From contig VGZQ01000004.1 of assembly GCA_016872535.1 (NCBI GenBank), forward strand, positions 2,626 to 66,625: a stretch of 64,000 nt of DNA, written 5' to 3'. This document shows positions 1 through 64,000 of the stretch, one piece after another. Positions within the stretch are counted from its first letter, which is position 1. Each line of letters starts with the position of its first letter. This DNA is from Rhodospirillales bacterium (GTDB lineage Bacteria; Pseudomonadota; Alphaproteobacteria; Rhodospirillales; 2-12-FULL-67-15). The position numbers and the translations under genes are program-made. The notes under the pieces are model-generated. The model had not been told where the DNA came from. It saw only the letters and a list, made by a program, of their open reading frames with translations, and did no database searches.

Positions 1-1
1 C

Positions 2-607
<606 letters not shown>

Positions 608-630
608 CCGCGCGCGAGCGCGTATCGTCG

Positions 631-668
631 GCCCCGGGGGTACTCCCTTCCCCCGGGGCTTTTTTTTA
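631..668 (+). terminator. Rho-independent terminator after nirS
   Basis: Hairpin GCCCCGGGG-N11-CCCCGGGGC followed by a run of 8 T, 24 nt after the nirS stop. Confidence 0.7.
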
Positions 669-680
669 TGATCTGAGTAT

Positions 681-694
681 TTAACCCCGGTCAA
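681..694 (+). promoter_or_regulatory. FNR/Dnr/NnrR-like box (imperfect) upstream of nnrS
   Basis: TTAAC-CCCG-GTCAA is a 9/10 match to the palindrome TTGAC-N4-GTCAA that occurs perfectly at 8667. It is centred about 70 nt upstream of the in-frame ATG at 757. It overlaps the first possible nnrS start (694), so its role is uncertain. Confidence 0.35.
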
Positions 695-1953
695 TGTACG
701 CCGGCGGCGCGCGGCTCATGGTTGCGCGACACTTGTTCAGATGGCGACCGAAGTCGATGCGCGCGTTTCTCCACGTATTCCTGTCCCACGGTTTCCGCCC
801 GTTCTTCCTGTTTGCCGGCGCTTACGCGGTCATCGCCGCCGCGGCCTGGCTTGCGATCCTGCACCGGCTGTACACCGGCACGGCCGGTTCCTTTCCGCAC
901 GGCGCGATGCCGCCCCATTTCTGGCACGGCCACGAAATGCTGTTCGGCTACGTCGCTGCGGCCGTCGCCGGGTTCTTCCTGACTGCGGTTCCGAGCTGGA
1001 CCGGCCGCGCCCCGGTGCGCGGCGGAACGCTCGGCGCGCTCGCGCTCGCCTGGATCGCCGGACGGATTGCGTTGTGGGGCGCGGCGGCGCTGCCGCCGCT
1101 GCTGGTCGCGATCCTCGATCTCGCCTTCGTGCCGTTTCTCGCAGCCCTGGTGATCCGGGCGCTGGCGGGCGGCTGGTCGAGGCGCAACGCGATCTTTCTT
1201 CCCGTGTTCGCGGCGCTGTTTGCCGCCAATCTTCTCTATCACCTGGATGCCGCCGGGATCGCTCCCGGTTATGCCGGGCGCGGCCTCAACCTCGCCCTCG
1301 ACACCGTGCTGTTCCTGATCGCCGTGCTCGGCGGGCGGGTCGTTCCCGCCTTCACCACCAACGCGCTCCGGCGCGCGGGCGAGGAACGCCTGCCGGTCTC
1401 GCGCGCGCCGCTCGAAGCCGCCGCGCTGCTCGCCGTCGTCGCGCTCGCCGCGGTCGACTTTCTCGCGCCCGACGGACGCGCGGCCGGCGCCGTCGCCGCG
1501 ATCGCCGCCGTCCTGCACGCGGCTCGATTCGCGGGTTGGCGCGGCCACCGCACGCTCGCCGAGCCGATCCTGTGGATCATCCATCTCGGCTATCTTTGGC
1601 TGATCGTCGGCTTCGCCCTCAAGGCGATGGCGCTGCTCGGCGGGTGGCTGCCGCCGACCGCGGCGAGCCACGCGCTCACCATCGGCGCGATCGGCTGCAT
1701 GACGCTCGGCGTCATGTCGCGGGCGGCGCTCGGCCATACCGGACGCGAGCTGCGCGTGGCGCCGGCGATCGTCGCCGCCTATCTGTTGGTGACGGCGGCG
1801 GCGCTCGCGCGCGTCCTCGGGCCCGCGCTGCTGCCCGCGTACGCGCTCCAGGCGCTCGCCGTCACCGCGGTCCTGTGGATCGCCGGGTTCGGCCTGTTCA
1901 CTTATATATATGTCCCGATCCTGCTTCGGCCGCGCGCGCGGGCCGAAGGATAG
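694..1953 (+). CDS. nnrS: NnrS family membrane protein (NO-response regulon heme/copper protein)
   Basis: Polytopic membrane ORF with the N-terminal HGFRPFFL motif typical of NnrS, next to nirS and a Crp/Fnr regulator. Start is ambiguous: 694, 718 or 757. Start 757 fits the upstream box spacing best. Confidence 0.85.
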   Translation: MYAGGARLMVARHLFRWRPKSMRAFLHVFLSHGFRPFFLFAGAYAVIAAAAWLAILHRLYTGTAGSFPHGAMPPHFWHGHEMLFGYVAAAVAGFFLTAVPSWTGRAPVRGGTLGALALAWIAGRIALWGAAALPPLLVAILDLAFVPFLAALVIRALAGGWSRRNAIFLPVFAALFAANLLYHLDAAGIAPGYAGRGLNLALDTVLFLIAVLGGRVVPAFTTNALRRAGEERLPVSRAPLEAAALLAVVALAAVDFLAPDGRAAGAVAAIAAVLHAARFAGWRGHRTLAEPILWIIHLGYLWLIVGFALKAMALLGGWLPPTAASHALTIGAIGCMTLGVMSRAALGHTGRELRVAPAIVAAYLLVTAAALARVLGPALLPAYALQALAVTAVLWIAGFGLFTYIYVPILLRPRARAEG

Positions 1954-1954
1954 A

Positions 1955-2689
1955 TCAGCGCGACGCGGCCATGTCGGTGCGATCGGCGCCGGCGCAGAAC
2001 CGGGCCAGCCGGGCGACGTCGGCGACGATCACCCGGTGGTTTTCGGTCTTGACGCCGAGCTTGCGCAGCTTGGCCAGCACGCGCGACAGGCTTTCCGGCT
2101 TCATGGCGAGCCGCGCGGCGAGCAACGATTTGTCGTAGGGCAACGCGATCACCGCCGAACCTTCCCGCACCGGACAGCGCTTGAGGATGAATTCGGCGAC
2201 TCGCTCGGTCGCGGAACGGGTCTGCAACTGCTCCGATTCGTTGATCAGGTGATGAAGACGGGCCGACAGCGACGCCAACATGCCGAGCGCGATCTCCGGT
2301 TCCGATTGGACCCATTGCCGGAACGGCTGATTGGAGATGCGAACCAGTCGGGCGTCTTCCGCGACCAGGGCGCTGGCGGGGTAGCGGCCGCCCAGGAACA
2401 TGGCCGCCTCGGCGAAACACTCGCCACGGCTCAGGATGTGAATCACCGCTTCGTCGCCGTGGGGCGTCTGGCGAAAAAGTTTCACCCATCCCGACAGCAC
2501 CACGAAGAAACCGTCGGCCGCGTCGCCTTGCTGGAACAGCAGATGCCCTTTCGGATAGGTGCGCGGGGCGGCGCCCTTCAGCAACGTCTCCAGCTTGTCG
2601 CCCGGAATCCTGTTGAAAATTGTCAGTTGGCGGACGATGTCGAGATCGTCATCCGTCATGCGCGGAAACCCCTCTTTTTTTTCCGCCAT
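1955..2689 (-). CDS. Crp/Fnr family transcription factor, NnrR/Dnr-like
   Basis: 244 aa with a cNMP-binding-like beta-roll (GDAADGFFVVLSGWVKL). C-terminal HTH carries the E-x2-SR recognition motif (PESLSRVLAKL). No N-terminal Cys cluster, so not an FeS FNR; NO-responsive subtype is inferred from context. Confidence 0.85.
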   Translation of the reverse strand: MAEKKEGFPRMTDDDLDIVRQLTIFNRIPGDKLETLLKGAAPRTYPKGHLLFQQGDAADGFFVVLSGWVKLFRQTPHGDEAVIHILSRGECFAEAAMFLGGRYPASALVAEDARLVRISNQPFRQWVQSEPEIALGMLASLSARLHHLINESEQLQTRSATERVAEFILKRCPVREGSAVIALPYDKSLLAARLAMKPESLSRVLAKLRKLGVKTENHRVIVADVARLARFCAGADRTDMAASR

Positions 2690-2737
2690 CCAGAATAGCG
2701 GCTTTGGGATGAAAATCCAGCCGAACCGACGGGGGGG

Positions 2738-3139
2738 CTACACGCCGAGGACGCGGTGGAGCCTCGCGTCCTGCTCGCGGAAGTGGTCGACGAACCAAGC
2801 CTTGAGGCGGCCGCCGAACTCGGCGCGGAACGTCTCGTCGTCCTCGCTGCCCTCGTAGCTGTCCATCAGGTCGCGGATTTCGTCGAGCAGACGCTCGTGA
2901 TCGAACTTGTGCGCCGCGTAGCCGTCGTAGCGGCGCTCGCGCATGACCGATTCCTCCAGCGCGAAGTGGGCCGAGATGCGCGCGTACACCTCGCCGAGGA
3001 AGGCGACGATGTTTTCGCGCGAACCGTCCCCGGCCAAATCGGCATACAGGCTGTTGAGCAGATTGATCATTTCCTGGTGCTCGTGATCGAGCGCCGGAAT
3101 GCCGGTCTTGAAGTCGTCTCGCCATTCGATCAGGGTCAT
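2738..3139 (-). CDS. bacteriohemerythrin
   Basis: 133 aa with the canonical di-iron ligand motifs LDHEHQE, HFALEE, HKFDHERL and WFVDHFREQD. Sits 18 nt downstream of the preceding operon gene. Confidence 0.85.
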   Translation of the reverse strand: MTLIEWRDDFKTGIPALDHEHQEMINLLNSLYADLAGDGSRENIVAFLGEVYARISAHFALEESVMRERRYDGYAAHKFDHERLLDEIRDLMDSYEGSEDDETFRAEFGGRLKAWFVDHFREQDARLHRVLGV

Positions 3140-3157
3140 GATTCCGTTTCCTCATCC

Positions 3158-3661
3158 TCAACGGAACACGAAGCCGCCGGTCGCGGCACGGAAGTCGACC
3201 GCCAGGCTCTGGCGGGGCGCCAGCGTCGCCTCGGTCGCGCCATGATAATCGAATCCCTCGCCGCGCGGAGAATCCCTGAGCCGCGCCTCTATGCGGTGCG
3301 TGCCCGGCGCGACGACGAACCGGCGATGAACGTTGGATGGAAAATCCTTGGCGAAGCCCTTGGGCGGAAGCGATTCGCGGAACAGGATCTTGCCGTCCAC
3401 CTCAAGCTCGACCAGCAGCGCGACGCGCTCGCGCGGACACACCAGCTTGCGGCGCATGTTGGGGGCGAGCTTGGCCAGTTCGTCGGCCGCGCGCTCGCGG
3501 CATTCGCCCGCGGGCTTGCCGCCGTGGGTGAACGACAGCACGATCTGAGCTTGATCCGGCGGCGCGGGCGCGTAGGCCGGGCCGTTGGCAAACACGCCAA
3601 GTATCGCGGCGAAGATAGCGTAGGTGACGCCTTGTCCGACGAGCGCGAGGGGACGGATCAT
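3158..3661 (-). CDS. membrane-anchored hypothetical protein (operon member, unknown family)
   Basis: 167-aa ORF whose ATG overlaps the stop of the upstream fusion gene (ATGA at 3658-3661). N-terminal hydrophobic anchor TYAIFAAILGVFA, then a soluble domain with two Cys. No family recognised. Confidence 0.6.
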   Translation of the reverse strand: MIRPLALVGQGVTYAIFAAILGVFANGPAYAPAPPDQAQIVLSFTHGGKPAGECRERAADELAKLAPNMRRKLVCPRERVALLVELEVDGKILFRESLPPKGFAKDFPSNVHRRFVVAPGTHRIEARLRDSPRGEGFDYHGATEATLAPRQSLAVDFRAATGGFVFR

Positions 3662-5232
3662 GCGCGCTCTCCCGCGGCTTCGGCGACGCGGCGTTTATCG
3701 GCGGGCGGAAACGACGGCGCCGGCTTGAGCGCCGCGAGCTGCGCTGCGAACGCCGACAGCTCGGCGGCGATCGCGCCCTTGTCCGATGTCCAGATCCTCA
3801 CCAGACGATCGCGGGGGACGCGCGCGCGCAAGGCCGGATCGCGCGCGCCCTCGATCCGCTCCTCGGTCCAGCGCACGCCGAGGCGGGCGCGGCAATGGGC
3901 GTTGCGGCAGCCGGTCAGCACCACGCCGTCCGCCAGATCGCGACTCAGGATATAGTCCACGAACGGCGGCGGCAGCATGCCGGTGCACGGCAGACTGACG
4001 GCGGCGATGCCGGGGGCCGCGAAATTGGCGACCTTCGCGCCGTGGTCGCAACCGAAGACGAGGATGCGCGGGCGGGCGCGCAAGCCCCGGCTCGCGGCCT
4101 CGACCTTGTCACGCAGCGCGGCGGTGGTCAGATCCGGGATTTCGATCCCGGCCACCAATTCGCCCATGCGCCGGAACGGCATCGCCGTCGGGCACGCCCC
4201 GGCGCAGATGCCGCAGCCGACGCACAATCCGGGATCGACCACGGGTTCCTCGGGGAACGGCCGGTCATCGGTTCGGCGCCCCATGCGGATGGCGGCGAAT
4301 GGGCAGTCGGTGGCGCACCGCCGGCAGCCGTTGCAGCTTTCGAGGTTGACGACGGCCGCGGCGACCTTCTTTTCGGGCGGCACCCACGGCAACGCCATCA
4401 GCGCGAAACTGCCGCCAACCAGGACGGCCCATGTGAACAGCGGCGACGTCGCCTCGATCAGCGGGTAGACCCACAGGTAATACCAGTCGAGCTTGACCGG
4501 CGTCGGCACCTGGGCGAGGTCCGCTGGCCCCTGGCTCATCGCCGGCACGACCAGCGAAAGAACCAGCAGCATCGCCGCCGTCCCGATCGCGAGCCCGCGC
4601 GCCGGGTTCACCTTGGCGTAGTTCACCCGCTGCAGGTGGAACCACATGATGAACAGCAGCACCAGCGGCACGGCGACGTGCATGAAGATCATCAGGGTGA
4701 AGAACCGGTCGCTGAGCTGGGCCGGCGAGGCGAAATTGCGCGCGATCTGCTCGCCGAACAGCGGCAGCGCGTCCAACCATTCGCTGGTGGCGATCGCGAT
4801 GTATTGGGCGAGCCGGTCCCACACCATCCAATAGCCGGTGATCCCGGCGGCGAACAGGAACCAAAGGGTCGGAATGCCGGTCAGCCACGAATACCAGCGC
4901 GCGCCGCGATAGCGGTCAAAGGCGAATTCGCGCAGCATGTGCACGACCACCATCACGACCATCGCGTCGGAAGCGTAGCGGTGCAGGCTGCGCATCACGC
5001 CGGCGAGATACCACTGTTCGTGGGTCATGTACTCGACCGAGCGGTAGGCTTCGTGGACGCCGGTGTCGAAGAAGATGAAGAGATAGAGTCCGGTCCCGCA
5101 CACGATCCAGAAATAGTACCAACCGAGCGCGCCCAGGCACGAAAACGGATTCCAGCGCGGCCCGAAAATCCGATCGAAGAGATTTTCGGCGTGTTCGAAC
5201 AGGAAACGGAGCGGGGCGCGGACGGCGTTCAC
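3658..5232 (-). CDS. cytochrome b-like di-heme membrane domain fused to 2x[4Fe-4S] ferredoxin and MvhD/FlpD-like iron-sulfur domain
   Basis: GTG 5232 overlaps the senC stop (GTGA). Two H-x13-H pairs lie on hydrophobic helices (SLHRYASDAMVVMVVVH, FMHVAVPLVLLFIMWFH). Two ferredoxin motifs: CNGCRRCATDCP and CVGCGICAGACP. C-terminal ILVFGCDHGA...LPCTG...DGVVLTGCRNAHC resembles the hydrogenase/Hdr-associated delta subunit. The first 275 codons of track ORF 3658..6060 are rejected. Confidence 0.8.
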   Translation of the reverse strand: MNAVRAPLRFLFEHAENLFDRIFGPRWNPFSCLGALGWYYFWIVCGTGLYLFIFFDTGVHEAYRSVEYMTHEQWYLAGVMRSLHRYASDAMVVMVVVHMLREFAFDRYRGARWYSWLTGIPTLWFLFAAGITGYWMVWDRLAQYIAIATSEWLDALPLFGEQIARNFASPAQLSDRFFTLMIFMHVAVPLVLLFIMWFHLQRVNYAKVNPARGLAIGTAAMLLVLSLVVPAMSQGPADLAQVPTPVKLDWYYLWVYPLIEATSPLFTWAVLVGGSFALMALPWVPPEKKVAAAVVNLESCNGCRRCATDCPFAAIRMGRRTDDRPFPEEPVVDPGLCVGCGICAGACPTAMPFRRMGELVAGIEIPDLTTAALRDKVEAASRGLRARPRILVFGCDHGAKVANFAAPGIAAVSLPCTGMLPPPFVDYILSRDLADGVVLTGCRNAHCRARLGVRWTEERIEGARDPALRARVPRDRLVRIWTSDKGAIAAELSAFAAQLAALKPAPSFPPADKRRVAEAAGERA

Positions 5233-6089
5233 GCGGGAAACCGACGCCCGCCGGCTCGGCCCCCGCCGGGCGGCCGGAAATGCCTCAACCACGCGCGTGC
5301 CACCACGAAGCCGATAGCGAACAACGTCAACGCGCCGACGCCGACGATGATCGGTACCCGGTAATCGAACCGGTAGCGGCCGATCGACGGATCGTAGATG
5401 GTGCAGTAGAGCTTGACTCGTCCCACGATCCCTTCCCAACTCGCGAGCGACGAGAAGCGACCGAACACCAGATCCTTGAGCGGCTCGACCAGTTGCTGCG
5501 GCTCGAAATCGGCGCCGTAGACCTGGCGGTAGACCTTGCCCTCGGCGTCGAGCAGCGTCACCTGGGCGAGATGGTCGAACCCCTTGGCCGAGGCGAAGAA
5601 GATGAACCCGGTTTCCTCGGCGAGGCGGTCGACGGTCGCGGCGTCGGCGCTGAGAAAATCCCAGTTCGGCAGCCGGATGCCCTGGGCGCGGGCGAACGCC
5701 TTCATGCGTTCGGGCGTGTCGGCGCGGGCGTCGAATCCGATGGTTATCACCCGGAACGTGTCCCGGCCGATGGACTCCTGTGCCAGTTCGACGCCGTTGA
5801 TCAAACTGTGGGTGATCAGCGGGCAGACGTCGGCGCAACTGGTGTAAATCAGGTTCATGACCACCGGCTTGCCGCGCAGGTCGGCCAGCGCCACGGGCTT
5901 GCCGGAACGGTCGCGGAATTCGTGCGCGCCGACGGTGCGGCCGATCGCCGCTTGGCTGAATTTGAATGCGGCCATGTCGTCGAAGGGCGCGCCGGCGGCC
6001 CGCGCGTCCGCGGAAGCGAACAGGACGGCCGACAGAGCCGCCCCCGCGACGATCCCCCACCCGCTCACGGATCGAAACCGATACGCCAC
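5229..6089 (-). CDS. senC: SCO1/SenC family copper chaperone with extra C-terminal TM helix
   Basis: GTG start preceded by GAGAGGGG. Signal/anchor GWGIVAGAALSAVLFASA, thioredoxin-fold CADVCP (CxxxCP) and a downstream FDH His. C-terminal hydrophobic helix IIVGVGALTLFAIGFVVA. Only the last 286 codons of track ORF 5229..7556 are real. Confidence 0.8.
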   Translation of the reverse strand: MAYRFRSVSGWGIVAGAALSAVLFASADARAAGAPFDDMAAFKFSQAAIGRTVGAHEFRDRSGKPVALADLRGKPVVMNLIYTSCADVCPLITHSLINGVELAQESIGRDTFRVITIGFDARADTPERMKAFARAQGIRLPNWDFLSADAATVDRLAEETGFIFFASAKGFDHLAQVTLLDAEGKVYRQVYGADFEPQQLVEPLKDLVFGRFSSLASWEGIVGRVKLYCTIYDPSIGRYRFDYRVPIIVGVGALTLFAIGFVVARAWLRHFRPPGGGRAGGRRFPA

Positions 6090-6163
6090 CGACTTACCCC
6101 TCTCTCGTCCCGCCGGCCCGCCGCATCGCGGCGGGCCGGCCGAACGCTCGTCGAACGGCCGCG

Positions 6164-7858
6164 TCAGCGGAGCGGCCAAACCTCCGACAGGTACTTCCAG
6201 TTGATGAAATAGTAGAGCACGAAGGAGACGAAGAACACCGTTACCAGGATCGCCGTTCCCGGCAGCTTGAGCGTCGCCTCGCTGCCGTAGCTCGCGACCG
6301 CCGCGCCGCCGCCGGGATTGACGACCGGATTGCGCTTGATCGCGGCCTCGTCGCGGGGCCTGCCGAAGAACACCGAACCGACCACGACGACGACGAAGAT
6401 GATTCCGCCCACGGTCGCCAACACCGCCGACAGGCCGTTCAGCCCCATCATCAGAAACGCGGCCGGCGGATGCTCGAACTTGAGCGCCGCGTCGGCGAAG
6501 GTCATGTCCCAGTGCCGGCGCGAAACCCCGAGCGTACCCGCCCCCATCATGAAGAAGCTGATGCCCATGACGCCGAGCCCGAACAGGTAAGGCTGCCATT
6601 TGGCGAGCGTCGGGAACATGATCTCCTTGCGGAAGATCAGCGGCACCACCAGGTACGTGACCGCCATGAACGCGAGCGTCGTGCCCGCGACCACGGTGGC
6701 GTGGAAGTGCCCGGGCACGTAGAGGGTATTGTGCATGATCAGGTTGAGCTGCTCGGAGCCCAGCACCACGCCGGAAATGCCGCCCAGGAACCCGAACATC
6801 ACCACCGACATGGCCATGCCCGAGAACGCCGGGTTGCCCCAGGGTGCGCGGCGCAGCCAGTCGAACGCCCCTTGGGTGAAGCCGCGTCGGCGTTGCGCCG
6901 CCTCGACCGCGCCGGGAACGCTCATGCCGTGGATCATGGAGCCGAGCACCGCGAGATAGATGGCGTAGCTGGTGTTGAACACCTTCCAACTCGAACTGAT
7001 GCCCGGATCGACCAGCAGGTGGTGCGCGGACGCAAGCTGGAGGAAGGCGATGTAGAGCAGGAACGCGCCCCGGCTCACCTTCTCCGACAGCGGCTTCGCG
7101 CCCAGCACCATCGCCGCGATCGTGTACCACACCGCGACGTGCGCGGAGACGTTGATCTGCTGGGACGAATGGCCCATCCCCCACCAAATCACCTTGTACA
7201 TGAGCGAATCGAGGTGCGGGATGATGCCGATCGACCACAGGAACGTCGGCACCAGAATGATCGCGCCCGAGGCGATGGTGTAGACCGCGATCACCGCCGC
7301 CGTCACCGCGCCGAAGGTCACCAACGGGATCGAGCCTTCGTAAGTGCGCTCCTGCTTGGCGATCACCAGCGTGCCGAAGAAGACGAAGCAGGCGATCAGC
7401 GCCCCGACCGCGAACACGACCAGGCCGAGATAGAAGTGCGGCGCCGCCTTCATCGGCACGTAGGAGGTGAACATGACGCTCGATTCGCCCTGCAGGACGG
7501 CGACGTTGGCCATCAACGCGCCGACCAGCATCAGGACGAAGGCGAACCACGCCCATTTCGGCGCGGCGAGCCGCGAATTGAGCAGGATGGCCGACGCGAA
7601 ATAGAGGATCGCGATCTCGAAGAAGATGATCCAGAACAGCAGCACGTCGGCACCATGCGCGGTCAGCGCGAGGTAGAACAAGTCGGCGGGCAGGATGTGC
7701 ACCGCCGGCCAGCGCGTCAGCGCGACCAGCAGGCCGAACAGGCCGCCGATCGCCAGAAACACCACCGCGACCACGGCGTTGATCTTGATCAACGCTTCGG
7801 CGTGGCGGCAGACCTTAAGGCCGGTTTCGGGACAAACCCGATGCATGAAATTTGCCAT
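6164..7858 (-). CDS. heme-copper oxidase superfamily subunit I lacking the cross-link Tyr (sNOR/NorS-like putative nitric oxide reductase)
   Basis: 564 aa, polytopic. All six canonical His ligands are present (LTAHG; WWGMGH; SAHH; PGHFH). The H-x3-Y position reads GHSSQQ, so there is no Tyr. N-terminal HRVCPETGLKVCRH motif. Flanked by a CuA subunit II and SenC, within a denitrification cluster. Confidence 0.85.
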   Translation of the reverse strand: MANFMHRVCPETGLKVCRHAEALIKINAVVAVVFLAIGGLFGLLVALTRWPAVHILPADLFYLALTAHGADVLLFWIIFFEIAILYFASAILLNSRLAAPKWAWFAFVLMLVGALMANVAVLQGESSVMFTSYVPMKAAPHFYLGLVVFAVGALIACFVFFGTLVIAKQERTYEGSIPLVTFGAVTAAVIAVYTIASGAIILVPTFLWSIGIIPHLDSLMYKVIWWGMGHSSQQINVSAHVAVWYTIAAMVLGAKPLSEKVSRGAFLLYIAFLQLASAHHLLVDPGISSSWKVFNTSYAIYLAVLGSMIHGMSVPGAVEAAQRRRGFTQGAFDWLRRAPWGNPAFSGMAMSVVMFGFLGGISGVVLGSEQLNLIMHNTLYVPGHFHATVVAGTTLAFMAVTYLVVPLIFRKEIMFPTLAKWQPYLFGLGVMGISFFMMGAGTLGVSRRHWDMTFADAALKFEHPPAAFLMMGLNGLSAVLATVGGIIFVVVVVGSVFFGRPRDEAAIKRNPVVNPGGGAAVASYGSEATLKLPGTAILVTVFFVSFVLYYFINWKYLSEVWPLR

Positions 7859-7867
7859 GTTCGCCCC

Positions 7868-8413
7868 CTATTTCCGTTCAACCACGTGGATGCGGCCGAG
7901 CATGTTGTGATGGCCGATCCCGCAGAATTCGTTGCAGATGATGGCGAACTCGCCCGCCTGGGTCGGCGTCACGGTCAGCACCATCTCGTAATCGGGGTGG
8001 ACCTGGATGTTGATGTTGGTCGGCTGCAGCGAGAACCCGTGCAGCCAGTCCATCGAGGACATGTGCAGCCGGTAGCTTTGGCCCTTCTCAAGCTCGAGGA
8101 TCGGCCACCATTCCCACAGGCGCGCGATCAGGTAGGCGTCGCCGCCCGCGGGCGGCTTCACAACCGGGATCTTGGTATCGCCTTCCTCGCGCACTTTGTA
8201 TTTCGCCACGAAGGCCTCGGCCTTGGCCGCGAACGCCTCGGGTTTGATCTTGTAGGCCTCGTTCGACAGATTCTGTTGCCCGGCGATGTGCCAATAGACC
8301 ATCGTCAGAAACATGATGATGCCCCACAGGAAGGCGATCGTGATCCACACGATCTCCATCTTGTGCAGGGGCTCGTTCCACCACAGTTTGTTTTCCGGAG
8401 GTGTGAGTGCCAT
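7868..8413 (-). CDS. heme-copper oxidase subunit II with CuA centre (NorY-like)
   Basis: 181 aa from ATG 8413. One N-terminal TM helix, then a cupredoxin domain with CuA ligands WLHGF...CNEFCGIGHHNM (CxExCGxxHxxM). 9-nt gap to subunit I. Confidence 0.8.
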   Translation of the reverse strand: MALTPPENKLWWNEPLHKMEIVWITIAFLWGIIMFLTMVYWHIAGQQNLSNEAYKIKPEAFAAKAEAFVAKYKVREEGDTKIPVVKPPAGGDAYLIARLWEWWPILELEKGQSYRLHMSSMDWLHGFSLQPTNINIQVHPDYEMVLTVTPTQAGEFAIICNEFCGIGHHNMLGRIHVVERK

Positions 8414-8426
8414 GATTCGCCCCCTG

Positions 8427-8603
8427 TCACTGCGCGATCGGGATCTGGGCGATCTCCATGATCCCCCAGATCGTGTAGAGGACCGCCGGCAGCGCGACCC
8501 CGATGAACAGAAGCGCGAACGGATTGTCGAGCAGAAGCTGCATCGGCGGCACTCGCTCGTCTTGCGGCGCGCCGGCGGCGCTTCCGGAACGGGTATCGGC
8601 CAT
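8427..8603 (-). CDS. small single-TM protein, first gene of the oxidase-like operon
   Basis: 58 aa from ATG 8603, with GGAG 8 nt upstream. One hydrophobic helix (FALLFIGVALPAVLYTIWGIM). Stop is 13 nt before the subunit II start. Sits about 70 nt downstream of the FNR-type box. No family recognised. Confidence 0.5.
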   Translation of the reverse strand: MADTRSGSAAGAPQDERVPPMQLLLDNPFALLFIGVALPAVLYTIWGIMEIAQIPIAQ

Positions 8604-8666
8604 CTTCGGTCTCCCCATGCGTTGCGAAGAACGCCCGAACGTCGCATGGGGAAGCGGACCGGTGCC

Positions 8667-8680
8667 TTGACTCACGTCAA
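8667..8680 (-). promoter_or_regulatory. perfect FNR/Dnr/NnrR-type box TTGAC-N4-GTCAA
   Basis: TTGACTCACGTCAA is a perfect palindrome of the Crp/Fnr half-site. Its centre is about 70 nt upstream of the first operon start (8603), consistent with a class II site at -41.5 plus a ~30-nt leader. A Crp/Fnr regulator with the E-SR helix is encoded 6 kb away. Confidence 0.6.
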
Positions 8681-8714
8681 ATCGGTTAACTGCCTGAATA
8701 AATTCGATTTTTCA

Positions 8715-8900
8715 TCATTGGCCGGTCAGGCGACCCAGCCCCCAGAAGCTCGCCAGGGCCAAGGCCAGAAGAATCCCGAAAAAGATCAGCGAACGGTGCT
8801 CGAAGCGGGCGCCGCGCCGCTCCTCGATGCGGAGCAGGATTTGATCCGAGACCCAGTACAGCGCGACGGCAACGACGAGGAAGGCGACGGTTTCGATCAT
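8715..8900 (-). CDS. small two-TM hypothetical membrane protein
   Basis: 61 aa from ATG 8900 (MIETVAFLVVAVALYW...IFFGILLALALASFWGL), with two hydrophobic segments. No family recognised; coding status is uncertain. Confidence 0.4.
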   Translation of the reverse strand: MIETVAFLVVAVALYWVSDQILLRIEERRGARFEHRSLIFFGILLALALASFWGLGRLTGQ

Positions 8901-8989
8901 GATTCTTCCATCCATCGAAATTGCGGTCGGCTTGCCCGGCCGGAAACGGACGCGTACATTCTAACCATATCCAAGCTCGGAAGCGACGG

Positions 8990-10105
8990 ATGCGCGTCGG
9001 AATCCCCAAGGAAATCAAGACGGACGAGAACCGGGTCGGCCTCGTGCCGGGCAGCGTGCGCGAACTGGTCCACCACGGTCATGCCGTACTGGTCGAAACT
9101 GGCGCCGGAACCGGCATCGGTTTCGCCGACGACGATTACGTCCAGGCGGGCGCGCGTATCGCGGCCAACGCCGACGAGGTGTTCGGCCAATCTGACCTGA
9201 TCGTCAAGGTCAAGGAGCCGCAGGCGGTCGAGATCGGGCGGCTGACGGCCAAACACATCCTGTTCACCTACCTCCACCTCGCCCCCGATCCGGCGCAGGC
9301 GAAGGGCCTGATCGCGTCGGGCTGCACGGCGATCGCGTATGAAACCGTCACCGACGAGCGCGGCGGCCTGCCGCTGCTCGCGCCGATGAGCGAGGTCGCC
9401 GGCCGCATGTCGATCCAGGTCGCCGCGCACTGCCTGGAAAAGCGCCAGGGCGGGCTCGGCGTGCTGCTTGGCGGCGTGCCCGGCGTGCCGCCGGCCAAGG
9501 TCGTCATCCTGGGCGGCGGCATTTCCGGCACCAACGCCGCCCGCATGGCCATGGGCCTCGGCGCCCAGGTCGTGGTCGTCGACAAGTCGCTCCGGCGCCT
9601 TTACGAGCTCGATCTCCAATTCGGCTCCAAGCTGGCGACCGCGTTCGCGACCCGCGACGCCATCGAGCGCCATGTGCTCGACGCCGACGTGGTGATCGGC
9701 GCGGTCCTGATCCCCGGCGCCGCCGCGCCGCGCCTGGTCACGGCCGCGATGGTCAAGCGCATGCGCAAGGGCGCGGTGCTGGTCGACATCTCCATCGACC
9801 AAGGGGGATGTTTCGAGACAAGTCGCGCCACCACCCACGAGAATCCGACCTACGTGGTCGACGGCGTCGTCCACTACGCGGTCGCCAACATGCCGGGCGC
9901 GGTGCCGCGCACGTCGGCCTTCGCCCTCAACAACGCGACGCTGCCGTTCGTGCTGGCGCTGGCCGACAAGGGCCTCGGCGCGCTCGCCGAGAACCGCCAT
10001 CTGCTCGCCGGCCTCAACGTCCATCGCGGCCGCGTTACTCATCCCGCGGTCGCCGAGGCCCTCAAGCTCGAATACCACGAGGCCGCGCGCGTCCTCGCGT
10101 CCTGA
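8990..10105 (+). CDS. ald: alanine dehydrogenase
   Basis: 371 aa starting MRVGIPKEIKTDENRVGL...KVKEP, with a Rossmann VVILGGGISG. Full-length similarity pattern to L-alanine dehydrogenases. Confidence 0.9.
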   Translation: MRVGIPKEIKTDENRVGLVPGSVRELVHHGHAVLVETGAGTGIGFADDDYVQAGARIAANADEVFGQSDLIVKVKEPQAVEIGRLTAKHILFTYLHLAPDPAQAKGLIASGCTAIAYETVTDERGGLPLLAPMSEVAGRMSIQVAAHCLEKRQGGLGVLLGGVPGVPPAKVVILGGGISGTNAARMAMGLGAQVVVVDKSLRRLYELDLQFGSKLATAFATRDAIERHVLDADVVIGAVLIPGAAAPRLVTAAMVKRMRKGAVLVDISIDQGGCFETSRATTHENPTYVVDGVVHYAVANMPGAVPRTSAFALNNATLPFVLALADKGLGALAENRHLLAGLNVHRGRVTHPAVAEALKLEYHEAARVLAS

Positions 10106-10113
10106 AAGCGTCC

Positions 10114-10962
10114 ATGACCCGCATCGTATTCCTCAACGGCGAATTCGTCCCCTACGAGCAGGCCAAAATCCCGATCATGGATCGCGGCTTTTTGTTCGGC
10201 GACGGCATCTACGAGGTCACCGCCGTGCTCGGCGGCCGGTTGCTCGACAACATCCCGCACCTCGCGCGGCTCGAACGTTCGTTGAAGGAAATCGCCATCG
10301 CCAACCCCTACAGCGACGCGGAATGGACCCGGCTGCAGACCGAACTGGTCCGGCGGAATGCGCTCGCCGACGGCCTGGTCTACATCGAGGTCACGCGCGG
10401 CGTGTTCGAGCGCGATTTCGTCTGCCCCGACGACCTGACCCCGACCGTGGTCATGTTCACCCAACCCAAGGAACTGCGCGATCCGCCGGCCGCGCGTACC
10501 GGCGTCGCCGTGATCACGGTGCCGGAGCTGCGCTGGAAGCGGCGCGACATCAAATCGGTCTCGCTGCTCGCCCAGGTGCTGGCCAAGATGGCCGCGCGCC
10601 ACGCCGGAGTGGCCGAAGCGTGGATGATCGAGGACGATCACGTGACCGAGGGCGCGTCCTCGACCTCCTTCATCGTCACCAAGGACCGCCGGATCGTGAC
10701 CCGGCCGCTGTCGACCGCGGTGCTGCCGGGAATCACCCGCGCGGCGGTGCTGAAGCTGGTCGAGCGGCACGCGCTCCGCCTCGACGAGCGCCCGTTCACC
10801 GTGCCCGAGGCCCTTCGGGCGGCCGAGGCGTTCCTGACCAGCGCGTCGTCGCTGGTGACGCCGGTGGTCAAGATCGACGGCGAGCCGGTCGGCGACGGCA
10901 CGCCCGGCCCGCTGACCAGGGAACTGCGCCAGCTCTATCTCAAGATGGCCGAGGCGGGGTGA
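10114..10962 (+). CDS. class IV aminotransferase (D-amino-acid / branched-chain type)
   Basis: 282 aa with MDRGFLFGDGIYEV and other fold-type IV PLP enzyme motifs. 8 nt after ald, so a D-alanine aminotransferase role is plausible but not proven. Confidence 0.8.
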   Translation: MTRIVFLNGEFVPYEQAKIPIMDRGFLFGDGIYEVTAVLGGRLLDNIPHLARLERSLKEIAIANPYSDAEWTRLQTELVRRNALADGLVYIEVTRGVFERDFVCPDDLTPTVVMFTQPKELRDPPAARTGVAVITVPELRWKRRDIKSVSLLAQVLAKMAARHAGVAEAWMIEDDHVTEGASSTSFIVTKDRRIVTRPLSTAVLPGITRAAVLKLVERHALRLDERPFTVPEALRAAEAFLTSASSLVTPVVKIDGEPVGDGTPGPLTRELRQLYLKMAEAG

Positions 10963-11222
10963 GCGGCGAAGGCCGGCGCGGGCGGGAGCACGCTGGCATC
11001 GACCTTGCGCGGGGTTGGCGCAAGGTAAAACGAGGCAAAACGGGCCTAAGGCCTTGATATTGCTCAAAACAGCCTTTTTTCTGTAGGCATCTGTAGGCAT
11101 TTTCGACACCGGCCGAGGGCGAACGGGGGCATTTGGCCGCCAGCCATCGGCCGTTTTCAGCGGCGCGCCGAATGCTTCGGTCTTATTCACTTGTCCAAGA
11201 ACGCGGGATCACTTTGTTGGAA

Positions 11223-11251
11223 ACTATACCCTGAAATAGGAATATTGTCAA
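11223..11251 (-). promoter_or_regulatory. near-consensus sigma70-type promoter with no obvious downstream gene
   Basis: The minus strand reads TTGACA-N17-TATAGT inside the most AT-rich patch of the 10963-11504 intergenic region. It points toward the 3' end of the aminotransferase gene. Confidence 0.4.
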
Positions 11252-11326
11252 CGAGCGGTCGACAGGTCGAGCACGGCGAAAACCCCGCCGCGCCAAGCGC
11301 AGAAAACCGACCCGCTAAAACCGTCC

Positions 11327-11410
11327 CTATTTCACCGAACGCCAATCCAGCGCTCAGGCCTTGGCCCTTTCGCCGGGCAATTCGTGGCCCGCCCGCGCTC
11401 GGTCCCCCGC
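11327..11410. repeat. intergenic repeat copy A (full length)
   Basis: CTATTTCACCGAACGCCAATCC...GCCCTTTCGCCGGGCAATTCGTGGCCCGCCCGCGCTCGGTCCCC. About 75-80% identical to copy C at 14781, and its 3' half is about 88% identical to copy B at 12192. Confidence 0.5.
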
Positions 11411-11504
11411 ATGTCGCACCCGTTATCCGGCTGGCGTGGGCAAAGCACCTACTGGCAATCTTTGCCAACTACGCTATGCTGGCCGGATCGAAGGGAGATT
11501 TCCC

Positions 11505-11768
11505 ATGCCCACCAGAAACGTCAATCTGACCGACGACCAGGATGCTTTCGTCGAGAAGATGGTCAAGGCCGGCAAATACCAGAACGCCAGCGAAGCCGTG
11601 CGCGATGCCGTGCGCGGATTGCAGCAGCGCTGGAAAGAGGACGAACTGAAACTCGCGGCGCTGCGCAAACGGATCAAGGCGGGCGCCGAGGCCCTGGATC
11701 GCGGCGACTTCACCGAAGTGGACGACGCCGATCTCGACGCGGCCCTCGACAAGCTGGCCTCCAATTGA
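11505..11768 (+). CDS. parD: ParD-type antitoxin (RHH)
   Basis: 87 aa starting MPTRNVNLTDDQDAFVEKMVKAGKYQNASEAVRDAVR, the typical ParD/COG3609 N-terminus. RBS AAGGGAG. Followed 12 nt later by parE. Confidence 0.85.
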   Translation: MPTRNVNLTDDQDAFVEKMVKAGKYQNASEAVRDAVRGLQQRWKEDELKLAALRKRIKAGAEALDRGDFTEVDDADLDAALDKLASN

Positions 11769-11780
11769 GCGCGGCCATCG

Positions 11781-12128
11781 ATGGCGCGCTATCGGCTTTC
11801 CGGTCCGGCGAAGGCGGATATCTCCTCCATCCTGCGCGTGAGCGAGACGCGGCACGGCGGAGATGCACGCACCCGCTATCGCGGCTTGCTGGCGGCGGCG
11901 ATGCGCCGGATCGCGGCCGATCCGCAAGGGAGATCGACATCGGACCGAAGCGAACTCCTCGCCGGACTGCGCAGTCTGCATATCCGCCATAGCCGCAACG
12001 AGAGCCGCGAAGCCCCGGTCGGCGAGCCGGCACACGTGATCTTCTACCGCGTAGCCGGACCCGGTGTTGTCGAGATTGTGCGCATCCTGCACGACCGGAT
12101 GGAGCCGGGCTTGCATATCGGCTCGTAA
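11781..12128 (+). CDS. parE: ParE-type toxin
   Basis: 115 aa with RelE/ParE pattern (YRLSGPAKADI...HVIFYRV...VEIVRILHDRM). Confidence 0.85.
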   Translation: MARYRLSGPAKADISSILRVSETRHGGDARTRYRGLLAAAMRRIAADPQGRSTSDRSELLAGLRSLHIRHSRNESREAPVGEPAHVIFYRVAGPGVVEIVRILHDRMEPGLHIGS

Positions 12129-12191
12129 GCCGCACCCCAAACCACCCGAGCGCGCCGGCTTGGAAAACGAAACGTTTCGACGTATGCCGAC

Positions 12192-12235
12192 GCCCTTCCG
12201 CCGGGCGGCTTGTGGCCCGCCCGCGCTCGGTCCCC
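12192..12235. repeat. intergenic repeat copy B (3' half only)
   Basis: GCCCTTCCGCCGGGCGGCTTGTGGCCCGCCCGCGCTCGGTCCCC, matching the 3' half of copy A. Confidence 0.5.
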
Positions 12236-12280
12236 GCGCCCGCGCTCCGGCCCGCCTTGACGCGCCGTCCCGGTCCCGGC

Positions 12281-12297
12281 TTAATAACAATTATTAA
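12281..12297 (+). promoter_or_regulatory. AT-rich palindrome / likely parDE-2 operator-promoter
   Basis: TTAATAA-CAA-TTATTAA has perfect 7-bp arms and lies 18 nt upstream of the parD-2 ATG in GC-rich surroundings. A possible -35 TTGACG lies 18-19 nt upstream. Confidence 0.35.
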
Positions 12298-12314
12298 CTG
12301 TTAGGAGACCGGCC

Positions 12315-12581
12315 ATGCCCACCAGCGTCGCCCTCAGCCGCCATTTCGAAAACTTCATCCAGGAACAGGTGAAATCGGGGCGCTACAACAACGCCAGCGA
12401 GGTGGTGCGCGCCGGGCTGCGCCTGCTCGAGGATCAGCACGCCCTCGCCAAGATGCGGCACGAGGAAATGCGCGCGGCGATCGCGGCCGGCCTAGCGAGC
12501 GGCCCGGGGCGGCCGGCCGAAGCCGTGTTCGACCGATTGGAAACGAAGTATCGCAAGCTCGCCGGCAAACGCGCCGCATAA
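12315..12581 (+). CDS. parD: ParD-type antitoxin (second copy)
   Basis: 88 aa starting [39 protein letters not shown]. Its stop overlaps the parE-2 start (ATAATG). Confidence 0.85.
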
Positions 12582-12883
12582 TGCGCGTTACGCTGTCCCC
12601 GCTCGCCGAGCGAGACTTGGAAGCGATCGGCGACTATATCGCCAAGGATAACCCGTCCCGGGCGCTGAGCTTCATCGCCGAACTTCGCGCCCGGTGCGCG
12701 ACGATCGCCAAGGCGCCCAGGGCCTATCGCGCCCGCCGGGAACTGGGCGAGGGTCTGCGCTCGTGCGCCCACGGCGACTACGTGATTTTCTTCGCCGCCG
12801 CGAAAGGCCGGCTTACCATCGTCCGCGTGCTGCACGGCGCGATGGATGTGGCGGCGCGCTTTCCCGGAACGCCGGACGAATAA
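12581..12883 (+). CDS. parE: ParE-type toxin (second copy)
   Basis: 100 aa with SPLAERDLEAIGDYIAKDNP...YVIFF...LTIVRVLHGAMD. Confidence 0.85.
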   Translation: MRVTLSPLAERDLEAIGDYIAKDNPSRALSFIAELRARCATIAKAPRAYRARRELGEGLRSCAHGDYVIFFAAAKGRLTIVRVLHGAMDVAARFPGTPDE

Positions 12884-12887
12884 TCGC

Positions 12888-13022
12888 GTGAGCGAAGCCG
12901 AGGCCCGCGCCGGGCACATCGACCCCGCCCTGATTCGGGCGGCATGTCCGGCGCGGCGGTTCGAGGATTTGAACGGAGACGTTCTACTTCACCGAATCCT
13001 AGAGCGTATCCCGATTAATTGA
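12888..13022 (+). pseudogene. fragment resembling the N-terminus of a type I restriction enzyme R subunit (HsdR_N)
   Basis: Short frame VSEAEARAGHIDPALIRAA... matches the (N/S)EAETRAxLIDPxL opening of HsdR-N domains. After about 20 codons it runs into the TTCTACTTCACCGAA repeat and stops. No remainder of the gene is present. Confidence 0.3.
12982..12996. repeat. intergenic repeat copy D (5' core only)
   Basis: TTCTACTTCACCGAA is identical to 14781-14795. The similarity extends upstream (GGAGACG vs GAAGACT). Confidence 0.45.
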
Positions 13023-13062
13023 AACACCCCCTTCCCCTACCCCCTCCCGCGAGGGGAGGGGG

Positions 13063-13095
13063 CTCTACAAAAACCTCCCCCCCCTTGCGGGGGAG
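13063..13095 (-). terminator. probable intrinsic terminator of the TehA-like gene
   Basis: The minus strand reads CTCCCCC-GCAAGGG-GGGGGAG followed by GTTTTTG, 11 nt after the stop at 13106. A second GC hairpin (CCCCCTCCC-GCGAG-GGGAGGGGG, 13040-13062) lies next to it. Confidence 0.45.
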
Positions 13096-13105
13096 TGACC
13101 TTCTC

Positions 13106-14212
13106 CTAAATAGGCCCACTCAGAGGGTGCGCGTCTTGTGTCGGTCGTGACCTGCGGAGGACGCCGCCTTTGTCGCGTTGAGACGGCTGTCGACCAACCC
13201 GATGAAGGTTGCCCCCCCAGGCGACGGCGGCGATGATCATGAACGCGAACGACAGCGGCATTAAGAATGGAGCGTCGAGAACCTTCGCCAAGTGGTAGGT
13301 GCACACCGAGAACATGCCGAGCGGGAAGACTCCTCCCCAATACAGCGGGTCATAGGCGAACGGGACGCCGCGAATGAGGTAGCGCCACACATCCAAGACG
13401 AACAGCATGGGAATCCACCAGATCCCAATGGCCCAGAAGAACAGGGTCAATCCCTTGATGAAGGGCGCCAAGCCGCCGACGATCGAAGACAAGGCCTCGT
13501 GCTCGAGCAAGGTGGCACCGGCAAGCGTCGAGATGGCCACGGCGCCCATATTGATCCAGTAGGGCGGCGTGAGGTCCTCCGGCAACATCCGCAGGAACGT
13601 GTAGCGGAGGAAGATCAGAGTCATCAGCCACAAATAGAGCGCGCCCCCACCGAGCCAGAGGGCCAGCGCGACGAACATCAGAAGTTGCCGAAATTCGCCG
13701 AAATTCCCCGAGGACAGCACCAGGACGGTCAGCGCGGATACCGATTGGGTGGCGACGACGCTGACAAGCCAAGCCCCGTTCAAACCGTCCTCCAGACTGG
13801 GCTTGTCGACCTTCACGATCAGGATCGCGAGCAACATGTACATGACCAGCAACCAAAGCGCGCCGGCGATGATCCAGAAGACGGTGGCCAGACCGCCGGC
13901 GTCCATTTGCAATACGAGTTGGCTACCGAACACGCCGGACGCCGCCACCGCCGTGAAGAATCCGACGCCGCGGCTGTGGCTGCGGATATCGGCCATGAAT
14001 GCCCTTGGGTAGCGGATGATGCGCAGGCAGGTCGCCGCCGCCAGAAGGATGAAAAATAAAGCGTTGAGCCAAAACAAGATCGCGGGCACCACCGGCACGC
14101 CGTGCAAGTCCACGGCAATGGAAACGATGCCGGTGGCCATGACCAGCGCGAAATATCCCGGATGCAGGGTTTCCAGGTCGTCGGGGCGGCCTCGTTGGAA
14201 ACGGAATCTCAT
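13106..14212 (-). CDS. TehA/TDT (tellurite-resistance / C4-dicarboxylate transporter, SLAC1-like) family membrane protein
   Basis: 368 aa with about 10 hydrophobic helices and the N-terminal HPGYFALVMATGIVS motif typical of the family. Confidence 0.8.
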   Translation of the reverse strand: MRFRFQRGRPDDLETLHPGYFALVMATGIVSIAVDLHGVPVVPAILFWLNALFFILLAAATCLRIIRYPRAFMADIRSHSRGVGFFTAVAASGVFGSQLVLQMDAGGLATVFWIIAGALWLLVMYMLLAILIVKVDKPSLEDGLNGAWLVSVVATQSVSALTVLVLSSGNFGEFRQLLMFVALALWLGGGALYLWLMTLIFLRYTFLRMLPEDLTPPYWINMGAVAISTLAGATLLEHEALSSIVGGLAPFIKGLTLFFWAIGIWWIPMLFVLDVWRYLIRGVPFAYDPLYWGGVFPLGMFSVCTYHLAKVLDAPFLMPLSFAFMIIAAVAWGGNLHRVGRQPSQRDKGGVLRRSRPTQDAHPLSGPI

Positions 14213-14540
14213 GACGGGACATCCCCTACGTTAGGCACGGCGGAAGGCACCTCCCTTGCTTCGCGGCGCGGGCGCACCGCGACGGAACGCGCCCTTTCGG
14301 CCGCCGGGTCGATCGTGAGCCTCTCGTCCAACTCTCCTGATCGATTTTATACCGGGTCGATTGTTAGTCTACCGCATGATTTGGTGTCGATCGGGTGGCG
14401 TCGGGATCGGGCCATGGGCCACCGGCGCCGGTGGTCTATAGCCGAGGTGATCCCAACGGGGCGTTGGATACTTTCCGTCTAGGCCATCGCATATTGCATG
14501 GCCTGACTATCATGGGCCCGCGTTTTAATTAATATAGAGC

Positions 14541-14757
14541 GTGGACGGCAAGGTTCACATCACCTCGTCCTCCACGGCGTCCGTCATGGACGAAACCGTC
14601 GAGAAATACCGGACGACCCTGAAGCGTCTTGCCGGGCGGTAAGCGGCACTATCGCATCACTCTCGCCGACGCGCTCAGCGCCCACGACCGCGCCCTGAAA
14701 TTCGGTTTCGGGGATCTGGTCCGATGGTTCGAGGCCCGAATCCGCCGGATGAACTGA
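14541..14757 (+). pseudogene. decayed phd/doc-type toxin-antitoxin remnant
   Basis: A 33-codon antitoxin C-terminal tail (...VMDETVEKYRTTLKRLAGR*) is followed by a Doc-like N-terminus (ITLADALSAHDRALKFG). That frame shifts: G-I-W-S-D-G...ESA appears in another frame. It is cut off at the 14781 repeat. Confidence 0.4.
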
Positions 14758-14780
14758 TCCGCCTCATTCGAGCGAAGACT

Positions 14781-14852
14781 TTCTACTTCACCGAACGCTA
14801 ATCCAACGCCTGGGTCCTGCCCTTCCGCCGCGCAACTTGTGACCCACCCGTG
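14781..14852. repeat. intergenic repeat copy C (full length)
   Basis: TTCTACTTCACCGAACGCTAATCCAACGCC...GCCCTTCCGCCGCGCAACTTGTGACCCACCCGTGC is co-linear with copy A at 11327. Confidence 0.5.
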
Positions 14853-14910
14853 CGAATCGATAGTATGCAAAACGCGGGGGGCGACGCGTTGCAATCCGGG
14901 AGGACGGCGC

Positions 14911-16731
14911 ATGACCAAATGGGTGCGATTCGCGCATAACGGCGAGATCGGATTCGGCGCCATCGACGGCGACGTCATCGCCGTGCACGCGGGCGACATG
15001 TTCGCCGGCGCGACGCCGACCGGCGCCAAGCTTCCGCGCGCGGCGGTCAGGCTGCTCACGCCCTGCGTGCCGGGCAAGATGGTCGCGCTCTGGAACAATT
15101 TCCACGCGCTGGCCGAAAAGCTGAAGGCGGCGAAACCCGACGAGCCGCTCTATTTCATCAAGGCGCCCAACAGCTATCTCGCCGCCGGCGAGCCGATCCG
15201 GCGGCCCAAGGGCTATGCCGGCAAGATCGTCTACGAAGGCGAACTCGGCATCGTCATCGGCAAGCGGTGCGCGGGCGCCGACGAGGCCGAGGCGGCCAAG
15301 GCCATCTTCGGCTACACCTGCGTCAACGACGTGACCGCCGCCGACATCCTCAACAAGAACCCGGCGTTCGCCCAATGGACGCGGGCGAAAAGTTTCGACA
15401 CCTTCGGCGTGTTCGGCCCAGCGATCGCGACCGGGCTCGATCCCTTGAAGCTCTCGGTGCGCACCGTGCTCAACGGCCGCGAAGTGCAGAATTATCCGGT
15501 CGCCGACATGATTCTGCCGCCGGCCAAGCTGGTCAGCCTGCTCTCGCGCGACATGACCCTGCTGCCGGGCGACGTGATCGCTTGCGGCACCTCGGTCGGC
15601 GTCGGCGCGATGAAGGAAGCCCGCAACGTGGTCGATGTCTCCATCGACGGCATCGGCACGCTCTCCAACCCGTTCGACCAGGAAGTGCCGAGCGCGTTCC
15701 TGGCCGGCGGCCCGCCCGCACCGATGCGCATCTGCGTCGTCGGCGCGGGCGCGATCGGCGGCCTGATGGCGGCCAAGCTCGCGCTCGCCGGCAATCCGGT
15801 GACGGTGGTCGACATGGGCCGCCACCTCGCCGCCATCCGCGACAAGGGCCTCAAGCTGGTCTGGGAAAACGGCAAGGAATTCGTCGCCAGGGTGCGCGCG
15901 GTCGAATCGCTCGCCGAGGCCGGGCCGCAGGATCTCGTCATCCTCGCGGTCAAGGCGCATTTCCTCGAACAGGCCGCGCGCGACATCGAATCCGTGCTCG
16001 GGCCGGAGACGATGGTGATGACCATCCAGAACGGGCTGCCGTGGTGGTACTTCCAGCGCCTGGGCGGCCCGCACGACGGCCACAAGCTCGAATCCCTCGA
16101 TCCCACCGGCGTGCTCGGGCGCAAGATCGATCCGAAGCGCCTCGTCGGCTGCGTCGTCTATCCCGCCGCCGCCGTGGTCGAGCCCGGTGTGATCCACCAC
16201 GTCGAGGGCGATCGCTTCCCGATCGGCGAGCTCGACGGCCAGGAAACCGGGCGGGCCAAGCGCCTGCACGACGTCCTGGTCGCGGCCGGACTCAAATCGC
16301 GCGTGCTGACCGACATCCGCTCCGAAATCTGGCTCAAGGCGTGGGGCAACCTGTCCTTCAACCCAATCAGCGCGCTGTCGCACGCGACGCTGGCCGACAT
16401 CTGCCGCTTTCCCGAAACCCGCGCCCTCGCGGCCGACATGATGCGCGAAGCGCAGGCCGTCGCCGAGAAACTCGGCGTCACCTTCCGCCATACGATCGAA
16501 AAGCGGATCGAGGGCGCGGAAGCCGTCGGCGCGCACAAGACCTCGATGCTCCAGGACGTGGAGGCGGGCCGCTCGCTGGAGACCGAGGCGCTGATCGGCT
16601 CGATCCTCGAAATGGCGAAAATCACCGGCACGCCCGCGCCCGCGATCCAGGCGGTCTACGCGCTGGTCAAGCTGCTCAACCGCACCATGCTGATGGAAAA
16701 CGCCGCGGTGCGGATGGAAAAGGTGGCGTAA
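14911..16731 (+). CDS. fusion protein: fumarylacetoacetate hydrolase (FAH) family domain + 2-dehydropantoate 2-reductase (PanE/ApbA) domain
   Basis: ATG 14911 with a GGGAGG RBS. The N-terminal ~270 aa carry FAH motifs (YEGELGIVIGKRC, CVNDVTAAD, RAKSFDTF). The C-terminal ~330 aa have a Rossmann RICVVGAGAIGG and KTSMLQDVEAGRSLETE, typical of ketopantoate reductases. Confidence 0.85.
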   Translation: MTKWVRFAHNGEIGFGAIDGDVIAVHAGDMFAGATPTGAKLPRAAVRLLTPCVPGKMVALWNNFHALAEKLKAAKPDEPLYFIKAPNSYLAAGEPIRRPKGYAGKIVYEGELGIVIGKRCAGADEAEAAKAIFGYTCVNDVTAADILNKNPAFAQWTRAKSFDTFGVFGPAIATGLDPLKLSVRTVLNGREVQNYPVADMILPPAKLVSLLSRDMTLLPGDVIACGTSVGVGAMKEARNVVDVSIDGIGTLSNPFDQEVPSAFLAGGPPAPMRICVVGAGAIGGLMAAKLALAGNPVTVVDMGRHLAAIRDKGLKLVWENGKEFVARVRAVESLAEAGPQDLVILAVKAHFLEQAARDIESVLGPETMVMTIQNGLPWWYFQRLGGPHDGHKLESLDPTGVLGRKIDPKRLVGCVVYPAAAVVEPGVIHHVEGDRFPIGELDGQETGRAKRLHDVLVAAGLKSRVLTDIRSEIWLKAWGNLSFNPISALSHATLADICRFPETRALAADMMREAQAVAEKLGVTFRHTIEKRIEGAEAVGAHKTSMLQDVEAGRSLETEALIGSILEMAKITGTPAPAIQAVYALVKLLNRTMLMENAAVRMEKVA

Positions 16732-16735
16732 CGCC

Positions 16736-17059
16736 TTAGCGGCGCGGTCTTTTGCGGCGGTTCCGATACTGCGCGAGCAGTTCGTCGCGGCGGCGGATCA
16801 TCTCCTCGACTGAGGCGAGTTGCGCGGCGGCCTCGCATTCGGCGCGAAAGCGCGAGGATTCCTCGAAGCGCGCGCCCGCCTTGGCGCATTCGCGCTGCAC
16901 GTGCCGCAATCCTTCGACGGCGTTTCGCAGATGCTCCGCCGCCCGGCTGCCCGCGGCGGCGATGCGGATAAGTCCTTCGACCGCCGTCTTGCGGTTTTGG
17001 CGCGCGCGCGCGAGCAGCAACCGTTCGTAACTCACCAAGTTGTCCTTGTCGCGGGTCAT
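16736..17059 (-). CDS. small helical hypothetical protein
   Basis: 107-aa ORF 6 nt downstream of the pseudouridine synthase gene, so probably co-transcribed. Charged, Arg-rich tail; no family recognised. Confidence 0.45.
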   Translation of the reverse strand: MTRDKDNLVSYERLLLARARQNRKTAVEGLIRIAAAGSRAAEHLRNAVEGLRHVQRECAKAGARFEESSRFRAECEAAAQLASVEEMIRRRDELLAQYRNRRKRPRR

Positions 17060-17065
17060 GAACGT

Positions 17066-17809
17066 TCATCCTCGGGACGGCGGCCGCGGTTGCCCGCCGC
17101 CGATGGTAACAGTTTCGACGATCGATTGCAGCCCGCCGGCCGTATTCCAACCGCGCGCGCGCATCGTTGCGCTCATGTGATCGGGCGGCGGAGCCACGAC
17201 GACGATCGGCTCGCGATTCGCATAGAGCGGCACCGCCACCGCGCGCGCGTGCAAATGCAGGGGCGGAACGATCCCCGTTTCGCGCCCGTAGAGCGCATCG
17301 CCGAGCACCGGGCAGCCGAGCGCCGCGCAGTGGACGCGGACCTGATGGGTGCGTCCGGTGCGCGGACGAAGCTCGAGCCAGGCGAGGCCGTCGGCCTCGG
17401 CGCGCACGCGCCAATCGGTGACGGCGGCGGCTCCGCCCGGATCGATTTCCATCCGCCAGCCCTTTCCGCGTTCGGTCCGCTTGCGTAACGGCGCCTCGAT
17501 TCGGCCCTCGTCGCGCGCGGGACGGCCGCGGGTCACGGCCCAATAGACTTTTTCGATCCTTCCGCTCGCGAACAGACGCCCGAGTTTGCGCAGCGCCTTG
17601 CGATGCCGCCCGAGCACCAGGCAGCCCGAGGTGTCGCGGTCGAGCCGATGCGCGAGCGCGGGATCGCGCGCCTGGCCGAAGCGGAGCGCCCCGAACTCGT
17701 CCTCCAGGCTCGGCGCGCCGCCGGGCCCGGCGTGCACCGGAATCCCGGCCGGTTTGTCGAGCACCAGCATCAGCGGGTCCCGGTAGAGCACGCGGCTGCG
17801 AATATCCAT
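17066..17809 (-). CDS. RluA family pseudouridine synthase
   Basis: 247 aa with catalytic HRLDRDTSG and downstream GRTHQVRVH motifs. Confidence 0.85.
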   Translation of the reverse strand: MDIRSRVLYRDPLMLVLDKPAGIPVHAGPGGAPSLEDEFGALRFGQARDPALAHRLDRDTSGCLVLGRHRKALRKLGRLFASGRIEKVYWAVTRGRPARDEGRIEAPLRKRTERGKGWRMEIDPGGAAAVTDWRVRAEADGLAWLELRPRTGRTHQVRVHCAALGCPVLGDALYGRETGIVPPLHLHARAVAVPLYANREPIVVVAPPPDHMSATMRARGWNTAGGLQSIVETVTIGGGQPRPPSRG

Positions 17810-17898
17810 GAAATCGACTTCCGGCGCGAGGCGGGGATGGGCGAATCTTAGCCGACGTTATATACAGTATGCCGCGCCCCGTCAGGAGATCGCGCCGC

Positions 17899-18309
17899 AT
17901 GTCCGTCATCTACGTCGCCCGCAGCAAGGGACTTTGCGAATGGGCCGGGGACGTGGGCCTGACCAAGCACGTGTTCAAGGTCGGCGTCACCGAAAACGCC
18001 AAGGCCGCGATCAAGGCGCTCAACGATTCGCGCGCCGCCGGCCAGGACGACTGGACGCTGGTGCGCGACGCGGACGCGGGCGGTGTGACCGAGACCGAAG
18101 CGCTCGCCCGCCTGGCCGCCAAGGAAAAGGCGGTCGATCCGGTTCTCTATCCCCGCCTCAAGGGCGAGGGCGGCGTGTTCAAGGTCAAGCCCGCCAACGT
18201 CGAGAACCACGTCCTCGTCAAGCGCGCGCTCGCCAACGAGGAAAATCTCGCGGTCAAGATCGGCAATGCCGAGATCGCCGCCTACCTGATCGAAAACGCG
18301 CGGCGCTAG
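17899..18309 (+). CDS. hypothetical protein, possibly GIY-YIG/T5orf172-like
   Basis: 136 aa from ATG 17899 (AGGAG 10 nt upstream). The opening VIYVARS...HVFKVGVTEN...ALN resembles GIY-YIG-like (T5orf172) folds. The assignment is weak. Confidence 0.5.
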   Translation: MSVIYVARSKGLCEWAGDVGLTKHVFKVGVTENAKAAIKALNDSRAAGQDDWTLVRDADAGGVTETEALARLAAKEKAVDPVLYPRLKGEGGVFKVKPANVENHVLVKRALANEENLAVKIGNAEIAAYLIENARR

Positions 18310-18331
18310 GTCTACCCGTTCAGGCCCTCCC

Positions 18332-19300
18332 ATGAAAGCACGCGACGACAAGCACCGGCGGTTCGGGCCCAAGCGATCGAATACCGGGCGGCCCGACTTC
18401 AAAAAACCGGGTATCGACCGATCGGGTTTCAAACGCTCGGGCTTCAAGCGATCCGATGCGCGGCGCGCGCCCGATAGGGACGACTTCGCCCATCGGCGCG
18501 ATCTCGCGCGTGTCGCCGGCATGAACGCGGTCAGGGCGCTGTTTGCGCACGCGCCCGAGCGCGTCGAGCGGCTGTTCTTCGCGCGCGGGGCGAAGGAGTC
18601 CGCGACCGGCTACTGCCGCGTGCTGGCCAAGGCGCGCAAGATTTTCCGCGAGGTGCCGGACGAAGACTTGGCCCGCATCGCCGGCACGCCGATGCACGGC
18701 GGCATCGTCGCCGTCGCCCGGCCGAAGCCGATTCCTCCGTTCGACCCGGAGGAAGCCGCGCGGCGCGCGGACGCGGTGCCGCTGCTGCCGATCCTGCACG
18801 GGATCGGCAACCCGCACAATCTCGGCGCCATCGCGCGCACGGCGGCGTTCTTCGGCCTTCCGCGTCTGGTGTTGACCGACCATCCGGCGCAAGCCGGGCT
18901 CTCGGACGCCGCGCTTCGGGTCGCCGAGGGCGGGTTCGAGGCGCTCGACGTTTTCCGCGCGACCGATCTCGCCGCCGCGCTTGCGCGCCTCAAGGCCGGC
19001 TACCGGGTACTCGGCGCCGCCCCCGGGCGCGCGGGCGAATCCCCGCGCGCGCCAAATATTGCGCCCCTACCGGGGCGCGGAGTGTCGCCGGAGCGGATTG
19101 CCCGCGACCGGCCGATCGCGCTTCTCCTCGGCAACGAGGAAACCGGGCTCGACGCCGCGACGCTGGCGCTGTGCGACGAGGCGGTGACGATCCCGGGCGT
19201 GAATTCGATTGAAGGCAGGGGCGGCGTGCAATCCCTCAACGTTTCGGTCGCGGCCGGCATTCTCCTGTTCGCCTTCACCCCAACGGCAAAGTCACGCTGA
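18332..19300 (+). CDS. SpoU/TrmH family RNA 2'-O-methyltransferase (RlmB-like) with basic N-terminal extension
   Basis: Motifs GIGNPHNLGAIARTAAFFG, LLLGNEETGL and SLNVSVAAGILLF, preceded by a Lys/Arg-rich ~60-aa N-terminus. Confidence 0.8.
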   Translation: MKARDDKHRRFGPKRSNTGRPDFKKPGIDRSGFKRSGFKRSDARRAPDRDDFAHRRDLARVAGMNAVRALFAHAPERVERLFFARGAKESATGYCRVLAKARKIFREVPDEDLARIAGTPMHGGIVAVARPKPIPPFDPEEAARRADAVPLLPILHGIGNPHNLGAIARTAAFFGLPRLVLTDHPAQAGLSDAALRVAEGGFEALDVFRATDLAAALARLKAGYRVLGAAPGRAGESPRAPNIAPLPGRGVSPERIARDRPIALLLGNEETGLDAATLALCDEAVTIPGVNSIEGRGGVQSLNVSVAAGILLFAFTPTAKSR

Positions 19301-20780
19301 CGCGCAAGCCCCCCTCGGGCCGGTTGGCGAGCGCGATCGCGCCACCGTGGGCGAGAATCGCCGAGCGCGCGGTCGCGAGCCCGAGGCCGACCCCGCCGGT
19401 TTCGCGCGAGCGCGAGCCTTCGAGGCGATAGAACGGCCGGAACACGTTGTCCTGCTCCGCTTCGGGAATGCCGGGACCGTCGTCGTCGACGACAACCTCG
19501 GCCGCGCCCGAGCCCGCCCGGAGCGCAACCCGCGCCGCGCCGCCGTAGCGCCAGGCGTTTTCGAGCAGATTGGCGAACGCGCGCTTCAAGGCAAGCTCGT
19601 CGCCGGTCACGGTCAGCGAGGAAGGACCCGCATAGGCCGACTCTAAGCCGCCCGCATCGCCATCGGCCACCAGCCCGCGGAGCAAGCCCGCGAGATCGAC
19701 CGGCGCCCGCATTTTCGTTTGCGCGTCGTCGCGCGCGAACGCCAGCGTCGCCGACACCATCCGCTCCATCTCGTCCAGGTCGGCGAGCATCTTGGTCCGC
19801 GCCGGCCCTTCCTCCATCAGTTCGGCGCGCAAGCGCAGCCGCGTGATCGGCGTGCGCAAATCGTGGCTGATGGCGGCGACCATGCGCGTGCGGTCCTCGA
19901 CGAAGCGGCGGATGCGCTCGCGCATGCCGTTGAAGGCGCGCGCCGCGTCGCGCACCTCGCTCGGGCCGCTTTCGGGCAGCGGCGGCGCGCTCGCGTCCGC
20001 GCCTAAGTCGCGCGCGGCCGCGGCGAACGTCTTGAGCGGCCCGGTCGCGCGCCGAACCGCCCACACCGACAGCAGAAGCGCGAGCGCCGCCAGCACCAGG
20101 AACGAGAATCCGAAGCGCGGCGCCCAGAGCGATTCGCCCGCCTCCAACGGTACCGTCAGGTTGAGCCAGCGCCCATCCGGAAACCTGGCGTCGGAAAAAC
20201 CGACCGACGCCCATACGGCGACTCGGTCGGGCGCGCCGTGCATCGCCTCGTGCATGCGAAAGCCGAACCAGCCGCCGCCGCGCGGAGCGCCCATGCGGCC
20301 CGGCCCAAAACCCTCGCCCGGCGCGAAATCGGGCGCGACCGCGCCCGGTCGTTGATCCGGACGGCCCGGGCCGCCGGGCGCGAACGGTCGTTCCGTACCC
20401 GCGCCGCCGGTGACGGCGACGCGCACGGTCGCTTCCGGCCCGAGCGCGCGCGCGAGCCGCTCGCGCACGATGCGGGCGAGCCGCGTGTCGCTTTCGACCG
20501 CGACCAGGGGTCTCGCCGACCACGCCAGGCGCAGCTCGGGCCCGCCCAGCAGACGGGCGGCGCGCAGCTCGTCGCGGCTGGTCGCGATGCGCGCGGCTTC
20601 CGCCACCGCCGCCAAGCGATCGGCGGTGGCGCTTCCGCCGAGCGCGAGCAGCGTCTCCAGCCGATTGCCGCTGTAGAGCGAGAGCGCGACCGCGTGCGAC
20701 AAGGTGAGCCCGACCACCAGGGCCAGCACGGTGCGCCCCACGATGCTGCCGGGAAGAAAGCGGGCGAAAAAGTTTCTCAT
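19275..20780 (-). CDS. EnvZ-like sensor histidine kinase
   Basis: ATG 20780 with a GGAGAA RBS. N-terminal TM, large periplasmic region, second TM/HAMP, H-box SHDLRTPITRL and an HATPase (GxGLGL) domain. Sits downstream of its OmpR-type partner. Confidence 0.85.
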   Translation of the reverse strand: MRNFFARFLPGSIVGRTVLALVVGLTLSHAVALSLYSGNRLETLLALGGSATADRLAAVAEAARIATSRDELRAARLLGGPELRLAWSARPLVAVESDTRLARIVRERLARALGPEATVRVAVTGGAGTERPFAPGGPGRPDQRPGAVAPDFAPGEGFGPGRMGAPRGGGWFGFRMHEAMHGAPDRVAVWASVGFSDARFPDGRWLNLTVPLEAGESLWAPRFGFSFLVLAALALLLSVWAVRRATGPLKTFAAAARDLGADASAPPLPESGPSEVRDAARAFNGMRERIRRFVEDRTRMVAAISHDLRTPITRLRLRAELMEEGPARTKMLADLDEMERMVSATLAFARDDAQTKMRAPVDLAGLLRGLVADGDAGGLESAYAGPSSLTVTGDELALKRAFANLLENAWRYGGAARVALRAGSGAAEVVVDDDGPGIPEAEQDNVFRPFYRLEGSRSRETGGVGLGLATARSAILAHGGAIALANRPEGGLRVSVTLPLG

Positions 20781-20831
20781 ATTGTCTTCTCCAGGCCTCC
20801 GCGCGGCCGCGCGTTTCGCTCGCAATCCCGC

Positions 20832-21560
20832 CTACCGCTCGACCGTTGCGGCGAACACGTAGCCGCCGCCGCGCACCGTCTTGATCAGGGCGGGCTCATC
20901 CGGGTTCCGCTCGATCTTGTGGCGCAGCCGGCTGATCTGGATGTCGACGCCGCGATCGAACGGCCCGGCCGCGCGGCCGCGGGTGAGATCGAGAATCTGG
21001 TCGCGGCTGAGCACACGCCCGGCGCGCTCGACCAACGCCAGCAGCAGGTCGTATTCGCCCGCGGTCAGGGTTATCTCGTTGCCGTCCGCGCCGACCAAGC
21101 GACGAGCGGCCGGATCGAGCGCGAACCCGGCGAACCGGTAGGCGGGTCCCTTGGCGTTGGGCGCGGGCCCTTCGCCCGCCCGGCGCAGAATGGCGCGCAC
21201 GCGCGCGAGCAATTCGCGCGGGTTGAAAGGCTTGGGCAAATAGTCGTCGGCGCCGACCTCGAGGCCGACGATGCGGTCGACCTCTTCGCCCTTGGCGGTC
21301 AGCATCAGCACCGGCACCTCGGAATCGGCGCGCAGCTTGCGGCAGAGCGTCAGCCCGTCGTCGCCAGGCAGCATGAGGTCGAGAATAATCAGGTCGATCC
21401 GCCATTGGGCCAGCGCGGCGAACATTTCGACGCCGTCGCGCGCGCCGGTGACGCGAAAGCCGTTCTTGGCGAGAAAGCGCGCGAGCAGATCGCGGATTTC
21501 CCGGTCGTCGTCCACCACGAGCAGGTGAGGCGTTGCGTTCGGCGGCGAAACGGTTTCCAT
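20832..21560 (-). CDS. OmpR family response regulator
   Basis: 242 aa with receiver motifs (LLVVDDD...DLIILDLMLPG...LTAK) and a winged-helix C-terminus (RGGGYVF). Confidence 0.9.
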   Translation of the reverse strand: METVSPPNATPHLLVVDDDREIRDLLARFLAKNGFRVTGARDGVEMFAALAQWRIDLIILDLMLPGDDGLTLCRKLRADSEVPVLMLTAKGEEVDRIVGLEVGADDYLPKPFNPRELLARVRAILRRAGEGPAPNAKGPAYRFAGFALDPAARRLVGADGNEITLTAGEYDLLLALVERAGRVLSRDQILDLTRGRAAGPFDRGVDIQISRLRHKIERNPDEPALIKTVRGGGYVFAATVER

Positions 21561-21615
21561 GGCCGAAAGTCTAGCCCCGGCGGAAACCGCCCGCCAGCCG
21601 CGCACGACGGCCACT

Positions 21616-21660
21616 GCAACGAAGCGCAACGAAGGCCGGCCTCGTTACGTTTCGTTACGC
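21616..21660. promoter_or_regulatory. phased repeat / imperfect 45-bp palindrome in divergent promoter region
   Basis: GCAACGAAG occurs twice at a 10-bp phase (21616, 21626). GTTACG occurs twice at a 10-bp phase (21644, 21654), on opposite arms around GGCCGGCC. The arrangement resembles tandem OmpR/PhoB-family half-sites. Confidence 0.35.
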
Positions 21661-21758
21661 CCGGCCTTCCGGCCGACATCGGCCCGTTACACCGACCGGT
21701 TCTAATACCGCCATCGGGACCGGGAATGTTCCCGGGCCCACCGGAATAGGAGGACACC

Positions 21759-22220
21759 ATGACACGCTTCACCAAAATCGCCACACTGGCGCTTGTCGCC
21801 ACCGCGCTTGCCACCGGCATCGCCGCCGCGCAGCCTTATGGCGGCGGACGGGGCCCTGGAATGGGCATGGGCGGCCCCGGCATGGGCATGGGGATGGGTC
21901 CCCGCGCCGATTGCCCGTTCGCCGGCGAACAGGCGGCGGTCGATCGCGCGCTGACCGTCGAGAAGGTCAAGTCGATCCTCGAAGGCCGGCTCGCCTGGCA
22001 CAGCAATGATCGGCTGAAAGTCGGCAAGGTGGCCGATAAGGACGACAAGACCATCACCGCCGAGATCGTGACCGTCGACGGCTCGCTGGTTCAGACCCTC
22101 ACGATCGACAAGGCCACCGGCCAAGGCTTGCACGGCCGGGGCGGCTTCGGACCGGGTCGGGGCGCCGGCCTCGGCTATCGCTGGCAAACCCCGCAGGCGC
22201 CGCAGCCGAAGGTCCAGTAA
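21759..22220 (+). CDS. secreted Met/Gly-rich protein with PepSY-like domain
   Basis: Signal peptide (IATLALVATALATGIAAA), then a GPGMGMGGPGMGMGMGP low-complexity tract. The central segment ITAEIVTVDGSLVQTLTIDKATGQ is PepSY-like. Divergent from the two-component operon. Confidence 0.6.
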   Translation: MTRFTKIATLALVATALATGIAAAQPYGGGRGPGMGMGGPGMGMGMGPRADCPFAGEQAAVDRALTVEKVKSILEGRLAWHSNDRLKVGKVADKDDKTITAEIVTVDGSLVQTLTIDKATGQGLHGRGGFGPGRGAGLGYRWQTPQAPQPKVQ

Positions 22221-22247
22221 GCGGATCCTCGCGATCGGAGGGAAGAC

Positions 22248-22277
22248 GGGGCGTCCGGAAAAAGGGCGCCCCTTTTC
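22248..22277. terminator. bidirectional terminator between convergent genes
   Basis: GGGGCG...CGCCCC hairpin embedded in the near-palindrome GGAAAAAGGGCGCCCCTTTTCC, with A/T runs on both sides. Confidence 0.55.
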
Positions 22278-22280
22278 CGT

Positions 22281-23312
22281 TCAGCCGCCGTCGAACGCGT
22301 GGGCGGGTTCCCAGAAATAGTCCCGCCACGAGGAAGCCCGGGTTTTGATCGCGCCGAGGCGTTCGAGAAAGGCCGCGATCGGCAGCGTGTTGCGCGGCAC
22401 GGGGCCAAACATCGACTCGCCCATGGCGGCGAACATGGCCTCGATTTCCGAAATGTCACGTTTCGATTTCGTCTGCTCGCGGAAGAATCGCGCGGCGCGC
22501 GGGGAGTCACCTTCGATCCACCCTTGCGCTTCGATCATCGCGTCCGCGACCGCGCGGAAAAGTTTCGGGTTGCGCTCCTTCCACGCGCGCGCCGCCATCA
22601 GAACGGCGCTCGTGTGCGGCCCGCCGACGATGTCCGGGGAACGGACGACGACGCGGCCGGGTCCGGCGGAAACTTCCCAAAACGAATGAGGCAGAGAGGC
22701 GACGTGGGTGCGGATCTGGCGGCCGCCGGCCGCGATCGCCGCTTCCGCCCCGGCCGGCGTCAACGCCGTCAGCAATGGATCGAGCCGACGCGCCCCGCCG
22801 GGGCCGAACGTCCGCTCCGCTCCCATCCGCACCAGCACGGCCGGAAGGGAGACGAGCACATCCGGCACCGCGATGCGGTGGTCGGCGAGGCCGTCGTAAT
22901 CCTTGAACCCGCCGACGCGGGGATCGACGGTCACGAACGCGAGCGGCACGGCGGCGAGCGCGAGCATGGCGCGCGCCTCGAACGGCGTTCCCCGGGTGCG
23001 GTCCCAGAGCGCCAGCATGGCGACCAAGTCGGCGCCGCCGACGTCGGCGTGCCCGGAGAAGATCGCCTGGTTGACGGCGATGCCCGAGTCGAAGCGGCGG
23101 ACGACGACCTTGACGTCGCCGAGACCCGCGTTCTTGGCGTGTCGTTCGATCATCCGGCCGACCACGGCGGCCCGGATTGGCAGGAAGTCGAAGCCGGCGG
23201 GCTCGGCGATGCGGACGGACGCGGCCTCGGCCATTGCCGGCCGAGGGGCGATGGCGAGTACCGTAAGCGCGGCGGCGAGCGCGACGCGGGGCCAAGCGGC
23301 GATCAGCGACAT
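22281..23312 (-). CDS. periplasmic substrate-binding protein (NMT1/THI5-like, NitT/TauT-type)
   Basis: 343 aa from ATG 23312 with a signal peptide ending PAMAEA. The overall pattern fits ABC-type SBPs, but no permease or ATPase gene is adjacent. Confidence 0.7.
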   Translation of the reverse strand: MSLIAAWPRVALAAALTVLAIAPRPAMAEAASVRIAEPAGFDFLPIRAAVVGRMIERHAKNAGLGDVKVVVRRFDSGIAVNQAIFSGHADVGGADLVAMLALWDRTRGTPFEARAMLALAAVPLAFVTVDPRVGGFKDYDGLADHRIAVPDVLVSLPAVLVRMGAERTFGPGGARRLDPLLTALTPAGAEAAIAAGGRQIRTHVASLPHSFWEVSAGPGRVVVRSPDIVGGPHTSAVLMAARAWKERNPKLFRAVADAMIEAQGWIEGDSPRAARFFREQTKSKRDISEIEAMFAAMGESMFGPVPRNTLPIAAFLERLGAIKTRASSWRDYFWEPAHAFDGG

Positions 23313-23513
23313 GGACGTTTCGGAAAAGGCATTTCGGGCCGGCAGGCCGCGTACCTTAATGGCCGCGCGCGTCCCTCGCAACCTGAGCCCCACAACCCGG
23401 GCCGCGCACCCCGGTCCGCCTCGACAAACGGGTCGAAATTAACCCCGCGTTCGTCTTATATTAAGACCCGCCGGCTATCGTGACGGTTTGGCCGACGCTT
23501 AGGAGATCATCGC

Positions 23514-24584
23514 ATGCGCGTACCTGGGAAATCCCGCAACGCCGCCGCCCTCTGCCTCGGTGCCGCCTTGGCCGCCGCTCTGCCGTTTGCCCTCCAGGCC
23601 GCCGACAAGGGCGCCTATGTCGGCATCGGCGTCGGCCCCAACTGGACCCGGGATTCCGACATCACCGGCAACGCCATCAACAACACCGCCGACTTCGACA
23701 CCGGCATTGCCGCCGCGTTGAGCGCGGGCTGGGCCTACGGCAACGGCGTGCGTTCGGAAATCGAAATCGGCCATCGCCGCAACGACGTCGATTCCATTAC
23801 CGGCGTGACCAACGGTACCGGCCACGCAAGAGCCTGGAGCGGCATGCTCAACGTCCTCTACGACTTCAACACCAATTCGCCGTTCACGCCCTACATCGGC
23901 GGTGGCATCGGCATGGCACGGGTCGACGGCAAAGGCAGCGCAGTCGGCACCACCAGCGTCAACGATTCCGAAAACGCTTTTGCCTACCAAGGCATCGTCG
24001 GCGTCGGCTACCGCCTCAACGAAAACGCGACTCTCTTCACCGACTACCGCTATTTCGCGACGAGGGATCTGGACTACATCACCGCCGACGGCAGGTCGGT
24101 GGACGCCGATTACGGCAACCACACGGTGCTGATCGGGCTCCGCTACAATTTTGCCCCGCCGAAGCCTGCGCCCAAGGAAGAGCCAAAACCGGCCGCCGCC
24201 CCGGTCGCGCCGCCGCCGCCGGCGCCGGCACCCGCGCCCGCCGCGCGGGTGACTCCACGCAACTATCTGGTGTTTTTCGATTGGGACAAGGCCGACCTGA
24301 CGGCCGAGGCGAAGCAGACCATCGCCCAGGCCGCGGCCGACGCCAAGAAGGGCAACGTCGCGCGCATCCGCGCCACCGGCCACGCCGACCGCTCGGGTCC
24401 CGACGCCTACAACATGCGGCTTTCCATGCGCCGCGCGGTCGCGGTCAAGGCGGAACTGGTCCGGCTCGGCGTCGCCGACAAGGACATCGCGCTCGTTGCC
24501 AAGGGCGAGACCGAACCGCTGGTGCCGACGCCCGACGGCGTGCGCGAGCCGCAGAACCGGCGCGTCGAGATCGTCTTCCAGTAA
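23514..24584 (+). CDS. OmpA family outer-membrane protein (beta-barrel + Pro-rich linker + OmpA_C)
   Basis: Signal peptide, then a porin-like N-domain ending in aromatic residues. Linker APPKPAPKEEPKPAAAPVAPPPPAPAPAPA. C-terminal OmpA motif (TGHADRSGPDAYNMRLSMRRA...NRRVEI). Confidence 0.85.
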   Translation: MRVPGKSRNAAALCLGAALAAALPFALQAADKGAYVGIGVGPNWTRDSDITGNAINNTADFDTGIAAALSAGWAYGNGVRSEIEIGHRRNDVDSITGVTNGTGHARAWSGMLNVLYDFNTNSPFTPYIGGGIGMARVDGKGSAVGTTSVNDSENAFAYQGIVGVGYRLNENATLFTDYRYFATRDLDYITADGRSVDADYGNHTVLIGLRYNFAPPKPAPKEEPKPAAAPVAPPPPAPAPAPAARVTPRNYLVFFDWDKADLTAEAKQTIAQAAADAKKGNVARIRATGHADRSGPDAYNMRLSMRRAVAVKAELVRLGVADKDIALVAKGETEPLVPTPDGVREPQNRRVEIVFQ

Positions 24585-24622
24585 GTCGAACAGAGAAAGT
24601 CGGGAGAGGAACGAGCGCGAAA

Positions 24623-25075
24623 TCAGCGTTCGGCCGAATCGCGTGCGCCGCATTCGGCGAATTCATGCCGGCCGGCGAATTCGGGTCCGGCGACGAACGC
24701 CAGGAATTCGGACCCGCTCATGATCAGCACCCGGTCGAGCACGCGGGCGGTCCCGACGCAAAAATCCGTCTTTTCCACCGCGCTGCGCGTCGCCGCTTCA
24801 TTGGCGAGCGCGGTGACAAACTGGCCGAGCCGAGTATCGCCGGCGGTGCCGTAGGCCTGGCGGAAGATTCGTTTGAGGACGACGCCATTGGCCGCGATTT
24901 CGGCCTGGAAGCGACGAACCCAGGTGTTGTAGCGGGCGGCTTCCTCGCAGGCCAGCGCCGATACCATCAACTCGCTCTGCAACGCCTTGGAATTGAGTGC
25001 GGCTTCGTCGCCGGGCCGGAGGCAGACGGACGCCTGCGCGCCGGCGCTCGCGGTCAACGCAAACAACAACGCCAT
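24623..25075 (-). CDS. secreted hypothetical protein (4 Cys)
   Basis: 150 aa from ATG 25075 with signal peptide MALLFALTASAGAQA. No family recognised. Confidence 0.5.
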   Translation of the reverse strand: MALLFALTASAGAQASVCLRPGDEAALNSKALQSELMVSALACEEAARYNTWVRRFQAEIAANGVVLKRIFRQAYGTAGDTRLGQFVTALANEAATRSAVEKTDFCVGTARVLDRVLIMSGSEFLAFVAGPEFAGRHEFAECGARDSAER

Positions 25076-25297
25076 TATGGTTAACCGGACCGTTGTCCGA
25101 AGTCGTCCGCGCGACGCCACCGCTGCCCGCCCCCGAAATTATTTCTTATGACGAATCAAGACTATGCCGGAACGCGGATTCCCCGCAACCGAAAAACGCC
25201 GAGAGGAGGCATGGTTAACCGCCCTTTTGCCGCCCGGCCGCTTGGGGTAGGGTAGCGCCCGTCGTCAACCTGCCGCGCCGGCGCGGTATTGAAAATC

Positions 25298-26449
25298 ATG
25301 TCCAAGTTCAGGACGCGGGCTGTCGTTGCGGTCATCGCCCTCGTCGCGATCACCGGCGGACTCTATTACATCTCGCGCGCCGAAAGCGCCCCCAAGAACG
25401 CGTCCAAGGGCCCGCCGCCGGCGCCGGTCCTGGTCGCCAAGGCCGAGACGGCCGACGTGCCGGTGGTCCTTACCGCCATCGGCACCGTCCAGGCGCGCGC
25501 CTCGGTCGCGGTCAAGTCGCGGGTCGACGGCCACATCCTGGAAACCCACTTCCGCGAAGGCCAAACAGTCGCCAAGGGCGATCTGCTGATCCGCATCGAC
25601 CCGCGCCCGTTCGCCGCGCAACTCAAGCAGGCCGAGGCCAACGTCGCGCGTGACCGCGCCCAACTCGCCAAGGTGCGCGCCGATCTCACCCGCTACGGCC
25701 AGCTTTCCGAGCGCGGCGTCGCCTCGGTCCAAAGGCACGAGGAAGCCCAGGCGGCGGCCAACTCGCTCGAAGCCACCATCCGCGCCGGCGAGGCAGCGAT
25801 CGAACTTGCACGCCTCCAGCTCGAATACAGCGCGATCCGGTCGCCGATCGACGGCCGCGCCGGCAGCCTTCTGGTGTCGGTCGGCAACCTGGTGCGCGGC
25901 ACCGACGCCGCGCCCTTAGTGGTGATCAACGAAACCCGCCCGGTCTACGTCTCGTTCACGTTGCCCGAACAGCATCTGGCCGAAATCCGTAGGCGCACCA
26001 GCCAGGGTGGCATGACCATCGAGGCGCGCCCGTCCGAGGACCCCGGCCCGCCCGCGACCGGCAACGTCGATTTCGTCAACAACGCGGTCGACCCCGCAAC
26101 CGGCTCGATCGGGTTGCGCGCCACCGTCGCCAACGAGGACGAACGCCTGTTGCCCGGCCAGTTCGCCCACGTGCGCGTGACCATGGATACCCTTAAGAGC
26201 GCGACCGTCGTTCCCGCCCAGGCGATCCAGAACAGCCAGAAGGGTCAGTTCGTGTTCGTCCTCAAGGCGGGCACCATCAAGGACAACCAGGGCGAGGTCG
26301 AGCAACGCTACGTCAAGACCGGCGTCACGCACCAGGACATCATCGTCGTGCGCGAGGGCCTGGCCGCGGGCGAGACGGTCGTCACCGAAGGCCAGCTCCG
26401 CCTGCAGCCGGGCAGCCGGGTGGTGATGCGTCCGCCGACGACGTCCTGA
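25298..26449 (+). CDS. RND efflux periplasmic adaptor (membrane fusion protein)
   Basis: N-terminal anchor plus coiled-coil and barrel-sandwich motifs (DPRPFAAQLKQAEAN..., SPIDGRAG). 19 nt upstream of the RND permease. ATG 25298 is preferred over TTG 25289. Confidence 0.85.
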   Translation: MSKFRTRAVVAVIALVAITGGLYYISRAESAPKNASKGPPPAPVLVAKAETADVPVVLTAIGTVQARASVAVKSRVDGHILETHFREGQTVAKGDLLIRIDPRPFAAQLKQAEANVARDRAQLAKVRADLTRYGQLSERGVASVQRHEEAQAAANSLEATIRAGEAAIELARLQLEYSAIRSPIDGRAGSLLVSVGNLVRGTDAAPLVVINETRPVYVSFTLPEQHLAEIRRRTSQGGMTIEARPSEDPGPPATGNVDFVNNAVDPATGSIGLRATVANEDERLLPGQFAHVRVTMDTLKSATVVPAQAIQNSQKGQFVFVLKAGTIKDNQGEVEQRYVKTGVTHQDIIVVREGLAAGETVVTEGQLRLQPGSRVVMRPPTTS

Positions 26450-26468
26450 GATCGGGATCGGGCGAGCC

Positions 26469-29400
26469 ATGAACCTTCCCGAAATGTGCATCCGCCGACC
26501 GGTGATGACGACGCTGATGATGGCGTCGTTCGTCGCCTTCGGCCTGCTCGCCTACCGCCTGCTGCCGGTGAGCGAGTTGCCCAACGTCGATTTCCCGACC
26601 GTCGAGGTTTCGGCGCGGCTGCCCGGCGCCAATCCGGAATCAATGGCGTCCTCGGTGGCGACGCCGCTGGAAAGCCAGTTTTCGCGCATCGCCGGGGTCG
26701 AATCGATGACCTCGGTGAGTACCCACGGCATTAGCCGGATCACCATCCAGTTCGCGCTCGACCGCGACATCGACGCCGCCTCGCTCGACGTGCAATCGGC
26801 GATCTCGACTGCGCTCCGCAGCTTGCCGCCCGAAATGCCGGCGCCACCCTCGTTCCGCAAGCTCAATCCGTCCGATTTCGCCATCATCTTCATCGGCCTC
26901 TCATCCGATATCTTGCCGCTGTCGGCGATCAACGAATACGCCGATCCCGTGCTGGCGCAGCGGATTTCGACCATCGACGGCGTCGCCCAAGTCAGCGTCT
27001 TCGGCGCCCAGAAATACGCGGTCCGGGTCCAGGTCAATCCCGACGCGCTGGCCGCGCGCGGGCTCGGCATCGAAGACATCGCCCGCACCATCCGCGCCGG
27101 CAACACCAACCAGCCGACCGGAACGTTGAGCGGGTCGCACCGCGTTTTCACCATCGAAACCACCGGCAAATTGTCCCAGGCGGCGGGCTATGCCGAGGAA
27201 ATCGTCGCTTGGCGCGGCGGTGCGCCGATCCGGCTCAAGGAAGTCGCCACCGTTATCGATTCGGTCGAGAACAACCGAATCGCGACCTCGGTCGGCGACA
27301 AGCGCGCGGTGGTGCTGGCGGTCTACCGCCAGCCCGGCAGCAATACGGTGAAGATCGCCGACGCGGTCAGGGAAACCCTGCCCGCGTTCCGCCAGATGCT
27401 GCCGCCGTCGGTCAACCTGACCGTGATGTACGACCGTTCGGTCCTGATCCGCGAATCGATCAACGACGTGCAGTTCACGCTGGTGCTGGCGGCGTCGCTG
27501 GTGGTGATGGTGATCTTCCTGTTCCTGCGCAACCTGTCCGCGACCTTGATCGCCAGCCTTGCGCTCCCGATTTCGGTGATCGGCACATTCGCGCTGATAT
27601 ATCCGTTCGGGTTCAGCCTCAACAACCTGTCGCTGATGGCGCTGACGCTGGCGGTCGGGTTCGTGGTCGACGACGCCATTGTCATGCTCGAAAACATCGT
27701 CCGCCACATGGAGCGGGGCGAAAAACCGATGGAAGCGGCGCTCAAGGGCTCGCGCGAGATCGGCTTCACGATTCTCTCCATGACCGTCTCGCTGGTCGCC
27801 GTATTCATCCCAATCGCGTTCATGGGCGGCATCGTCGGGCGCCTGCTGCACGAATTCGCCGTCACCATCAGCGCGGCGATCCTGGTGTCGGGCTTCGTCT
27901 CGCTGACGCTGACGCCGATGATGTGCGCGCGCTTCCTGAAGCCCGAATCCGAGGTCAAGCACGGCCGGCTATACACCGTCACCGAGCGGGCTTTCGAGCG
28001 CCTGCTCGCGCTCTACCGCGTGACCCTCGACTGGTCGCTCAAGCACCACCGCGTCACCTTCGCCACCTTCCTCGCCACCATCGCCGGCACCGGGCTGCTC
28101 TACGTCGTGGTCGCCAAGGATTTCCTGCCGAGCGAGGATTCGGGGCGCCTGTTCGCCTTCACCGAGGGCGCCCAGGACACCTCGTTCGACTCCATGTTCC
28201 GGCTGCAATCCCAGGTCGCGGCGATCGTCGCCGCCGATCCGGCGGTCCGGACCCTGATGTCCTCGGTCGGTGCCAGCGGCAACCGCGTCACCACCAACAC
28301 CGGGCTGATCTTCATCGCCCTCAAGCCGCGCAAGGAGCGCAAGGATTCCGCCGACGAAGTGATGAAGCGCCTGCGCCCCAAGCTGAACCAGATTCCCGGC
28401 ATCCGCGTGTTCGTGCAAAACCCGCCGGTGATCCGGGTCGGCGGGCGCCTCAGCAAGGCGCAGTACGAGTACACCCTGCAGAGCCTCGACCTCGACGAAC
28501 TCTACAAGTGGGCCGGCATCCTGGAGGAGCGTTTCCGCAGCCTTCCCGCCCTGGTCGACGTCAACAGCGACCTCGCCGTCACCAGCCCGACGGCGGTGGT
28601 CAACATCAACCGCGCCAAGGCGGCGACGCTCGGGATTTCCGCCGAACAGGTGGAAACCGCGCTCGCCAGCGCCTTCGGCACCCGCCAGGTGTCGACCATT
28701 TACACCGCGGCCAACCAGTATCCGGTCATCATCGAGGTCGATCCCAGGCATCAACTCGATCCCTCGGCGCTGTCGCGCCTGTACCTCCGCTCCTCGACCG
28801 GACAGTTGGTGGCGCTGGACGCGATCGCGTCGATCACCCAAAACGTCGGGCCCCTGACCATCAACCATCAGGCCCAGTTGCCGTCGGTGACGATCGCGTT
28901 CAATCTGGCGCCGGGCATCGCGCTCGGCACCGCGTCCGACCAGATCCGCGCGCTCGAGCGCGAACTGCGCATGCCGCCGACCGTCGCCGGCGCCTTCGCC
29001 GGCTCGGCGGACGCGTTCCAGAAGTCGCTCCAGGGCATGGGCTGGCTGCTGGCGCTCGCCATCTTCGTCGTCTACGTCGCCCTCGGTATCCTTTACGAAA
29101 GCTTCATTCACCCGCTGACAATCCTGTCGGGCCTGCCGAGCGCCGGCGTCGGCGCGCTTTTGGTGCTGATCCTGTTCGGCACGCCGCTCAGCCTTTATTC
29201 CTTCATCGGCATCATCATGCTGGTCGGCATCGTCAAGAAGAACGCGATCATGATGATCGATTTCGCGATCGAGGCGCAGCGCCGCGAGGGCAAGGCGCCG
29301 GCCGAGGCCATCCGCCAAGCCTGCCTGATCCGGTTCCGCCCGATCATGATGACGACCATGGCGGCGTTCATGGGCTCGTTGCCGCTGGCCGTCGGCATCG

Positions 29401-29591
29401 GCGCCGGCAGCGACGCGCGCCAGCCGTTGGGACTGGCCGTCGTCGGCGGGCTTCTGGTGTCCCAAATCCTGACCCTCTACATCACGCCGGTACTCTATCT
29501 CTATCTCGAGCGCGCACAGGAACGGCTGAGCGCCCGCCCGGTGCCCGAGATCGACGGCGCGATCGACGGCACGCAAAAACCCGCCGAATAG
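26469..29591 (+). CDS. RND family efflux permease (AcrB/MdtB/MdtC-like)
   Basis: 1040 aa with 12-TM RND architecture and an N-terminus CIRRPVMTTLMM typical of the family. Confidence 0.9.
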   Translation: MNLPEMCIRRPVMTTLMMASFVAFGLLAYRLLPVSELPNVDFPTVEVSARLPGANPESMASSVATPLESQFSRIAGVESMTSVSTHGISRITIQFALDRDIDAASLDVQSAISTALRSLPPEMPAPPSFRKLNPSDFAIIFIGLSSDILPLSAINEYADPVLAQRISTIDGVAQVSVFGAQKYAVRVQVNPDALAARGLGIEDIARTIRAGNTNQPTGTLSGSHRVFTIETTGKLSQAAGYAEEIVAWRGGAPIRLKEVATVIDSVENNRIATSVGDKRAVVLAVYRQPGSNTVKIADAVRETLPAFRQMLPPSVNLTVMYDRSVLIRESINDVQFTLVLAASLVVMVIFLFLRNLSATLIASLALPISVIGTFALIYPFGFSLNNLSLMALTLAVGFVVDDAIVMLENIVRHMERGEKPMEAALKGSREIGFTILSMTVSLVAVFIPIAFMGGIVGRLLHEFAVTISAAILVSGFVSLTLTPMMCARFLKPESEVKHGRLYTVTERAFERLLALYRVTLDWSLKHHRVTFATFLATIAGTGLLYVVVAKDFLPSEDSGRLFAFTEGAQDTSFDSMFRLQSQVAAIVAADPAVRTLMSSVGASGNRVTTNTGLIFIALKPRKERKDSADEVMKRLRPKLNQIPGIRVFVQNPPVIRVGGRLSKAQYEYTLQSLDLDELYKWAGILEERFRSLPALVDVNSDLAVTSPTAVVNINRAKAATLGISAEQVETALASAFGTRQVSTIYTAANQYPVIIEVDPRHQLDPSALSRLYLRSSTGQLVALDAIASITQNVGPLTINHQAQLPSVTIAFNLAPGIALGTASDQIRALERELRMPPTVAGAFAGSADAFQKSLQGMGWLLALAIFVVYVALGILYESFIHPLTILSGLPSAGVGALLVLILFGTPLSLYSFIGIIMLVGIVKKNAIMMIDFAIEAQRREGKAPAEAIRQACLIRFRPIMMTTMAAFMGSLPLAVGIGAGSDARQPLGLAVVGGLLVSQILTLYITPVLYLYLERAQERLSARPVPEIDGAIDGTQKPAE

Positions 29592-29733
29592 CATTCGATT
29601 ACCCTATCTGGTTGTGGATTTCTGATCGGGGCACACATGTTGGGTTGGAGCCTGTAGCGAATCGGGCTAGGATTTCGCCGCCGTTCCGCGCGGGGATCGT
29701 TTCGCGCGGGTGGCTTGCGAAAGGACTGCAGGA

Positions 29734-29940
29734 ATGCCGCAAGGTACGGTCAAGTGGTTCAATCCGACCAAGCGCTTTGGGTTCATCGAACCCGAGGGCG
29801 GCGCGAAGGACGTCTTCGTGCACATGTCGGCGGTGGAAAAAGCCGGGCTCAAGACCCTGTCCGAAGGACAAAAGGTCAAGTTCGAGCTGGCGACCGACGA
29901 CAAGGGCAAAGTGTCGGCCGTGAACCTGTCGCTCGCCTAA
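29734..29940 (+). CDS. cspA: cold-shock protein CspA family
   Basis: 68 aa with [15 protein letters not shown] (RNP1) and VFVH (RNP2). Confidence 0.9.
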
Positions 29941-30032
29941 GGCCCAATCCGCATCGACGGAATCGGCCCCCCCGAATCCCGGTCCCGCCGGCCGGGGCGG
30001 CTTTGCGTGTGTCCTCGGCACGGCGTGCGTCC

Positions 30033-31070
30033 ATGAAAGTCTCCGATTTCGATTTCGATCTGCCGGCCCGCCTGATCGCGCAAGCGCCGATAGCGCCGCG
30101 CGACGCCTCGCGGATGCTGGTGATCGAGGACACGTCGATCGAGGACGCCTGGGTTCGCGACCTGCCGGGGCGGCTCGACCCCGGTGACCTGCTCGTCGTC
30201 AACGACACCCGCGTCATTCCCGCCCGGCTTGCGGGCCGGATCGACAAGGCCGTGGCCGAGGCGACCCTGATCAGGCGCGAGGGTCCGGCACGCTGGCGCG
30301 CGCTCGCCAAGCCGGGACGCAAGTTCAAGCCGGGCGCGCGGGTCGAATTCGCGCCCGATCTCTCGGCCGAAGTCGTCGGCCGGGGCGACGGCGGCGACGT
30401 GACGCTCGCGTTCGACCGCAGCGGCGCCGCGCTCGACGCCGCGCTCGCGCGCCACGGAATCATGCCGCTGCCCCCCTACATCAAGCGGCCCAAGACCGGC
30501 GATCCCGCCGACCGGCGCGATTACCAGACCCTGTTCGCCGCCCGCGACGGCGCGGTCGCGGCGCCGACCGCCGGGCTTCATTTCACGCCCGCGCTGGTCG
30601 ATGCGCTGCAAGCGCGCGGGGTCGCCATCGCCGTCGTGACCTTGCACGTGGGAGCGGGTACGTTCCTGCCGGTGAAAACCGAAACGGTGGAAGAGCACCG
30701 CATGCACGCCGAATGGGGCGAGGTGAGCGCAGCGACCGCGCACGCCGTCAACGCCGCGCGCGCGGCGGGCCGCCGGGTGGTCGCCGTCGGCTCGACCTCG
30801 CTCCGGCTGCTCGAATCGGCCGCCGCCGCGGACGGGGCCGTCGCCCCCTTCGCCGGCGAAACCGACATCTTCATCGTGCCCGGCTACCGCTTCAGGGTCG
30901 CCGACCGGATGCTGACCAATTTCCACCTGCCGCGCTCGACGTTGTTCATGCTGGTCTGCGCCTTCGCCGGAACCGAGATTATGAAACGCGCCTACGCCCA
31001 CGCGATCGAACGCGGCTACCGGTTCTACTCCTACGGCGATTGCTGCCTTCTGGGGCGGAACCCGGCGTGA
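30033..31070 (+). CDS. queA: S-adenosylmethionine:tRNA ribosyltransferase-isomerase
   Basis: 345 aa starting [17 protein letters not shown], with conserved GLHFT and SYGD motifs. Its stop overlaps the tgt start. Confidence 0.9.
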
Positions 31071-32191
31071 GCCTCGATTTCGCATTGCTCGCCCGTGACG
31101 GCCGCGCGCGACTTGGCCGGATCGAGACCGCGCACGGCCCGGTCGCCACGCCCGCCTTCATGCCGGTCGGCACCGCGGCAACGGTCAAGGCGATGACGGC
31201 GGATGCGGTGCGCGCCACGGGCGCCGAGATGGTGCTCGCCAACACCTACCACCTGATGCTGCGCCCGGGGGCCGAACGGATCGAGCGGCTCGGCGGCCTG
31301 CACCGGTTCATGGATTGGCCCGGGCCGATCCTGACCGATTCCGGCGGCTTCCAGGTGATGTCGCTCGCCAAGCTCCGCACGATCACCGAGGCGGGCGTCA
31401 CCTTCCAATCCCACGTCGACGGCAGCACTCACGAGCTTTCGCCCGAACGCGCGATGGATATTCAGCGCCAGCTCGGCGCCGACGTGACCATGGTGCTCGA
31501 CGAATGCACGCCCTTTCCCGCCGACGAGGCGACGGCGGCGGATTCCATGCGCCGGTCCATGCGCTGGGCGGCGCGGTCGAAGGATGCATTTGTCCGCAGG
31601 TCCGGCTACGGCCTGTTCGGGATCAATCAGGGCGGGGTTTACGAAAATTTGCGCCGGGAATCGGCCGAGGCGCTCAAGGCCATTGGTTTCGATGGCTACG
31701 CCGTCGGCGGGCTCGCGGTCGGCGAGGGCCAGGAAACGACTTTCCGGGTGCTCGATTTCACCCTGCCGCTGCTGCCCGAGGACCGGCCGCGCTATCTGAT
31801 GGGCGTCGGCAAGCCCGCCGACCTGGTGGGGGCGGTCGCGCGCGGCATCGACCTGTTCGACTGCGTGCTGCCGACCCGCTCGGGGCGGACCGAGCAGGCG
31901 TTCACCCGTTTCGGCCCGGTCACCCTTTCGAATGCCCGCCACCGGGACGACCCCCGGCCGTTGGACGACCGGTGCGCCTGCCCCGCCTGCCGCAAGCATT
32001 CGCGCGCCTATCTCCACCACCTCATCAACGCCAAGGAGATACTCGGCGCCATGCTGTTGACCTGGCACAACCTACACTATTATCAGGACCTGATGCGGGA
32101 GATGCGGACGGCTATCGCGGCCGGACGGTTCGCGGCGTTCGCGGAAACGTTCGCCGCCGAGCAGGAGAAAGGCGATATGCCGTCTTTGTGA
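31067..32191 (+). CDS. tgt: tRNA-guanine transglycosylase
   Basis: GTG 31067 (GTGA overlap with queA). Motifs TPAFMPVGT and DSGGFQV, and Zn site [17 protein letters not shown]. Confidence 0.9.
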
Positions 32192-32212
32192 ACCCACGCG
32201 GTGGCGCAAGGG

Positions 32213-32255
32213 TTGACCTCGATCTTGGCACCCTATAGTGTAACCTATAAGGTAA
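32213..32255 (+). promoter_or_regulatory. candidate higBA promoter and operator
   Basis: TTGACC-N15-TATAGT, with an overlapping inverted repeat TATAG-TGTAAC-CTATA just upstream of the higB RBS. Local GC is lower than in the flanks. Confidence 0.35.
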
Positions 32256-32259
32256 CGAA

Positions 32260-32538
32260 ATGCCGATTGCCAGTTTCCGGAATAAGGGGCTCCGGGAATT
32301 GTTCGAGACGGGACAGACCAGGCGGATCGCCGCGCCGTTTCACCGCAAGGCCGTGTTGATCCTCGATCTGTTGGACAACATGGAAAGCCCGGCGGATTGC
32401 GCGGGAGCGTGGAAGTTTCACGCCCTCAAGGGCGACCGGGAAGGAAGCTACGCCCTTTCGGTCTCGAAAAACTGGCGCATCACGTTTTCCTGGCGAAATA
32501 GCGCCGCCTGCGACCTCGATTTCGAGGACTACCACTGA
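32260..32538 (+). CDS. higB: HigB-type toxin (RelE/ParE superfamily, plasmid maintenance killer)
   Basis: 92 aa starting MPIASFRNKGLRELFETG, then ...HALKGDREGSYALSVSKNWRITF, the typical HigB/COG3549 pattern. Confidence 0.8.
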   Translation: MPIASFRNKGLRELFETGQTRRIAAPFHRKAVLILDLLDNMESPADCAGAWKFHALKGDREGSYALSVSKNWRITFSWRNSAACDLDFEDYH

Positions 32539-32549
32539 GAAGGCTTGGC

Positions 32550-32852
32550 ATGTTCAAGATCAAGCGCCGTCCGACGCCGCCGGGCACGATGCTGCGGGAA
32601 ATGTACTTAAAGCCGCGCCGCGTCTCGGTGGCCCGTTTCGCCGCCGCCGTGGGATGCTCGCGCAAGCACATGAGCGAGATCGTCAACGGCCGCGTCCGGC
32701 TGAAGCCGGACATGGCCGCGCGCATCGCCCGCGTTCTGGGAACCAGCGTCCGGCTGTGGATCAACCTGCAAGCCAACGTCGACGCCTTCGACGCCGAACG
32801 CGCGGCGCGGAAATGGAAGCCCTCGGCGACTTACCGCGCCCAGGCGGCGTGA
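32550..32852 (+). CDS. higA: HigA-type antitoxin (XRE HTH)
   Basis: 100 aa with PPGTMLREMYLKP...VARFAAAVGCSRKHMSEIVNGR...TSVRLWINLQ, the typical HigA/COG3093 pattern. Confidence 0.85.
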   Translation: MFKIKRRPTPPGTMLREMYLKPRRVSVARFAAAVGCSRKHMSEIVNGRVRLKPDMAARIARVLGTSVRLWINLQANVDAFDAERAARKWKPSATYRAQAA

Positions 32853-32858
32853 AGAGGC

Positions 32859-32892
32859 CTTCGCCGCCGATCAGGCGAAGAGCGATATTTTA
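32859..32892 (+). terminator. weak terminator after higA
   Basis: CTTCGCC-N8-GGCGAAG hairpin followed by AGCGATATTTTA. Confidence 0.4.
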
Positions 32893-32897
32893 CCGTT

Positions 32898-33374
32898 GTG
32901 ACACGGAAACCGGACATGGCGCGTAAGACCCGATTGACCCAACTCGGACGCCCGGCCCCGATCCCCGCCTCGCCCGACAAGGCGCGCCTGGAATGCGTCG
33001 CCAATCCGCACCCGGGTGAAACCTACCTCGTGCGCCTGGTCTGTCCCGAGTTCACTTCGCTCTGCCCGATCACCGGCCAGCCCGATTTCGCGCACCTGGT
33101 GGTCGACTACGCGCCCGGGCCCCGGATCGTCGAAAGCAAATCTTTCAAGCTTTATCTCGCCAGTTTCCGCAACGTGGGCGCCTTCCACGAGGACTGCACG
33201 CTCGCCATCGCCAAGAAAATCCGCGCCGCGGCCCGGCCGATGTGGCTGCGCATCGCCGGCTACTGGTATCCGCGCGGGGGCATTCCGATCGACGTGTTCT
33301 GGCAGTCGGGTCCGCCGCCCAAGGGGCTCTGGCTGCCCGATCCCGGCGTCGCGCCCTATCGCGGGCGCGGCTAG
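32898..33374 (+). CDS. queF: NADPH-dependent 7-cyano-7-deazaguanine (preQ0) reductase
   Basis: Motifs [14 protein letters not shown] and ESKSFKLYL. The start is either GTG 32898 or ATG 32916. Confidence 0.85.
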
Positions 33375-33415
33375 TGAGCCGCGACATCGCGGGCGCGGCT
33401 AGAAGGGCGCGCGAC

Positions 33416-34432
33416 GTGCGGCGCGCTCTGATCCTTGTCGGAGTTCTGGTCATGAGCGCGTGCGCGAACCCGACCAACGCCCCCTTGCCGCCGCTCGACC
33501 CGGTCGAGCGGGACTTGCGAACGCGGCTCCAGGCCCACGTGGTCATGCTCGGCCTGACCATCGGCGAGCGCAACGCCTGGAAACCGGAGGGCGCCGAACG
33601 CGCCGCCCAATACATCGAAACGTCTTTCGCCGGAATCGGACTCGATCCCAAGCGCCTGCCCTACACTGTGCCCCGTTCGGCGGTCGGCGGGCCGTTCGGT
33701 TTCGTCGGCGCGCTCGCCGAGCGGCTGCCGGCCGAACAAACCCACGTCAATCTCGAAGCCGACATCGCCGGCAAGGCCAAAGCGAACGAGATCGTCGTGG
33801 TCGGCGCGCATTACGATTCGCTCCACGGCACCAAGGGCGCCAACGACAACGCGACCGGTGTCGCCGCCGTCCTGGAAATCGCGCGCGACCTGAGGGATTC
33901 GCGCCCCGCCCGCACCATCCGCTTCGTCGCCTTCGCCAACGAGGAACCGCCCTTCTTCAAGAGCGAGGCCATGGGCAGCCGCGTCTACGCGCGCGACGCG
34001 CGGGCGCGCGGCGACAATATCGTCGCCATGTTTTCGCTCGAAACCATCGGCTACTACTCGAATGCGCCGGGCAGCCAGCGAGCACCCTTCCCGCTCGGGC
34101 TCTTTTACCCCACCGCCGGCAACTTCGTCATATTCGTCGGGAATTTTTCGTCGCGCGCGCTGGTCAACCGGAGCGTCGCCGCGTTCCGCCGGGCGACGCC
34201 ATTTCCGGCCGAGCGTTTCTACGGCCCCGCCTTCATCCCCGGCGTCGACTGGTCGGACCAATGGAGTTTCTGGCGCGAAGGCTATCCGGGGGTGATGGTG
34301 ACCGACACCGCGCCCTACCGTTATCCCCACTATCACCTGGAGTCCGACACGCCGGACAAGATCGACTACGATTCGTTCGCCCGCGTGGTCGCCGGCCTAG
34401 TCGACGTGGTGCGCGCGGCGGCGAACGATTAG
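33416..34432 (+). CDS. M28 family metallopeptidase lipoprotein
   Basis: GTG 33416 gives the lipoprotein signal VRRALILVGVLVMSAC. Alternative start GTG 33374 overlaps the queF stop. Motifs VVVGAHYDS and GANDNATGVA are M28 signatures. Confidence 0.75.
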   Translation: MRRALILVGVLVMSACANPTNAPLPPLDPVERDLRTRLQAHVVMLGLTIGERNAWKPEGAERAAQYIETSFAGIGLDPKRLPYTVPRSAVGGPFGFVGALAERLPAEQTHVNLEADIAGKAKANEIVVVGAHYDSLHGTKGANDNATGVAAVLEIARDLRDSRPARTIRFVAFANEEPPFFKSEAMGSRVYARDARARGDNIVAMFSLETIGYYSNAPGSQRAPFPLGLFYPTAGNFVIFVGNFSSRALVNRSVAAFRRATPFPAERFYGPAFIPGVDWSDQWSFWREGYPGVMVTDTAPYRYPHYHLESDTPDKIDYDSFARVVAGLVDVVRAAAND

Positions 34433-35496
34433 GCCGCGGCCGCCTTGAGCGCCTGTTCGCGCGCGTGGTCGCGCATGCCGGTATAGAGGGCGTAGCCGAT
34501 GATGGCCGCGCCGAGCACCAGCGCGAACACCATGATCGCGAAGCTGATTTTGCTCAGGATCGGTGCCGCCCGCCCGAGCGAACCGATCAGGCCGAGATCG
34601 GCCATGTAAACCGGCACCACGAACAGGCGGCTGAACAGCACCGTGATCATGATCGCGCCCATCACCACCTTGACCATGTAGGGCTTGACGTAGGTGGTGC
34701 CGATGGCGCCGACCTGGATGCCGAACAAGGACCCGGCGAGGATGATCATGGCGAGGCGCACGTCGACGAACCCTTCCCATGCGAACTTGATGGTGCCGCC
34801 GAGACCCATAACGAAGGCGATCACCAGTTCGGTCGCCGAGGCCATCAGGCTGGGCACGCCGAGCACGTAAATCATGGAAGGCACGCCGATGAAGCCGCCG
34901 ACGGCGATGGTCGCGGCGAGCAGCCCGGTCGCGAAGCCCATCGGGATCGTGACCAAAAACGAAACGCGGGCGTCGATGCTCTTGAAGTAAACCATCGTGC
35001 CGGGAATGTGGAGCGAGCGGACCCAGAGCGCGAGCTTGCCGGCGGTCTCCTTCTGGTCGGTCAGGCCCGCCCGGTGCAGGCGCCAGGCGTCGCGCAGGAC
35101 GAACCCGCCGACGATGCCGAGCACGATCACGAACGCGACCGAAACGTAGAGGTTCGAGCCGGCGTCGCCGAACGCCTCCTTGACGTTCTGCTGGATCTGG
35201 GCGCCGATCAGCACGCCGGCCTCGGCCGAGGCGCCCATGATCAGCCCGAGCTTGACGTCGACTTGGCCGAACTTGGCGCGCTTCATGGCGCCGACCAGCG
35301 CCTTCGGGAACTTGTGGCAGATGTTGCTCGCGACCGCGACGATGCCGGGCACGCCCATGCTCATCATCGCCGGCGTCAGCACGAAGGCGCCGCCCGAGCC
35401 GATGAAGCCCGAAACCATGCCGCCGACGAAACCGACGACGAACAGGGCGGCGACATTGAGCGGATCGAGGGCGATGAAACCGGACAGGTCGGGCAT
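34429..35496 (-). CDS. TauE/SafE (DUF81) family anion exporter
   Basis: 355 aa, polytopic, with the two internally repeated halves and GG-rich helices typical of TauE/SafE. Confidence 0.85.
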   Translation of the reverse strand: MPDLSGFIALDPLNVAALFVVGFVGGMVSGFIGSGGAFVLTPAMMSMGVPGIVAVASNICHKFPKALVGAMKRAKFGQVDVKLGLIMGASAEAGVLIGAQIQQNVKEAFGDAGSNLYVSVAFVIVLGIVGGFVLRDAWRLHRAGLTDQKETAGKLALWVRSLHIPGTMVYFKSIDARVSFLVTIPMGFATGLLAATIAVGGFIGVPSMIYVLGVPSLMASATELVIAFVMGLGGTIKFAWEGFVDVRLAMIILAGSLFGIQVGAIGTTYVKPYMVKVVMGAIMITVLFSRLFVVPVYMADLGLIGSLGRAAPILSKISFAIMVFALVLGAAIIGYALYTGMRDHAREQALKAAAA

Positions 35497-35498
35497 GG

Positions 35499-35909
35499 CT
35501 ACTTCCGCGCCTTGAGGCCGAGGGTGTCCCAGAAGCGGCCGGTGAAGGCGCCGTGGACGGCCGAAAAGGCGAACGCGATCGCGATCACCAGGAAAAGCGA
35601 ATAGCCACCCTCGGCGGTCATGGCGAGGATTGGCCGCTCGAACGCATAGAGCGCGCCGTAAAGCGCGGCGCTCGCAAGCCCGAGCCCGGCGGTCTTGACG
35701 ATGCGACCGAGCGAGCGCGGGCCGCCGGCGGTCAGGCGACTGCCAAGGCTGGAAAGAATGGACTGCGCGGTGGCCACCTCGCCGCGTTCGGCGAAGACGA
35801 CCGCCGTCATAAGCGTGTCGAACTTGGTCATGACGCCGTTCGCCGGGCCCGAAAAAGCGAGGCGCGGTTTGAAAGCCCCGACAGGCAGGCGAATGGCGGC
35901 TTTTAGCAC
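35499..35909 (-). CDS. small membrane protein coupled to the TauE-like gene
   Basis: GTG 35909 with AAAGGA 9 nt upstream (alternative ATG 35831). Its stop is 2 nt before the TauE start. Two C-terminal hydrophobic helices; family not recognised. Confidence 0.5.
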   Translation of the reverse strand: MLKAAIRLPVGAFKPRLAFSGPANGVMTKFDTLMTAVVFAERGEVATAQSILSSLGSRLTAGGPRSLGRIVKTAGLGLASAALYGALYAFERPILAMTAEGGYSLFLVIAIAFAFSAVHGAFTGRFWDTLGLKARK

Positions 35910-36074
35910 GTGCAGCAATCCTTTCGCAACGGTTTGATCGACAAGGATGATCAGGTATTTCTTATATTCCGTTAATAATTGAACCTGCGCCTGAATTATG
36001 GCGATATTGAGGGTGAAAAATTCGGCGTCCGATAGCTCCGGTCGATAACGAAATCGAACAAAGTTGGGGGAGAG

Positions 36075-36914
36075 ATGGTCGCACACGAGCTTTCGCCCGT
36101 CGGTCGGTTCGACAAAATCCTGCTCGCCACCGACGGCTCCGACTACAGCGCCGGCGCCACCCGCATCGCCATCGCGCTCGCCGCCAAGGCCGGCGCCCAG
36201 TTGGTCGCGCTTACCGTGCTGCCCGACCCCGACGGCGTTGCCCCCGAACTCAACGAGGAAAAACGCAGGGCGGCGGAAGCCATCCTCGACCGGGTCCGCC
36301 AGGCCGCCAAGGCGGCGAAGGTGCCGTGCGACGCCAACGCCCGCTACGGCCACGATCCCTACGAAGTCATCGTCAAGGAAATCCGGGAGACCCATCCGGA
36401 CGTGGCGGTGCTCGGCCGGCGCGGGCGCCGGGGCCTCGCCCGCCTCGTCCTCGGCGACGCCACCGCCAAGGTGATCGGCCACGCGCCGTGCAGCGTCCTG
36501 GTGGTGCCGGAAACCGCCGAGATGTGGAGCAAAATACTGGTCGCGACCGACGGATCGCGCTCGTCGGACGCAGCCTGCGTGACCGCGGCGCGCCTCGGCC
36601 ACCTCGACAATTCGCCGCTTTCCGTGCTGTCGGTGATGGTGCCGAGCCACAGCGACGCCCGCCAGGCGGAAGCACCTCAGATCGTCGAACGCGTCGTCGC
36701 CGCCCTGAAGAAGGACGGCGTCGCCGCCGAGGGCCTGGTCGAACGCGGCATCGCCGAGGAAGCGATCATCGAGACCGCCAAGCGCCGCAACGTCGGCCTG
36801 ATCGTGCTCGGAAGCCACGGCCGCACGGGGCTCGGGCGCATCCTGTTCGGCAGCAAGGCCGAGCGGGTGATCGAAGCGGCGCCCTGCCCGGTAATGATCG
36901 TCAAGGCGATGTGA
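36075..36914 (+). CDS. tandem-domain universal stress protein (UspA family)
   Basis: Two Usp domains, each with ILLATDGS / ILVATDGS and a C-terminal G-x2-G-x9-GS motif (LGSHGRTGLGRILFGS). Confidence 0.85.
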   Translation: MVAHELSPVGRFDKILLATDGSDYSAGATRIAIALAAKAGAQLVALTVLPDPDGVAPELNEEKRRAAEAILDRVRQAAKAAKVPCDANARYGHDPYEVIVKEIRETHPDVAVLGRRGRRGLARLVLGDATAKVIGHAPCSVLVVPETAEMWSKILVATDGSRSSDAACVTAARLGHLDNSPLSVLSVMVPSHSDARQAEAPQIVERVVAALKKDGVAAEGLVERGIAEEAIIETAKRRNVGLIVLGSHGRTGLGRILFGSKAERVIEAAPCPVMIVKAM

Positions 36915-36939
36915 CGGATACCGTCGCCGACTCGCGGTC

Positions 36940-37446
36940 TTAAATATTCGCCGCGAAGATTCGCTCGCGGCGGCGCACCAGCCACCAGACCGCGAACGCG
37001 CCCACCATCTTGCTCGCGGTCATGAGGGCGACGCCGGCGGCCGAAGCGGCCCCGATCAAATAGAGAAAGACCAGACTGTCGAGGGGCGTCGAGACCGCGC
37101 TCGAAATCAGGATGCGTTCGGAAAACCGACGCCCGCTGAAGCTGTAGATGCACCAGTCGGCGAATTCGCTGACCAGGAAGGCGGCAACCGAAGCCGCCGC
37201 CACCACCGGCCCGGCCATGACGTAGCTGATGGCACCCGCGAGCAGCATGGCGACGATGACCCTGTGGCCGATCTCGCGCTGGGCGAAGTCGCGGGCGACG
37301 AAGACGAGCCCGGTGATGACCGCCGCCGGGGGCCATTTCTCGCCCCCAGGCAGATCGACCAGCGGAACCGCGTCGAACGTCCAGTTCACGAATACGATCA
37401 AGACGATGTAGAGAATGGTGTAAGCGAACGGCATGGCGTGGAACAC
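36940..37446 (-). CDS. VUT/DUF165 family protein (YhhQ-like queuosine-precursor transporter), short form
   Basis: 168 aa, hydrophobic. Motifs FVARDFAQREIG and SEFADWCIY resemble YhhQ-type transporters. Adjacent and divergent to queG. Shorter than the ~220-aa E. coli YhhQ as I recall it. Confidence 0.6.
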   Translation of the reverse strand: MFHAMPFAYTILYIVLIVFVNWTFDAVPLVDLPGGEKWPPAAVITGLVFVARDFAQREIGHRVIVAMLLAGAISYVMAGPVVAAASVAAFLVSEFADWCIYSFSGRRFSERILISSAVSTPLDSLVFLYLIGAASAAGVALMTASKMVGAFAVWWLVRRRERIFAANI

Positions 37447-37455
37447 TAGGGACCG

Positions 37456-38448
37456 ATGACGACGGGAAAGAACATGGGCGGCGACGCGCGTACGGTCAAG
37501 GCCCGCGTGGTGGACAAATCACGCATCGCGGACAAGGCACGCATCATGGCCGAAGCGCGCGCGCTCGGCTTCGCCGCGGTCGGCGTCGCGCGGGCCGAAG
37601 GCGCGGGCGAGCGCGCCGGATTGGAACGCTTCCTGGCCGAAGGCCGGGCGGGCGACATGGCCTGGATGCGCGATCGGCGGGACGTGCGCGGCCGCCCCGA
37701 GGCGATCTGGCCCGAAGCGCGCTCGGTGATCGTGGCCGCCGCGTCCTACGCGCCCGCGGAGGATCCGCACGCCGATCCGACCGAGGCCCGGATCGCCCTC
37801 TACGCGCTCAGGCGCGATTACCACGACGTCCTCAAGAAACGCCTCAAGGCGCTCGCCCGCTGGATGGTCGAATCGTTCGCCTGCGAAACGCGGGTGTTCG
37901 TCGATACCGCCCCGGTGATGGAAAAGCCGCTGGCGCAACGCGCCGGCATCGGCTGGCAGGGCAAGCACACCAATCTGGTCTCGCGCGAGCACGGCTCCTG
38001 GCTGCTGCTCGGCGAGGTGTTCACCGACCTCGATCTTCCGCCCGACGCCCCGGCCGAGGACATTTGCGGAAGCTGCGACGCCTGCGTGCGCGCGTGCCCC
38101 ACGGGCGCGCTCGACGCGCCCTACCAAATCGACGCGCGCAAATGCATTTCCTATCTCACCATCGAGCACAAAGGCGAGATCGCCCCCGAATTGGCCCGAC
38201 AGATGGGCAACCGGGTGTTCGGCTGCGACGATTGCCTCGCCGCCTGCCCGTGGAACAAGTTCGCCCTGCCCGCGCATGACCCCGCATGGCCGGAGCGCGC
38301 CGACCTCGGCCGCTTCCGGCTCGCCGACCTCGCCCGCCTCGACGACGCGGCATTCCGCAAGGCCTTCGCCGGCACGTCCGTCAAGCGCACCGGCCACGCG
38401 CGCATGATGCGCAACGTTGCGATCGCGCTCCGTAATTCAGGCGACTGA
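37456..38448 (+). CDS. queG: epoxyqueuosine reductase
   Basis: Motifs GIGWQGKHTNL, CGSCDACVRACPTGAL and CDDCLAACPWN. The true start may lie a few codons downstream of 37456. Confidence 0.85.
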   Translation: MTTGKNMGGDARTVKARVVDKSRIADKARIMAEARALGFAAVGVARAEGAGERAGLERFLAEGRAGDMAWMRDRRDVRGRPEAIWPEARSVIVAAASYAPAEDPHADPTEARIALYALRRDYHDVLKKRLKALARWMVESFACETRVFVDTAPVMEKPLAQRAGIGWQGKHTNLVSREHGSWLLLGEVFTDLDLPPDAPAEDICGSCDACVRACPTGALDAPYQIDARKCISYLTIEHKGEIAPELARQMGNRVFGCDDCLAACPWNKFALPAHDPAWPERADLGRFRLADLARLDDAAFRKAFAGTSVKRTGHARMMRNVAIALRNSGD

Positions 38449-38844
38449 CGGCGGCAGCGCCTTGGGATTGCTTTCGCGGAGCCGGTCGAGGGCTGTTCGG
38501 CGGAGATGGGCGAAGATCGCGCGATGGCGATCCGTCTCGGGCACGATCCTGCCCGCCCGCAGTTCGTCGCACAAGCGGCCGTAGAGAACGCCGAGCCGTT
38601 CACGCACCGCCACCGGCTCGGAAGGAATGGCGCCGCCCGTCTCACCCATCAGTCGGGCGAGGGCGGCGAGTTCCTCGCGCTCGGGCTCGACCCCGCGTTC
38701 CAGAACGCGCCCGGCGATGGCGACAGCGTTGGCGACCATCAGCGCCTCGTAACGCCGGGATTCGGGCAACGCGGCCAGCAGATCGCCACGCAGCGTCCGG
38801 CGCGCGATCTCCAGCAGTTCGGCGGCGGACGGCTTCGGGCGCAT
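38437..38844 (-). CDS. DUF6285-like protein (third gene of ACAD-kinase operon)
   Basis: 135 aa. Its ATG overlaps the stop of the kinase gene by 1 nt. I recall small proteins of this type as the conserved partner of ACAD-associated phosphotransferases. Assignment is from memory, not from a search. Confidence 0.55.
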   Translation of the reverse strand: MRPKPSAAELLEIARRTLRGDLLAALPESRRYEALMVANAVAIAGRVLERGVEPEREELAALARLMGETGGAIPSEPVAVRERLGVLYGRLCDELRAGRIVPETDRHRAIFAHLRRTALDRLRESNPKALPPSVA

Positions 38845-39887
38845 CACGCGCCCTCCCGGGTTCGTTCGAGGATTTCCCATTCCAATTCCGGCACCACGTG
38901 GGCGGTGAGCGCGAGTTCGAGGGATTCTTCCGCGCCCGAGGCGTGGCGGTCCGCCTGCTGGAGCGCGATCACCGCCCAGCGCACATGCGCCATCGTCTCC
39001 CAGTAGCCGAGCCGCGTGCGATCCACCGTCCGGCCCGCGCGGCGCTCGTAGGCCGCAAGAAACGCGTCGCGCGAACCGATGCCGCCCGCTTCGCGCGCGA
39101 CTTGGCCGAAGCGCCAGCATTTGGCGAGAAACCAGCCCAAGTCTTCGTCGGGATCGCCGATACCCGCGAACTCCCAATCGAGCACGGCGGCGAGTCGCCC
39201 GTCCGCGACCAGGTAATTGCCGGTGCGGAAATCGCGGTGGCAAAGGGCGAGTGGACCCTGAGGCTGGGCGTGGCGTTCGAGCCAGGCGAGCCCCCATTCC
39301 ACCGCCGGCGCGGGGTCGGGAAGATCGTCGAGGAAATCGCGATAGGTCATGACCCGGTCGAGCCCCGGCGCGCGCGACGGGGCCGCGAGAAAGGACAACT
39401 CGGGAGCGGCGAACGGGACGGCATGAATTTTCGCCAACTCCTCGCCCAGCTCGGCCGCCAGCGCGTCGCCAAAGCCATGCTCGGCCGCCGTCTTCACCAA
39501 CCGATGGCCCAAGGCTTCCCCTTCAACCCGGCGCATGATGAAAAAGGATCGCCCGAGAACGGCCGCGTCCGCGCACAGCCACAGCGGTTCCGGCACCCGC
39601 ACGCCGGCCGCGAACATCCGCCTTAACAGCGCGAATTCCGAGGCCCGGTCGTGGCTGACCGCGACGCGCGACGGGGCGTCCATGCGCACGACCGCATCCA
39701 GCCGCCCGGCGCTCGGCCCGCCCTCGATTTCGGCCGCGAGCCGCCGGTTATCCTGGATCGCGCCGCCCGCAAGCGGCTCGAACGTCTCGACGCGGACACG
39801 CGTCGCACCCGCCGCGCGCGCGAGAAAGGCCGCGAGCCGGCCGGTGTCGATGGCGGTGGCGCCGTCGTTCACGCGCCGCGTCCCCAT
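38844..39887 (-). CDS. aminoglycoside-phosphotransferase-fold kinase (APH/ChoK family)
   Basis: Motifs LCHRDFRTGNYLV (HxDxxxxN) and VLDWEFAGIGDPDEDL. Start is ATG 39887, or GTG 39872 which forms GTGA with the ACAD stop. Confidence 0.8.
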   Translation of the reverse strand: MGTRRVNDGATAIDTGRLAAFLARAAGATRVRVETFEPLAGGAIQDNRRLAAEIEGGPSAGRLDAVVRMDAPSRVAVSHDRASEFALLRRMFAAGVRVPEPLWLCADAAVLGRSFFIMRRVEGEALGHRLVKTAAEHGFGDALAAELGEELAKIHAVPFAAPELSFLAAPSRAPGLDRVMTYRDFLDDLPDPAPAVEWGLAWLERHAQPQGPLALCHRDFRTGNYLVADGRLAAVLDWEFAGIGDPDEDLGWFLAKCWRFGQVAREAGGIGSRDAFLAAYERRAGRTVDRTRLGYWETMAHVRWAVIALQQADRHASGAEESLELALTAHVVPELEWEILERTREGA

Positions 39888-41077
39888 CGCCAGAAGTCGC
39901 GACCCTGGTCGAGGAAAAAGCGCGCGAGCACCATCTTGTGCACCTCGGAGGCGCCGTCCACCAGCCGCGCCTGGCGGGCGTAGCGGTAGATCCATTCGAG
40001 CGGCGTGTCCTTGGAATAGCCGCGCGCGCCGCAGAGCTGGATCGCGGTATCGACCGCCTTGTGCAGCACGTCGGCGACCGCGATCTTGGCCATGGACACC
40101 TCGGCCTGGGCGCGCTCGCCCCGGTCGATCAACCACGCCGCGTGCATGACCAATAATCTTCCGGTTTGGATCGCCATCGCCGCTTCGCCCAGCATCCACT
40201 GCACCCCTTCGTGGTCGGCGAGCTTTTCGCCGAAGGCTTCGCGCTCGGCGACATAGGGCGCGGCGATTTCGAGCGCGCGCCGGGCCAAGCCCAGCCAGCG
40301 CATGCAATGGGTGAGCCGCGCGATTCCGAGCCGGATCTGGGTCGCCTTGAGCCCGTCGCCCGCGTTCATCAGCCGGTCCGCGTCGGGGATTTCGAAACCG
40401 TCGTATTCCACTTCGCAATGGCCGCCGTGCTCCTCCGGCCCCATGATCGGAATCCGGCGAACGATCTTGAATCCCCTGCCGCCGGGGCCATGCAGGAACG
40501 CCGTCATGTTCTTGCGGCCGGAATCGGAAGTGCGGGCGACGACGATGAAAGTTTCCGCGCCCTCGGCGCCGGTGATGAACCATTTGCGGCCGGTAATGAC
40601 CCATGTGTCGCCCCTTTTTTCGGCGCGGGTTTTCATCATGCCGCCCGGGTCCGAGCCCGAACCCGGCGCCGGTTCGGTCATGACGAAGGCCGAGCGCGCG
40701 CGGCCCTCCACGATCGGTTTCAGCCATCGTTCCTTCTGCGCGTCGCTCGCGACCTTGTTGAGCAGGATCATGTTGCCGTCGTCGGGCGCGGCGCAGTTGA
40801 AGACGACGGGGCCGAAGATCGAGCGGTTCATTTCCTCGTAGGCCGCCGCCATGCCGACGGTGGAAAGGCCCTGGCCGCCGAGCGCCTTCGGCATCTGCGG
40901 CGCCCACAGGCCGGCGGCCTTCGCTTGGGCGCGGAGCCGGGCGAGCGCGGCTTCGGAAATATTGTCGTGCGCATCCCAGATGGCCCGGTCGGCTTCGACG
41001 GGCAGGATCCTGTCCGCGACGAAGGCGGCGACGCGGGCGCGGAAATCCTCGATCTCGGGGGAAAGGGAAAAATCCAT
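39869..41077 (-). CDS. acyl-CoA dehydrogenase
   Basis: 402 aa with the full-length ACAD pattern (three-domain, MTEPAPGSGSD..., C-terminal helical domain). Confidence 0.9.
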   Translation of the reverse strand: MDFSLSPEIEDFRARVAAFVADRILPVEADRAIWDAHDNISEAALARLRAQAKAAGLWAPQMPKALGGQGLSTVGMAAAYEEMNRSIFGPVVFNCAAPDDGNMILLNKVASDAQKERWLKPIVEGRARSAFVMTEPAPGSGSDPGGMMKTRAEKRGDTWVITGRKWFITGAEGAETFIVVARTSDSGRKNMTAFLHGPGGRGFKIVRRIPIMGPEEHGGHCEVEYDGFEIPDADRLMNAGDGLKATQIRLGIARLTHCMRWLGLARRALEIAAPYVAEREAFGEKLADHEGVQWMLGEAAMAIQTGRLLVMHAAWLIDRGERAQAEVSMAKIAVADVLHKAVDTAIQLCGARGYSKDTPLEWIYRYARQARLVDGASEVHKMVLARFFLDQGRDFWRWGRGA

Positions 41078-41181
41078 GCCGAATTCCTTTGCCGGACGTC
41101 AAAGGGCGCCGTCCATGTGAGCGTTCGCCCACATCTTATCGCTCCGCGCAACGGAACGATGCTGGATTTCGCCCCAAGTAC

Positions 41182-41230
41182 ATGTTGTCGTATTTGACAA
41201 CATCATGGATTGTTGGCATATTTGTCAACA
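41182..41230 (+). promoter_or_regulatory. two tandem palindromic operators upstream of the DUF6516-like gene
   Basis: ATGTTGTC-GTATTT-GACAACAT (perfect, 41182-41203) and TTGTTGGC-ATATTT-GTCAACAT (one mismatch, 41210-41231). The second abuts the ATG. Confidence 0.45.
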
Positions 41231-41517
41231 TGAAGGCTCGGCTCGTCTGGAGGTCGAAAAACGTCCTTTCGGACGGCGCCGTCCTCGAAATGGTGATCTG
41301 GCAAGTGCCTCGACCCATCGAGGGCAGCGTCCATCGATACAAATATCGATTGTTCTACGGTCGCGACGGCGTGCGGATCGTCGGTTATGACAACGAGCGC
41401 CCCAAAAGCGACCACTGTCATTTGGACGGACGCGAACAGCCTTATAGGTTCACCACCGTCGAAGCCTTGATCGGAGATTTTCTTGCCGAGGTTCGCAAGC
41501 GGAGGACAACGAAATGA
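41230..41517 (+). CDS. DUF6516 / TumE-like putative toxin
   Basis: 95 aa. The core HRYKYRLFYGRDGVRIVGYDNERPKSDHCHLDG matches the RYDNxxxH..H pattern I recall for DUF6516 (TumE) proteins. ATGA overlap with the next gene. Confidence 0.6.
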   Translation: MKARLVWRSKNVLSDGAVLEMVIWQVPRPIEGSVHRYKYRLFYGRDGVRIVGYDNERPKSDHCHLDGREQPYRFTTVEALIGDFLAEVRKRRTTK

Positions 41518-41876
41518 GAAAAGCGACAATTCAGATTCGCAAGGATGACGAAACCGTCATCGAGGAGGCGGCGCGGGGCTTTGTCCGCGCGTGGAAGACG
41601 GGCAAATCGGACGCCGACGTGTTCACGTTCGGCTCGCCCGCCCAGCTCTTCGCGGTCCTGACGCCGAAACGCTGGGCGATGATCGAACGCTTGCAGGCCG
41701 TCGGCCCCATAAGCCTGCGCGGCCTTGCCCGCGCGCTCGGCCGCGACGTCAAGCGCGTGCACGAAGACGCGGCCGTGCTGATCGAATGGGGATTTATCGA
41801 GCGGACCGCGCAGCGGAAAATTCACGTGCCGTTCGACGTGATTCACGCCGACTTCGATTTGCGCGCGGCGGCGTAA
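41514..41876 (+). CDS. winged-helix DNA-binding protein, putative cognate antitoxin
   Basis: 120 aa with RWAMIERLQAVGPISLRGLARALGRDVKRVHEDAAVLIEWGFIER, a MarR/ArsR-like wHTH. Translationally coupled to the upstream small gene. Confidence 0.65.
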   Translation: MRKATIQIRKDDETVIEEAARGFVRAWKTGKSDADVFTFGSPAQLFAVLTPKRWAMIERLQAVGPISLRGLARALGRDVKRVHEDAAVLIEWGFIERTAQRKIHVPFDVIHADFDLRAAA

Positions 41877-41908
41877 ACGAGCAAACGATAGTTTTCCTTT
41901 TTTGATCC

Positions 41909-42679
41909 CTAAAGCGAACTCGCCACGTGCCCGCCGTCGACGACCACCGTCGCCCCGGTCATGAACCGTCCGGCGTCGGACGCGAGCAGCAACAGCGCGC
42001 CGTCAAGATCGGCGGGCTCGCCGAAGCGGCGCATGGGAATGCGCTGCTTGATCGCCGCGCCCGCCTCGCTCGCGAGGAACTCGCGGTTGAGGTCGGTTGC
42101 CATATAGCCGGGCGCGAGCGCGTTGACGCGAATTCCGTAGCGCGCCCATTCGAGCGCCAGCACCCGGGTCAGATGGTCGAGCCCCGCCTTGGCGGCGGCG
42201 TAAGGCGCGATCCCGCCCGCGGCGCGGATGCCGGCGATCGAGGCGATGTTGACGATGGCGCCGCCCTTGTCCGCGCGCGCCATGCGGCGGGCCGCTTCGG
42301 TCGCGACGAAGAACGCGCCCTTCAGATCGACATCCAGCACCCGGTTCCATTCGTCCTCGGGCGTGTCCAGCGCCGGCCGGGTCGTGGCGACGCCGGCGTT
42401 GTTGACCAGCACCGTGATCCGCCCCAGGGCCGCCTCGGCGGCGGAGAAGCCGGCGGCGACGGATTTCACGTCGCTCACGTCCATCGCCACGGACGCCGTT
42501 CGCGATCCCGATTTTGCGATTTCGGCGGCGGCTTTGTCCAAGCGATCCTTGCGCCGCGCGGCGAGCGCGACCGAAGCCCCGGCCCGGGCCAGTACTTCGG
42601 CGAAGCGCCGTCCCAAGCCGGACGACGCGCCGGTGACGAGGGCGACATGGCCCCTGAGCGAGAACAAGGATTCGGTCAT
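41909..42679 (-). CDS. short-chain dehydrogenase/reductase (SDR)
   Basis: Motifs TGASSGLG, NNAG and YAAAK. ATGA overlap with the upstream hydrolase gene. Confidence 0.9.
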   Translation of the reverse strand: MTESLFSLRGHVALVTGASSGLGRRFAEVLARAGASVALAARRKDRLDKAAAEIAKSGSRTASVAMDVSDVKSVAAGFSAAEAALGRITVLVNNAGVATTRPALDTPEDEWNRVLDVDLKGAFFVATEAARRMARADKGGAIVNIASIAGIRAAGGIAPYAAAKAGLDHLTRVLALEWARYGIRVNALAPGYMATDLNREFLASEAGAAIKQRIPMRRFGEPADLDGALLLLASDAGRFMTGATVVVDGGHVASSL

Positions 42680-43566
42680 GGGTTGCCCCCCATGAAATCG
42701 AGCAGCAATTTCGCCACCGCATCCGGCGCCTCGCGCGAGGGGAAATGACCGATACCGGCAAGCACTTCGCGCCGGTAGGGCCCCGCGAACCACTTTTCCT
42801 TTCCGGCCGAGGTTTCGGGATGATTGGCGCCGTCCGAATCGCCGTGAATCACCAACGTCGGCACCGACAGCACCGGCGCTGGCGTCAATGCCTTGTCGTC
42901 CGTCGCATAACACGGATCGCCGGCCGCATGTCCCCAACGATGGCGATAGGAGTGGAGAGTAACCTCGGGCCAGTCGTCGCCGTCGAACGCCTCGGCGGTG
43001 GCCTGAAATTCCGCGTCGTCGAACCATCCGGGCGGCGACCACGTATCCCACATTAGGCGGGCGAAGTTGCGGCGATCCTCGCGCACGGCACGCGCGCCGC
43101 GCTCGGTCGCCATGTACCAATGGTACCAGTAGTTGCGCGCCTGCGCGAGCGATAGGACCTGGTTCGGATCGTTGGTGCCGTAGCCGACCGAAACCATGAC
43201 CAGGCCGCGCGCAATCCCCGGCTTCAGGCCGCAGGCGTTAGCGGCGGCGCGCGCGCCCCAATCGTGACCAACGAGATAGGGCCGATCAAGACGCAGCGCC
43301 GAGATGAATTCGATCAGGTCGCGGCCCAAAGCGGCGAGCTGGCCCGAGCGCATGGTGTCGGCCGACAGAAACCGGGTCGGCGCGAAGCCGCGGAGCGCCG
43401 GCACGATCACCCAATAGCCGGCATCGGCCAGCCTGGGCGCCACCTGGCGCCAGCAGCGGGTGCTGTCGGGCCAGCCGTGCAGCAGCATCACGACCCGTCC
43501 GGAAGTTTCGTTCCAATCCTCGTAACCGACCCGCAACACGGGGGTATCCGCGAATTTCACGGTCAT
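42676..43566 (-). CDS. alpha/beta hydrolase (epoxide hydrolase / haloalkane dehalogenase-like)
   Basis: Motifs HGWPD and GHDWGA (Asp nucleophile type), plus a C-terminal His. Confidence 0.85.
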   Translation of the reverse strand: MTVKFADTPVLRVGYEDWNETSGRVVMLLHGWPDSTRCWRQVAPRLADAGYWVIVPALRGFAPTRFLSADTMRSGQLAALGRDLIEFISALRLDRPYLVGHDWGARAAANACGLKPGIARGLVMVSVGYGTNDPNQVLSLAQARNYWYHWYMATERGARAVREDRRNFARLMWDTWSPPGWFDDAEFQATAEAFDGDDWPEVTLHSYRHRWGHAAGDPCYATDDKALTPAPVLSVPTLVIHGDSDGANHPETSAGKEKWFAGPYRREVLAGIGHFPSREAPDAVAKLLLDFMGGNP

Positions 43567-43573
43567 GGCCGCC

Positions 43574-45187
43574 TCAGATGTCTTTCGCCCGTTCGCGCAG
43601 GACGTATTTCTGGATCTTGCCGGTCGAGGTCTTGGGCAACGGCCCGAAAACCACGTAACGCGGCGCCTTGAAGTGGGCCATGCGCTCGCGGCAATAGGCG
43701 ATGATCTCGTCGGCGGCGACGGCGGCCCCCGGCTTCAACGCGACGAACGCACACGGCGTTTCGCCCCACTTGGCGTCCGGTTTCGCCACCACCGCCGCTT
43801 CCATCACCGCCGGGTGGCGATAGAGCTTTTCCTCGATCTCCAGGCTGGAGATGTTTTCGCCGCCCGAGATGATCACGTCCTTGGCGCGGTCCTTGATCTC
43901 CATGTAGCCGTCGGGGTGCATGACGCCCAAATCGCCGGTACGGAACCAGCCGCCGCGAAACGCCGCCGCCGTCGCCGTCGGGTTCTTGAGATAGCCCTTC
44001 ATCACCGTGTGCCCGCGCACCACCACCTCGCCCAGGGACTGCCCGTCGGCGGGCAGAAGCGCATCGCCCGCCGCGTCGGCCACGGCCAGCTCGCCGAGGG
44101 TAGGATAGGCGACGCCCTGGCGGGCGGCGAGCTTGGCGCGCGCGTCGAGGTCGAGCGCCGACCACTCGTCGTGCCAGGCGCACAAAGACGCCGGGCCGAA
44201 GGTTTCGGTCAGGCCGTAAAGATGAGTCACGTCGAAACCCATTGCCTCCATCGCCGCGATCACCGCCGACGGCGGCGCGGCGCCTCCGGTCGCCACCTTG
44301 ACCCGCTGCGCGAACGCCGTCTTGGCTTCGGCCGGCGCGTGAATCAAAGTATTGAGCACGATCGGCGCGCCGCACAGGTGGGTCACTTTTTCGTCGCGGA
44401 TCAGGCGAAAGATCGGAACCGGATCCACCTTGCGCAAACACACGTGCGTGCCCGCGGCCGCGGTCACCGCCCAGGTGTAGGTCCAGCCGTTGCAGTGGAA
44501 CATCGGCAGCGTCCAGAGATAGACCGTCCGGCGGTCGAGCCCGAACGCCATGACGTTGCCGAGCGCGTTCAGATAGGCGCCGCGGTGGTGATAGACGACG
44601 CCCTTGGGATTGCCCGTCGTTCCCGAGGTGTAGTTGAGGGCGATCGCGCGCCACTCGTCATCGGGAAGTTTCCAGGTGAACGCCGGATCGCCCGAAGCGA
44701 GAAAAGATTCGTAATCGGTCGCGTCGAGGCCGTCGCCGGCGGGACCCGCCGGATCGACCACTTCGACCACGCGCGGCCCGGCCTTGGTCCGGGCGAGCGC
44801 CGCCTTGATCACGCCCGCGAATTCCCGGTCCGCGATCAGAACCTTGGCCTCGCCGTGTTCGAGAATGAAGGCGATGGTTTCGGCGTCGAGCCGGATGTTG
44901 ATGGCGTTCAGCACCGCGCCGGCCAGCGGCACGCCGTAGTGCGCCTCGAGCAGCGCCGGAATATTGGGCGCCATCACCGCGACCGTATCGCCCGCGCTTA
45001 TGCCGGCCCGTCCAAGGGCCGAGGCGAGGCGCGCGCAACGCTCCCGGAACCGGCGATAGGAATAGCGCGCGGTCCCGTGCACCACGGCGGTCTTCTCCGG
45101 GTAGACGGCGGCCGCCCAGGCGAGGAAATCGAGCGGGCTCAACGGCCGGAAGTTGGCCGCGCCGCGCCCGAGATCCCGCTCGAACAT
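43574..45187 (-). CDS. AMP-dependent acyl-CoA synthetase/ligase
   Basis: 537 aa with YTSGTTGNPKG, YGLTE, TGDLG and a C-terminal K in TSTGKIQK. Confidence 0.9.
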   Translation of the reverse strand: MFERDLGRGAANFRPLSPLDFLAWAAAVYPEKTAVVHGTARYSYRRFRERCARLASALGRAGISAGDTVAVMAPNIPALLEAHYGVPLAGAVLNAINIRLDAETIAFILEHGEAKVLIADREFAGVIKAALARTKAGPRVVEVVDPAGPAGDGLDATDYESFLASGDPAFTWKLPDDEWRAIALNYTSGTTGNPKGVVYHHRGAYLNALGNVMAFGLDRRTVYLWTLPMFHCNGWTYTWAVTAAAGTHVCLRKVDPVPIFRLIRDEKVTHLCGAPIVLNTLIHAPAEAKTAFAQRVKVATGGAAPPSAVIAAMEAMGFDVTHLYGLTETFGPASLCAWHDEWSALDLDARAKLAARQGVAYPTLGELAVADAAGDALLPADGQSLGEVVVRGHTVMKGYLKNPTATAAAFRGGWFRTGDLGVMHPDGYMEIKDRAKDVIISGGENISSLEIEEKLYRHPAVMEAAVVAKPDAKWGETPCAFVALKPGAAVAADEIIAYCRERMAHFKAPRYVVFGPLPKTSTGKIQKYVLRERAKDI

Positions 45188-45316
45188 GTCCCCCGTCACG
45201 AACTTGCCCCCATGAATTGCCGCCACGAGGGTAGCGTCTTTTTTCGCCGTCGGCCAAGGGCGGCCCTTGACGACAGAATGGGCGCGAGGGCACGGTTGAA
45301 CGGCGAGAGAACCGCC

Positions 45317-46141
45317 ATGATCCGTCTTTTCGTCTTTATCCTTGCCGCCGCCGTGGCGACACCCGCCGCCGCGCAGGCCCCGGCGCCGCCGGCCGCACCG
45401 GAGCCGACGTTTCCGAAGCCCGGTACCGTATTCCGCGATTGCCCCGCCTGCCCGGAGATGGTCGTGGTGCCGCCCGGCATTTTCATCATGGGCTCGGCCA
45501 AGGGCGAAAAACACGAGAAACCGACCAAGCCGGTGCGGATCGCCAAGGCGTTCGCCATCGGCAAGTACGAAGTCACTTTCGACGAATGGGAAGCGTGCGT
45601 GCGCGAAGTCGGCTGCGGCGCGGTGCCCAACGACCACGGCTGGGGCAAGGGCCGCCGCCCGGTCATGAACGTCGAATTCGATACCGCCAAGCAATACACG
45701 CGCTGGCTCACGAAAAAAACCGGGCATGTTTATCGCCTGCCTTCGGAAGCGGAATGGGAATACGCGGCCCGCGCCGGCACCACCAGCGAGTTCCCGTGGG
45801 GCGATACGATGGAGCCTAACCGGGCCAATTGCCGCGAATGCGGTACCGAATGGAGCGGCGCCAAGACCGCGCCGGTCGGCTCGTTCCCACCCAACGCCTG
45901 GGGACTGCACGACTTCAACGGCAACGTCTGGGAATGGACCGAGGACTGCTGGAACCCCGACCATGAGGGCGCGACCGGCAACACCCAACCGCGCGTTTCG
46001 GGCGAATGCCATTTCCGCGTGATGCGCGGCGGGTCGTGGTACTATTTCGGGCGACTGTCGCGCAGCAGCTATCGCTTCAAGAACGCCGCCGAAGTGAAAA
46101 GCTACAACATCGGCTTCCGCGTCTTGCGGGATCTTCAGTAA
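45317..46141 (+). CDS. secreted formylglycine-generating-enzyme (SUMF1/FGE) family protein
   Basis: Signal peptide, then motifs RLPSEAEWEYAARAG, GNVWEW and RGGSW. Confidence 0.85.
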   Translation: MIRLFVFILAAAVATPAAAQAPAPPAAPEPTFPKPGTVFRDCPACPEMVVVPPGIFIMGSAKGEKHEKPTKPVRIAKAFAIGKYEVTFDEWEACVREVGCGAVPNDHGWGKGRRPVMNVEFDTAKQYTRWLTKKTGHVYRLPSEAEWEYAARAGTTSEFPWGDTMEPNRANCRECGTEWSGAKTAPVGSFPPNAWGLHDFNGNVWEWTEDCWNPDHEGATGNTQPRVSGECHFRVMRGGSWYYFGRLSRSSYRFKNAAEVKSYNIGFRVLRDLQ

Positions 46142-46165
46142 CCGCCGCGCGCGTGAATTAAAAGG

Positions 46166-46780
46166 CTACTTCTTATCGCCGGTGAGCTGGTCGAGCTGGC
46201 GCTGCATGCGATCAAGCTTGGCGCGCAAGTCCTCGATCTCGGCCTCGCCGCCCTTCGTTTTTTCGCCCGCCGTGTCTTTGCCCGCCGGGGCGCGGCCCTG
46301 TTCGCCGGGGAAGAATGGCGTAAACATCTTCATGGCGTTTTCGAACAGCGCCATGTTCTGCTTGCCCATCTCCTCGAAACGGCCGAACGGCATCAGGCCG
46401 CTGAAGGCGTCGCGCATGTAGGTGCGCATCTGCTCCTGATTGCGGGCGAACGCCTGCATGCTGTAGTCGAGATAGCGCGGCACGATCGCCTGCAAGGAAT
46501 CGCCGTAGAAACTGATCAGGTGGCGCAGGAAGCTGAGCGGCAGCAGGTTCTGGCCCTTGGCCTCTTCCTCGACGATGATGTGGGTCAACACCTGACGGGT
46601 GATGTCCTCGCCGGTCTTGGCGTCGTAGACGGCGAAATCCGCTCCGTCCTTCACCATCTGGGCGAGATGATCGAGGGTGACATAGGTGCTGGTCGCGGTG
46701 TTGTAGAGCCGCCGGTTGGCGTATTTCTTGATCGTGATCGGCGGCACTTCTTTCGGCGGCGCAGCGGCGGGTTCGGCCAT
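46166..46780 (-). CDS. phaR: polyhydroxyalkanoate synthesis repressor PhaR
   Basis: Opens IKKYANRRLYNT and shows the PhaR pattern along its length. phaA and phaB lie nearby. Confidence 0.9.
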   Translation of the reverse strand: MAEPAAAPPKEVPPITIKKYANRRLYNTATSTYVTLDHLAQMVKDGADFAVYDAKTGEDITRQVLTHIIVEEEAKGQNLLPLSFLRHLISFYGDSLQAIVPRYLDYSMQAFARNQEQMRTYMRDAFSGLMPFGRFEEMGKQNMALFENAMKMFTPFFPGEQGRAPAGKDTAGEKTKGGEAEIEDLRAKLDRMQRQLDQLTGDKK

Positions 46781-46834
46781 CGGCGGGATCCTTGCCGTTT
46801 CAACGTTAGCCCTTACATAAAAGGGGCAAACATG

Positions 46835-46845
46835 CTGCAATGCAA
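46835..46845. promoter_or_regulatory. candidate PhaR operator
   Basis: CTGC-AAT-GCAA is a 7/8 match to the CTGC-N3-GCAG site I recall for Rhodobacter PhaR. It is flanked by AACAT...ATGTT, 55 nt upstream of phaR and 137 nt upstream of the divergent ORF. Confidence 0.3.
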
Positions 46846-46981
46846 GAAATGTTACGCCGCCGCAAACGGTCCGCTATAGTGGCCGACAACCGGGCGGACA
46901 AAGGCCGATATTCCGGCCGTCCCGTCCCGGATTAACCAAGATCTTCCTTCTCGCGCCCGCGCCCCGCCCGGAGCCCGCACC

Positions 46982-47338
46982 ATGGCCGATACGCCCAACC
47001 CCGAAGACCTCGCCAAGCTCTACCTCGAATTCTGGCAACGCCCGTTGGCCGGTCTCACGCGTGATCCCCAGGTCGCGGAAAGCATCGCTCGCATGTTCGA
47101 TCTGATGACCGCCGGCGCCGCCACTTTTGCCAAGGTGGTCGCCGGTCAGGCCGAGGGCCAGGGTGGCGCCCAAGGAACGTCCGTTCCGGCCGAGCCCGCG
47201 CGCGCCGATACCCGGCTTGATCAAATCGCAAGGCGGGTTGCCGAACTCGAACGCCGCGTCGCCCGGCTCGAGCCGCGCGCTTCGGCCCGCCGGTCCGGAA
47301 CCCCATCCCGACCCCGCCGTCCGCGCCGGCCCGGTTGA
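46982..47338 (+). CDS. hypothetical protein in the pha cluster (possible granule-associated protein)
   Basis: 118-aa ORF between phaR and phaA. Helical N-half ([16 protein letters not shown]...), coiled C-part and a basic tail. No family recognised. Confidence 0.45.
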
Positions 47339-47402
47339 CCCATATCAAGGATCTACAACCCGCGTCGCCGTCACATACGCGACCCTCAGGAGGACCTCCA
47401 CC

Positions 47403-48578
47403 ATGACCGACATCGTCATCGCCGGCGCCGTTCGTACCCCGATCGGTTCGTTCAACGGCGCACTCGCGTCCCTTTCCGCCCACGCGCTCGGCCAGATCGC
47501 CATCGTCGAGGCGATGAAACGCGCGAAGGTGGAGCCCGCCGACGTGGACGAAGTGGTCATGGGCCAGATCCTGATGGCGGGCGAAGGCCAGAACCCGGCC
47601 CGCCAGGCCGCCGTCGGCGCCGGCATTCCGGTCGAGAAAACGGCCTATGGCATCAATCAACTGTGCGGCTCGGGCTTGCGCTCGGTCGCGCTCGGCTTCC
47701 AGGCAATCAAGCTCGGCGATGCCCGTATCGTCGTCGCCGGCGGCCAGGAAAGCATGAGCCAGTCGCCGCACTGCACGCACCTGCGCAACGGCACCAAGAT
47801 GGGCGCGGCCGAACTGGTCGACACCATGATCAAGGATGGCCTGTGGGACGCCTTCAACGGCTACCACATGGGCAACACCGCCGAAAACGTCGCCAAGCGC
47901 TGGCAGATCACCCGCGAGGACCAGGATTCCTTCGCCGCCGCCTCGCAGCAAAAGGCGGAAGCCGCGCAGAAGGCCGGACGCTTCAAGGACGAAATCGTCC
48001 CCGTGGTCATCAAGGGCCGCAAGGGCGACACCGTAGTTACCGACGACGAATACCCGAAGCACGGCACCACCGTCGAATCGCTGGCCAAGCTCCGGCCCGC
48101 GTTCGACAAGGAAGGCACCGTGACGGCGGGCAACGCGTCCGGCATCAACGACGGCGCGGCGGCCGCGGTCCTGATGACCGCCGACGAAGCCAAGCGCCGC
48201 GGCATCAAGCCGCTCGCGCGCATCGTTTCCTGGGCGACGGCAGGCGTCGATCCCGCAATCATGGGCACCGGGCCGATTCCGGCGAGCCGCAAGGCGCTGG
48301 AAAAGGCGGGCTGGAAAGTCCAGGACCTCGATCTGATCGAGGCCAACGAGGCCTTCGCCGCCCAGGCGATTTCGGTCAACCGCGAGCTCGGGCTCGACAC
48401 CGGTAAGGTCAACGTCAACGGCGGCGCGATCGCGCTCGGCCACCCGATCGGCGCGTCGGGCGCGCGGGTGCTGGTGACGCTGCTGCACGAAATGAACCGT
48501 CGCGGCGCGAAAAAGGGCCTCGCCACGCTCTGCATCGGCGGCGGCATGGGCATCGCCATGTGCCTGCAGCGCGACTGA
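47403..48578 (+). CDS. phaA: acetyl-CoA acetyltransferase (beta-ketothiolase)
   Basis: 391 aa with [11 protein letters not shown] (active Cys), [15 protein letters not shown] and CIGGGMG. Confidence 0.9.
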
Positions 48579-48615
48579 TCGACAGACAAAAAACGCCAGG
48601 TACGGGGAGTGTAAT

Positions 48616-49341
<726 letters not shown>

Positions 49342-49345
49342 CCCG

Positions 49346-50377
49346 ATGCGCGTGGTTTGCGCGGCCGTTCTGATCGGCACGGCCGCCGGCGCGGCGACCT
49401 TCGCGCTCGCTCAAGAAAATCGCGCACCGCATGTTCTGACCGAGCGGTTGTCGGAAGGCGTGGCGCGCGTGTACGCCGCGCCGACGGCCACGGGAATCGG
49501 CGTATTTGTTCAAAGCGCCAAGGAACGCGCCTTTCGCATTCGCTTGGCCGATGATGGCGCGCTCCGACTTGTCGACGCGCCACCGCCGCCCCCGGACCGG
49601 GTCGAGGCCGGCATACTGCCCGATGGCGCGATTACGCGCGGCGCGCGCAACATCCGCGCCGCGTGGCTGGTCGGTGCGACCGATCGCTACGCCCACGGCG
49701 TGCTCGGCGACGCGATCGAGGCCGAAGGCGTCGCCGTCGAGACCGCCGACGGCCGGCGCCTCGAATTCCGCCTGCCCGCCGATTCCGTCTTCGAAGACCG
49801 TTATCCCCGGCTCGCCGACATCGACGGCGATGGGGAGGACGAGGTCATTGTCGTACGATCTTATCTCGATCACGGCGCGGCGCTGACGGTGCTCAAGGCG
49901 CGGCCGGAAGGTTTGTCCATCGTCGCCCAAACGCCCGCGCTCGGGCTCCGCAACCGCTGGCTCAACCCCGTCGGCGCCGCTGATTTCGACGGCGACGGCC
50001 GGATCGAGGTCGCGCTGGTGGAAACCCCACACATCGGCGGAGTGCTTAAACTGTACCGCTGGAACAAGGACCGATTGTCGCTCGTGGCAGAGTTGCCGGG
50101 CGTTTCCAACCACGTCCTCGGTTCGCGCGCGCTGGGGCTATCCGCAATCTTCGACGCCGATGGCGACGGCCGGCCCGATATTCTGGTGCCCGATCGATCG
50201 CGCCGAACGCTCGTGATTTTTCGTTTCACGGATGGCCGCTTGGAAAGAATGACCGAGGTCGCCCATCCGAGTCCGATCGTATCCGACTTCGTGGTGGCCG
50301 ACCTGGGCGACGGGCGCTCTCGCATCGTCTATGCCTTGGCGGACGGAACCGTAGTCGCCGTCGGCTTTGCCCCATGA
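49346..50377 (+). CDS. secreted FG-GAP/VCBS repeat protein
   Basis: Signal peptide, then four DxDxDG-type repeats: DIDGDGEDEVIV, ADFDGDGRIEVAL, FDADGDGRPDILV and ADLGDGRSRIV. Confidence 0.7.
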   Translation: MRVVCAAVLIGTAAGAATFALAQENRAPHVLTERLSEGVARVYAAPTATGIGVFVQSAKERAFRIRLADDGALRLVDAPPPPPDRVEAGILPDGAITRGARNIRAAWLVGATDRYAHGVLGDAIEAEGVAVETADGRRLEFRLPADSVFEDRYPRLADIDGDGEDEVIVVRSYLDHGAALTVLKARPEGLSIVAQTPALGLRNRWLNPVGAADFDGDGRIEVALVETPHIGGVLKLYRWNKDRLSLVAELPGVSNHVLGSRALGLSAIFDADGDGRPDILVPDRSRRTLVIFRFTDGRLERMTEVAHPSPIVSDFVVADLGDGRSRIVYALADGTVVAVGFAP

Positions 50378-51264
50378 CGACCGAAATCCGCCGCGCCACC
50401 CTGGTCGGTTCGGGCGCGATCCTGCTGTGGTCGGCGCTGACGCTGCTGGTCACGTTCGTGCCCGGCGTGCCGCCGTTCCAGCTGGTCGCGCTCACGTTCC
50501 TGATCGGCTCGGTCGTGGTTCTGCTCAAGTGGTATATGGCCGGGCAATGCACGATCGAGCGGCTGATCCACCCCTGGCGCGTCTGGCTGCTCGGCGTCGG
50601 CGGGATTTTCGGCTATCACGCGTTCTATTTCGCCGCGCTCTATCTTGCGCCGCCCTTGGAAACGAGCCTGATCAACTACCTCTGGCCGCTCCTGATCGTG
50701 CTCTTTTCCGCCCTGCTCCCCGGCGAGCGGCTGCGCTGGTTCCACGGTCTCGGCGCGGCGCTCGGCCTCGCCGGCACCGCGATCCTGGTCGCGGGCGACC
50801 GGAAGCTGGCGTTCGCCTCCGAACACTTCGCCGGCTACGCCTGCGCGCTCGGCGCCGCCGTGACCTGGGCGGCCTATTCGGTGCTGTCCCGGCGCGTCGC
50901 GAGCGTGCCGAGCGATTCGGTCGGCGGCTTCATGGCCGCGACCGCGTTCCTAGCTTTCGTCATTCACGCGAATTTCGAAACCACGGTCTGGCCGCAAGGC
51001 ACGCTGGCCTGGACCGCCGTCGTCCTGCTCGGCCTGGGCCCACTCGGCGCCGCCTTTTTCCTCTGGGATCACGGGGTCAAGCGCGGCGACATCCGCGTGC
51101 TCGGCGCCGCGTCCTATGCCGCGCCGCTGATCTCGACCCTGCTGCTGGTCGCCTTCGGCCGGGGCGAGGCGAGCGGCCGGGTCGTTATCGCGCTGGGATT
51201 GATCGTTGGCGGCGCCGCGCTCGCGGCCAAGGACATGCTGTTCGCGAGGCGGACCGGTATTTAA
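50374..51264 (+). CDS. EamA/DMT family transporter
   Basis: 296 aa with 10 hydrophobic helices in two EamA halves. ATGA overlap with the upstream gene. Confidence 0.8.
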   Translation: MTTEIRRATLVGSGAILLWSALTLLVTFVPGVPPFQLVALTFLIGSVVVLLKWYMAGQCTIERLIHPWRVWLLGVGGIFGYHAFYFAALYLAPPLETSLINYLWPLLIVLFSALLPGERLRWFHGLGAALGLAGTAILVAGDRKLAFASEHFAGYACALGAAVTWAAYSVLSRRVASVPSDSVGGFMAATAFLAFVIHANFETTVWPQGTLAWTAVVLLGLGPLGAAFFLWDHGVKRGDIRVLGAASYAAPLISTLLLVAFGRGEASGRVVIALGLIVGGAALAAKDMLFARRTGI

Positions 51265-51881
51265 CCGGTCGAATCTTTCGCCCGGGTCGCGATCATGGAC
51301 GGGCGCTGGGCGAACGCCGCATGCCATTCGGCCAGTCGCGGCCTTCCTTCGCGCCAGTTCAGGAACCCGAACCGGAAATCGAGATAGCCGAGCGCGCAGG
51401 CGATGGCGATCGCGCCGATGTCCGGCGGCGCGGCGAGGGCGGGCGGCTCGCGTTCCAGCGCATCCAGCGCGCGCACGATCGCGCCCTGCTGACGCTCGAC
51501 CCAGCCCGGGGTCGGGCCCTGCTCCTTGCGCTGGGTGATCTCGACCCGCCACAGCACCGCCGCGTCCATGACGCCGTCGCCGAGCGACTGGGTCCGCAGC
51601 GCGAGCCAGCGCGCGCGCCCTTCGGGCGGAAAGAGGCGCGGCGCATCGCCCAACGTATCGAGGTATTCGCAAATCACCGCCGAATCGTAGAGCGCGAGGC
51701 CGTCCTCGGTCACCAGCGTCGGGATCTTGCCGAGCGGGTTGAGGGCCTTGAGGTCGTCCGGCGCCGCCCAGGGATTGGAAGCGATTTCACGAAAGCGGCC
51801 GGTCAGGCCGCGCTCGTGCGCGGCGACCCGCACTTTGCGGGCATAAGGCGAGCTTGGCGAAAAGCGGAGAACCAAGGCCAT
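51261..51881 (-). CDS. glutathione S-transferase
   Basis: 206 aa from ATG 51881. SPYARKV...LGKIPTL...LYDSAVICEYL is a GST N-domain. Paralogue of the next gene. Confidence 0.8.
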   Translation of the reverse strand: MALVLRFSPSSPYARKVRVAAHERGLTGRFREIASNPWAAPDDLKALNPLGKIPTLVTEDGLALYDSAVICEYLDTLGDAPRLFPPEGRARWLALRTQSLGDGVMDAAVLWRVEITQRKEQGPTPGWVERQQGAIVRALDALEREPPALAAPPDIGAIAIACALGYLDFRFGFLNWREGRPRLAEWHAAFAQRPSMIATRAKDSTG

Positions 51882-51910
51882 GGCGGGGAAACCGGGGCGT
51901 CGACGACCGT

Positions 51911-52519
51911 TCAGGCCGGGTCCTTCGGCACCGTCTTCGTCATCGACGGCCGCCCGGCGAACGCCGCGTACCATGCCGCGAGCGTCGGCCGGCCCTGCCG
52001 CCAATCGTCGCCGGGGAAGCGGAAATCGAACCAGCCGAGCGCGCAACCGATGGCCACATGGCCGATGGTCACGCTCGCGCCGAGGTTCGACGCTTCCTCC
52101 TCCAGCGTGTCCATGGCGCGCGCGACTGCCGCCCGTTGGCGGTCGATCCAGGACGCCGAACGCTCCGGCTCCTTACGCATCGATTCGAGCCGGCGGAGGA
52201 TGCCGGCGTCGAGCATGCCGTCGGCGAGCGCCTGGCGCCGAAGCGCGGTCCAGCGCGCGCCGCCGGACGCCGGGAAGATTTTCGCGCCGTCGTGAAGCGA
52301 ATCGAGGTATTCGCAAATCACCGGCGAATCGTAGAGCACTTCGCCGCCGTCGGTGGTCAGCGCCGGCACCTTGCCGAGCGGGTTGTCGCGGCCGATGTCG
52401 GTGTCGCTGGCCCAAACGTTGGTCGGCACCAGCCCGATCCGGCCGACGAGGCCGGTTTCATGGGCGACGACCATGACTTTGCGCACATAGGGCGACGTGG
52501 GCGAATAGCGAAGTTTCAT
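51911..52519 (-). CDS. glutathione S-transferase (tandem paralogue)
   Basis: 202 aa with SPYVRKV...LGKVPAL...LYDSPVICEYL. Co-linear with 51261-51881. Confidence 0.85.
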   Translation of the reverse strand: MKLRYSPTSPYVRKVMVVAHETGLVGRIGLVPTNVWASDTDIGRDNPLGKVPALTTDGGEVLYDSPVICEYLDSLHDGAKIFPASGGARWTALRRQALADGMLDAGILRRLESMRKEPERSASWIDRQRAAVARAMDTLEEEASNLGASVTIGHVAIGCALGWFDFRFPGDDWRQGRPTLAAWYAAFAGRPSMTKTVPKDPA

Positions 52520-52623
52520 ATGCGGTTCCTCCCGGAGGGACGGACGCTAACATCGCCCACCCGCCCCGCCAAGCCCGCGCCGCCCGGGTCGAAGGTGGCC
52601 GCCGCCCCTGCTAGACTGAACCT

Positions 52624-53343
52624 ATGCGCTCCGACGTGATCGACCTCAGGGATTTCTACGCCACCGGCCTCGGCATGGCGGCCAAGCGCGTCGTCGGCCA
52701 GCGCCTGCGCGAAATGTGGCCGGACGTGCGCGGCATGACGGTGGTCGGGCTCGGCTATGCCCCGCCGTTTCTCGGGGCCTTCCGCGCCGAGGCGGCCCGG
52801 GTCATCGCCGCCATGCCGGCTTCGCAAGGGGTGCTGCATTGGCCGCGCGAGGGCGCCGGCCAGACGACGCTGGTCGAGGAAACCGAGTTGCCTTTCGCCG
52901 ATCTCTCGGTCGATCGGATGGTGCTGGCCCACTGCCTCGAAACCGCCGAGCAAATCCGGCCCTTGATGCGCGAAATCTGGCGGGTTCTGACCGGCGACGG
53001 GCGCCTTCTGGTGATCGCGCCGAACCGCCGCGGTTTGTGGGCGCGCTTCGAGCATACGCCGTTCGGCCACGGCCGGCCGTATTCGCCCGGCCAGCTCAAT
53101 CGGCTGCTGCGCGATTCCATGTTCACGCCGACGCGCGCGGAATCGGCGCTCTATCTGCCGCCGGTCGTCTGGCGCATGGCGCCGGCCGCCGCGCCGGCGT
53201 GGGAGCGCCTCGGCGCGTGGGGCCTGTCCGCTTTCGCGGGCGTGGTGATGATCGAGGCGTCGAAACAAATCTACGCCGCGCAACCGCTGTTGAAGGCGCG
53301 CGCCCGCGCCGTCCCAGCCGCCATCCGCCCCCACGGAATATAA
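52624..53343 (+). CDS. class I SAM-dependent methyltransferase-like protein
   Basis: 239 aa with VVGLGYA (degenerate motif I), LPFADLSVDRMVLAHCLE and GRLLVIAPN. Confidence 0.7.
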   Translation: MRSDVIDLRDFYATGLGMAAKRVVGQRLREMWPDVRGMTVVGLGYAPPFLGAFRAEAARVIAAMPASQGVLHWPREGAGQTTLVEETELPFADLSVDRMVLAHCLETAEQIRPLMREIWRVLTGDGRLLVIAPNRRGLWARFEHTPFGHGRPYSPGQLNRLLRDSMFTPTRAESALYLPPVVWRMAPAAAPAWERLGAWGLSAFAGVVMIEASKQIYAAQPLLKARARAVPAAIRPHGI

Positions 53344-53371
53344 GATCGGCGTACGAGCGCGGCGCGGCAAC

Positions 53372-54022
53372 TCACTTCGTCAGCAGAAAGACCGCCTGTT
53401 CGCCGAACAGGTTGGCCGTGAAAAACCCGGCGCCGATGCCCCGCGCGCGCCCCGAAGAATCGAGCGACAGGCTGCGCTCGACGCGGAAGCCCATTTCGCC
53501 GCACAGCGCCACGAAATCCTTAATCGAACAGAGATGGATGTTGGGCGTGTCGTACCATTCGTGCGGCATCAGGTCGGATTTGGGCATCCGACCGCCGAAC
53601 AGGAAGTCGAGCCGGATCCGCCAGTAGGCGAAATTGGGAAAACTGACGATCGCATGCCGGCCGATGCGCATCATGTGGCCGAGCACGTCGCGCGGCGCCA
53701 CCATTGCCTGCAGCGTGTTGCTGAGGATGACGAAATCGAACGCGTCATCCGGATAGTCCTTGAGGTCGGTATCGGCATCGCCCTGGATCACCGACAGTCC
53801 CCGGCTGATGCACGCGTTCACGCCGGACATCGACAATTCGATGCCGCGGCCATCGACCTGCTTGAAGGTAGCGAGATATTCGAGCAGCGCGCCGTCGCCG
53901 CAACCGACGTCGAGAACCCGCGCGCGCGGTTCGATCATGTCGGCGATCAGCTGCAGGTCGATGCGCATGGCGCGCGAAATGTTCGTTTGCGCGCCCGCCC
54001 GTTCGTGGCTGGGGGCGGTCAT
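53372..54022 (-). CDS. metW: methionine biosynthesis protein MetW
   Basis: 216 aa with [13 protein letters not shown] and the MetW pattern. ATGA overlap with metX. Confidence 0.85.
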
Positions 54023-55215
54023 CGCCCGTTTTTCCTCGGCAGCCCGCGATGCTCGGCGGCGCCGTCGAGAAAGCCCTCGAACACGCGATGGAATTCGGGC
54101 TCGTCGAGCAGAAAGGAGTCGTGGCCGTTGTCCGAGACGATCTCGGCGAAGCTGACATTGGCCGCGACTGCGTTGAGCGCGTGCACGATCTTGCGGCTTT
54201 CCTCGGTCGGGTAAAGCCAGTCGCTGGTGAACGAGATCAGGCAAAAGCGCGTCGCGGTGCCGCGGAACGCGTTGGCCAGCACCCCGCCGTAGCGCTCCGC
54301 CAGATCGAAGTAATCCATGGCGCGGGTGATGTAGAGATAGGAATTGGCGTCGAAGCGGTCGACAAACGTGCTGCCCTGGTGGCGCAGATAGCTTTCGATC
54401 TGGAAATCCGCGTCGAAGCCCCAGGTCACCGCGGCGCGGTTCTGCAGCTTGCGCCCGAATTTTTCCTGCAGCGCCTTTTCCGACAGATAAGTGATGTGCG
54501 CGGCCATGCGCGCGACCGCGAGCCCGCGGTGCGGCCGAGCGCCGCGCGCCGCATAATCGCCGCCGTGCCAGTCGGGATCGGCCATGATCGCCTGGCGGCC
54601 GACTTCGTGAAAGGCAATGTTCTGGGCGGTGTGGTGGGCGGCGGCCGCGATCGGCACCGCCGCGAACACGCGTTTCGGGTACAGCGCCGCCCATTCCAGC
54701 ACCTGCATGCCGCCCATCGATCCGCCGGTGACGGCGAACAGGTTGTCGATGCCGAGGTGATCGACCAGCATCGCCTGGGCACGCACCATGTCGGCGATCG
54801 AAATGACCGGAAACGAAAGTCCCCACGGCTTACCGGTCGCCGGATTGATTTCCTTCGGCCCGGCGGTGCCCATGCAGCCGCCGAGAATGTTGGCGCAGAT
54901 GATGAAATAGCGTTCCGTGTCCAGCACCTTGCCCGGCCCGACCATCATGTGCCACCAACCGTCCTTGCCGGTAACCGGATGCGGCTCGGCGACGAATTGA
55001 TCGCCGGTCAGCGCGTGACACACCAGAATGGCGTTGGAGCGGTCGGCGTTGAGCCGGCCGTAGGTCTGATAGGCGACGGTAAAGTCGACAAGCTCGACGC
55101 CGCAGTCGAGGCGGAGCGGCCTTTCGCGCCCGAGGCGAACCTGATGCCCCGGCAGCGGACGCGAGACCCGGGACGGTTCATTGCGCGACGGATCGGAAGA
55201 AGTGGTGGCGGTCAT
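54019..55215 (-). CDS. metX: homoserine O-acetyltransferase
   Basis: Motifs [11 protein letters not shown] and GGSMGGMQ (Ser nucleophile), plus C-terminal SDxGHD. ATG 55215 is preferred over the upstream 55281. Confidence 0.9.
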
Positions 55216-55392
55216 CGTTCCCGCGCGATCACGCCCAAGAAAACCCATGAACGGCCCCATTGCTAGGAAGGGGGGTGCCAAGAGTCAACGTTTTCTTTGA
55301 TTTTGCTCTTTGAATCGAAGAAGGCGAGCGTTATCACTAGCGGGCCGCCGACCATTTCCCCGTCCCGAAAATAACCGATTCGAGCCCCGTCC

Positions 55393-56334
55393 ATGAGCCC
55401 GCGCCGCGTCTCCCTCGCTTCCTTGCGCCGGCGGATCGACCGGATCGACGCGGCGATCCACGCCCTTCTGATCCGGCGCACGACCGTGGTCGAAGCCGTC
55501 AAGGACCTGAAGAAAAACGAGCGGGTCAAGATCAGGCCGGGCCGCGAGGCGGAGATCGTCTATCGCCTGGTCCGCCGCCACAAAGGCCCTTTTCCGGTCA
55601 CCGAACTGGTCCGCATCTGGCGCGAACTGATCGTCGCCACGCTCCGCTTCGAAGGCCCGTTTTCCGTCGCGGTCTTCGCGCCGCACGGCCACGGCGGAAT
55701 TTGGGACTTGGCGCGCGACCAATACGGCTCGTTCACCCCGATGACCCGCCACGAGGGCGCGCGCGCCGTCATCCGCGCGGTCGCCGATCATCGCGCCGCC
55801 GTCGGCGTGCTGCCGCTTCCGGCGGTCGACGAGGAGGAACCGTGGTGGCCCGATTTGATGCCGGGCCGGGCCGACAAGCGCGAGCGGATCTGGATCATCG
55901 CGCGGCTGCCGTTCGCCAGCGCGGGCAACGCGCGCGGAGCCGGCCTCGGCGCCTTCGCCGTCGCCCCGGCCATGCCCGACCCTTCGGGGCGCGACCGCAC
56001 CTGTCTCGGCGTCGCAACCGACGGCAACGTCGGCCACGACGCGCTCGAACGCGCCTTCGTCAAGGCGCGGCTCGGCCGGCCCGAATTGATCGGGATCGAA
56101 GATCCGCGTTCGGCTTCCGGCGACTTGTGGTTCGCCGACGTGCCGGGTTACGTGCGCGAGGACGATCCGCGGCTGGCCGCTCTGGCGAATGCTCTCGGGA
56201 ATTCCGTGTCTCGCCCGCCGACCGGCGGGACCGCGCGCGTCGCGATCCTCGGCGCCTACGGCGAGCCGTTGACCCCCGCCGACATCGCGCCCCGCGCCAC
56301 CACGCGCGGCAAACGAAAAGGGCGTCGGTCGTGA
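55393..56334 (+). CDS. chorismate mutase domain protein (AroQ-type N-terminus with C-terminal domain of unclear function)
   Basis: The N-terminal LASLRRRIDRIDAAIHALLIRR...REAEIV is CM type 2. The remaining ~220 aa are not confidently assigned. Its stop overlaps the hisC GTG. Confidence 0.7.
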   Translation: MSPRRVSLASLRRRIDRIDAAIHALLIRRTTVVEAVKDLKKNERVKIRPGREAEIVYRLVRRHKGPFPVTELVRIWRELIVATLRFEGPFSVAVFAPHGHGGIWDLARDQYGSFTPMTRHEGARAVIRAVADHRAAVGVLPLPAVDEEEPWWPDLMPGRADKRERIWIIARLPFASAGNARGAGLGAFAVAPAMPDPSGRDRTCLGVATDGNVGHDALERAFVKARLGRPELIGIEDPRSASGDLWFADVPGYVREDDPRLAALANALGNSVSRPPTGGTARVAILGAYGEPLTPADIAPRATTRGKRKGRRS

Positions 56335-57452
56335 ACACGTCGCCCAAGGCCCCCCCGCCCAAAGGACCCGCGCCGCGCCCCGGCGTTCTCTTGGTCGCGC
56401 CCTACGTGGGTGGCGAATCCGCGATCGAGGGGCTGGAGCGGGTCGTCAAGCTCTCCTCCAACGAAAACGCGTTCGGCCCGAGCCCGATGGCGATGGAAGC
56501 CTACGCGCGACTCGCGCCCGACATCCATCGCTATCCCGACGGCGGGTGCAAGACATTGCGCCGCGCGCTCGCGGCCGCCTGGAACCTGCCGGCGGAGCGG
56601 ATCGTGTGCGGAGCCGGTTCGGACGAGCTGATCGCGCTGCTGGCGCGGGCTTACCTCGGCCCCGGCGACGAGGCTCTTTACTCCGAGCACGAGTTCCTGA
56701 TGTATCCGATCGCGACCGAAGGCACCGGGGCCAAGGCGATCAAGGTCAAGGAAACCAACCTGACGGCGGACGTGGACGCGTTGCTCGGCGCCGTCACGCC
56801 CGCCACCAAGATGGTGTTTCTCGCCAACCCCAACAACCCGACCGGTACGTATCTTCCAGCCGCCCGGGTGCGCGCGTTGCGCGACCGGCTGCCCGATCGC
56901 GTGCTGCTGGTTTTGGACGCGGCCTACGCCGAATTCGTGACCCGCGCCGATTACACCGCCGGCAGCGAACTGGTGGAACCTGATGGCAACGTGGTCGTCT
57001 TGCGTACGTTCTCGAAGATCTATGGGCTCGGCGGCTTGCGCCTCGGCTGGGCTTTCTGTCCGGTCGCCGTCGCCGACGTTCTCAACCGCATGCGCGGACC
57101 CTTCAACGTCTCCTCCGCGGCGCAGGCCGCGGGCGCGGCGGCGCTCGCCGACACGGCGTTCGTCGCCAAGGTGCGCGCCCACGTCGAAACCTGGCGCGAA
57201 TGGACCGCCGCCGAAGCCCGCCGGCTCGGCCTCGAGGTCACGCCCGGGGTCGGCAATTTCCTATTGATTCATTTTCCGCGCCAGACCGGCCGCGACGCGG
57301 CGGCGGCCGACGCCTTTCTCAAAAGCCGGGGCGTAATCGTGCGGCGCATGGAACGCTACGGCCTGCCCCAGGCCCTCAGAGTCACCATCGGACGCGAAGA
57401 TGAAATGCGCGCCTTCGCCGCCGCCCTGGCCGATTTCGTCCACCGGGGCTAA
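56331..57452 (+). CDS. hisC: histidinol-phosphate / aromatic aminotransferase
   Basis: GTG 56331 (GTGA overlap). Motifs LSSNENAFGPSP, NPNNPTG and RTFSKIYGLGGLRLGW. Confidence 0.85.
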   Translation: MNTSPKAPPPKGPAPRPGVLLVAPYVGGESAIEGLERVVKLSSNENAFGPSPMAMEAYARLAPDIHRYPDGGCKTLRRALAAAWNLPAERIVCGAGSDELIALLARAYLGPGDEALYSEHEFLMYPIATEGTGAKAIKVKETNLTADVDALLGAVTPATKMVFLANPNNPTGTYLPAARVRALRDRLPDRVLLVLDAAYAEFVTRADYTAGSELVEPDGNVVVLRTFSKIYGLGGLRLGWAFCPVAVADVLNRMRGPFNVSSAAQAAGAAALADTAFVAKVRAHVETWREWTAAEARRLGLEVTPGVGNFLLIHFPRQTGRDAAAADAFLKSRGVIVRRMERYGLPQALRVTIGREDEMRAFAAALADFVHRG

Positions 57453-57461
57453 GGTTTCGCC

Positions 57462-58373
57462 ATGATCGCCAGGAAGAAAAGCCAGACCAAATCCGCGCCC
57501 CTATTCGGCCGCGTTGCTTTGATCGGCATCGGCCTGATCGGGTCCTCGCTCGCGCGCGTCGTGCGCCGCGAAGGCCTCGCCCGTCACGTCGCGATCGCCA
57601 CCCGCCGCCAGAAAACCCTCGCCGCCGCCAAGCGCCTGAAGCTGGGCGACAGCTACACGACCGATCCGGCCCGAGCGGCGAGGGACGCCGAACTGGTGGT
57701 GATCTGCACGCCCATGAGCGCCTACGCCGAAGTCGCCCGGGCGATCGCGCCGGCGCTGAAAGCCGGCGCCATCGTCAGCGACGTCGGCTCGGTCAAATCG
57801 CCGGTCGCGCGCGACATCGGCGCCCTGCTGCCCCGAGGCGTCCACCTGGTTCCCGGCCACCCCATCGCCGGCACCGAACATTCGGGGCCCGAGGCCGGGT
57901 TCGCCGAATTGTTCCGGGGCCGCTGGTGCATCCTCACCCCCAGCGCCCGGACCGACCGGAGTGCGGTCGCGAGGGTTGCCGAGCTGTGGCGCCGCGCGGG
58001 ATCGCGGATCGCGACCATGGACGCGGCCCACCACGACCGGGTACTGGCCATCACCTCGCACCTGCCGCACCTGATCGCCTACACCATCGTCGATACGGCC
58101 GCGCAACTGGAAAAGGACCTCCAGGGCGAAGTCATCAAATTCTCGGCGTCCGGCTTTCGCGACTTCACGCGCATCGCCGCGTCCGACCCGGTGATGTGGC
58201 GCGATATTTTTCTCGCCAACCGCGAAGCGGTGCTGGACATCCTGCAGCGTTTCTCCGAGGACCTGACCGCCTTGCAGCGGGCGATCCGCCGGGGCGACGG
58301 CGCGATGCTGCAGGGGACCTTCACCCGCACCCGCGCCATCCGCAAGGGCGTCATCGACGCCAAGCAGGCGTGA
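57462..58373 (+). CDS. tyrC: prephenate/arogenate dehydrogenase
   Basis: Rossmann ALIGIGLIGSSLA, catalytic GHPIAGTE and a PDH C-domain. Confidence 0.85.
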   Translation: MIARKKSQTKSAPLFGRVALIGIGLIGSSLARVVRREGLARHVAIATRRQKTLAAAKRLKLGDSYTTDPARAARDAELVVICTPMSAYAEVARAIAPALKAGAIVSDVGSVKSPVARDIGALLPRGVHLVPGHPIAGTEHSGPEAGFAELFRGRWCILTPSARTDRSAVARVAELWRRAGSRIATMDAAHHDRVLAITSHLPHLIAYTIVDTAAQLEKDLQGEVIKFSASGFRDFTRIAASDPVMWRDIFLANREAVLDILQRFSEDLTALQRAIRRGDGAMLQGTFTRTRAIRKGVIDAKQA

Positions 58374-59224
58374 TGTCGAAGCAAGCGCCGATGCCGCCGA
58401 AACCGAACGCCGACGACAAGGATCTCAAGGCCGCGCTCAAGACGGCCGAAGCGGCGCTCGAAGCCGCGATCCGTCGCGAACGCGACAACGCCGCCGCTGT
58501 CCAGCGCCGGATCGCCGAGGTCGTGCACGATATCAAGAATCCCGTCACCGCCCTGCTCGCCAACATCGAAATTCTGCGCAAGGAGTCCTTGGGGCCGCTC
58601 GGCGACGCCCGCTACAAGGCACTCGCCGACTCGATGCACGAATCCGGCTCGCGGCTGCTGGAATATTGCCAGGGATTGCTCGACGATTTCCTGCGCGACT
58701 CCCGACAACGGCAAAACGAAGCGCCACCGAACGACATCCGGGAAACGCCGCGGACCGTGGACGCGGCGGCGATGGTGCGCGAAATCGTCGCGCTCAATCA
58801 AGCGCTGGCCGAGGAACGCGGTATCCGCCTCGACGCCAAAATCGCTCCCGATTTTCCGCCCATCCACACTCTGCCGACTCATTTGCACCGGGCGCTGACC
58901 AATCTCGTCTCCAACGCCCTCAAGTTCACGCCCCGCGGCGGCAAGGTAATCGTTGACGCCCACCTCGACGCGGACAAGAACGCGGTGGTGCTGGTGGTGC
59001 GCGACACCGGGCCCGGCCTGACGGCGACCGACATCCTTCGGCTGCTGCGCTATGGCGCACCGACCCAATCGGAACACGGCGAAAGCGGCGCCGGCCTCGG
59101 CCTCGCCAACGTTGTCCATTTGGTCCGCGAGGCGGGCGGCGACGTCGAGATCGAGGGCGGGCGAAGCCAAGGCACCGCCATCATCCTCAAGTTCCCGCAC
59201 GAGCTGACGCGCGTGGCGGCGTGA
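58373..59224 (+). CDS. soluble histidine kinase without recognisable sensor domain
   Basis: Its ATG shares one base with the tyrC TGA. Coiled N-terminus, then H-box VVHDIKNPVTAL, N-box LTNLVSNALKF, G1 VRDTGPGL and G2 GAGLGLANV. No TM segment and no adjacent response regulator. Confidence 0.75.
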   Translation: MSKQAPMPPKPNADDKDLKAALKTAEAALEAAIRRERDNAAAVQRRIAEVVHDIKNPVTALLANIEILRKESLGPLGDARYKALADSMHESGSRLLEYCQGLLDDFLRDSRQRQNEAPPNDIRETPRTVDAAAMVREIVALNQALAEERGIRLDAKIAPDFPPIHTLPTHLHRALTNLVSNALKFTPRGGKVIVDAHLDADKNAVVLVVRDTGPGLTATDILRLLRYGAPTQSEHGESGAGLGLANVVHLVREAGGDVEIEGGRSQGTAIILKFPHELTRVAA

Positions 59225-59230
59225 TTTCGG

Positions 59231-59872
59231 CTACAGCCGCACGCCCGCGCCGGCGCGGGCCTTTTCCCACGATTCGTCGCCCTTGAGTTCGAACACGATG
59301 CTTTCGTCGGCGGGCGCGATCAGCCAATCGCCGCGCTCGATCTCGCCTTCGAGCTGCCTCGGGCCCCAGCCCGAATAGCCGAGCGCGAACAGATAGCGCT
59401 TGGGCCCGATGCCGAAGGATACCGCCTCGATCGCCGACGGCGCCATCGACCACGCGAACGGCCCCGCCACCTTGCGGCTGAGCGGATCGTCGAAATCGGT
59501 CGTGTGCAGGACGAAACCGTGCCTCGTCTCCACCGGGCCGCCGTAATGAACGACCAGATCGCCGCCCTGCGCGCCGCCTTCCAGGCCGAAGCCCTTCAGG
59601 AAATTCTTGATCGACGCGCTGCCGGTGACGCGGTTCACGATCAGCCCGAACGCGCCCTTGGCGTCGTGGGAAATCATGTAGACGACCGATTTCTGGAAGC
59701 GCGGGTCCTGAATTTTGGGCGCGGCGACCAGAAGCTGCCCGGCGAGGTAGACGTCGGTCGTCTTGCCGCCCGAAATATCATCCGAATGGCCGGGCGCCGG
59801 AATCGCGACGGCGAGCGCCGCAGCCGCCAGCCTCAAGGCGCGAACGAGTCGCCGGGCGCGCAAACCGCGCAT
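59231..59872 (-). CDS. YqgE/AlgH family protein with signal-peptide-like N-terminal extension
   Basis: Core LAGQLLVAAPKIQDPRFQKSVVYMISHD...GGPV matches YqgE/AlgH. It is preceded by MRGLRARRLVRALRLAAAALAVAIPAPG, with no in-frame alternative start. Confidence 0.75.
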   Translation of the reverse strand: MRGLRARRLVRALRLAAAALAVAIPAPGHSDDISGGKTTDVYLAGQLLVAAPKIQDPRFQKSVVYMISHDAKGAFGLIVNRVTGSASIKNFLKGFGLEGGAQGGDLVVHYGGPVETRHGFVLHTTDFDDPLSRKVAGPFAWSMAPSAIEAVSFGIGPKRYLFALGYSGWGPRQLEGEIERGDWLIAPADESIVFELKGDESWEKARAGAGVRL

Positions 59873-59880
59873 ACGCAAGG

Positions 59881-60987
59881 CTACCACGCCAACGCGGGCA
59901 CGGTCAGCAACGCGACCGGTCCGACGTAAAGCCGCCGTTCCTGCAGCGAAATCGGCAAAGTAAGATAGGGCCGGCCGCCTTCGTCGCGCCGCGCCAGCGC
60001 CGTCAGCGCCACCTTGGCCGCGAACGCGTTGGTCCCGCTCACGGCGCCCGCGTCGCGCAGCGCGTCGATGGTTTCCGAATAGCCCTCGATGCGCGCGGTA
60101 AACGCCCCGACCGGCTGGAAGGCGCCGTCGAGCGCCAGCGTGCCCTCGCCCGCCAGCGCCAGCGCGCCCCAGCGCCCTTCGACGCGGGAAAGCTCGATGG
60201 TGCCGCCGTCGTCGCGCCAGCGGCCAAACACGTCGCGCCAGCGGGCGAACGCGTCGCGCCCCTCCTCGACCGCGAGCCGTCCCCGTACTTCGCCCGCGAC
60301 CGCGATCCGCGCGATCTCGTCGCCGAGCGGCAGTCGCATGGCGTGCGGCGGACGAAAAGCCTCGACCGACCACGCGAATGTCTGGCTCGGCCGCGCGTGT
60401 TCCGGGCGCGAATCGGCTAGCGCGGCCGCGGCCGGGCGCCAATCGGCGCGCAGCCGTCCGACCGTAATATCCTTTTCCGCGACACGCCCGTGAACGCGGA
60501 TGCCGTCCGCCCGCAGCGCAAGGGCGGAAATGCCCGCCCCCGAAATTCCGGCCTCGAGCGCAAACGCGCGCGACGACACGGTCCAGCGCGCAAGCCCCGA
60601 AGCGTCGGCAGGGGCGATCGCGTGGGTTCCGCTTAAGTCCAGCGTGACGCGGTCGAGCGACCACGGACGCGCGGAAAACACGGCGCGGTCCGGGCGCCAA
60701 ATCCAGGTTCCGGACGGAAGCGCGACCGTCGCGCTCGGCGCCAGCAGTCGCGCGTCGAAGCGGAACGGAAACCCGCCGAGCGCGATGTCGGCATAGGCGA
60801 CGGCGATTCCTTGCACTTGGCGCGCGGCGATGAAGGCGCGTACGCCGTCGGCGAAACGCCCGGCAGCGTAGACCCAACCCGCGCCGTAGAGGGCCGCGAG
60901 CGCCGCCGCCAGGCCGAGGACGATGGCGATTCGGTGCGCGCGAGAATCCGCCGCGCGCGCGTCGCCGGCTGGTTCGGATGAGGTCAT
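59881..60987 (-). CDS. DUF2125-like membrane-anchored protein
   Basis: 368 aa from ATG 60987 with an N-terminal TM (IAIVLGLAAALAALYGAGWVY) and a GGFPFRFD motif I associate with DUF2125. Assignment is from memory. Confidence 0.6.
   Translation of the reverse strand: MTSSEPAGDARAADSRAHRIAIVLGLAAALAALYGAGWVYAAGRFADGVRAFIAARQVQGIAVAYADIALGGFPFRFDARLLAPSATVALPSGTWIWRPDRAVFSARPWSLDRVTLDLSGTHAIAPADASGLARWTVSSRAFALEAGISGAGISALALRADGIRVHGRVAEKDITVGRLRADWRPAAAALADSRPEHARPSQTFAWSVEAFRPPHAMRLPLGDEIARIAVAGEVRGRLAVEEGRDAFARWRDVFGRWRDDGGTIELSRVEGRWGALALAGEGTLALDGAFQPVGAFTARIEGYSETIDALRDAGAVSGTNAFAAKVALTALARRDEGGRPYLTLPISLQERRLYVGPVALLTVPALAW
60211..60260. repeat. 21-bp in-frame tandem duplication inside the DUF2125-like gene
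   Basis: GTCGCGCCAGCGGCCAAACAC / GTCGCGCCAGCGGGCGAACGC / GTCGCGCC (2.4 copies). This encodes the ARWRDVFGRWRD repeat. Confidence 0.4.
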
Positions 60988-61071
60988 CGGATCACCGGCG
61001 CTTCTTATAGAACGTTGCCAGGGCGGGCGCGAGACTTTACGGTCCTTGTCGCCCCTTGCCGTTGCCGCGCG

Positions 61072-61962
61072 ATGCCCGAAACCGCCGCCCACCCGACATC
61101 GCCCTGGTTCCGCTTCGCGCCCGCGTTTTTCGTGGTGATGTGGAGTTCGGGCTTCATCTTCGCCAAGCTCGGAACGCCGTACACCGAACCGTTCACTTTT
61201 CTCTTCGTCCGCTTTGCCATCGTCGCGGTTTTATTCGGGTTGCTCGCGCTCGCGGTCCGCGCGCGTTGGCCCGCCACGTGGCGCGAGGCCGGACACATCG
61301 CCGTCGCCGGCATGCTGGTGCAGGGCCTTTACTTGAGCGGCGTCTTCTGGGCGATCAGCCGCGGGCTCGGCGCCGGAATCGTCGCGCTGATTATGGGATT
61401 GCAGCCGATGCTCACCGCGGCCGCCGCCGGGATGGTCCTCGGCGAAAGAGTCACGCTTCGGCAATGGATCGGGCTCGCCGTCGGGTTCGCCGGAGTCGCG
61501 CTGGTGGTGACGGACCGGGACACTTCCGGCCTTGAAAACACGGCCGCGCTCGTCGCCAACGGCGTCGCCCTGTTCGCGCTCGCCGCCGGCGTGCTCTACC
61601 AGAAGCGCCACGCCGTCGCCATGGACCTGCGCTCGGGTTCCGCGATCCAGTTCGGGGCCTCCGCCTTGCTGGTGGGCGCGGGCGCGATCCTGACCGAGGA
61701 CATGCGCGTCGCGTGGACCGGCGAATTCGTCCTCGCCCTGGCGTGGCTGGTGCTGGCGTTGTCGCTCGCGAACTCCCTCGTCCTGCTCTCGCTGATCCGG
61801 CGCGGCGCGGCGGCCAAGGTGTCGAGCCTCTTCTACCTGGTGCCGGCGGTGACCGCGCTGATGGCTTTCGCCCTCTTCGACGAGCGCCTGAGCCCGATCG
61901 CGCTGGTCGGCATGGTCGTCGCCACCCTCGGCGTGGCGATGGCGACGCGAAACTGGCCATGA
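61072..61962 (+). CDS. EamA/DMT family transporter
   Basis: 296 aa from ATG 61072 with ten hydrophobic helices. Second EamA-type gene in the window. Confidence 0.8.
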   Translation: MPETAAHPTSPWFRFAPAFFVVMWSSGFIFAKLGTPYTEPFTFLFVRFAIVAVLFGLLALAVRARWPATWREAGHIAVAGMLVQGLYLSGVFWAISRGLGAGIVALIMGLQPMLTAAAAGMVLGERVTLRQWIGLAVGFAGVALVVTDRDTSGLENTAALVANGVALFALAAGVLYQKRHAVAMDLRSGSAIQFGASALLVGAGAILTEDMRVAWTGEFVLALAWLVLALSLANSLVLLSLIRRGAAAKVSSLFYLVPAVTALMAFALFDERLSPIALVGMVVATLGVAMATRNWP

Positions 61963-62516
61963 CTGGCGCGCGCAACAAGGATTTCTGGGTGTTCGGCTAC
62001 GGCTCGCTCATGTGGCGGCCGGGGTTCCGCTACCGGGAGCGCCGCGCCGCCCGGCTCTACGGTTTCCATCGCGCGCTTTGCGTCAATTCCGTGCGCTATC
62101 GCGGCACGTTGAAAAAACCCGGCTTGGTGCTGGGCCTCGACCGCGGCGGCTCGTGCGTCGGGCGCGTGTTCCGGGTCGCGGCCAAGGACTTCGCGCGGGT
62201 CATGGCCTACCTGCACGCGCGCGAAATGCCGCGCAAGGTGTACAACCCGCGCTGGCTTCGGGTCGAGACGCCCAAGGGACCGGTGCGGGCCTATACCTTC
62301 GTCGTCCGGCGCGACCACCCCCAATACACGGGCCGGCTTTCGCTCAAGGCCATGGTGCGAAAGATCCTCGCCGGACGCGGCATCGGCGGCACGTGCCTGG
62401 ACTACGTGCGCGAGACCGTGCGTCACATGGACGAGCTCGGCGTCGGCGACACGCCGCTGCACCGCGTGCTCGCGGCCGCCGAGAAGGCGGCGAAGACAAC
62501 GAAAAAGCGGCGCTGA
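61959..62516 (+). CDS. gamma-glutamylcyclotransferase (ChaC family)
   Basis: 185 aa opening FWVFGYGSLMWRPGF with ChaC-like continuation. ATGA overlap with the upstream gene. Confidence 0.8.
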   Translation: MTGARNKDFWVFGYGSLMWRPGFRYRERRAARLYGFHRALCVNSVRYRGTLKKPGLVLGLDRGGSCVGRVFRVAAKDFARVMAYLHAREMPRKVYNPRWLRVETPKGPVRAYTFVVRRDHPQYTGRLSLKAMVRKILAGRGIGGTCLDYVRETVRHMDELGVGDTPLHRVLAAAEKAAKTTKKRR

Positions 62517-62546
62517 ACGCCCCTCACTCGCGCTTGGAAGCCGCCG

Positions 62547-64000
62547 TCACGCGCATTTCGAATACGTGCAGCTGGTGCAGACGTCGCAGCCTTCCTGGCG
62601 GATCAGGGCGGCCTCGGCGCACTTGGGGCATTGGCGGAGCCGCGCCGACGGCACTTGGCCCTCGCCGCCGCCGGCCGCGACCTTCGGCAGGCGCGCTTCA
62701 TGCGCCTTGTGCGCGCCTGCCTCGGGCGGGCTGAGGAACCCGATCGCGATCATGTGGTTTTCGATCACCTCGCCGATGGCGGCGAGCAGCGACGGCACGT
62801 AGCGCCCGCCCATCCATTGCCCACCGCGCGGGTCGAACACCGCCTTCAGCTCCTCGATCACGAACGACACGTCGCCGCCGCGGCGGAAGACGGCAGAGAT
62901 CATGCGCGTCAACGCCACCGTCCAGGCGAAATGCTCGACGTTCTTGGAATTGATGAAGATCTCGAACGGCCGGCGGCGGCCGTCCTGGATCACGTCGTTG
63001 ATGGTGATGTACATGGCGTGGTCGGATTCCGGCCAACGTACTTTATAAGTCCCTCCCTGCAACACCTCCGGCCGGTCGAGCGGCTGGGTCATGTAGACGA
63101 TCGCGCCCGAATCGCCCGTGTTCTTCGAAAGGGCGTCCCTCGGCCGCGCCTTGGGCAGCGGCGCACCGAGGGGCAGCTCCGGCTGCGAGTCCTTGGCGGC
63201 GGATTTGGTTTCCAGCACCGCGCCGGTGATCTCGTTCGGCCGATAGGTGGTGCAGCCCTTGCAGCCGAGATCGTAGGCCTGCTGGTAGATGTCCTTGAAG
63301 CCCTCGAACGAGATGTCCTCGGGGCAGTTGATGGTCTTGGAAATCGAACTGTCGACGTGGCGCTGCACCGCCGCCTGCATGACCAGATGGTCGGCGGGCA
63401 ACAACGCCTGGGTGTCGACGAAGTAATCGGGGAGCGGCGCGTCGTCGCCGAACGTGCGGCGGTAGAGGCGATAGGCGTAATCCGACACCTGCTCCTCGCG
63501 CCGGGTGCCGTCGGGCATCAGGACGTGGCGGGTGTAGGCGAAGCTGAACACGGGTTCCAGGCCGGACGACACGTTGTCGGCGAAGAGCGAGATGGTGCCG
63601 GTGGGCGCGACCGAGGTCAGCAACCCGTTGCGGATGCCGTCGCGGGCGATCGCCGCGCGCACGTCGTCGTCGAGCGCCTTGACCGTTTCGGAAGCGAGGA
63701 ACTTCTCCCGATCGAACAGAGGGAACGCGCCCTTTTCGGCGGCCAGCTCCGCCGAGGCGAGATAGGCCGCGCGCTGGACGGTCTTCATCCAGCTTTCGGT
63801 CAGCCGCACCGCCTCGCGCCCGCCGTAGCGCGCGCGGCACATGATGAGCGCGTCGGCCAACCCGGTGATGCCGAGCCCGATCCGGCGCTTGGCCTTGGCC
63901 TCGTGTTCCTGCTGCGGCAGCGGAAAAGCGGACACGTCAATGACGTTGTCGAGAAAGCGCACCGCCGTGCGCGCGAGCCGGTCGAGCGCGGCCGTATCCA
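62547..64000 (-). CDS. nrdJ: adenosylcobalamin-dependent (class II) ribonucleotide reductase, C-terminal part (5' end outside window)
   Basis: The frame stays open past 63962 to the window edge (...LDRLARTAVRFLDNVIDV). Motifs SVAPTGTISL and SKTINCPEDISFEGF, and a C-terminal Cys-rich tail CPKC...CDVCTSC. Confidence 0.9.
   Translation of the reverse strand, partial: DTAALDRLARTAVRFLDNVIDVSAFPLPQQEHEAKAKRRIGLGITGLADALIMCRARYGGREAVRLTESWMKTVQRAAYLASAELAAEKGAFPLFDREKFLASETVKALDDDVRAAIARDGIRNGLLTSVAPTGTISLFADNVSSGLEPVFSFAYTRHVLMPDGTRREEQVSDYAYRLYRRTFGDDAPLPDYFVDTQALLPADHLVMQAAVQRHVDSSISKTINCPEDISFEGFKDIYQQAYDLGCKGCTTYRPNEITGAVLETKSAAKDSQPELPLGAPLPKARPRDALSKNTGDSGAIVYMTQPLDRPEVLQGGTYKVRWPESDHAMYITINDVIQDGRRRPFEIFINSKNVEHFAWTVALTRMISAVFRRGGDVSFVIEELKAVFDPRGGQWMGGRYVPSLLAAIGEVIENHMIAIGFLSPPEAGAHKAHEARLPKVAAGGGEGQVPSARLRQCPKCAEAALIRQEGCDVCTSCTYSKCA

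Follow-up and report, generated by a model that had tools for sequence, protein, structure and literature searches.

The seven-gene operon identified here in the window (the whole 64,000-nucleotide stretch of Rhodospirillales bacterium contig VGZQ01000004.1 that was analysed) probably encodes, judging from its sequence, a nitric oxide (NO) reductase of the eNOR family, derived from the B-type haem-copper oxidases (HCOs) and carrying a glutamine in place of the cross-linked tyrosine. An initial annotation had read these genes as an NO-reducing HCO of the sNOR type in a denitrifier; a B-family-derived NO reductase and a denitrification setting do fit our results, but the sNOR family does not. 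The operon and its immediate surroundings comprise the following features:

17-607, plus strand: C-terminal part of nirS (cytochrome cd1 nitrite reductase), Cytochrom_D1 match at profile positions 198-368
681-1953, plus strand: nnrS, NnrS match, E = 4e-109
1955-2689, minus strand: CRP/FNR-family regulator gene, from family matches
2738-3139, minus strand: bacteriohemerythrin gene, Hemerythrin match, NF033749 above cut-off
3158-3661, minus strand: gene for a 167-aa anchored protein, open reading frame
3658-5232, minus strand: cytochrome b/Fe-S fusion gene, Cytochrome_B, Fer4 and FlpD matches
5229-6089, minus strand: SCO1/SenC gene with a GTG start, SCO1-SenC match
6164-7858, minus strand: subunit I gene (564 aa), COX1 match and ba3 alignment
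7868-8413, minus strand: subunit II gene (181 aa), family matches and ba3 CuA-domain match
8427-8603, minus strand: gene for a 58-aa single-TM peptide, open reading frame and TM prediction
8667-8680: FNR/Dnr/NnrR-type palindromic box TTGACTCACGTCAA, an exact match to TTGA-N6-TCAA

The seven genes run tightly packed from 8603 down to 2738 when the open reading frames of the window are read, with a GTGA overlap between the SCO1/SenC and fusion genes (5229-5232), an ATGA overlap between the fusion gene and that of the 167-aa protein (3658-3661), and gaps of 13, 9, 74 and 18 nt at the remaining junctions, in agreement with the packing and both overlaps initially annotated. The GTG start of SCO1/SenC is preceded by the Shine-Dalgarno sequence GAGAGAGGGG. 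About 80 related genome loci share this gene order; most are from Alpha- and Gammaproteobacteria, and Woeseiaceae are among them. Upon locus comparison, seven genes are the standard layout of this clade, and not the enlarged cluster that had been supposed.

Core subunits and active site

Subunit I matches the COX1 family (E = 6e-63) and aligns to the ba3 oxidase of Thermus thermophilus (E about 1e-43), which is the closest solved structure for both subunits I and II (PDB 1EHK, 1XME) and has in common with the operon a three-gene core made of small peptide, subunit II and subunit I. Haem and copper ligands are alike in the two enzymes, and the alignment recovers all six histidines of the haem and CuB sites that had been reported as kept (H68, H230, H279, H280, H384 and H386), along with the K-path residues Y248 and S309 of ba3, the latter being the K-channel serine, retained in the query as S307. 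The position of the cross-linked Tyr237 of ba3, in contrast, is taken by Gln234 (codon at 7157-7159; GHSSQQ against GHPIVY), and the catalytic tyrosine is indeed absent as annotated. Gln233-Gln234 stand in place of V236-Y237 of ba3, while W239, Y244 and T312 are changed to Asn, Val and His, respectively. The GH..QQ.N signature was seen in 120 of the 120 nearest cluster representatives, and in 71 of the 71 loci, out of 80, that could be read in the correct frame. It had been proposed that the tyrosine of the LLYIAF motif (Y269) might act as a substitute, but this is disfavoured because the Tyr-retaining sister sequences share the same residue. Unlike ba3, the query enzyme would be expected to use NO rather than O2 as its substrate.

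Subunit II consists of one TM helix and a cupredoxin domain, whose best solved match is the CuA domain of ba3 (E about 5e-15), and all of its CuA ligands are present (H125, C160, C164, H168 and M171), which confirms the intact site described for it. The gene for the 58-aa peptide lies directly upstream of that for subunit II in 76 of the 80 loci, and small peptides are encoded at the equivalent place in the Thermus and T. roseum loci and in that of a 52%-identical relative (L090); from position and size, this peptide most likely corresponds to subunit IIa of ba3. The SCO1/SenC gene, present in 75/80 loci, encodes a protein with a family match at E = 1.2e-13, a CxxxC motif reading CADVCP and a C-terminal TM extension.

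Family placement and substrate

Published descriptions give Gln at the tyrosine site as a marker of eNOR, and Asn as a marker of sNOR and bNOR (PMC8756737, Table A4, section 2.7.1), while the serine corresponding to ba3 S309 is said to be absent from sNOR and kept in eNOR (PMC11214002). Phylogenetic placement, also suggested by the initial annotation, was obtained by neighbour-joining with bootstrap, in a tree that groups the query with Gln-bearing proteins but does not contain references for sNOR, bNOR, gNOR, nNOR or the R. marinus eNOR. At 99/100, the query type forms a Gln-bearing clade with P0121, a Thermus plasmid protein, T. roseum (Thermomicrobium) and Natrarchaeobius, and this clade has Tyr-retaining GHxxQY sequences next to it and is separate from the ba3-type enzymes, in agreement with the clustering of eNOR with the 'K' family of O2 reductases (preprint 10.1101/592808). 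The archaeal GHxxQY sisters (P0130, P0132, P0136 and P0145), which are probably that 'K' family, join the Gln group in a clade at 86/100 and share Q236, N239, Y272, S309 and H312 with the query, but keep the catalytic Tyr and show 36-44% identity to it. Because of the Gln at the tyrosine site, the retained serine and the Gln-bearing clade, we regard subunit I as probably of the eNOR type, an indirect placement. The query resembles that family also in its B-family origin, CuA-bearing subunit II, three histidines at the B-metal site and association with nirS and denitrification genes. The Thermus homologue carries a Lys at the position of a low-spin-haem His, and a His/Lys variant at this haem has been described for some eNORs (PMC11214002), the family to which the 'cytochrome a1-like' haemoprotein of M. 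magnetotacticum has also been assigned (PMC11214002).

An unlikely alternative is that the operon serves microaerobic respiration by encoding a high-affinity terminal oxidase, with the hemerythrin capturing or delivering O2. B-family descent, an intact CuA site, a copper chaperone and K-type channel residues would all suit such an enzyme, microaerobic oxidases are typically under FNR-type control, and the operon does encode an O2-binding hemerythrin; the hemerythrin and the FNR-type promoter, in fact, suit an O2-related role equally well, which we count against the eNOR reading. The cross-linked tyrosine, however, is held necessary for four-electron O2 reduction in the superfamily, and it is missing in every member of this family, the nearest Tyr-retaining sequences being a separate grade in the neighbour-joining tree. 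The 'cytochrome a1-like' enzyme of M. magnetotacticum, moreover, reportedly lacked cytochrome c oxidase activity in the original work. The same debate exists for the sNOR of N. europaea, where an oxidase role has been argued (preprint 10.1101/765727), but the eNOR of R. marinus has been shown to reduce NO but no O2 (PMC11214002, section 6), and the earlier remark that activity is only inferred does not apply to eNOR.

We would give even less credit to a core that catalyses a different reaction (NO dismutation or N2O reduction, for instance) or senses NO or O2, with the fusion protein and the hemerythrin functionally dominant, for example as a quinol-driven cytoplasmic scavenger of NO or O2. 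The superfamily has repeatedly evolved new chemistries (PMC11214002), and the accessory trio, to which no function is assigned, is conserved as much as the core; our analysis, however, yielded no positive evidence for a different chemistry, NO reductase activity has been measured in the family whose active-site signature the query shares, and the trio is absent from the relatives in Thermus and T. roseum. It is highly improbable that the operon encodes an sNOR, the CuA-containing putative NO reductase of ammonia-oxidising bacteria: the order II-I-SCO-orf resembles norSY-senC-orf1 (PMC4940428), and a CuA subunit II, loss of the tyrosine, SCO1/SenC beside subunit I and a proposed role in NO reduction are common to both, but the diagnostic residue is Gln instead of Asn (PMC8756737, Table A4), the serine said to be missing from sNOR is present (PMC11214002), the tree puts the query with eNOR-like proteins from Thermus and haloarchaea, and neither its nearest relatives nor the ten representatives of 50%-identity clusters whose names were looked up include a Nitrosomonas-type sequence. 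The query is set apart from sNOR by published descriptions of marker residues and not by sequence comparison.

Denitrification setting

The setting of the operon is one of denitrification, based on nirS (truncated at the window's left edge), nnrS, a Dnr/NnrR-like regulator and the FNR-type box. Family matches support the earlier statement that nirS, nnrS and a regulator lie nearby without norCB or qnor, and no second HCO or norB-like gene was found in the window. The box had likewise been annotated correctly: it is centred about 70 nt ahead of the operon's first start codon, and TTGA-N6-TCAA sites number four in the window against 0.41 expected. An equivalent box precedes the operon in related loci, as an exact match in 45 of 74, and in 59 of 74 if one mismatch is allowed. 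A near-consensus box, TTAACCCCGGTCAA (681-694), precedes nnrS. The CRP/FNR-family regulator, in which the N-terminal Cys cluster is missing and the E-x2-SR recognition motif reads ESLSR at 199, is probably of the Dnr/NnrR kind, and its gene may be co-transcribed with the operon. This gene also directly follows the hemerythrin gene in L001, L002, L004, L006, L032, L033 and L035, and the 167-aa gene in L057, a locus that gave no hemerythrin match.

Some features of this setting count against the eNOR NO reductase reading. nirS was found within 8 kb in only 10 of the 80 loci, although L090 is flanked by nirS and napAD, and the Thermus gene by nirS and Rrf2. Many eNOR operons include haem O/A synthase genes, and most related loci have an extra haem O synthase gene in the operon, whereas none was found in the window. 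The cofactors of eNOR are haem a-type, with which the synthase gene of most relatives agrees; T. roseum has a 600-aa gene with the annotation haem O synthase, and we take it to be a ctaA-ctaB fusion.

Accessory genes and proposed mechanism

To the eNOR core, the proteobacterial clade adds SCO1, a cytochrome b-[4Fe-4S]2-MvhD fusion, the 167-aa protein and a hemerythrin, the last three forming a conserved accessory module. The fusion protein is made of a bc1-like di-haem cytochrome b with six TM helices, followed by two [4Fe-4S] motifs and an MvhD/FlpD-like domain, and its His and Cys are invariant among relatives. Its fold matches cytochrome b of bc1/b6f over about 290 residues, including the four haem-ligand histidines (H84/H98 and H185/H199), and its C-terminal domain matches MvhD of the Hdr-Mvh complex (5odc_D). 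It differs from bc1/b6f cytochrome b in having six helices instead of eight and DWY where PEWY is expected, with no Rieske or cytochrome c1 partner encoded here, and from both systems in the fusion of cytochrome b to a 2x[4Fe-4S] ferredoxin and MvhD-like domain, predicted to lie on the cytoplasmic side. The fusion gene is found in 74/80 loci, and also adjoins the L090 enzyme, but is missing from the clusters of Thermus and T. roseum, a further point against the eNOR reading. The 167-aa protein (gene in 69/80 loci) combines an N-terminal TM anchor with a β-sandwich in which C54 and C75 are invariant (predicted structure, pLDDT 90.6); it gave no family match and no PDB fold match at E <= 0.001, and all named ones among its 1044 relatives are 'hypothetical'. 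The bacteriohemerythrin (gene in 65/80 loci) has a complete set of di-iron ligands (H19 or H21, H58, E62, H77, H81, H119 and D124).

In the mechanism we propose for an eNOR-type enzyme, electrons would pass from a periplasmic donor to the CuA centre of subunit II, and then through the low-spin haem of subunit I to its binuclear site, which would reduce two NO to N2O. Protons would probably be taken up through a modified K-type channel (Y245, S307, H310 and S313), and the reaction may therefore be electrogenic. The small peptide would act as a third, subunit-IIa-like subunit, and SCO1 would load the copper. A CRP/FNR regulator of the Dnr/NnrR type would bind to the TTGAC-N4-GTCAA box and induce transcription of the operon, together with nirS and nnrS, when O2 is low or NO is present.

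Even though the eNOR family has already been described, the accessory genes of the operon are new to the eNOR literature searched, as no description of the fusion, the β-sandwich protein and the hemerythrin together with eNOR was found in the literature that could be searched. Our best guess is that this trio might conduct electrons between membrane and cytoplasm, wiring the quinone pool to a di-iron protein on the cytoplasmic side that could buffer or detoxify NO or O2.

Operon anatomy and the active site of subunit I

ORF listing and sequence reading confirmed the seven co-oriented minus-strand genes and the GTGA and ATGA overlaps described in the initial annotation, with remaining gaps of 13, 9, 74 and 18 nt; profile searches confirmed the gene identities.

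Genes of the operon (window coordinates, strand, product)
8427-8603, minus strand, TM peptide, 58 aa
7868-8413, minus strand, subunit II, 181 aa
6164-7858, minus strand, subunit I, 564 aa (COX1 profile match, 6e-63)
5229-6089, minus strand, SCO1/SenC, with a GTG start after GAGAGAGGGG (SCO1-SenC profile, 1.2e-13)
3658-5232, minus strand, cytochrome b/Fe-S fusion, 524 aa (Cytochrome_B, Fer4 and FlpD profiles)
3158-3661, minus strand, anchored protein, 167 aa
2738-3139, minus strand, bacteriohemerythrin, 133 aa (hemerythrin profile match)

Subunit II is a cupredoxin with the CuA ligands H125, C160, C164, H168 and M171, as is characteristic of the eNOR family, and its best match among solved structures is the CuA domain of ba3, the B-family oxidase of T. 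thermophilus, which is also the closest solved structure to subunit I. The active-site positions of subunit I were read from its alignment with ba3 (E about 1e-43) and from a 36-sequence MAFFT alignment.

Positions of ba3 and their equivalents in subunit I, by alignment
ba3 V236, subunit I Q233
ba3 Y237, subunit I Q234
ba3 W239, subunit I N236
ba3 Y244, subunit I V
ba3 Y248, subunit I Y245
ba3 S309, subunit I S307
ba3 T312, subunit I H310
ba3 T315, subunit I S313

All six His that bind the two haems and the B-metal are present (H68, H230, H279, H280, H384 and H386), as in eNORs. At the cross-link Tyr site in helix VI (His+4), ba3 reads GHPIVY whereas subunit I reads GHSSQQ and, because both alignments place Gln234 at the Y237 position, the loss of the catalytic Tyr that had been noticed earlier is indeed real; a Gln at this site is likewise what eNORs have. 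The motif GH..QQ.N recurs in 120/120 of the nearest cluster representatives and, out of the 80 related genome loci, in all 71 that were script-read in the correct frame. The K-channel-like residues of the B family also follow the eNOR pattern, as Y245, S307 and S313 are kept with H310 replacing T312, and the region around S307 is itself conserved (GS[ML]IH in 109/120 relatives). The suggestion that Y269, in LLYIAF, might act as a substitute cross-link Tyr did not hold up: this residue aligns with ba3 F272 and is common to sister sequences that retain the canonical Tyr, and is thus a feature of the lineage rather than a replacement. Located 10 residues ahead of the His pair of helix VII, a distance of about three helical turns, it would presumably sit at K-channel depth and not at the level of CuB, judging from the geometry of the ba3 helix.

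Family assignment and likely function

The initial annotation had seen in this operon an NO reductase of the sNOR type, the latter because of the gene order II-I-senC-orf; the anatomy and the general idea stand, but the family name does not. A published table based on Hemp & Gennis lists, for the position of the Tyr, Gln for eNOR and Asn for both sNOR and CuANOR/bNOR, with Glu for cNOR as well as qNOR and Asp for gNOR (PMC8756737, Table A4); the eNOR ingroup sequences are in fact defined by this Gln (PMC8756737, section 2.7.1). The S309-type serine is present in the B1 subfamily, eNOR and bNOR, and missing in sNOR (PMC11214002), and K-channel-like residues resembling those of the B family, this serine included, are a feature of eNOR (PMC11214002, section 8). 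An sNOR would have Asn at the cross-link position, with the same active site as bNOR, and would lack the S309-type serine, having instead a conserved Glu at another place in the channel. Here the residues are Gln and S307, which aligns with S309, and subunit I therefore departs from sNORs in two features and agrees with eNORs in both. Membership among cNORs or qNORs is at odds with the Gln found where these enzymes have a Glu ligating FeB at His+4, and with a subunit II of CuA type in place of a cytochrome c or a fused quinol domain without CuA, while a ba3-type B-family O2 reductase would show H-x3-Y in helix VI, where Gln stands for Tyr. The operon is thus confirmed and, judged by these sequence features, belongs to the eNOR family that is already known.

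The relatives of subunit I point in the same direction. Recognised eNOR sequences include those of R. marinus, M. magnetotacticum and haloarchaea. A neighbour-joining tree of Gln-bearing, Tyr-retaining and ba3-type sequences, which tests the grouping with other Gln-bearing proteins only, gathered all the Gln-bearing sequences, including subunit I and the Thermus, T. roseum and Natrarchaeobius proteins, into one clade (bootstrap 99/100). The Tyr-retaining GHxxQY sequences P0130, P0132, P0136 and P0145 form a basal grade just outside it (joint clade, 86/100), with archaeal sequences as the named GHxxQY members, and the ba3-type enzymes fall apart from both. Such an arrangement, with the Gln clade beside a Tyr-retaining grade, agrees with the reported clustering of eNOR with the O2-reducing 'K' family (preprint 10.1101/592808). 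Among the 50%-identity cluster representatives, the only full-length Gln-bearing sequences other than subunit I itself were P0121 (52%) and a Natrarchaeobius protein (41%), and the ten of the twenty full-length representatives whose names were looked up gave MAG or archaeal names only; no Nitrosomonas match appeared among the relatives listed. In the plasmid matches, a Defluviimonas orthologue was followed by proteins of Thermus thermophilus and Thermomicrobium roseum, each 46% identical and reading GHGAQQ. The former (9001-10686 in the Thermus locus L081, on T. thermophilus TTHNAR1 plasmid 4) has a Lys at the second low-spin-haem His position (GHFKG), a variant known in some eNORs (Murali et al., PMC11214002), and a Thermus sequence also figures among the eNORs aligned in the literature (PMC8756737, section 2.4). 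The tblastn plasmid matches checked from Variovorax, Methylobacterium, Caballeronia, Cupriavidus, Deinococcus, Geobacillus, Brevibacillus and Haloarcula were rejected as sNOR, bNOR or eNOR references, as all carry H-x3-Y and are ordinary B-type oxidases. In the distant relatives P0182, P0197, P0216 and P0250, Tyr replaces one CuB His (ba3 H282) and the haem a3 His (H384), a pattern that matches the 'J family' of preprint 10.1101/592808.

The eNOR of R. marinus turns over NO at 0.68 per second (25 °C) but shows no reduction of O2, and the 'cytochrome a1-like' protein of M. magnetotacticum has also been assigned to this family (PMC11214002, section 6). By analogy with the R. marinus enzyme, the most likely function of the operon described here is the reduction of NO to N2O. 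The main alternative is a role in microaerobic O2 reduction, as argued for the sNOR of N. europaea (preprint 10.1101/765727), which would be in keeping with the FNR-type control of the operon and with the hemerythrin it encodes; the universal loss of the Tyr in the clade and the inability of the R. marinus eNOR to reduce O2, however, both speak against it. In NO reduction, CuA would be the entry point of the electrons, and the K-type channel would possibly make the reaction electrogenic.

Conservation of the operon and its accessory genes

One scan of species-representative genomes returned at least 560 relatives. The 80 loci kept (67-97% identity) span Rhodospirillales, Hyphomicrobiales including Bradyrhizobium, Rhodobacteraceae, Woeseiaceae and other Gammaproteobacteria.

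Loci in which each operon gene was found by tblastn
Peptide, 76/80
Subunit II, 79/80
Subunit I, 80/80
SCO, 75/80
Cytochrome b fusion, 74/80
167-aa protein, 69/80
Hemerythrin, 65/80

Gene order is the same across these loci with few exceptions, and most cases of a missing gene coincide with a contig that ends ahead of it. The seven-gene layout, initially noted as larger than a four-gene cluster, is therefore the norm of this clade and not an expansion. In most of the loci L003-L080, a 294-aa haem O synthase gene (cyoE/ctaB) lies between subunit I and SCO, and this gene was located in relatives at 9702-10586 of L004 and 10724-11605 of L082; it is absent from that place in the window and in its closest relatives, L001 and L002. 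Enzymes of the eNOR family have haem a-type cofactors, and many of their operons include ctaA or ctaB; the window operon has no gene of either type. At the T. roseum locus (L083, 9817-11619), subunit I is followed by a 600-aa gene that bears the annotation haem O synthase and is probably a ctaA-ctaB fusion.

What is new in this operon is confined to a conserved, uncharacterised accessory module, namely the cytochrome b-[4Fe-4S]2-MvhD fusion, the 167-aa protein and the bacteriohemerythrin. In the fusion, the haem-ligand His are invariant (H84/H98 and H185/H199), a DWY motif stands where PEWY would be expected, eight invariant Cys make up two [4Fe-4S] motifs, and the MvhD-like domain has four conserved Cys, of which C395 and C416 are invariant, and C442 and C447 nearly so. 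About 290 residues of its structural model (pLDDT 76.6) match the cytochrome b of bc1 complexes, and the fold match of the C-terminal domain is MvhD of the Hdr-Mvh complex. Given the six TM helices of the fusion, its Fe-S part should face the cytoplasm; neither a Rieske protein nor a cytochrome c1 gene is encoded with it. The 167-aa protein, a β-sandwich held by a TM anchor and containing two invariant Cys, gave no informative match in the fold search, and its named relatives, among those listed, are all 'hypothetical'. The hemerythrin has a complete set of di-iron ligands. Our search of the literature found no work linking eNOR with hemerythrin or other accessory genes, and nothing relevant on the Magnetospirillum mca/hosA genes. 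That these three proteins are a dedicated, previously undescribed partner system of the proteobacterial eNOR seems to us rather doubtful. It is possible that they form a Rieske-less, quinol-linked transmembrane electron wire, which would either supply eNOR with electrons without involving the bc1 complex, or maintain a cytoplasmic di-iron NO/O2 buffer in its reduced state; delivery of O2 for O2-dependent haem A synthesis in hypoxia is another possible role. Our best guess is a wire running from the quinone pool to the predicted cytoplasmic di-iron NO/O2 buffer.

Regulation, denitrification context and implications

The proposal that an FNR-type box lies ahead of the operon proved correct, as an exact palindrome, TTGACTCACGTCAA, is found at 8667-8680, about 70 nt ahead of the first ATG, and is conserved in related loci. 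There, a box lies 5' of the first gene as an exact match in 45/74 and with at most one mismatch in 59/74, with TTGAC-N4-GTCAA as the consensus; an exact match of 8 bases within about 380 nt has a chance expectation below 1%. Within the window, TTGA-N6-TCAA occurs 4 times against 0.41 expected. Promoter and terminator scans of this GC-rich DNA returned nothing usable. A regulator gene, nnrS and part of nirS lie downstream of the operon.

Neighbouring genes (window coordinates, strand, product)
1955-2689, minus strand, CRP/FNR regulator, downstream of the operon
694-1953, plus strand, nnrS, beside the operon
17-607, plus strand, C-terminal part of nirS, beside the operon

A near-consensus FNR-type box, TTAACCCCGGTCAA, is located at 681-694, in the gap that separates nirS (ending at 607) from nnrS, about 70 nt ahead of the likely nnrS start, and the same variant also precedes the operon in several Bradyrhizobium loci. 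As the spacing between box and start is the same for nnrS and for the eNOR operon, nnrS probably belongs to the same regulon. The regulator, encoded on the same strand as the operon, has an ESLSR recognition motif and no N-terminal Cys cluster, which makes it more likely to be of the Dnr/NnrR type than an FNR-type sensor. Elsewhere, a perfect palindrome with the FNR-box pattern, TTGATCTTGATCAA (7779-7792), falls within the subunit I gene, close to the 5' end of the coding sequence. Another FNR-type box, TTGACCCATATCAA (47335-47348), is found in a PHB gene set (46166-49341), about 75 nt upstream of the thiolase domain start in ORF 47127-48578; an acetoacetyl-CoA-reductase-like SDR (48616-49341) follows this ORF, and a PhaR-like regulator (46166-46840) lies on the opposite strand.

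In the rest of the window (9-64 kb), which carries housekeeping genes, no further haem-copper or norB-like gene is found. A SLAC1/TehA-type anion channel gene is found 4.5 kb from the operon (13106-14212), and two small gene pairs (11361-12128 and 12315-12883) looked antitoxin/toxin-like, of ParD/ParE or RelE type, when their translations were read by eye. Among the 80 loci, only 10 have nirS within 8 kb, so that the linkage is frequent and not obligatory. The gene for P0121, 52% identical to subunit I, adjoins nirS and napAD, with genes for SCO, a cytochrome b-Fer4-FlpD fusion and a UbiA-family protein after it (L090). This locus also holds a second, weakly COX1-like gene of 497 aa (6844-8337), directly upstream of the genes for a 36-aa peptide, subunit II and subunit I, and divergent from nirS and napAD. 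The Thermus gene (L081) has as neighbours nirS and the genes for a multicopper oxidase, an Rrf2 regulator and a DUF542 protein; the accessory genes of the proteobacterial operons are all missing from that locus.

Enzymes of the eNOR type carry the annotation 'cytochrome c oxidase subunit I' or 'cbb3-type oxidase', and nirS carriers like this Rhodospirillales MAG are consequently scored as being without an NO reductase, their N2O-producing potential being missed. The clade so misannotated is abundant, with at least 560 species-level genomes. Whether such an enzyme is assigned to eNOR or to sNOR decides which biochemical precedent applies, as NO reductase activity has been measured for eNOR, and the eNOR assignment is also relevant to whether energy may be conserved in this NO reduction. 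The conserved accessory genes, in turn, raise the question of how an eNOR-type enzyme is supplied with electrons, or protected.

Follow-up and report, generated by a model that had tools for sequence, protein, structure and literature searches.

A cytochrome b-ferredoxin-MvhD fusion conserved in eNOR gene clusters: a candidate electron wire across the membrane

The gene for an unusual three-part membrane protein adjoins the oxidase genes in a 64-kb stretch of Rhodospirillales DNA, referred to here as the window. The protein joins a six-helix cytochrome b to two [4Fe-4S] ferredoxin motifs and an MvhD-type [2Fe-2S] domain, and the adjoining oxidase is of the eNOR type. Judged from its sequence, the fusion is a real, widespread, and so far uncharacterized membrane protein. 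We tentatively favor the reading that it is a dedicated accessory subunit of the eNOR module, a membrane-spanning electron wire that would run outward from a cytoplasmic partner. The argument rests on its domains, its conserved ligands, its topology, a conserved operon, and genes that are fused in nature.

Domains, ligands, and topology of the fusion

The fusion gene encodes 524 amino acids on the minus strand (3658..5232). Its GTG start at 5232 shares GTGA with the TGA stop of the upstream SenC gene, and its own TGA stop shares ATGA with the ATG of a downstream gene for a 167-amino-acid protein, p167. The sequence thus confirms the overlapping start and stop with SenC, for which the original prediction proposed translational coupling. 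The cytochrome b, 2x[4Fe-4S], and MvhD-like domains that were also proposed are each upheld by Pfam scores above the curated cutoffs, and the assignment drew further on translation, NCBIfam, phmmer searches of PDB sequences, and ligand conservation.

The membrane domain (residues 1 to 290; 4363..5232, minus strand) resembles cytochrome b6 plus subunit IV, its helices being placed from a homologue model. The Cytochrome_B model (PF00033) matches residues 28 to 203 at 67.6 bits against a cutoff of 27.2, and the top phmmer match among PDB sequences is cytochrome b6 (E 9e-20). A segment after helix D, which the original prediction had not seen, resembles b6f subunit IV and ExtQ by NCBIfam (ExtQ-like residues 218 to 293). 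Next comes a dicluster ferredoxin domain (residues 291 to 355; 4168..4362, minus strand) in which both CxxCxxCxxxCP motifs are present, CNGCRRCATDCP and CVGCGICAGACP; the two Fer4 motifs span residues 293 to 350, and Fer4 and Fer4_7 score above their cutoffs, with matches to related models. In NCBIfam and PDB searches, it is similar to the ferredoxin domain at the C terminus of HdrA. The C-terminal MvhD/FlpD-like domain (residues about 385 to 505; 3718..4080, minus strand) matches FlpD (PF02662) at residues 406 to 501 with 31.7 bits against a cutoff of 22.3, and homologues reach up to 57 bits. In PDB searches, the C terminus matches HdrA ferredoxin inserts and the MvhD chain 9sw2_D (E 5e-5 to 7e-5), and three of its four candidate cluster ligands (C395, C416, C442, and C447) fall on cysteines of 9sw2_D, namely, C416, C442, and C447. 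Neither the operon in the window nor the loci surveyed contained Mvh, Hdr, or Flx genes.

Ligand conservation was scored over 118 diverse homologues of the fusion, with identity as low as 22%. The pairs H84/H98 and H185/H199, each H-x13-H, align to the heme ligands of b6 in the PDB alignment, and all four histidines are kept in 118 of 118 homologues, so the earlier assignment of these pairs as b-heme ligands stands. Each of the eight Fer4 cysteines is present in 117 or 118 of the homologues; in the MvhD part, C395, C416, and C442 are kept in 116 to 117 and C447 in 101. A covalent heme ci like that of b6 was considered and rejected: Cys32 of the fusion aligns with b6 Cys35, but the column varies among C, Y, S, Q, N, and A in 20 homologues.

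The topology was read from a predicted structure of P0121, a four-part homologue, which shows six helices in the cytochrome b part (pLDDT 94). That model was built from 118 diverse sequences and replaced an earlier one from 20 close homologues that was too poor (pLDDT 56). The loops of the fusion carry 10 Lys plus Arg on the inner side versus 4 on the outer, which fits an N-in/C-in arrangement, and because of that arrangement the FeS domains would be cytoplasmic. Homologue model and loop charge thus agree with the six helices, N-in topology, and cytoplasmic FeS domains that had been inferred. Two motifs resemble those lining the Qo site of bc-type complexes. The first is a PEWY-like L-D-W-Y in the subunit IV-like segment (LDWY, 248 to 251), with D249 in 116 of 118 homologues, and the second is GxxGYWxVWD (130 to 139), with G133 and D139 each in 118 of 118.

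The family is large, with 516 cluster representatives at E<=1e-30 in a database search. The original statement that no protein of such architecture is characterized holds for characterization, but the architecture itself is abundant in databases, and a 2026 preprint noted related genes (10.64898/2026.01.22.701106).

The eNOR gene cluster and its conservation

Upstream of SenC on the minus strand lie the structural genes of the oxidase. Subunit I (6164..7858; PF00115) carries GHSSQQ, which aligns with GHPIVY of ba3 and has Gln where the cross-link Tyr would be; none of the six His ligands is missing, and the equivalents of H72, H282, H283, H384, and H386 are kept in the ba3 alignment. Subunit II (7868..8413) is recognized by COX2/CoxB matches and retains the whole CuA motif (H...CNEFCGIGHHNM). 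The criterion for eNOR is a Gln in place of the cross-linked Tyr (PMC8756737, Table A4), and with that residue, the His ligands, and the CuA-type subunit II all in place, the adjoining oxidase is, on sequence criteria, of the eNOR type. The H-x-[S/T]-Q-Q motif recurs in 72 of 72 subunit I sequences that adjoin fusion homologues. The original prediction of a "NOR-like" oxidase without the Tyr was therefore right about the missing Tyr, and the class is refined to eNOR, neither generic NOR-like nor sNOR.

The sNOR cluster norSY-senC-orf1 and the bNOR cluster share with the window the order of CuA subunit, Tyr-less subunit I, SenC, and membrane protein (PMC4940428, PMC3475470). Identity with the sNOR cluster was rejected, however, as the residue at the Tyr site is Asn in sNOR and bNOR but Gln in the window's enzyme and its 72 counterparts. 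Moreover, the fourth gene, which was compared as described for Bacillus, encodes a six-helix membrane protein of about 190 amino acids rather than a cytochrome b-FeS fusion.

The remaining genes of the run are also on the minus strand. A 58-amino-acid single-TM open reading frame, read from sequence, precedes subunit II (8427..8603); reading frames of 52 to 61 amino acids occupy its position in L082, L084, L086, L088, and L091, and it is possibly a small oxidase subunit. The SenC/Sco1 homologue (286 amino acids; 5229..6089; PF02630), whose start and Shine-Dalgarno site were read from the sequence, has the CxxxC motif and an N-terminal anchor; at its C terminus, an additional TM helix leads into a cytoplasmic tail rich in Arg. 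A strong hairpin lies between the structural genes on one side and SenC with all genes downstream on the other. Beyond the fusion, p167 (3158..3661), whose start overlaps the fusion stop, has an N-terminal TM helix and a beta-rich domain that is predicted to be periplasmic, and the corresponding part of the P0121 model forms a seventh TM helix and a beta-sandwich. It matched nothing in Pfam, NCBIfam, or PDB sequences, and its only conserved Cys and His are two Cys (C54 and C75, both invariant) and one His. A role as Rieske substitute was rejected, since p167 has neither CxH/CxxH motifs nor a twin-arginine signal. A bacteriohemerythrin (133 amino acids; 2738..3139; PF01814, NF033749) ends the run. 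The surroundings lend contextual support to a putative NO reductase: a Crp/Fnr-family regulator (1955..2689, minus strand; cNMP_binding plus HTH_Crp_2) and, on the plus strand, NnrS (694..1953; PF05940, E 4e-109) and the C-terminal part of the cytochrome cd1 nitrite reductase NirS (17..607; PF02239, E 2e-61). NnrS is a heme-copper membrane protein of NO-responsive regulons.

Synteny was counted in 80 loci of the window's own clade, with loci that had enough flank as denominators. Essentially all of them have the genes arranged as subunit II, subunit I, (heme O synthase), SenC, fusion, p167, and hemerythrin. A SenC gene adjoins the fusion homologue in 72/72 loci, subunit I in 60/60, and subunit II in 56/56, which supports the proposed phylogenetic link between the fusion and a Tyr-less heme-copper enzyme; downstream, p167 is found in 76/77 and hemerythrin in 66/74. 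Heme O synthase and CtaA genes, which are context for a possible A-type heme, occur in related loci. Isolates with the operon include Hyphomicrobium sp. CS1BSMeth3 (L010) and Thalassospiraceae LMO-JJ14 (P0097). All 80 loci lack NAD(P)H modules and any cytochrome b beyond the first, and within the 64-kb window neither these nor a second oxidase family was found.

The linkage persists at 30 to 47% identity in Betaproteobacteria, Nitrospirota, Bacteroidota, and Gemmatimonadota. In seven of eight loci from a search with P0145, an H-x-[ST]-Q-Q subunit I is nearby or, at a contig end (L085), SenC and p167 adjoin. One homologue, from Nitrospinota, has no oxidase gene near it in the 13.4 kb examined of a 15.5-kb contig. 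The 120 best matches to a Bacteroidota query included none from Rhodothermus marinus, the source of the characterized eNOR. The gene tables of loci L082 to L091 hold no Rieske or cytochrome c1/f gene, the 80 loci were screened with the window's own operon proteins only (their neighbors being eNOR, SenC, p167, and hemerythrin), and the clusters are not assigned to the bc1/b6f complexes.

Natural gene fusions imply that the cytochrome b protein associates physically with its neighbors. In about half of the family clusters (at least 58 of 150 representatives), p167 is fused to the C terminus of the cytochrome b protein, and by this evidence the conserved unit is larger than the triple fusion and includes p167. 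SenC is fused to the cytochrome b in P0212, and heme-copper subunit I is fused to it in both orders (cytochrome b-COX1 in P0225, COX1-cytochrome b in P0164). Sister variants have another module where the FeS/MvhD part would be, either Fer2-FAD-NAD with the domain layout of NqrF (P0156, P0347, and P0353) or a CysJ-like flavodoxin-FAD-NAD unit (P0154). A NuoF-like gene lies between two cytochrome b paralogues in L082 and L088. L086 encodes a 522-amino-acid cytochrome b-Fer4-FlpD protein 48% identical to that of the window; the next genes are a p167 homologue and one for a cytochrome b-Fer2-FAD-NAD protein.

Possible direction and purpose of electron transfer

The relay that we propose starts at the outer heme b and runs through the inner heme b and both [4Fe-4S] clusters to a surface MvhD-type [2Fe-2S] cluster; its outer end would sit at the periplasmic face beside the conserved Qo-like pocket, with the FeS part in the cytoplasm. 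The protein would form a unit with SenC, whose extra C-terminal helix is predicted to end in the cytoplasm just before the fusion begins, and with the membrane-anchored p167 domain. If the fusion is an outward wire, a low-potential cytoplasmic partner would dock on the MvhD domain, and electrons would cross the membrane by way of the two hemes and reach the eNOR complex (CuA and subunit I) from the periplasmic side as catalytic electrons. Input to eNOR would thereby be independent of bc1 and cytochrome c. Reductase modules of the Fer2-FAD-NAD and CysJ types carry electrons outward from NAD(P)H to an acceptor, and in sister lineages the cytoplasmic partner would be such an NAD(P)H-oxidizing flavoprotein. 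Because the sister variants carry these modules, it is plausible, as originally suggested, that quinol or a cytoplasmic donor rather than cytochrome c supplies CuA.

Several observations count against the wire. Subunit II has a complete CuA site and in Bacteroidota (L084) is fused to a cytochrome c, the classical periplasmic entry. The eNOR of Rhodothermus marinus, for which activity was demonstrated only in 2024, was purified and is active with TMPD/ascorbate (PMC11214002), and therefore the fusion is not needed for catalysis in vitro. The near-invariant Qo-like motifs point to quinol chemistry and would be superfluous for export. Lithoautotrophs such as Fe(II) oxidizers would hardly spend NADH on NO. 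Moreover, neither NAD(P)H modules nor further cytochromes b occur in the loci of the window's clade; the neighbor that is closest and most constant, SenC, is an assembly factor; and the Nitrospinota homologue has no oxidase in the part of its contig that was examined.

The constancy of SenC makes room for maturation, which would fit about as well as electron supply, though we consider it a rather doubtful alternative on balance. Here, the fusion would be a maturation reductase, a cytoplasm-to-periplasm wire serving copper-site assembly rather than catalysis, which with the conserved Cys pair of p167 would keep the CxxxC thiols of SenC, SenC-bound copper, and the CuA cysteines reduced. Such a device could be likened to the STEAP/Fre metalloreductases or to the TlpA/DsbD route. 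SenC overlaps the fusion gene, is its most constant neighbor, and is fused to the cytochrome b in P0212; in L090 a cytochrome b-diflavin variant stands directly behind PCuAC-like, CtaG, and SenC genes; the two invariant Cys of p167 lie in its predicted periplasmic domain; and the hairpin before SenC would fit lower, accessory-level expression of SenC and the genes beyond. Electron transfer from heme to thiol/disulfide is chemically unusual, however, and classical CuA assembly manages without such a protein. The fusions to subunit I (P0225 and P0164) resemble a respiratory complex more than a chaperone aid, and the same is true of the loci in which a NuoF-like gene accompanies two cytochrome b genes. 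In Ferrigenium, both cytochrome b proteins can be detected in the proteome (10.64898/2026.01.22.701106).

The Qo-like motifs raise another possibility, which we think unlikely, namely, that electrons flow inward. Quinol would be oxidized at a Rieske-less Qo-type site, with one electron passing to the eNOR side and the other through the hemes and the FeS/MvhD relay to a cytoplasmic acceptor, which would be NAD(P)+ through flavoprotein modules in sister lineages and perhaps hemerythrin here. A "quinol:NAD+ oxidoreductase coupled to NO reduction" has already been proposed (10.64898/2026.01.22.701106). The Qo-lining GY..W-D and the D of (P)DWY are near-invariant, although they could have been retained from the b6 fold for structural reasons. 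MvhD domains and ferredoxin domains of the HdrA type are characteristic of bifurcating systems that work at low potential; hemerythrin follows in 66 of the 74 loci; and members of the family are found in lithoautotrophs dependent on reverse electron flow (the Rhodocyclaceae-labeled L085, the metagenome contig L086, which has the gene order of L085, and Nitrospirota with the NuoF-like gene). Against this, the gene tables of L082 to L091 hold no Rieske protein or other known acceptor of the first electron, electrons would move against the membrane potential and uphill to NAD+, and Fer2-FNR and CysJ-type modules normally run outward from NAD(P)H. A more elaborate version, quite improbable in our estimate, is a Rieske-less bc-type quinol oxidase around eNOR. 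Of the two electrons from quinol oxidized at the Qo-like pocket, a periplasmic copper center (SenC-bound Cu or CuA, with p167 assisting) would take one for NO reduction, and the second would travel through the hemes and the FeS/MvhD relay to a low-potential cytoplasmic carrier such as NAD(P)+ or ferredoxin. If true, NO reduction would drive reverse electron flow, a quinone-based bifurcation coupled to denitrification. Finally, it is very improbable that the fusion supplies no electrons and is an NO/redox-sensing or protective device, or a general quinone-linked cytochrome merely co-located with eNOR: FeS clusters and hemes react with NO, regulators (Crp/Fnr in the window and Rrf2 in L083) and NnrS are nearby, and one homologue stands alone, but the fusion has no output or DNA-binding domain, and a five-cofactor chain that is conserved in full, together with the fusions to NAD(P)H reductases, SenC, and subunit I, speaks for a role in electron transfer.

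A transmembrane heme/FeS wire is conserved in the eNOR operon across at least five phyla, and some sister versions are joined directly to an NAD(P)H reductase or to the catalytic subunit. On sequence grounds, this suggests that eNOR operates within a larger assembly tied to cytoplasmic redox carriers, a link so far undescribed. Among enzymes that form N2O, eNOR is one of the most widespread. Outward catalytic flow would mean that NAD(P)H drives NO detoxification by a path around bc1 and cytochrome c, maturation would mean a new copper-site maturation system, and inward flow would mean NO-driven reverse electron flow. Any of the three would alter how the energy yield and regulation of N2O production are modeled. 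The gene set is also a sharper genomic marker for eNOR than subunit I by itself.

Comparison with known systems

The nearest relatives of the membrane part are b6/subunit IV of b6f and the cytochrome b of bc1, with which the fusion shares fold, heme ligation, N-in topology, and Qo-lining motifs (the PDWY-like LDWY). Foldseek matched the homologue model to b6 with TM scores of 0.70 to 0.72 and to bc1 cytochrome b with 0.55 to 0.59. Unlike those complexes, the fusion has only six helices, the heme-ci Cys of b6 is not conserved in its family, a fused FeS relay follows the would-be Qi site, and the partner is a heme-copper NO reductase cluster. The best NCBIfam matches of the membrane part are Geobacter ExtP and ExtQ (NF040969 and NF040970; 99 and 42 bits), but the scores are far under the equivalog cutoffs (290 and 150), and each of the two is a protein of its own that lacks FeS and MvhD domains. 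An account of fused cytochrome b proteins describes b-c1 fusions only (PMC4013037).

The closest published context is the eNOR operon of Ferrigenium straubiae, in which two cytochrome b/[Fe-S] genes, unusual for the genus, were noted by annotation only (bioRxiv 10.64898/2026.01.22.701106). Proteomics under denitrifying conditions detected both cytochrome b proteins along with the subunits of eNOR. These proteins probably belong to the same family and context as the window's fusion, as L086 reproduces their gene order. The preprint does not cover the MvhD domain, the p167 partner, the gene fusions, or the wide distribution, and the Ferrigenium operon has a second, NAD(P)H-linked cytochrome b that the window's clade lacks.

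The cytoplasmic part recalls Mvh-Hdr. The C terminus of HdrA2 is a contiguous electron relay. The HdrA2 C terminus and MvhD show the same order of two-cluster ferredoxin and then MvhD-type domain (NF040770 positions 570 to 772; 9sw2_D), but in the window the module sits on a cytochrome b rather than on a flavoprotein, and the similarity is modest (31.7 bits, PF02662). A shared principle, two stacked b hemes that span the membrane and link a periplasmic-side site to cytoplasmic FeS or flavin modules, also joins the fusion to NarI/NarH, HdrE/HdrD, and NOX/FRE/MsrQ-Fre. Their folds are unrelated to that of the fusion, with no homology detected, and the likeness is one of analogy, though the sister variants with FNR-type domains mimic the NOX layout.

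The cytochrome b/iron-sulfur fusion protein

The fusion is encoded by a 524-codon open reading frame on the minus strand (window 5232 to 3658, by translation). The gene is part of a tightly packed run: its GTG start shares the sequence GTGA with the TGA stop of the gene before it, and its own TGA shares ATGA with the start of the gene that follows. The features originally read from the sequence, a cytochrome b, ferredoxin motifs, and an MvhD-like domain, all proved real. All three Pfam domains exceed their curated cut-offs: Cytochrome_B at residues 28 to 203 (67.6 bits), two 4Fe-4S motifs at residues 293 to 350, and FlpD/MvhD at residues 406 to 501 (31.7 bits, cut-off 22.3). By NCBIfam, residues 218 to 293 are similar to the subunit IV-like membrane protein ExtQ, and residues 291 to 503 align with the ferredoxin-plus-MvhD C terminus of HdrA2. 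Moreover, cytochrome b6 is the nearest solved structure to the N terminus (E 9e-20), both His pairs coincide with the b6 heme ligands when aligned to solved structures, and the C-terminal domain aligns Cys on Cys with MvhD from a solved Mvh complex.

Conservation was assessed in 20 close homologs and in 118 homologs with identity down to 22%. The predicted heme ligands H84, H98, H185, and H199 are invariant in both sets. Among the 118, the eight ferredoxin cysteines are kept in 117 to 118, three MvhD cysteines in 116 to 117, and the fourth in 101. Motifs that line the Qo pocket of bc complexes are likewise retained across the 118 homologs, with G133 and D139 of GxxGYWxVWD present in every one and the Asp of L-D-W-Y, the counterpart of PEWY/PDWY, in 116. 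The position of the Cys for heme ci of b6 is variable, with no conservation among the 20 close homologs.

The proposed topology, six helices with the N terminus inside and cytoplasmic FeS domains, is supported by a structure model and by loop charge. For the homolog P0121, an AlphaFold model based on the alignment of 118 sequences has high confidence (pLDDT 94, pTM 0.92) and shows six transmembrane helices followed by ferredoxin and MvhD domains; by Foldseek, its membrane part matches bc1 cytochrome b and b6. In the fusion itself, Lys and Arg residues number 10 on predicted inward loops versus 4 on outward loops, a bias that fits the canonical N-in topology and therefore places the FeS domains in the cytoplasm. 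From the domain order and the b6/bc1 and Mvh-Hdr structures, we infer that the cofactors run from outer heme to inner heme to two [4Fe-4S] clusters to [2Fe-2S].

Linkage to an eNOR-type oxidase

On the minus strand, the gene order is a 58-aa single-helix ORF (8603 to 8427), CuA subunit II (8413 to 7868), heme-copper subunit I (7858 to 6164), SenC (6089 to 5229, GTG start at 6089), the fusion, the 167-aa p167 of no known family (3661 to 3158), bacteriohemerythrin (3139 to 2738), and last a Crp/Fnr-family regulator (1955-2689). The opposite strand encodes NnrS and the terminal part of nirS, and the remainder of the 64 kb is housekeeping genes. Aligned to Thermus ba3, subunit I retains the six His ligands and has Gln at the site of the cross-linked Tyr. 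This site is Gln in eNOR, Asn in sNOR and bNOR, and Tyr in oxygen reductases (PMC8756737), and NO reduction by the eNOR family was demonstrated in 2024 (PMC11214002). Because Gln replaces the Tyr, the oxidase is, judged by sequence, eNOR-type, and the original designation "NOR-like" is made more exact. The norSY-senC-orf1 sNOR cluster of ammonia oxidizers was ruled out as the identity of the cluster, the residue being Gln and not Asn.

Linkage of the fusion to the oxidase was examined by scanning one genome per species, which gave 80 loci encoding proteins 47 to 91% identical to the fusion, mostly in Alpha- and Gammaproteobacteria plus Magnetococcales and large sulfur bacteria. The closest is L004, from an uncultured Hyphomicrobiales MAG (91%). 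Wherever a locus had enough flank to be counted, SenC was immediately upstream (72/72), and subunit I (60/60) and subunit II (56/56) also lay upstream. Immediately downstream was p167 in 76 of 77 loci, the remaining locus having p167 and hemerythrin in swapped order, and hemerythrin was downstream in 66 of 74. The motif H-x-[S/T]-Q-Q was present in 72/72 adjoining subunit I sequences. A gap of about 1 kb separates subunit I from SenC in 43 of 60 loci, the window being without it, and in locus L003 that gap contains a UbiA-family (heme O synthase-like) gene.

More distant relatives, 30 to 47% identical, were also placed on contigs. The order is COX2 fused to cytochrome c, COX1, SenC, fusion in Bacteroidota (L084); COX2, COX1, UbiA, SenC, fusion in Nitrospirota (L082, L088); and the latter order plus CtaA in Betaproteobacteria-type loci (L085, L086). 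In Gemmatimonadota (L083), the oxidase genes are divergent and adjoin an Rrf2 regulator, and in Nitrospinota (L081) the homolog is alone in the 13.4 kb examined of a 15.5-kb contig. Taken together, the loci clearly contradict the idea that the fusion has no phylogenetic link to the oxidase genes; the linkage is strong.

Several smaller features accompany the operon. The 58-aa ORF has its own Shine-Dalgarno-like GGGGAG, and genes of 52 to 61 aa occupy the matching position in the distant loci L082, L084, L086, L088, and L091; by analogy to subunit IIa of ba3 enzymes, the product may be a small oxidase subunit. Between the subunit I stop (6164) and the SenC start (6089) lies a 13-bp all-GC hairpin (6112-6140, minus strand: GCCGGCCCGCCGC GAT GCGGCGGGCCGGC) with no U-run 3' of it; the folding energy of the 86-nt stretch is -62.5 kcal/mol (z -6.8), and the hairpin may set differing expression of structural and downstream genes. 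A putative FNR/Dnr/NnrR-like TTG-N8-CAA palindrome found by eye, TTGACGTGAGTCAA (8667-8680, minus strand), lies about 65 nt 5' of the first ORF of this operon, and the window also encodes the Crp/Fnr-family regulator noted above. The FNR consensus with at most one mismatch matches 4 times in the window versus 0.59 expected, and a perfect match, TTGATCTTGATCAA (7779-7792), falls inside the 5' part of the subunit I gene, where it may be either an internal site or a chance occurrence. Elsewhere, adjacent plus-strand ORFs at 11361-11768 (ribbon-helix-helix-like N terminus) and 11781-12128 (115 aa) resemble by eye an antitoxin/toxin pair.

Natural fusions and sister variants

Searched exhaustively with HMMER, 1.84 billion cluster representatives yielded 3502 hits at E<=1e-3, of which 516 reached E<=1e-30. 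When domain layouts were classified for the best 150, 44 had the three-part layout of the window, at least 58 had a four-part layout with an extra seventh helix and a C-terminal p167-like domain, and about a dozen more had an unassigned C-terminal extension of similar length. We conclude from the four-part homologs that the window p167 has split off from a four-part protein and is, on this comparison, a true partner of the fusion; its beta-sandwich domain is predicted by topology to be periplasmic. Split and fused forms seem to alternate even among close relatives. In six gammaproteobacterial loci (L040, L044, L046, L059, L064, L071), the p167 frame apparently continues from the upstream cytochrome b gene.

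Other homologs join cytochrome b to other parts of the operon. SenC is fused to its N terminus in P0212, which fits the second, C-terminal transmembrane helix and Arg-rich tail of the window SenC, unusual for Sco proteins, that would leave the SenC C terminus in the cytoplasm just before the fusion begins. Cytochrome b is fused to heme-copper subunit I in P0225 and P0164, one in each order, and to p167 without FeS domains in P0188 and P0203. It is followed by Fer2-FAD-NAD in P0156, P0234, P0347, and P0353 and by flavodoxin-FAD-NAD in P0154 (827 aa), and these NAD(P)H-type versions share operons with the Fer4-MvhD version or replace it (L085, L086, L090, L091). At L090 5544-10484, P0154 is encoded directly 3' of PCuAC-like (LpqE-like), CtaG, and SenC genes, with NnrS, DsrC, Crp, and hemerythrin genes further downstream. 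In Nitrospirota, downstream of the eNOR genes, two cytochrome b-Fer4-MvhD(-p167) paralogs flank a NuoF-like gene with Complex1_51K, SLBB, and NADH_4Fe-4S domains (L082 10108-11421; L088 10102-11403). No NAD(P)H-type module or second cytochrome b was found in the window or in the 80 loci of its clade.

A second Tyr-less subunit I family adjoins cytochrome b genes in more than 12 loci, including L016 (9682-10992), L048 (5141-6451), L078 (9148-10464), L080 (9140-10447), L082, L085, L086, L088, and L091. Its members have the motif GGGH[V/T/I]LQF, measure about 440 to 500 aa, share about 25% identity with the window subunit I, and supply the COX1 part of P0225. No adjoining subunit II was noted in the gene tables read, and the family is absent from the 64-kb window.

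Function and comparison with known systems

Three findings make it very likely that the fusion is an electron-transfer component of the eNOR module: its chain of five cofactors does not vary, the operon is maintained in different phyla, and natural fusions join cytochrome b to SenC, p167, and subunit I. The interchangeable cytoplasmic ends, whether MvhD relay, FNR-type, CysJ-type, or NuoF-like neighbor, indicate by sequence that the inner end communicates with pyridine nucleotides or with a similar carrier in the cytoplasm. Fer2-FNR modules, such as those of NqrF and oxygenase reductases, and diflavin reductases oxidize NAD(P)H and reduce an acceptor, and by that analogy flow from cytoplasm to periplasm is favored. 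In operation the transmembrane wire would resemble NOX, ferric reductase, or MsrQ-Fre, but with a b6 fold.

Our leading but tentative reading is that the fusion feeds catalytic electrons into eNOR by a route that bypasses bc1 and cytochrome c. Against it, the CuA site is intact and the Bacteroidota subunit II carries a fused cytochrome c (L084), eNOR purified from R. marinus works with artificial donors (PMC11214002), NADH expenditure would be costly for lithoautotrophs, and no cytoplasmic partner was found in the window's clade. Moreover, the closest tie of the fusion is to an assembly factor, and the electrons might instead serve assembly by reducing SenC, copper, or the CuA thiols, which we consider possible and somewhat less probable than catalytic input. 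The conserved Qo-like motifs also speak against catalytic input; we rank only slightly below a role in assembly the reading, proposed for Ferrigenium (10.64898/2026.01.22.701106), that electrons flow inward from a Qo-type site without a Rieske protein, perhaps with bifurcation toward NAD(P)+. A sensing role or mere co-location, set beside the invariant cofactor chain, is highly improbable.

The fusion bears on the electron supply or assembly of a major N2O-forming enzyme. Database names for the family are generic ("cytochrome b N-terminal domain-containing protein," "hydrogenase iron-sulfur subunit"). The claim that no characterized protein has this architecture holds insofar as we found no paper describing the family, and is qualified by the Ferrigenium preprint, which at annotation level labeled its cytochrome b/[Fe-S] genes unusual (10.64898/2026.01.22.701106). 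The membrane part belongs to the cytochrome b/b6 superfamily, but the protein falls outside the bc1/b6f complexes, as neither the window operon nor the gene tables of L082-L091 include a Rieske protein or a c1/f partner. On the cytoplasmic side, the protein has a ferredoxin-plus-MvhD relay like that at the C terminus of HdrA2, but lacks Hdr or Mvh partners. Finally, the resemblance to NarI/NarH, HdrE/HdrD, and NOX-type wires is functional, one of analogy and not homology.
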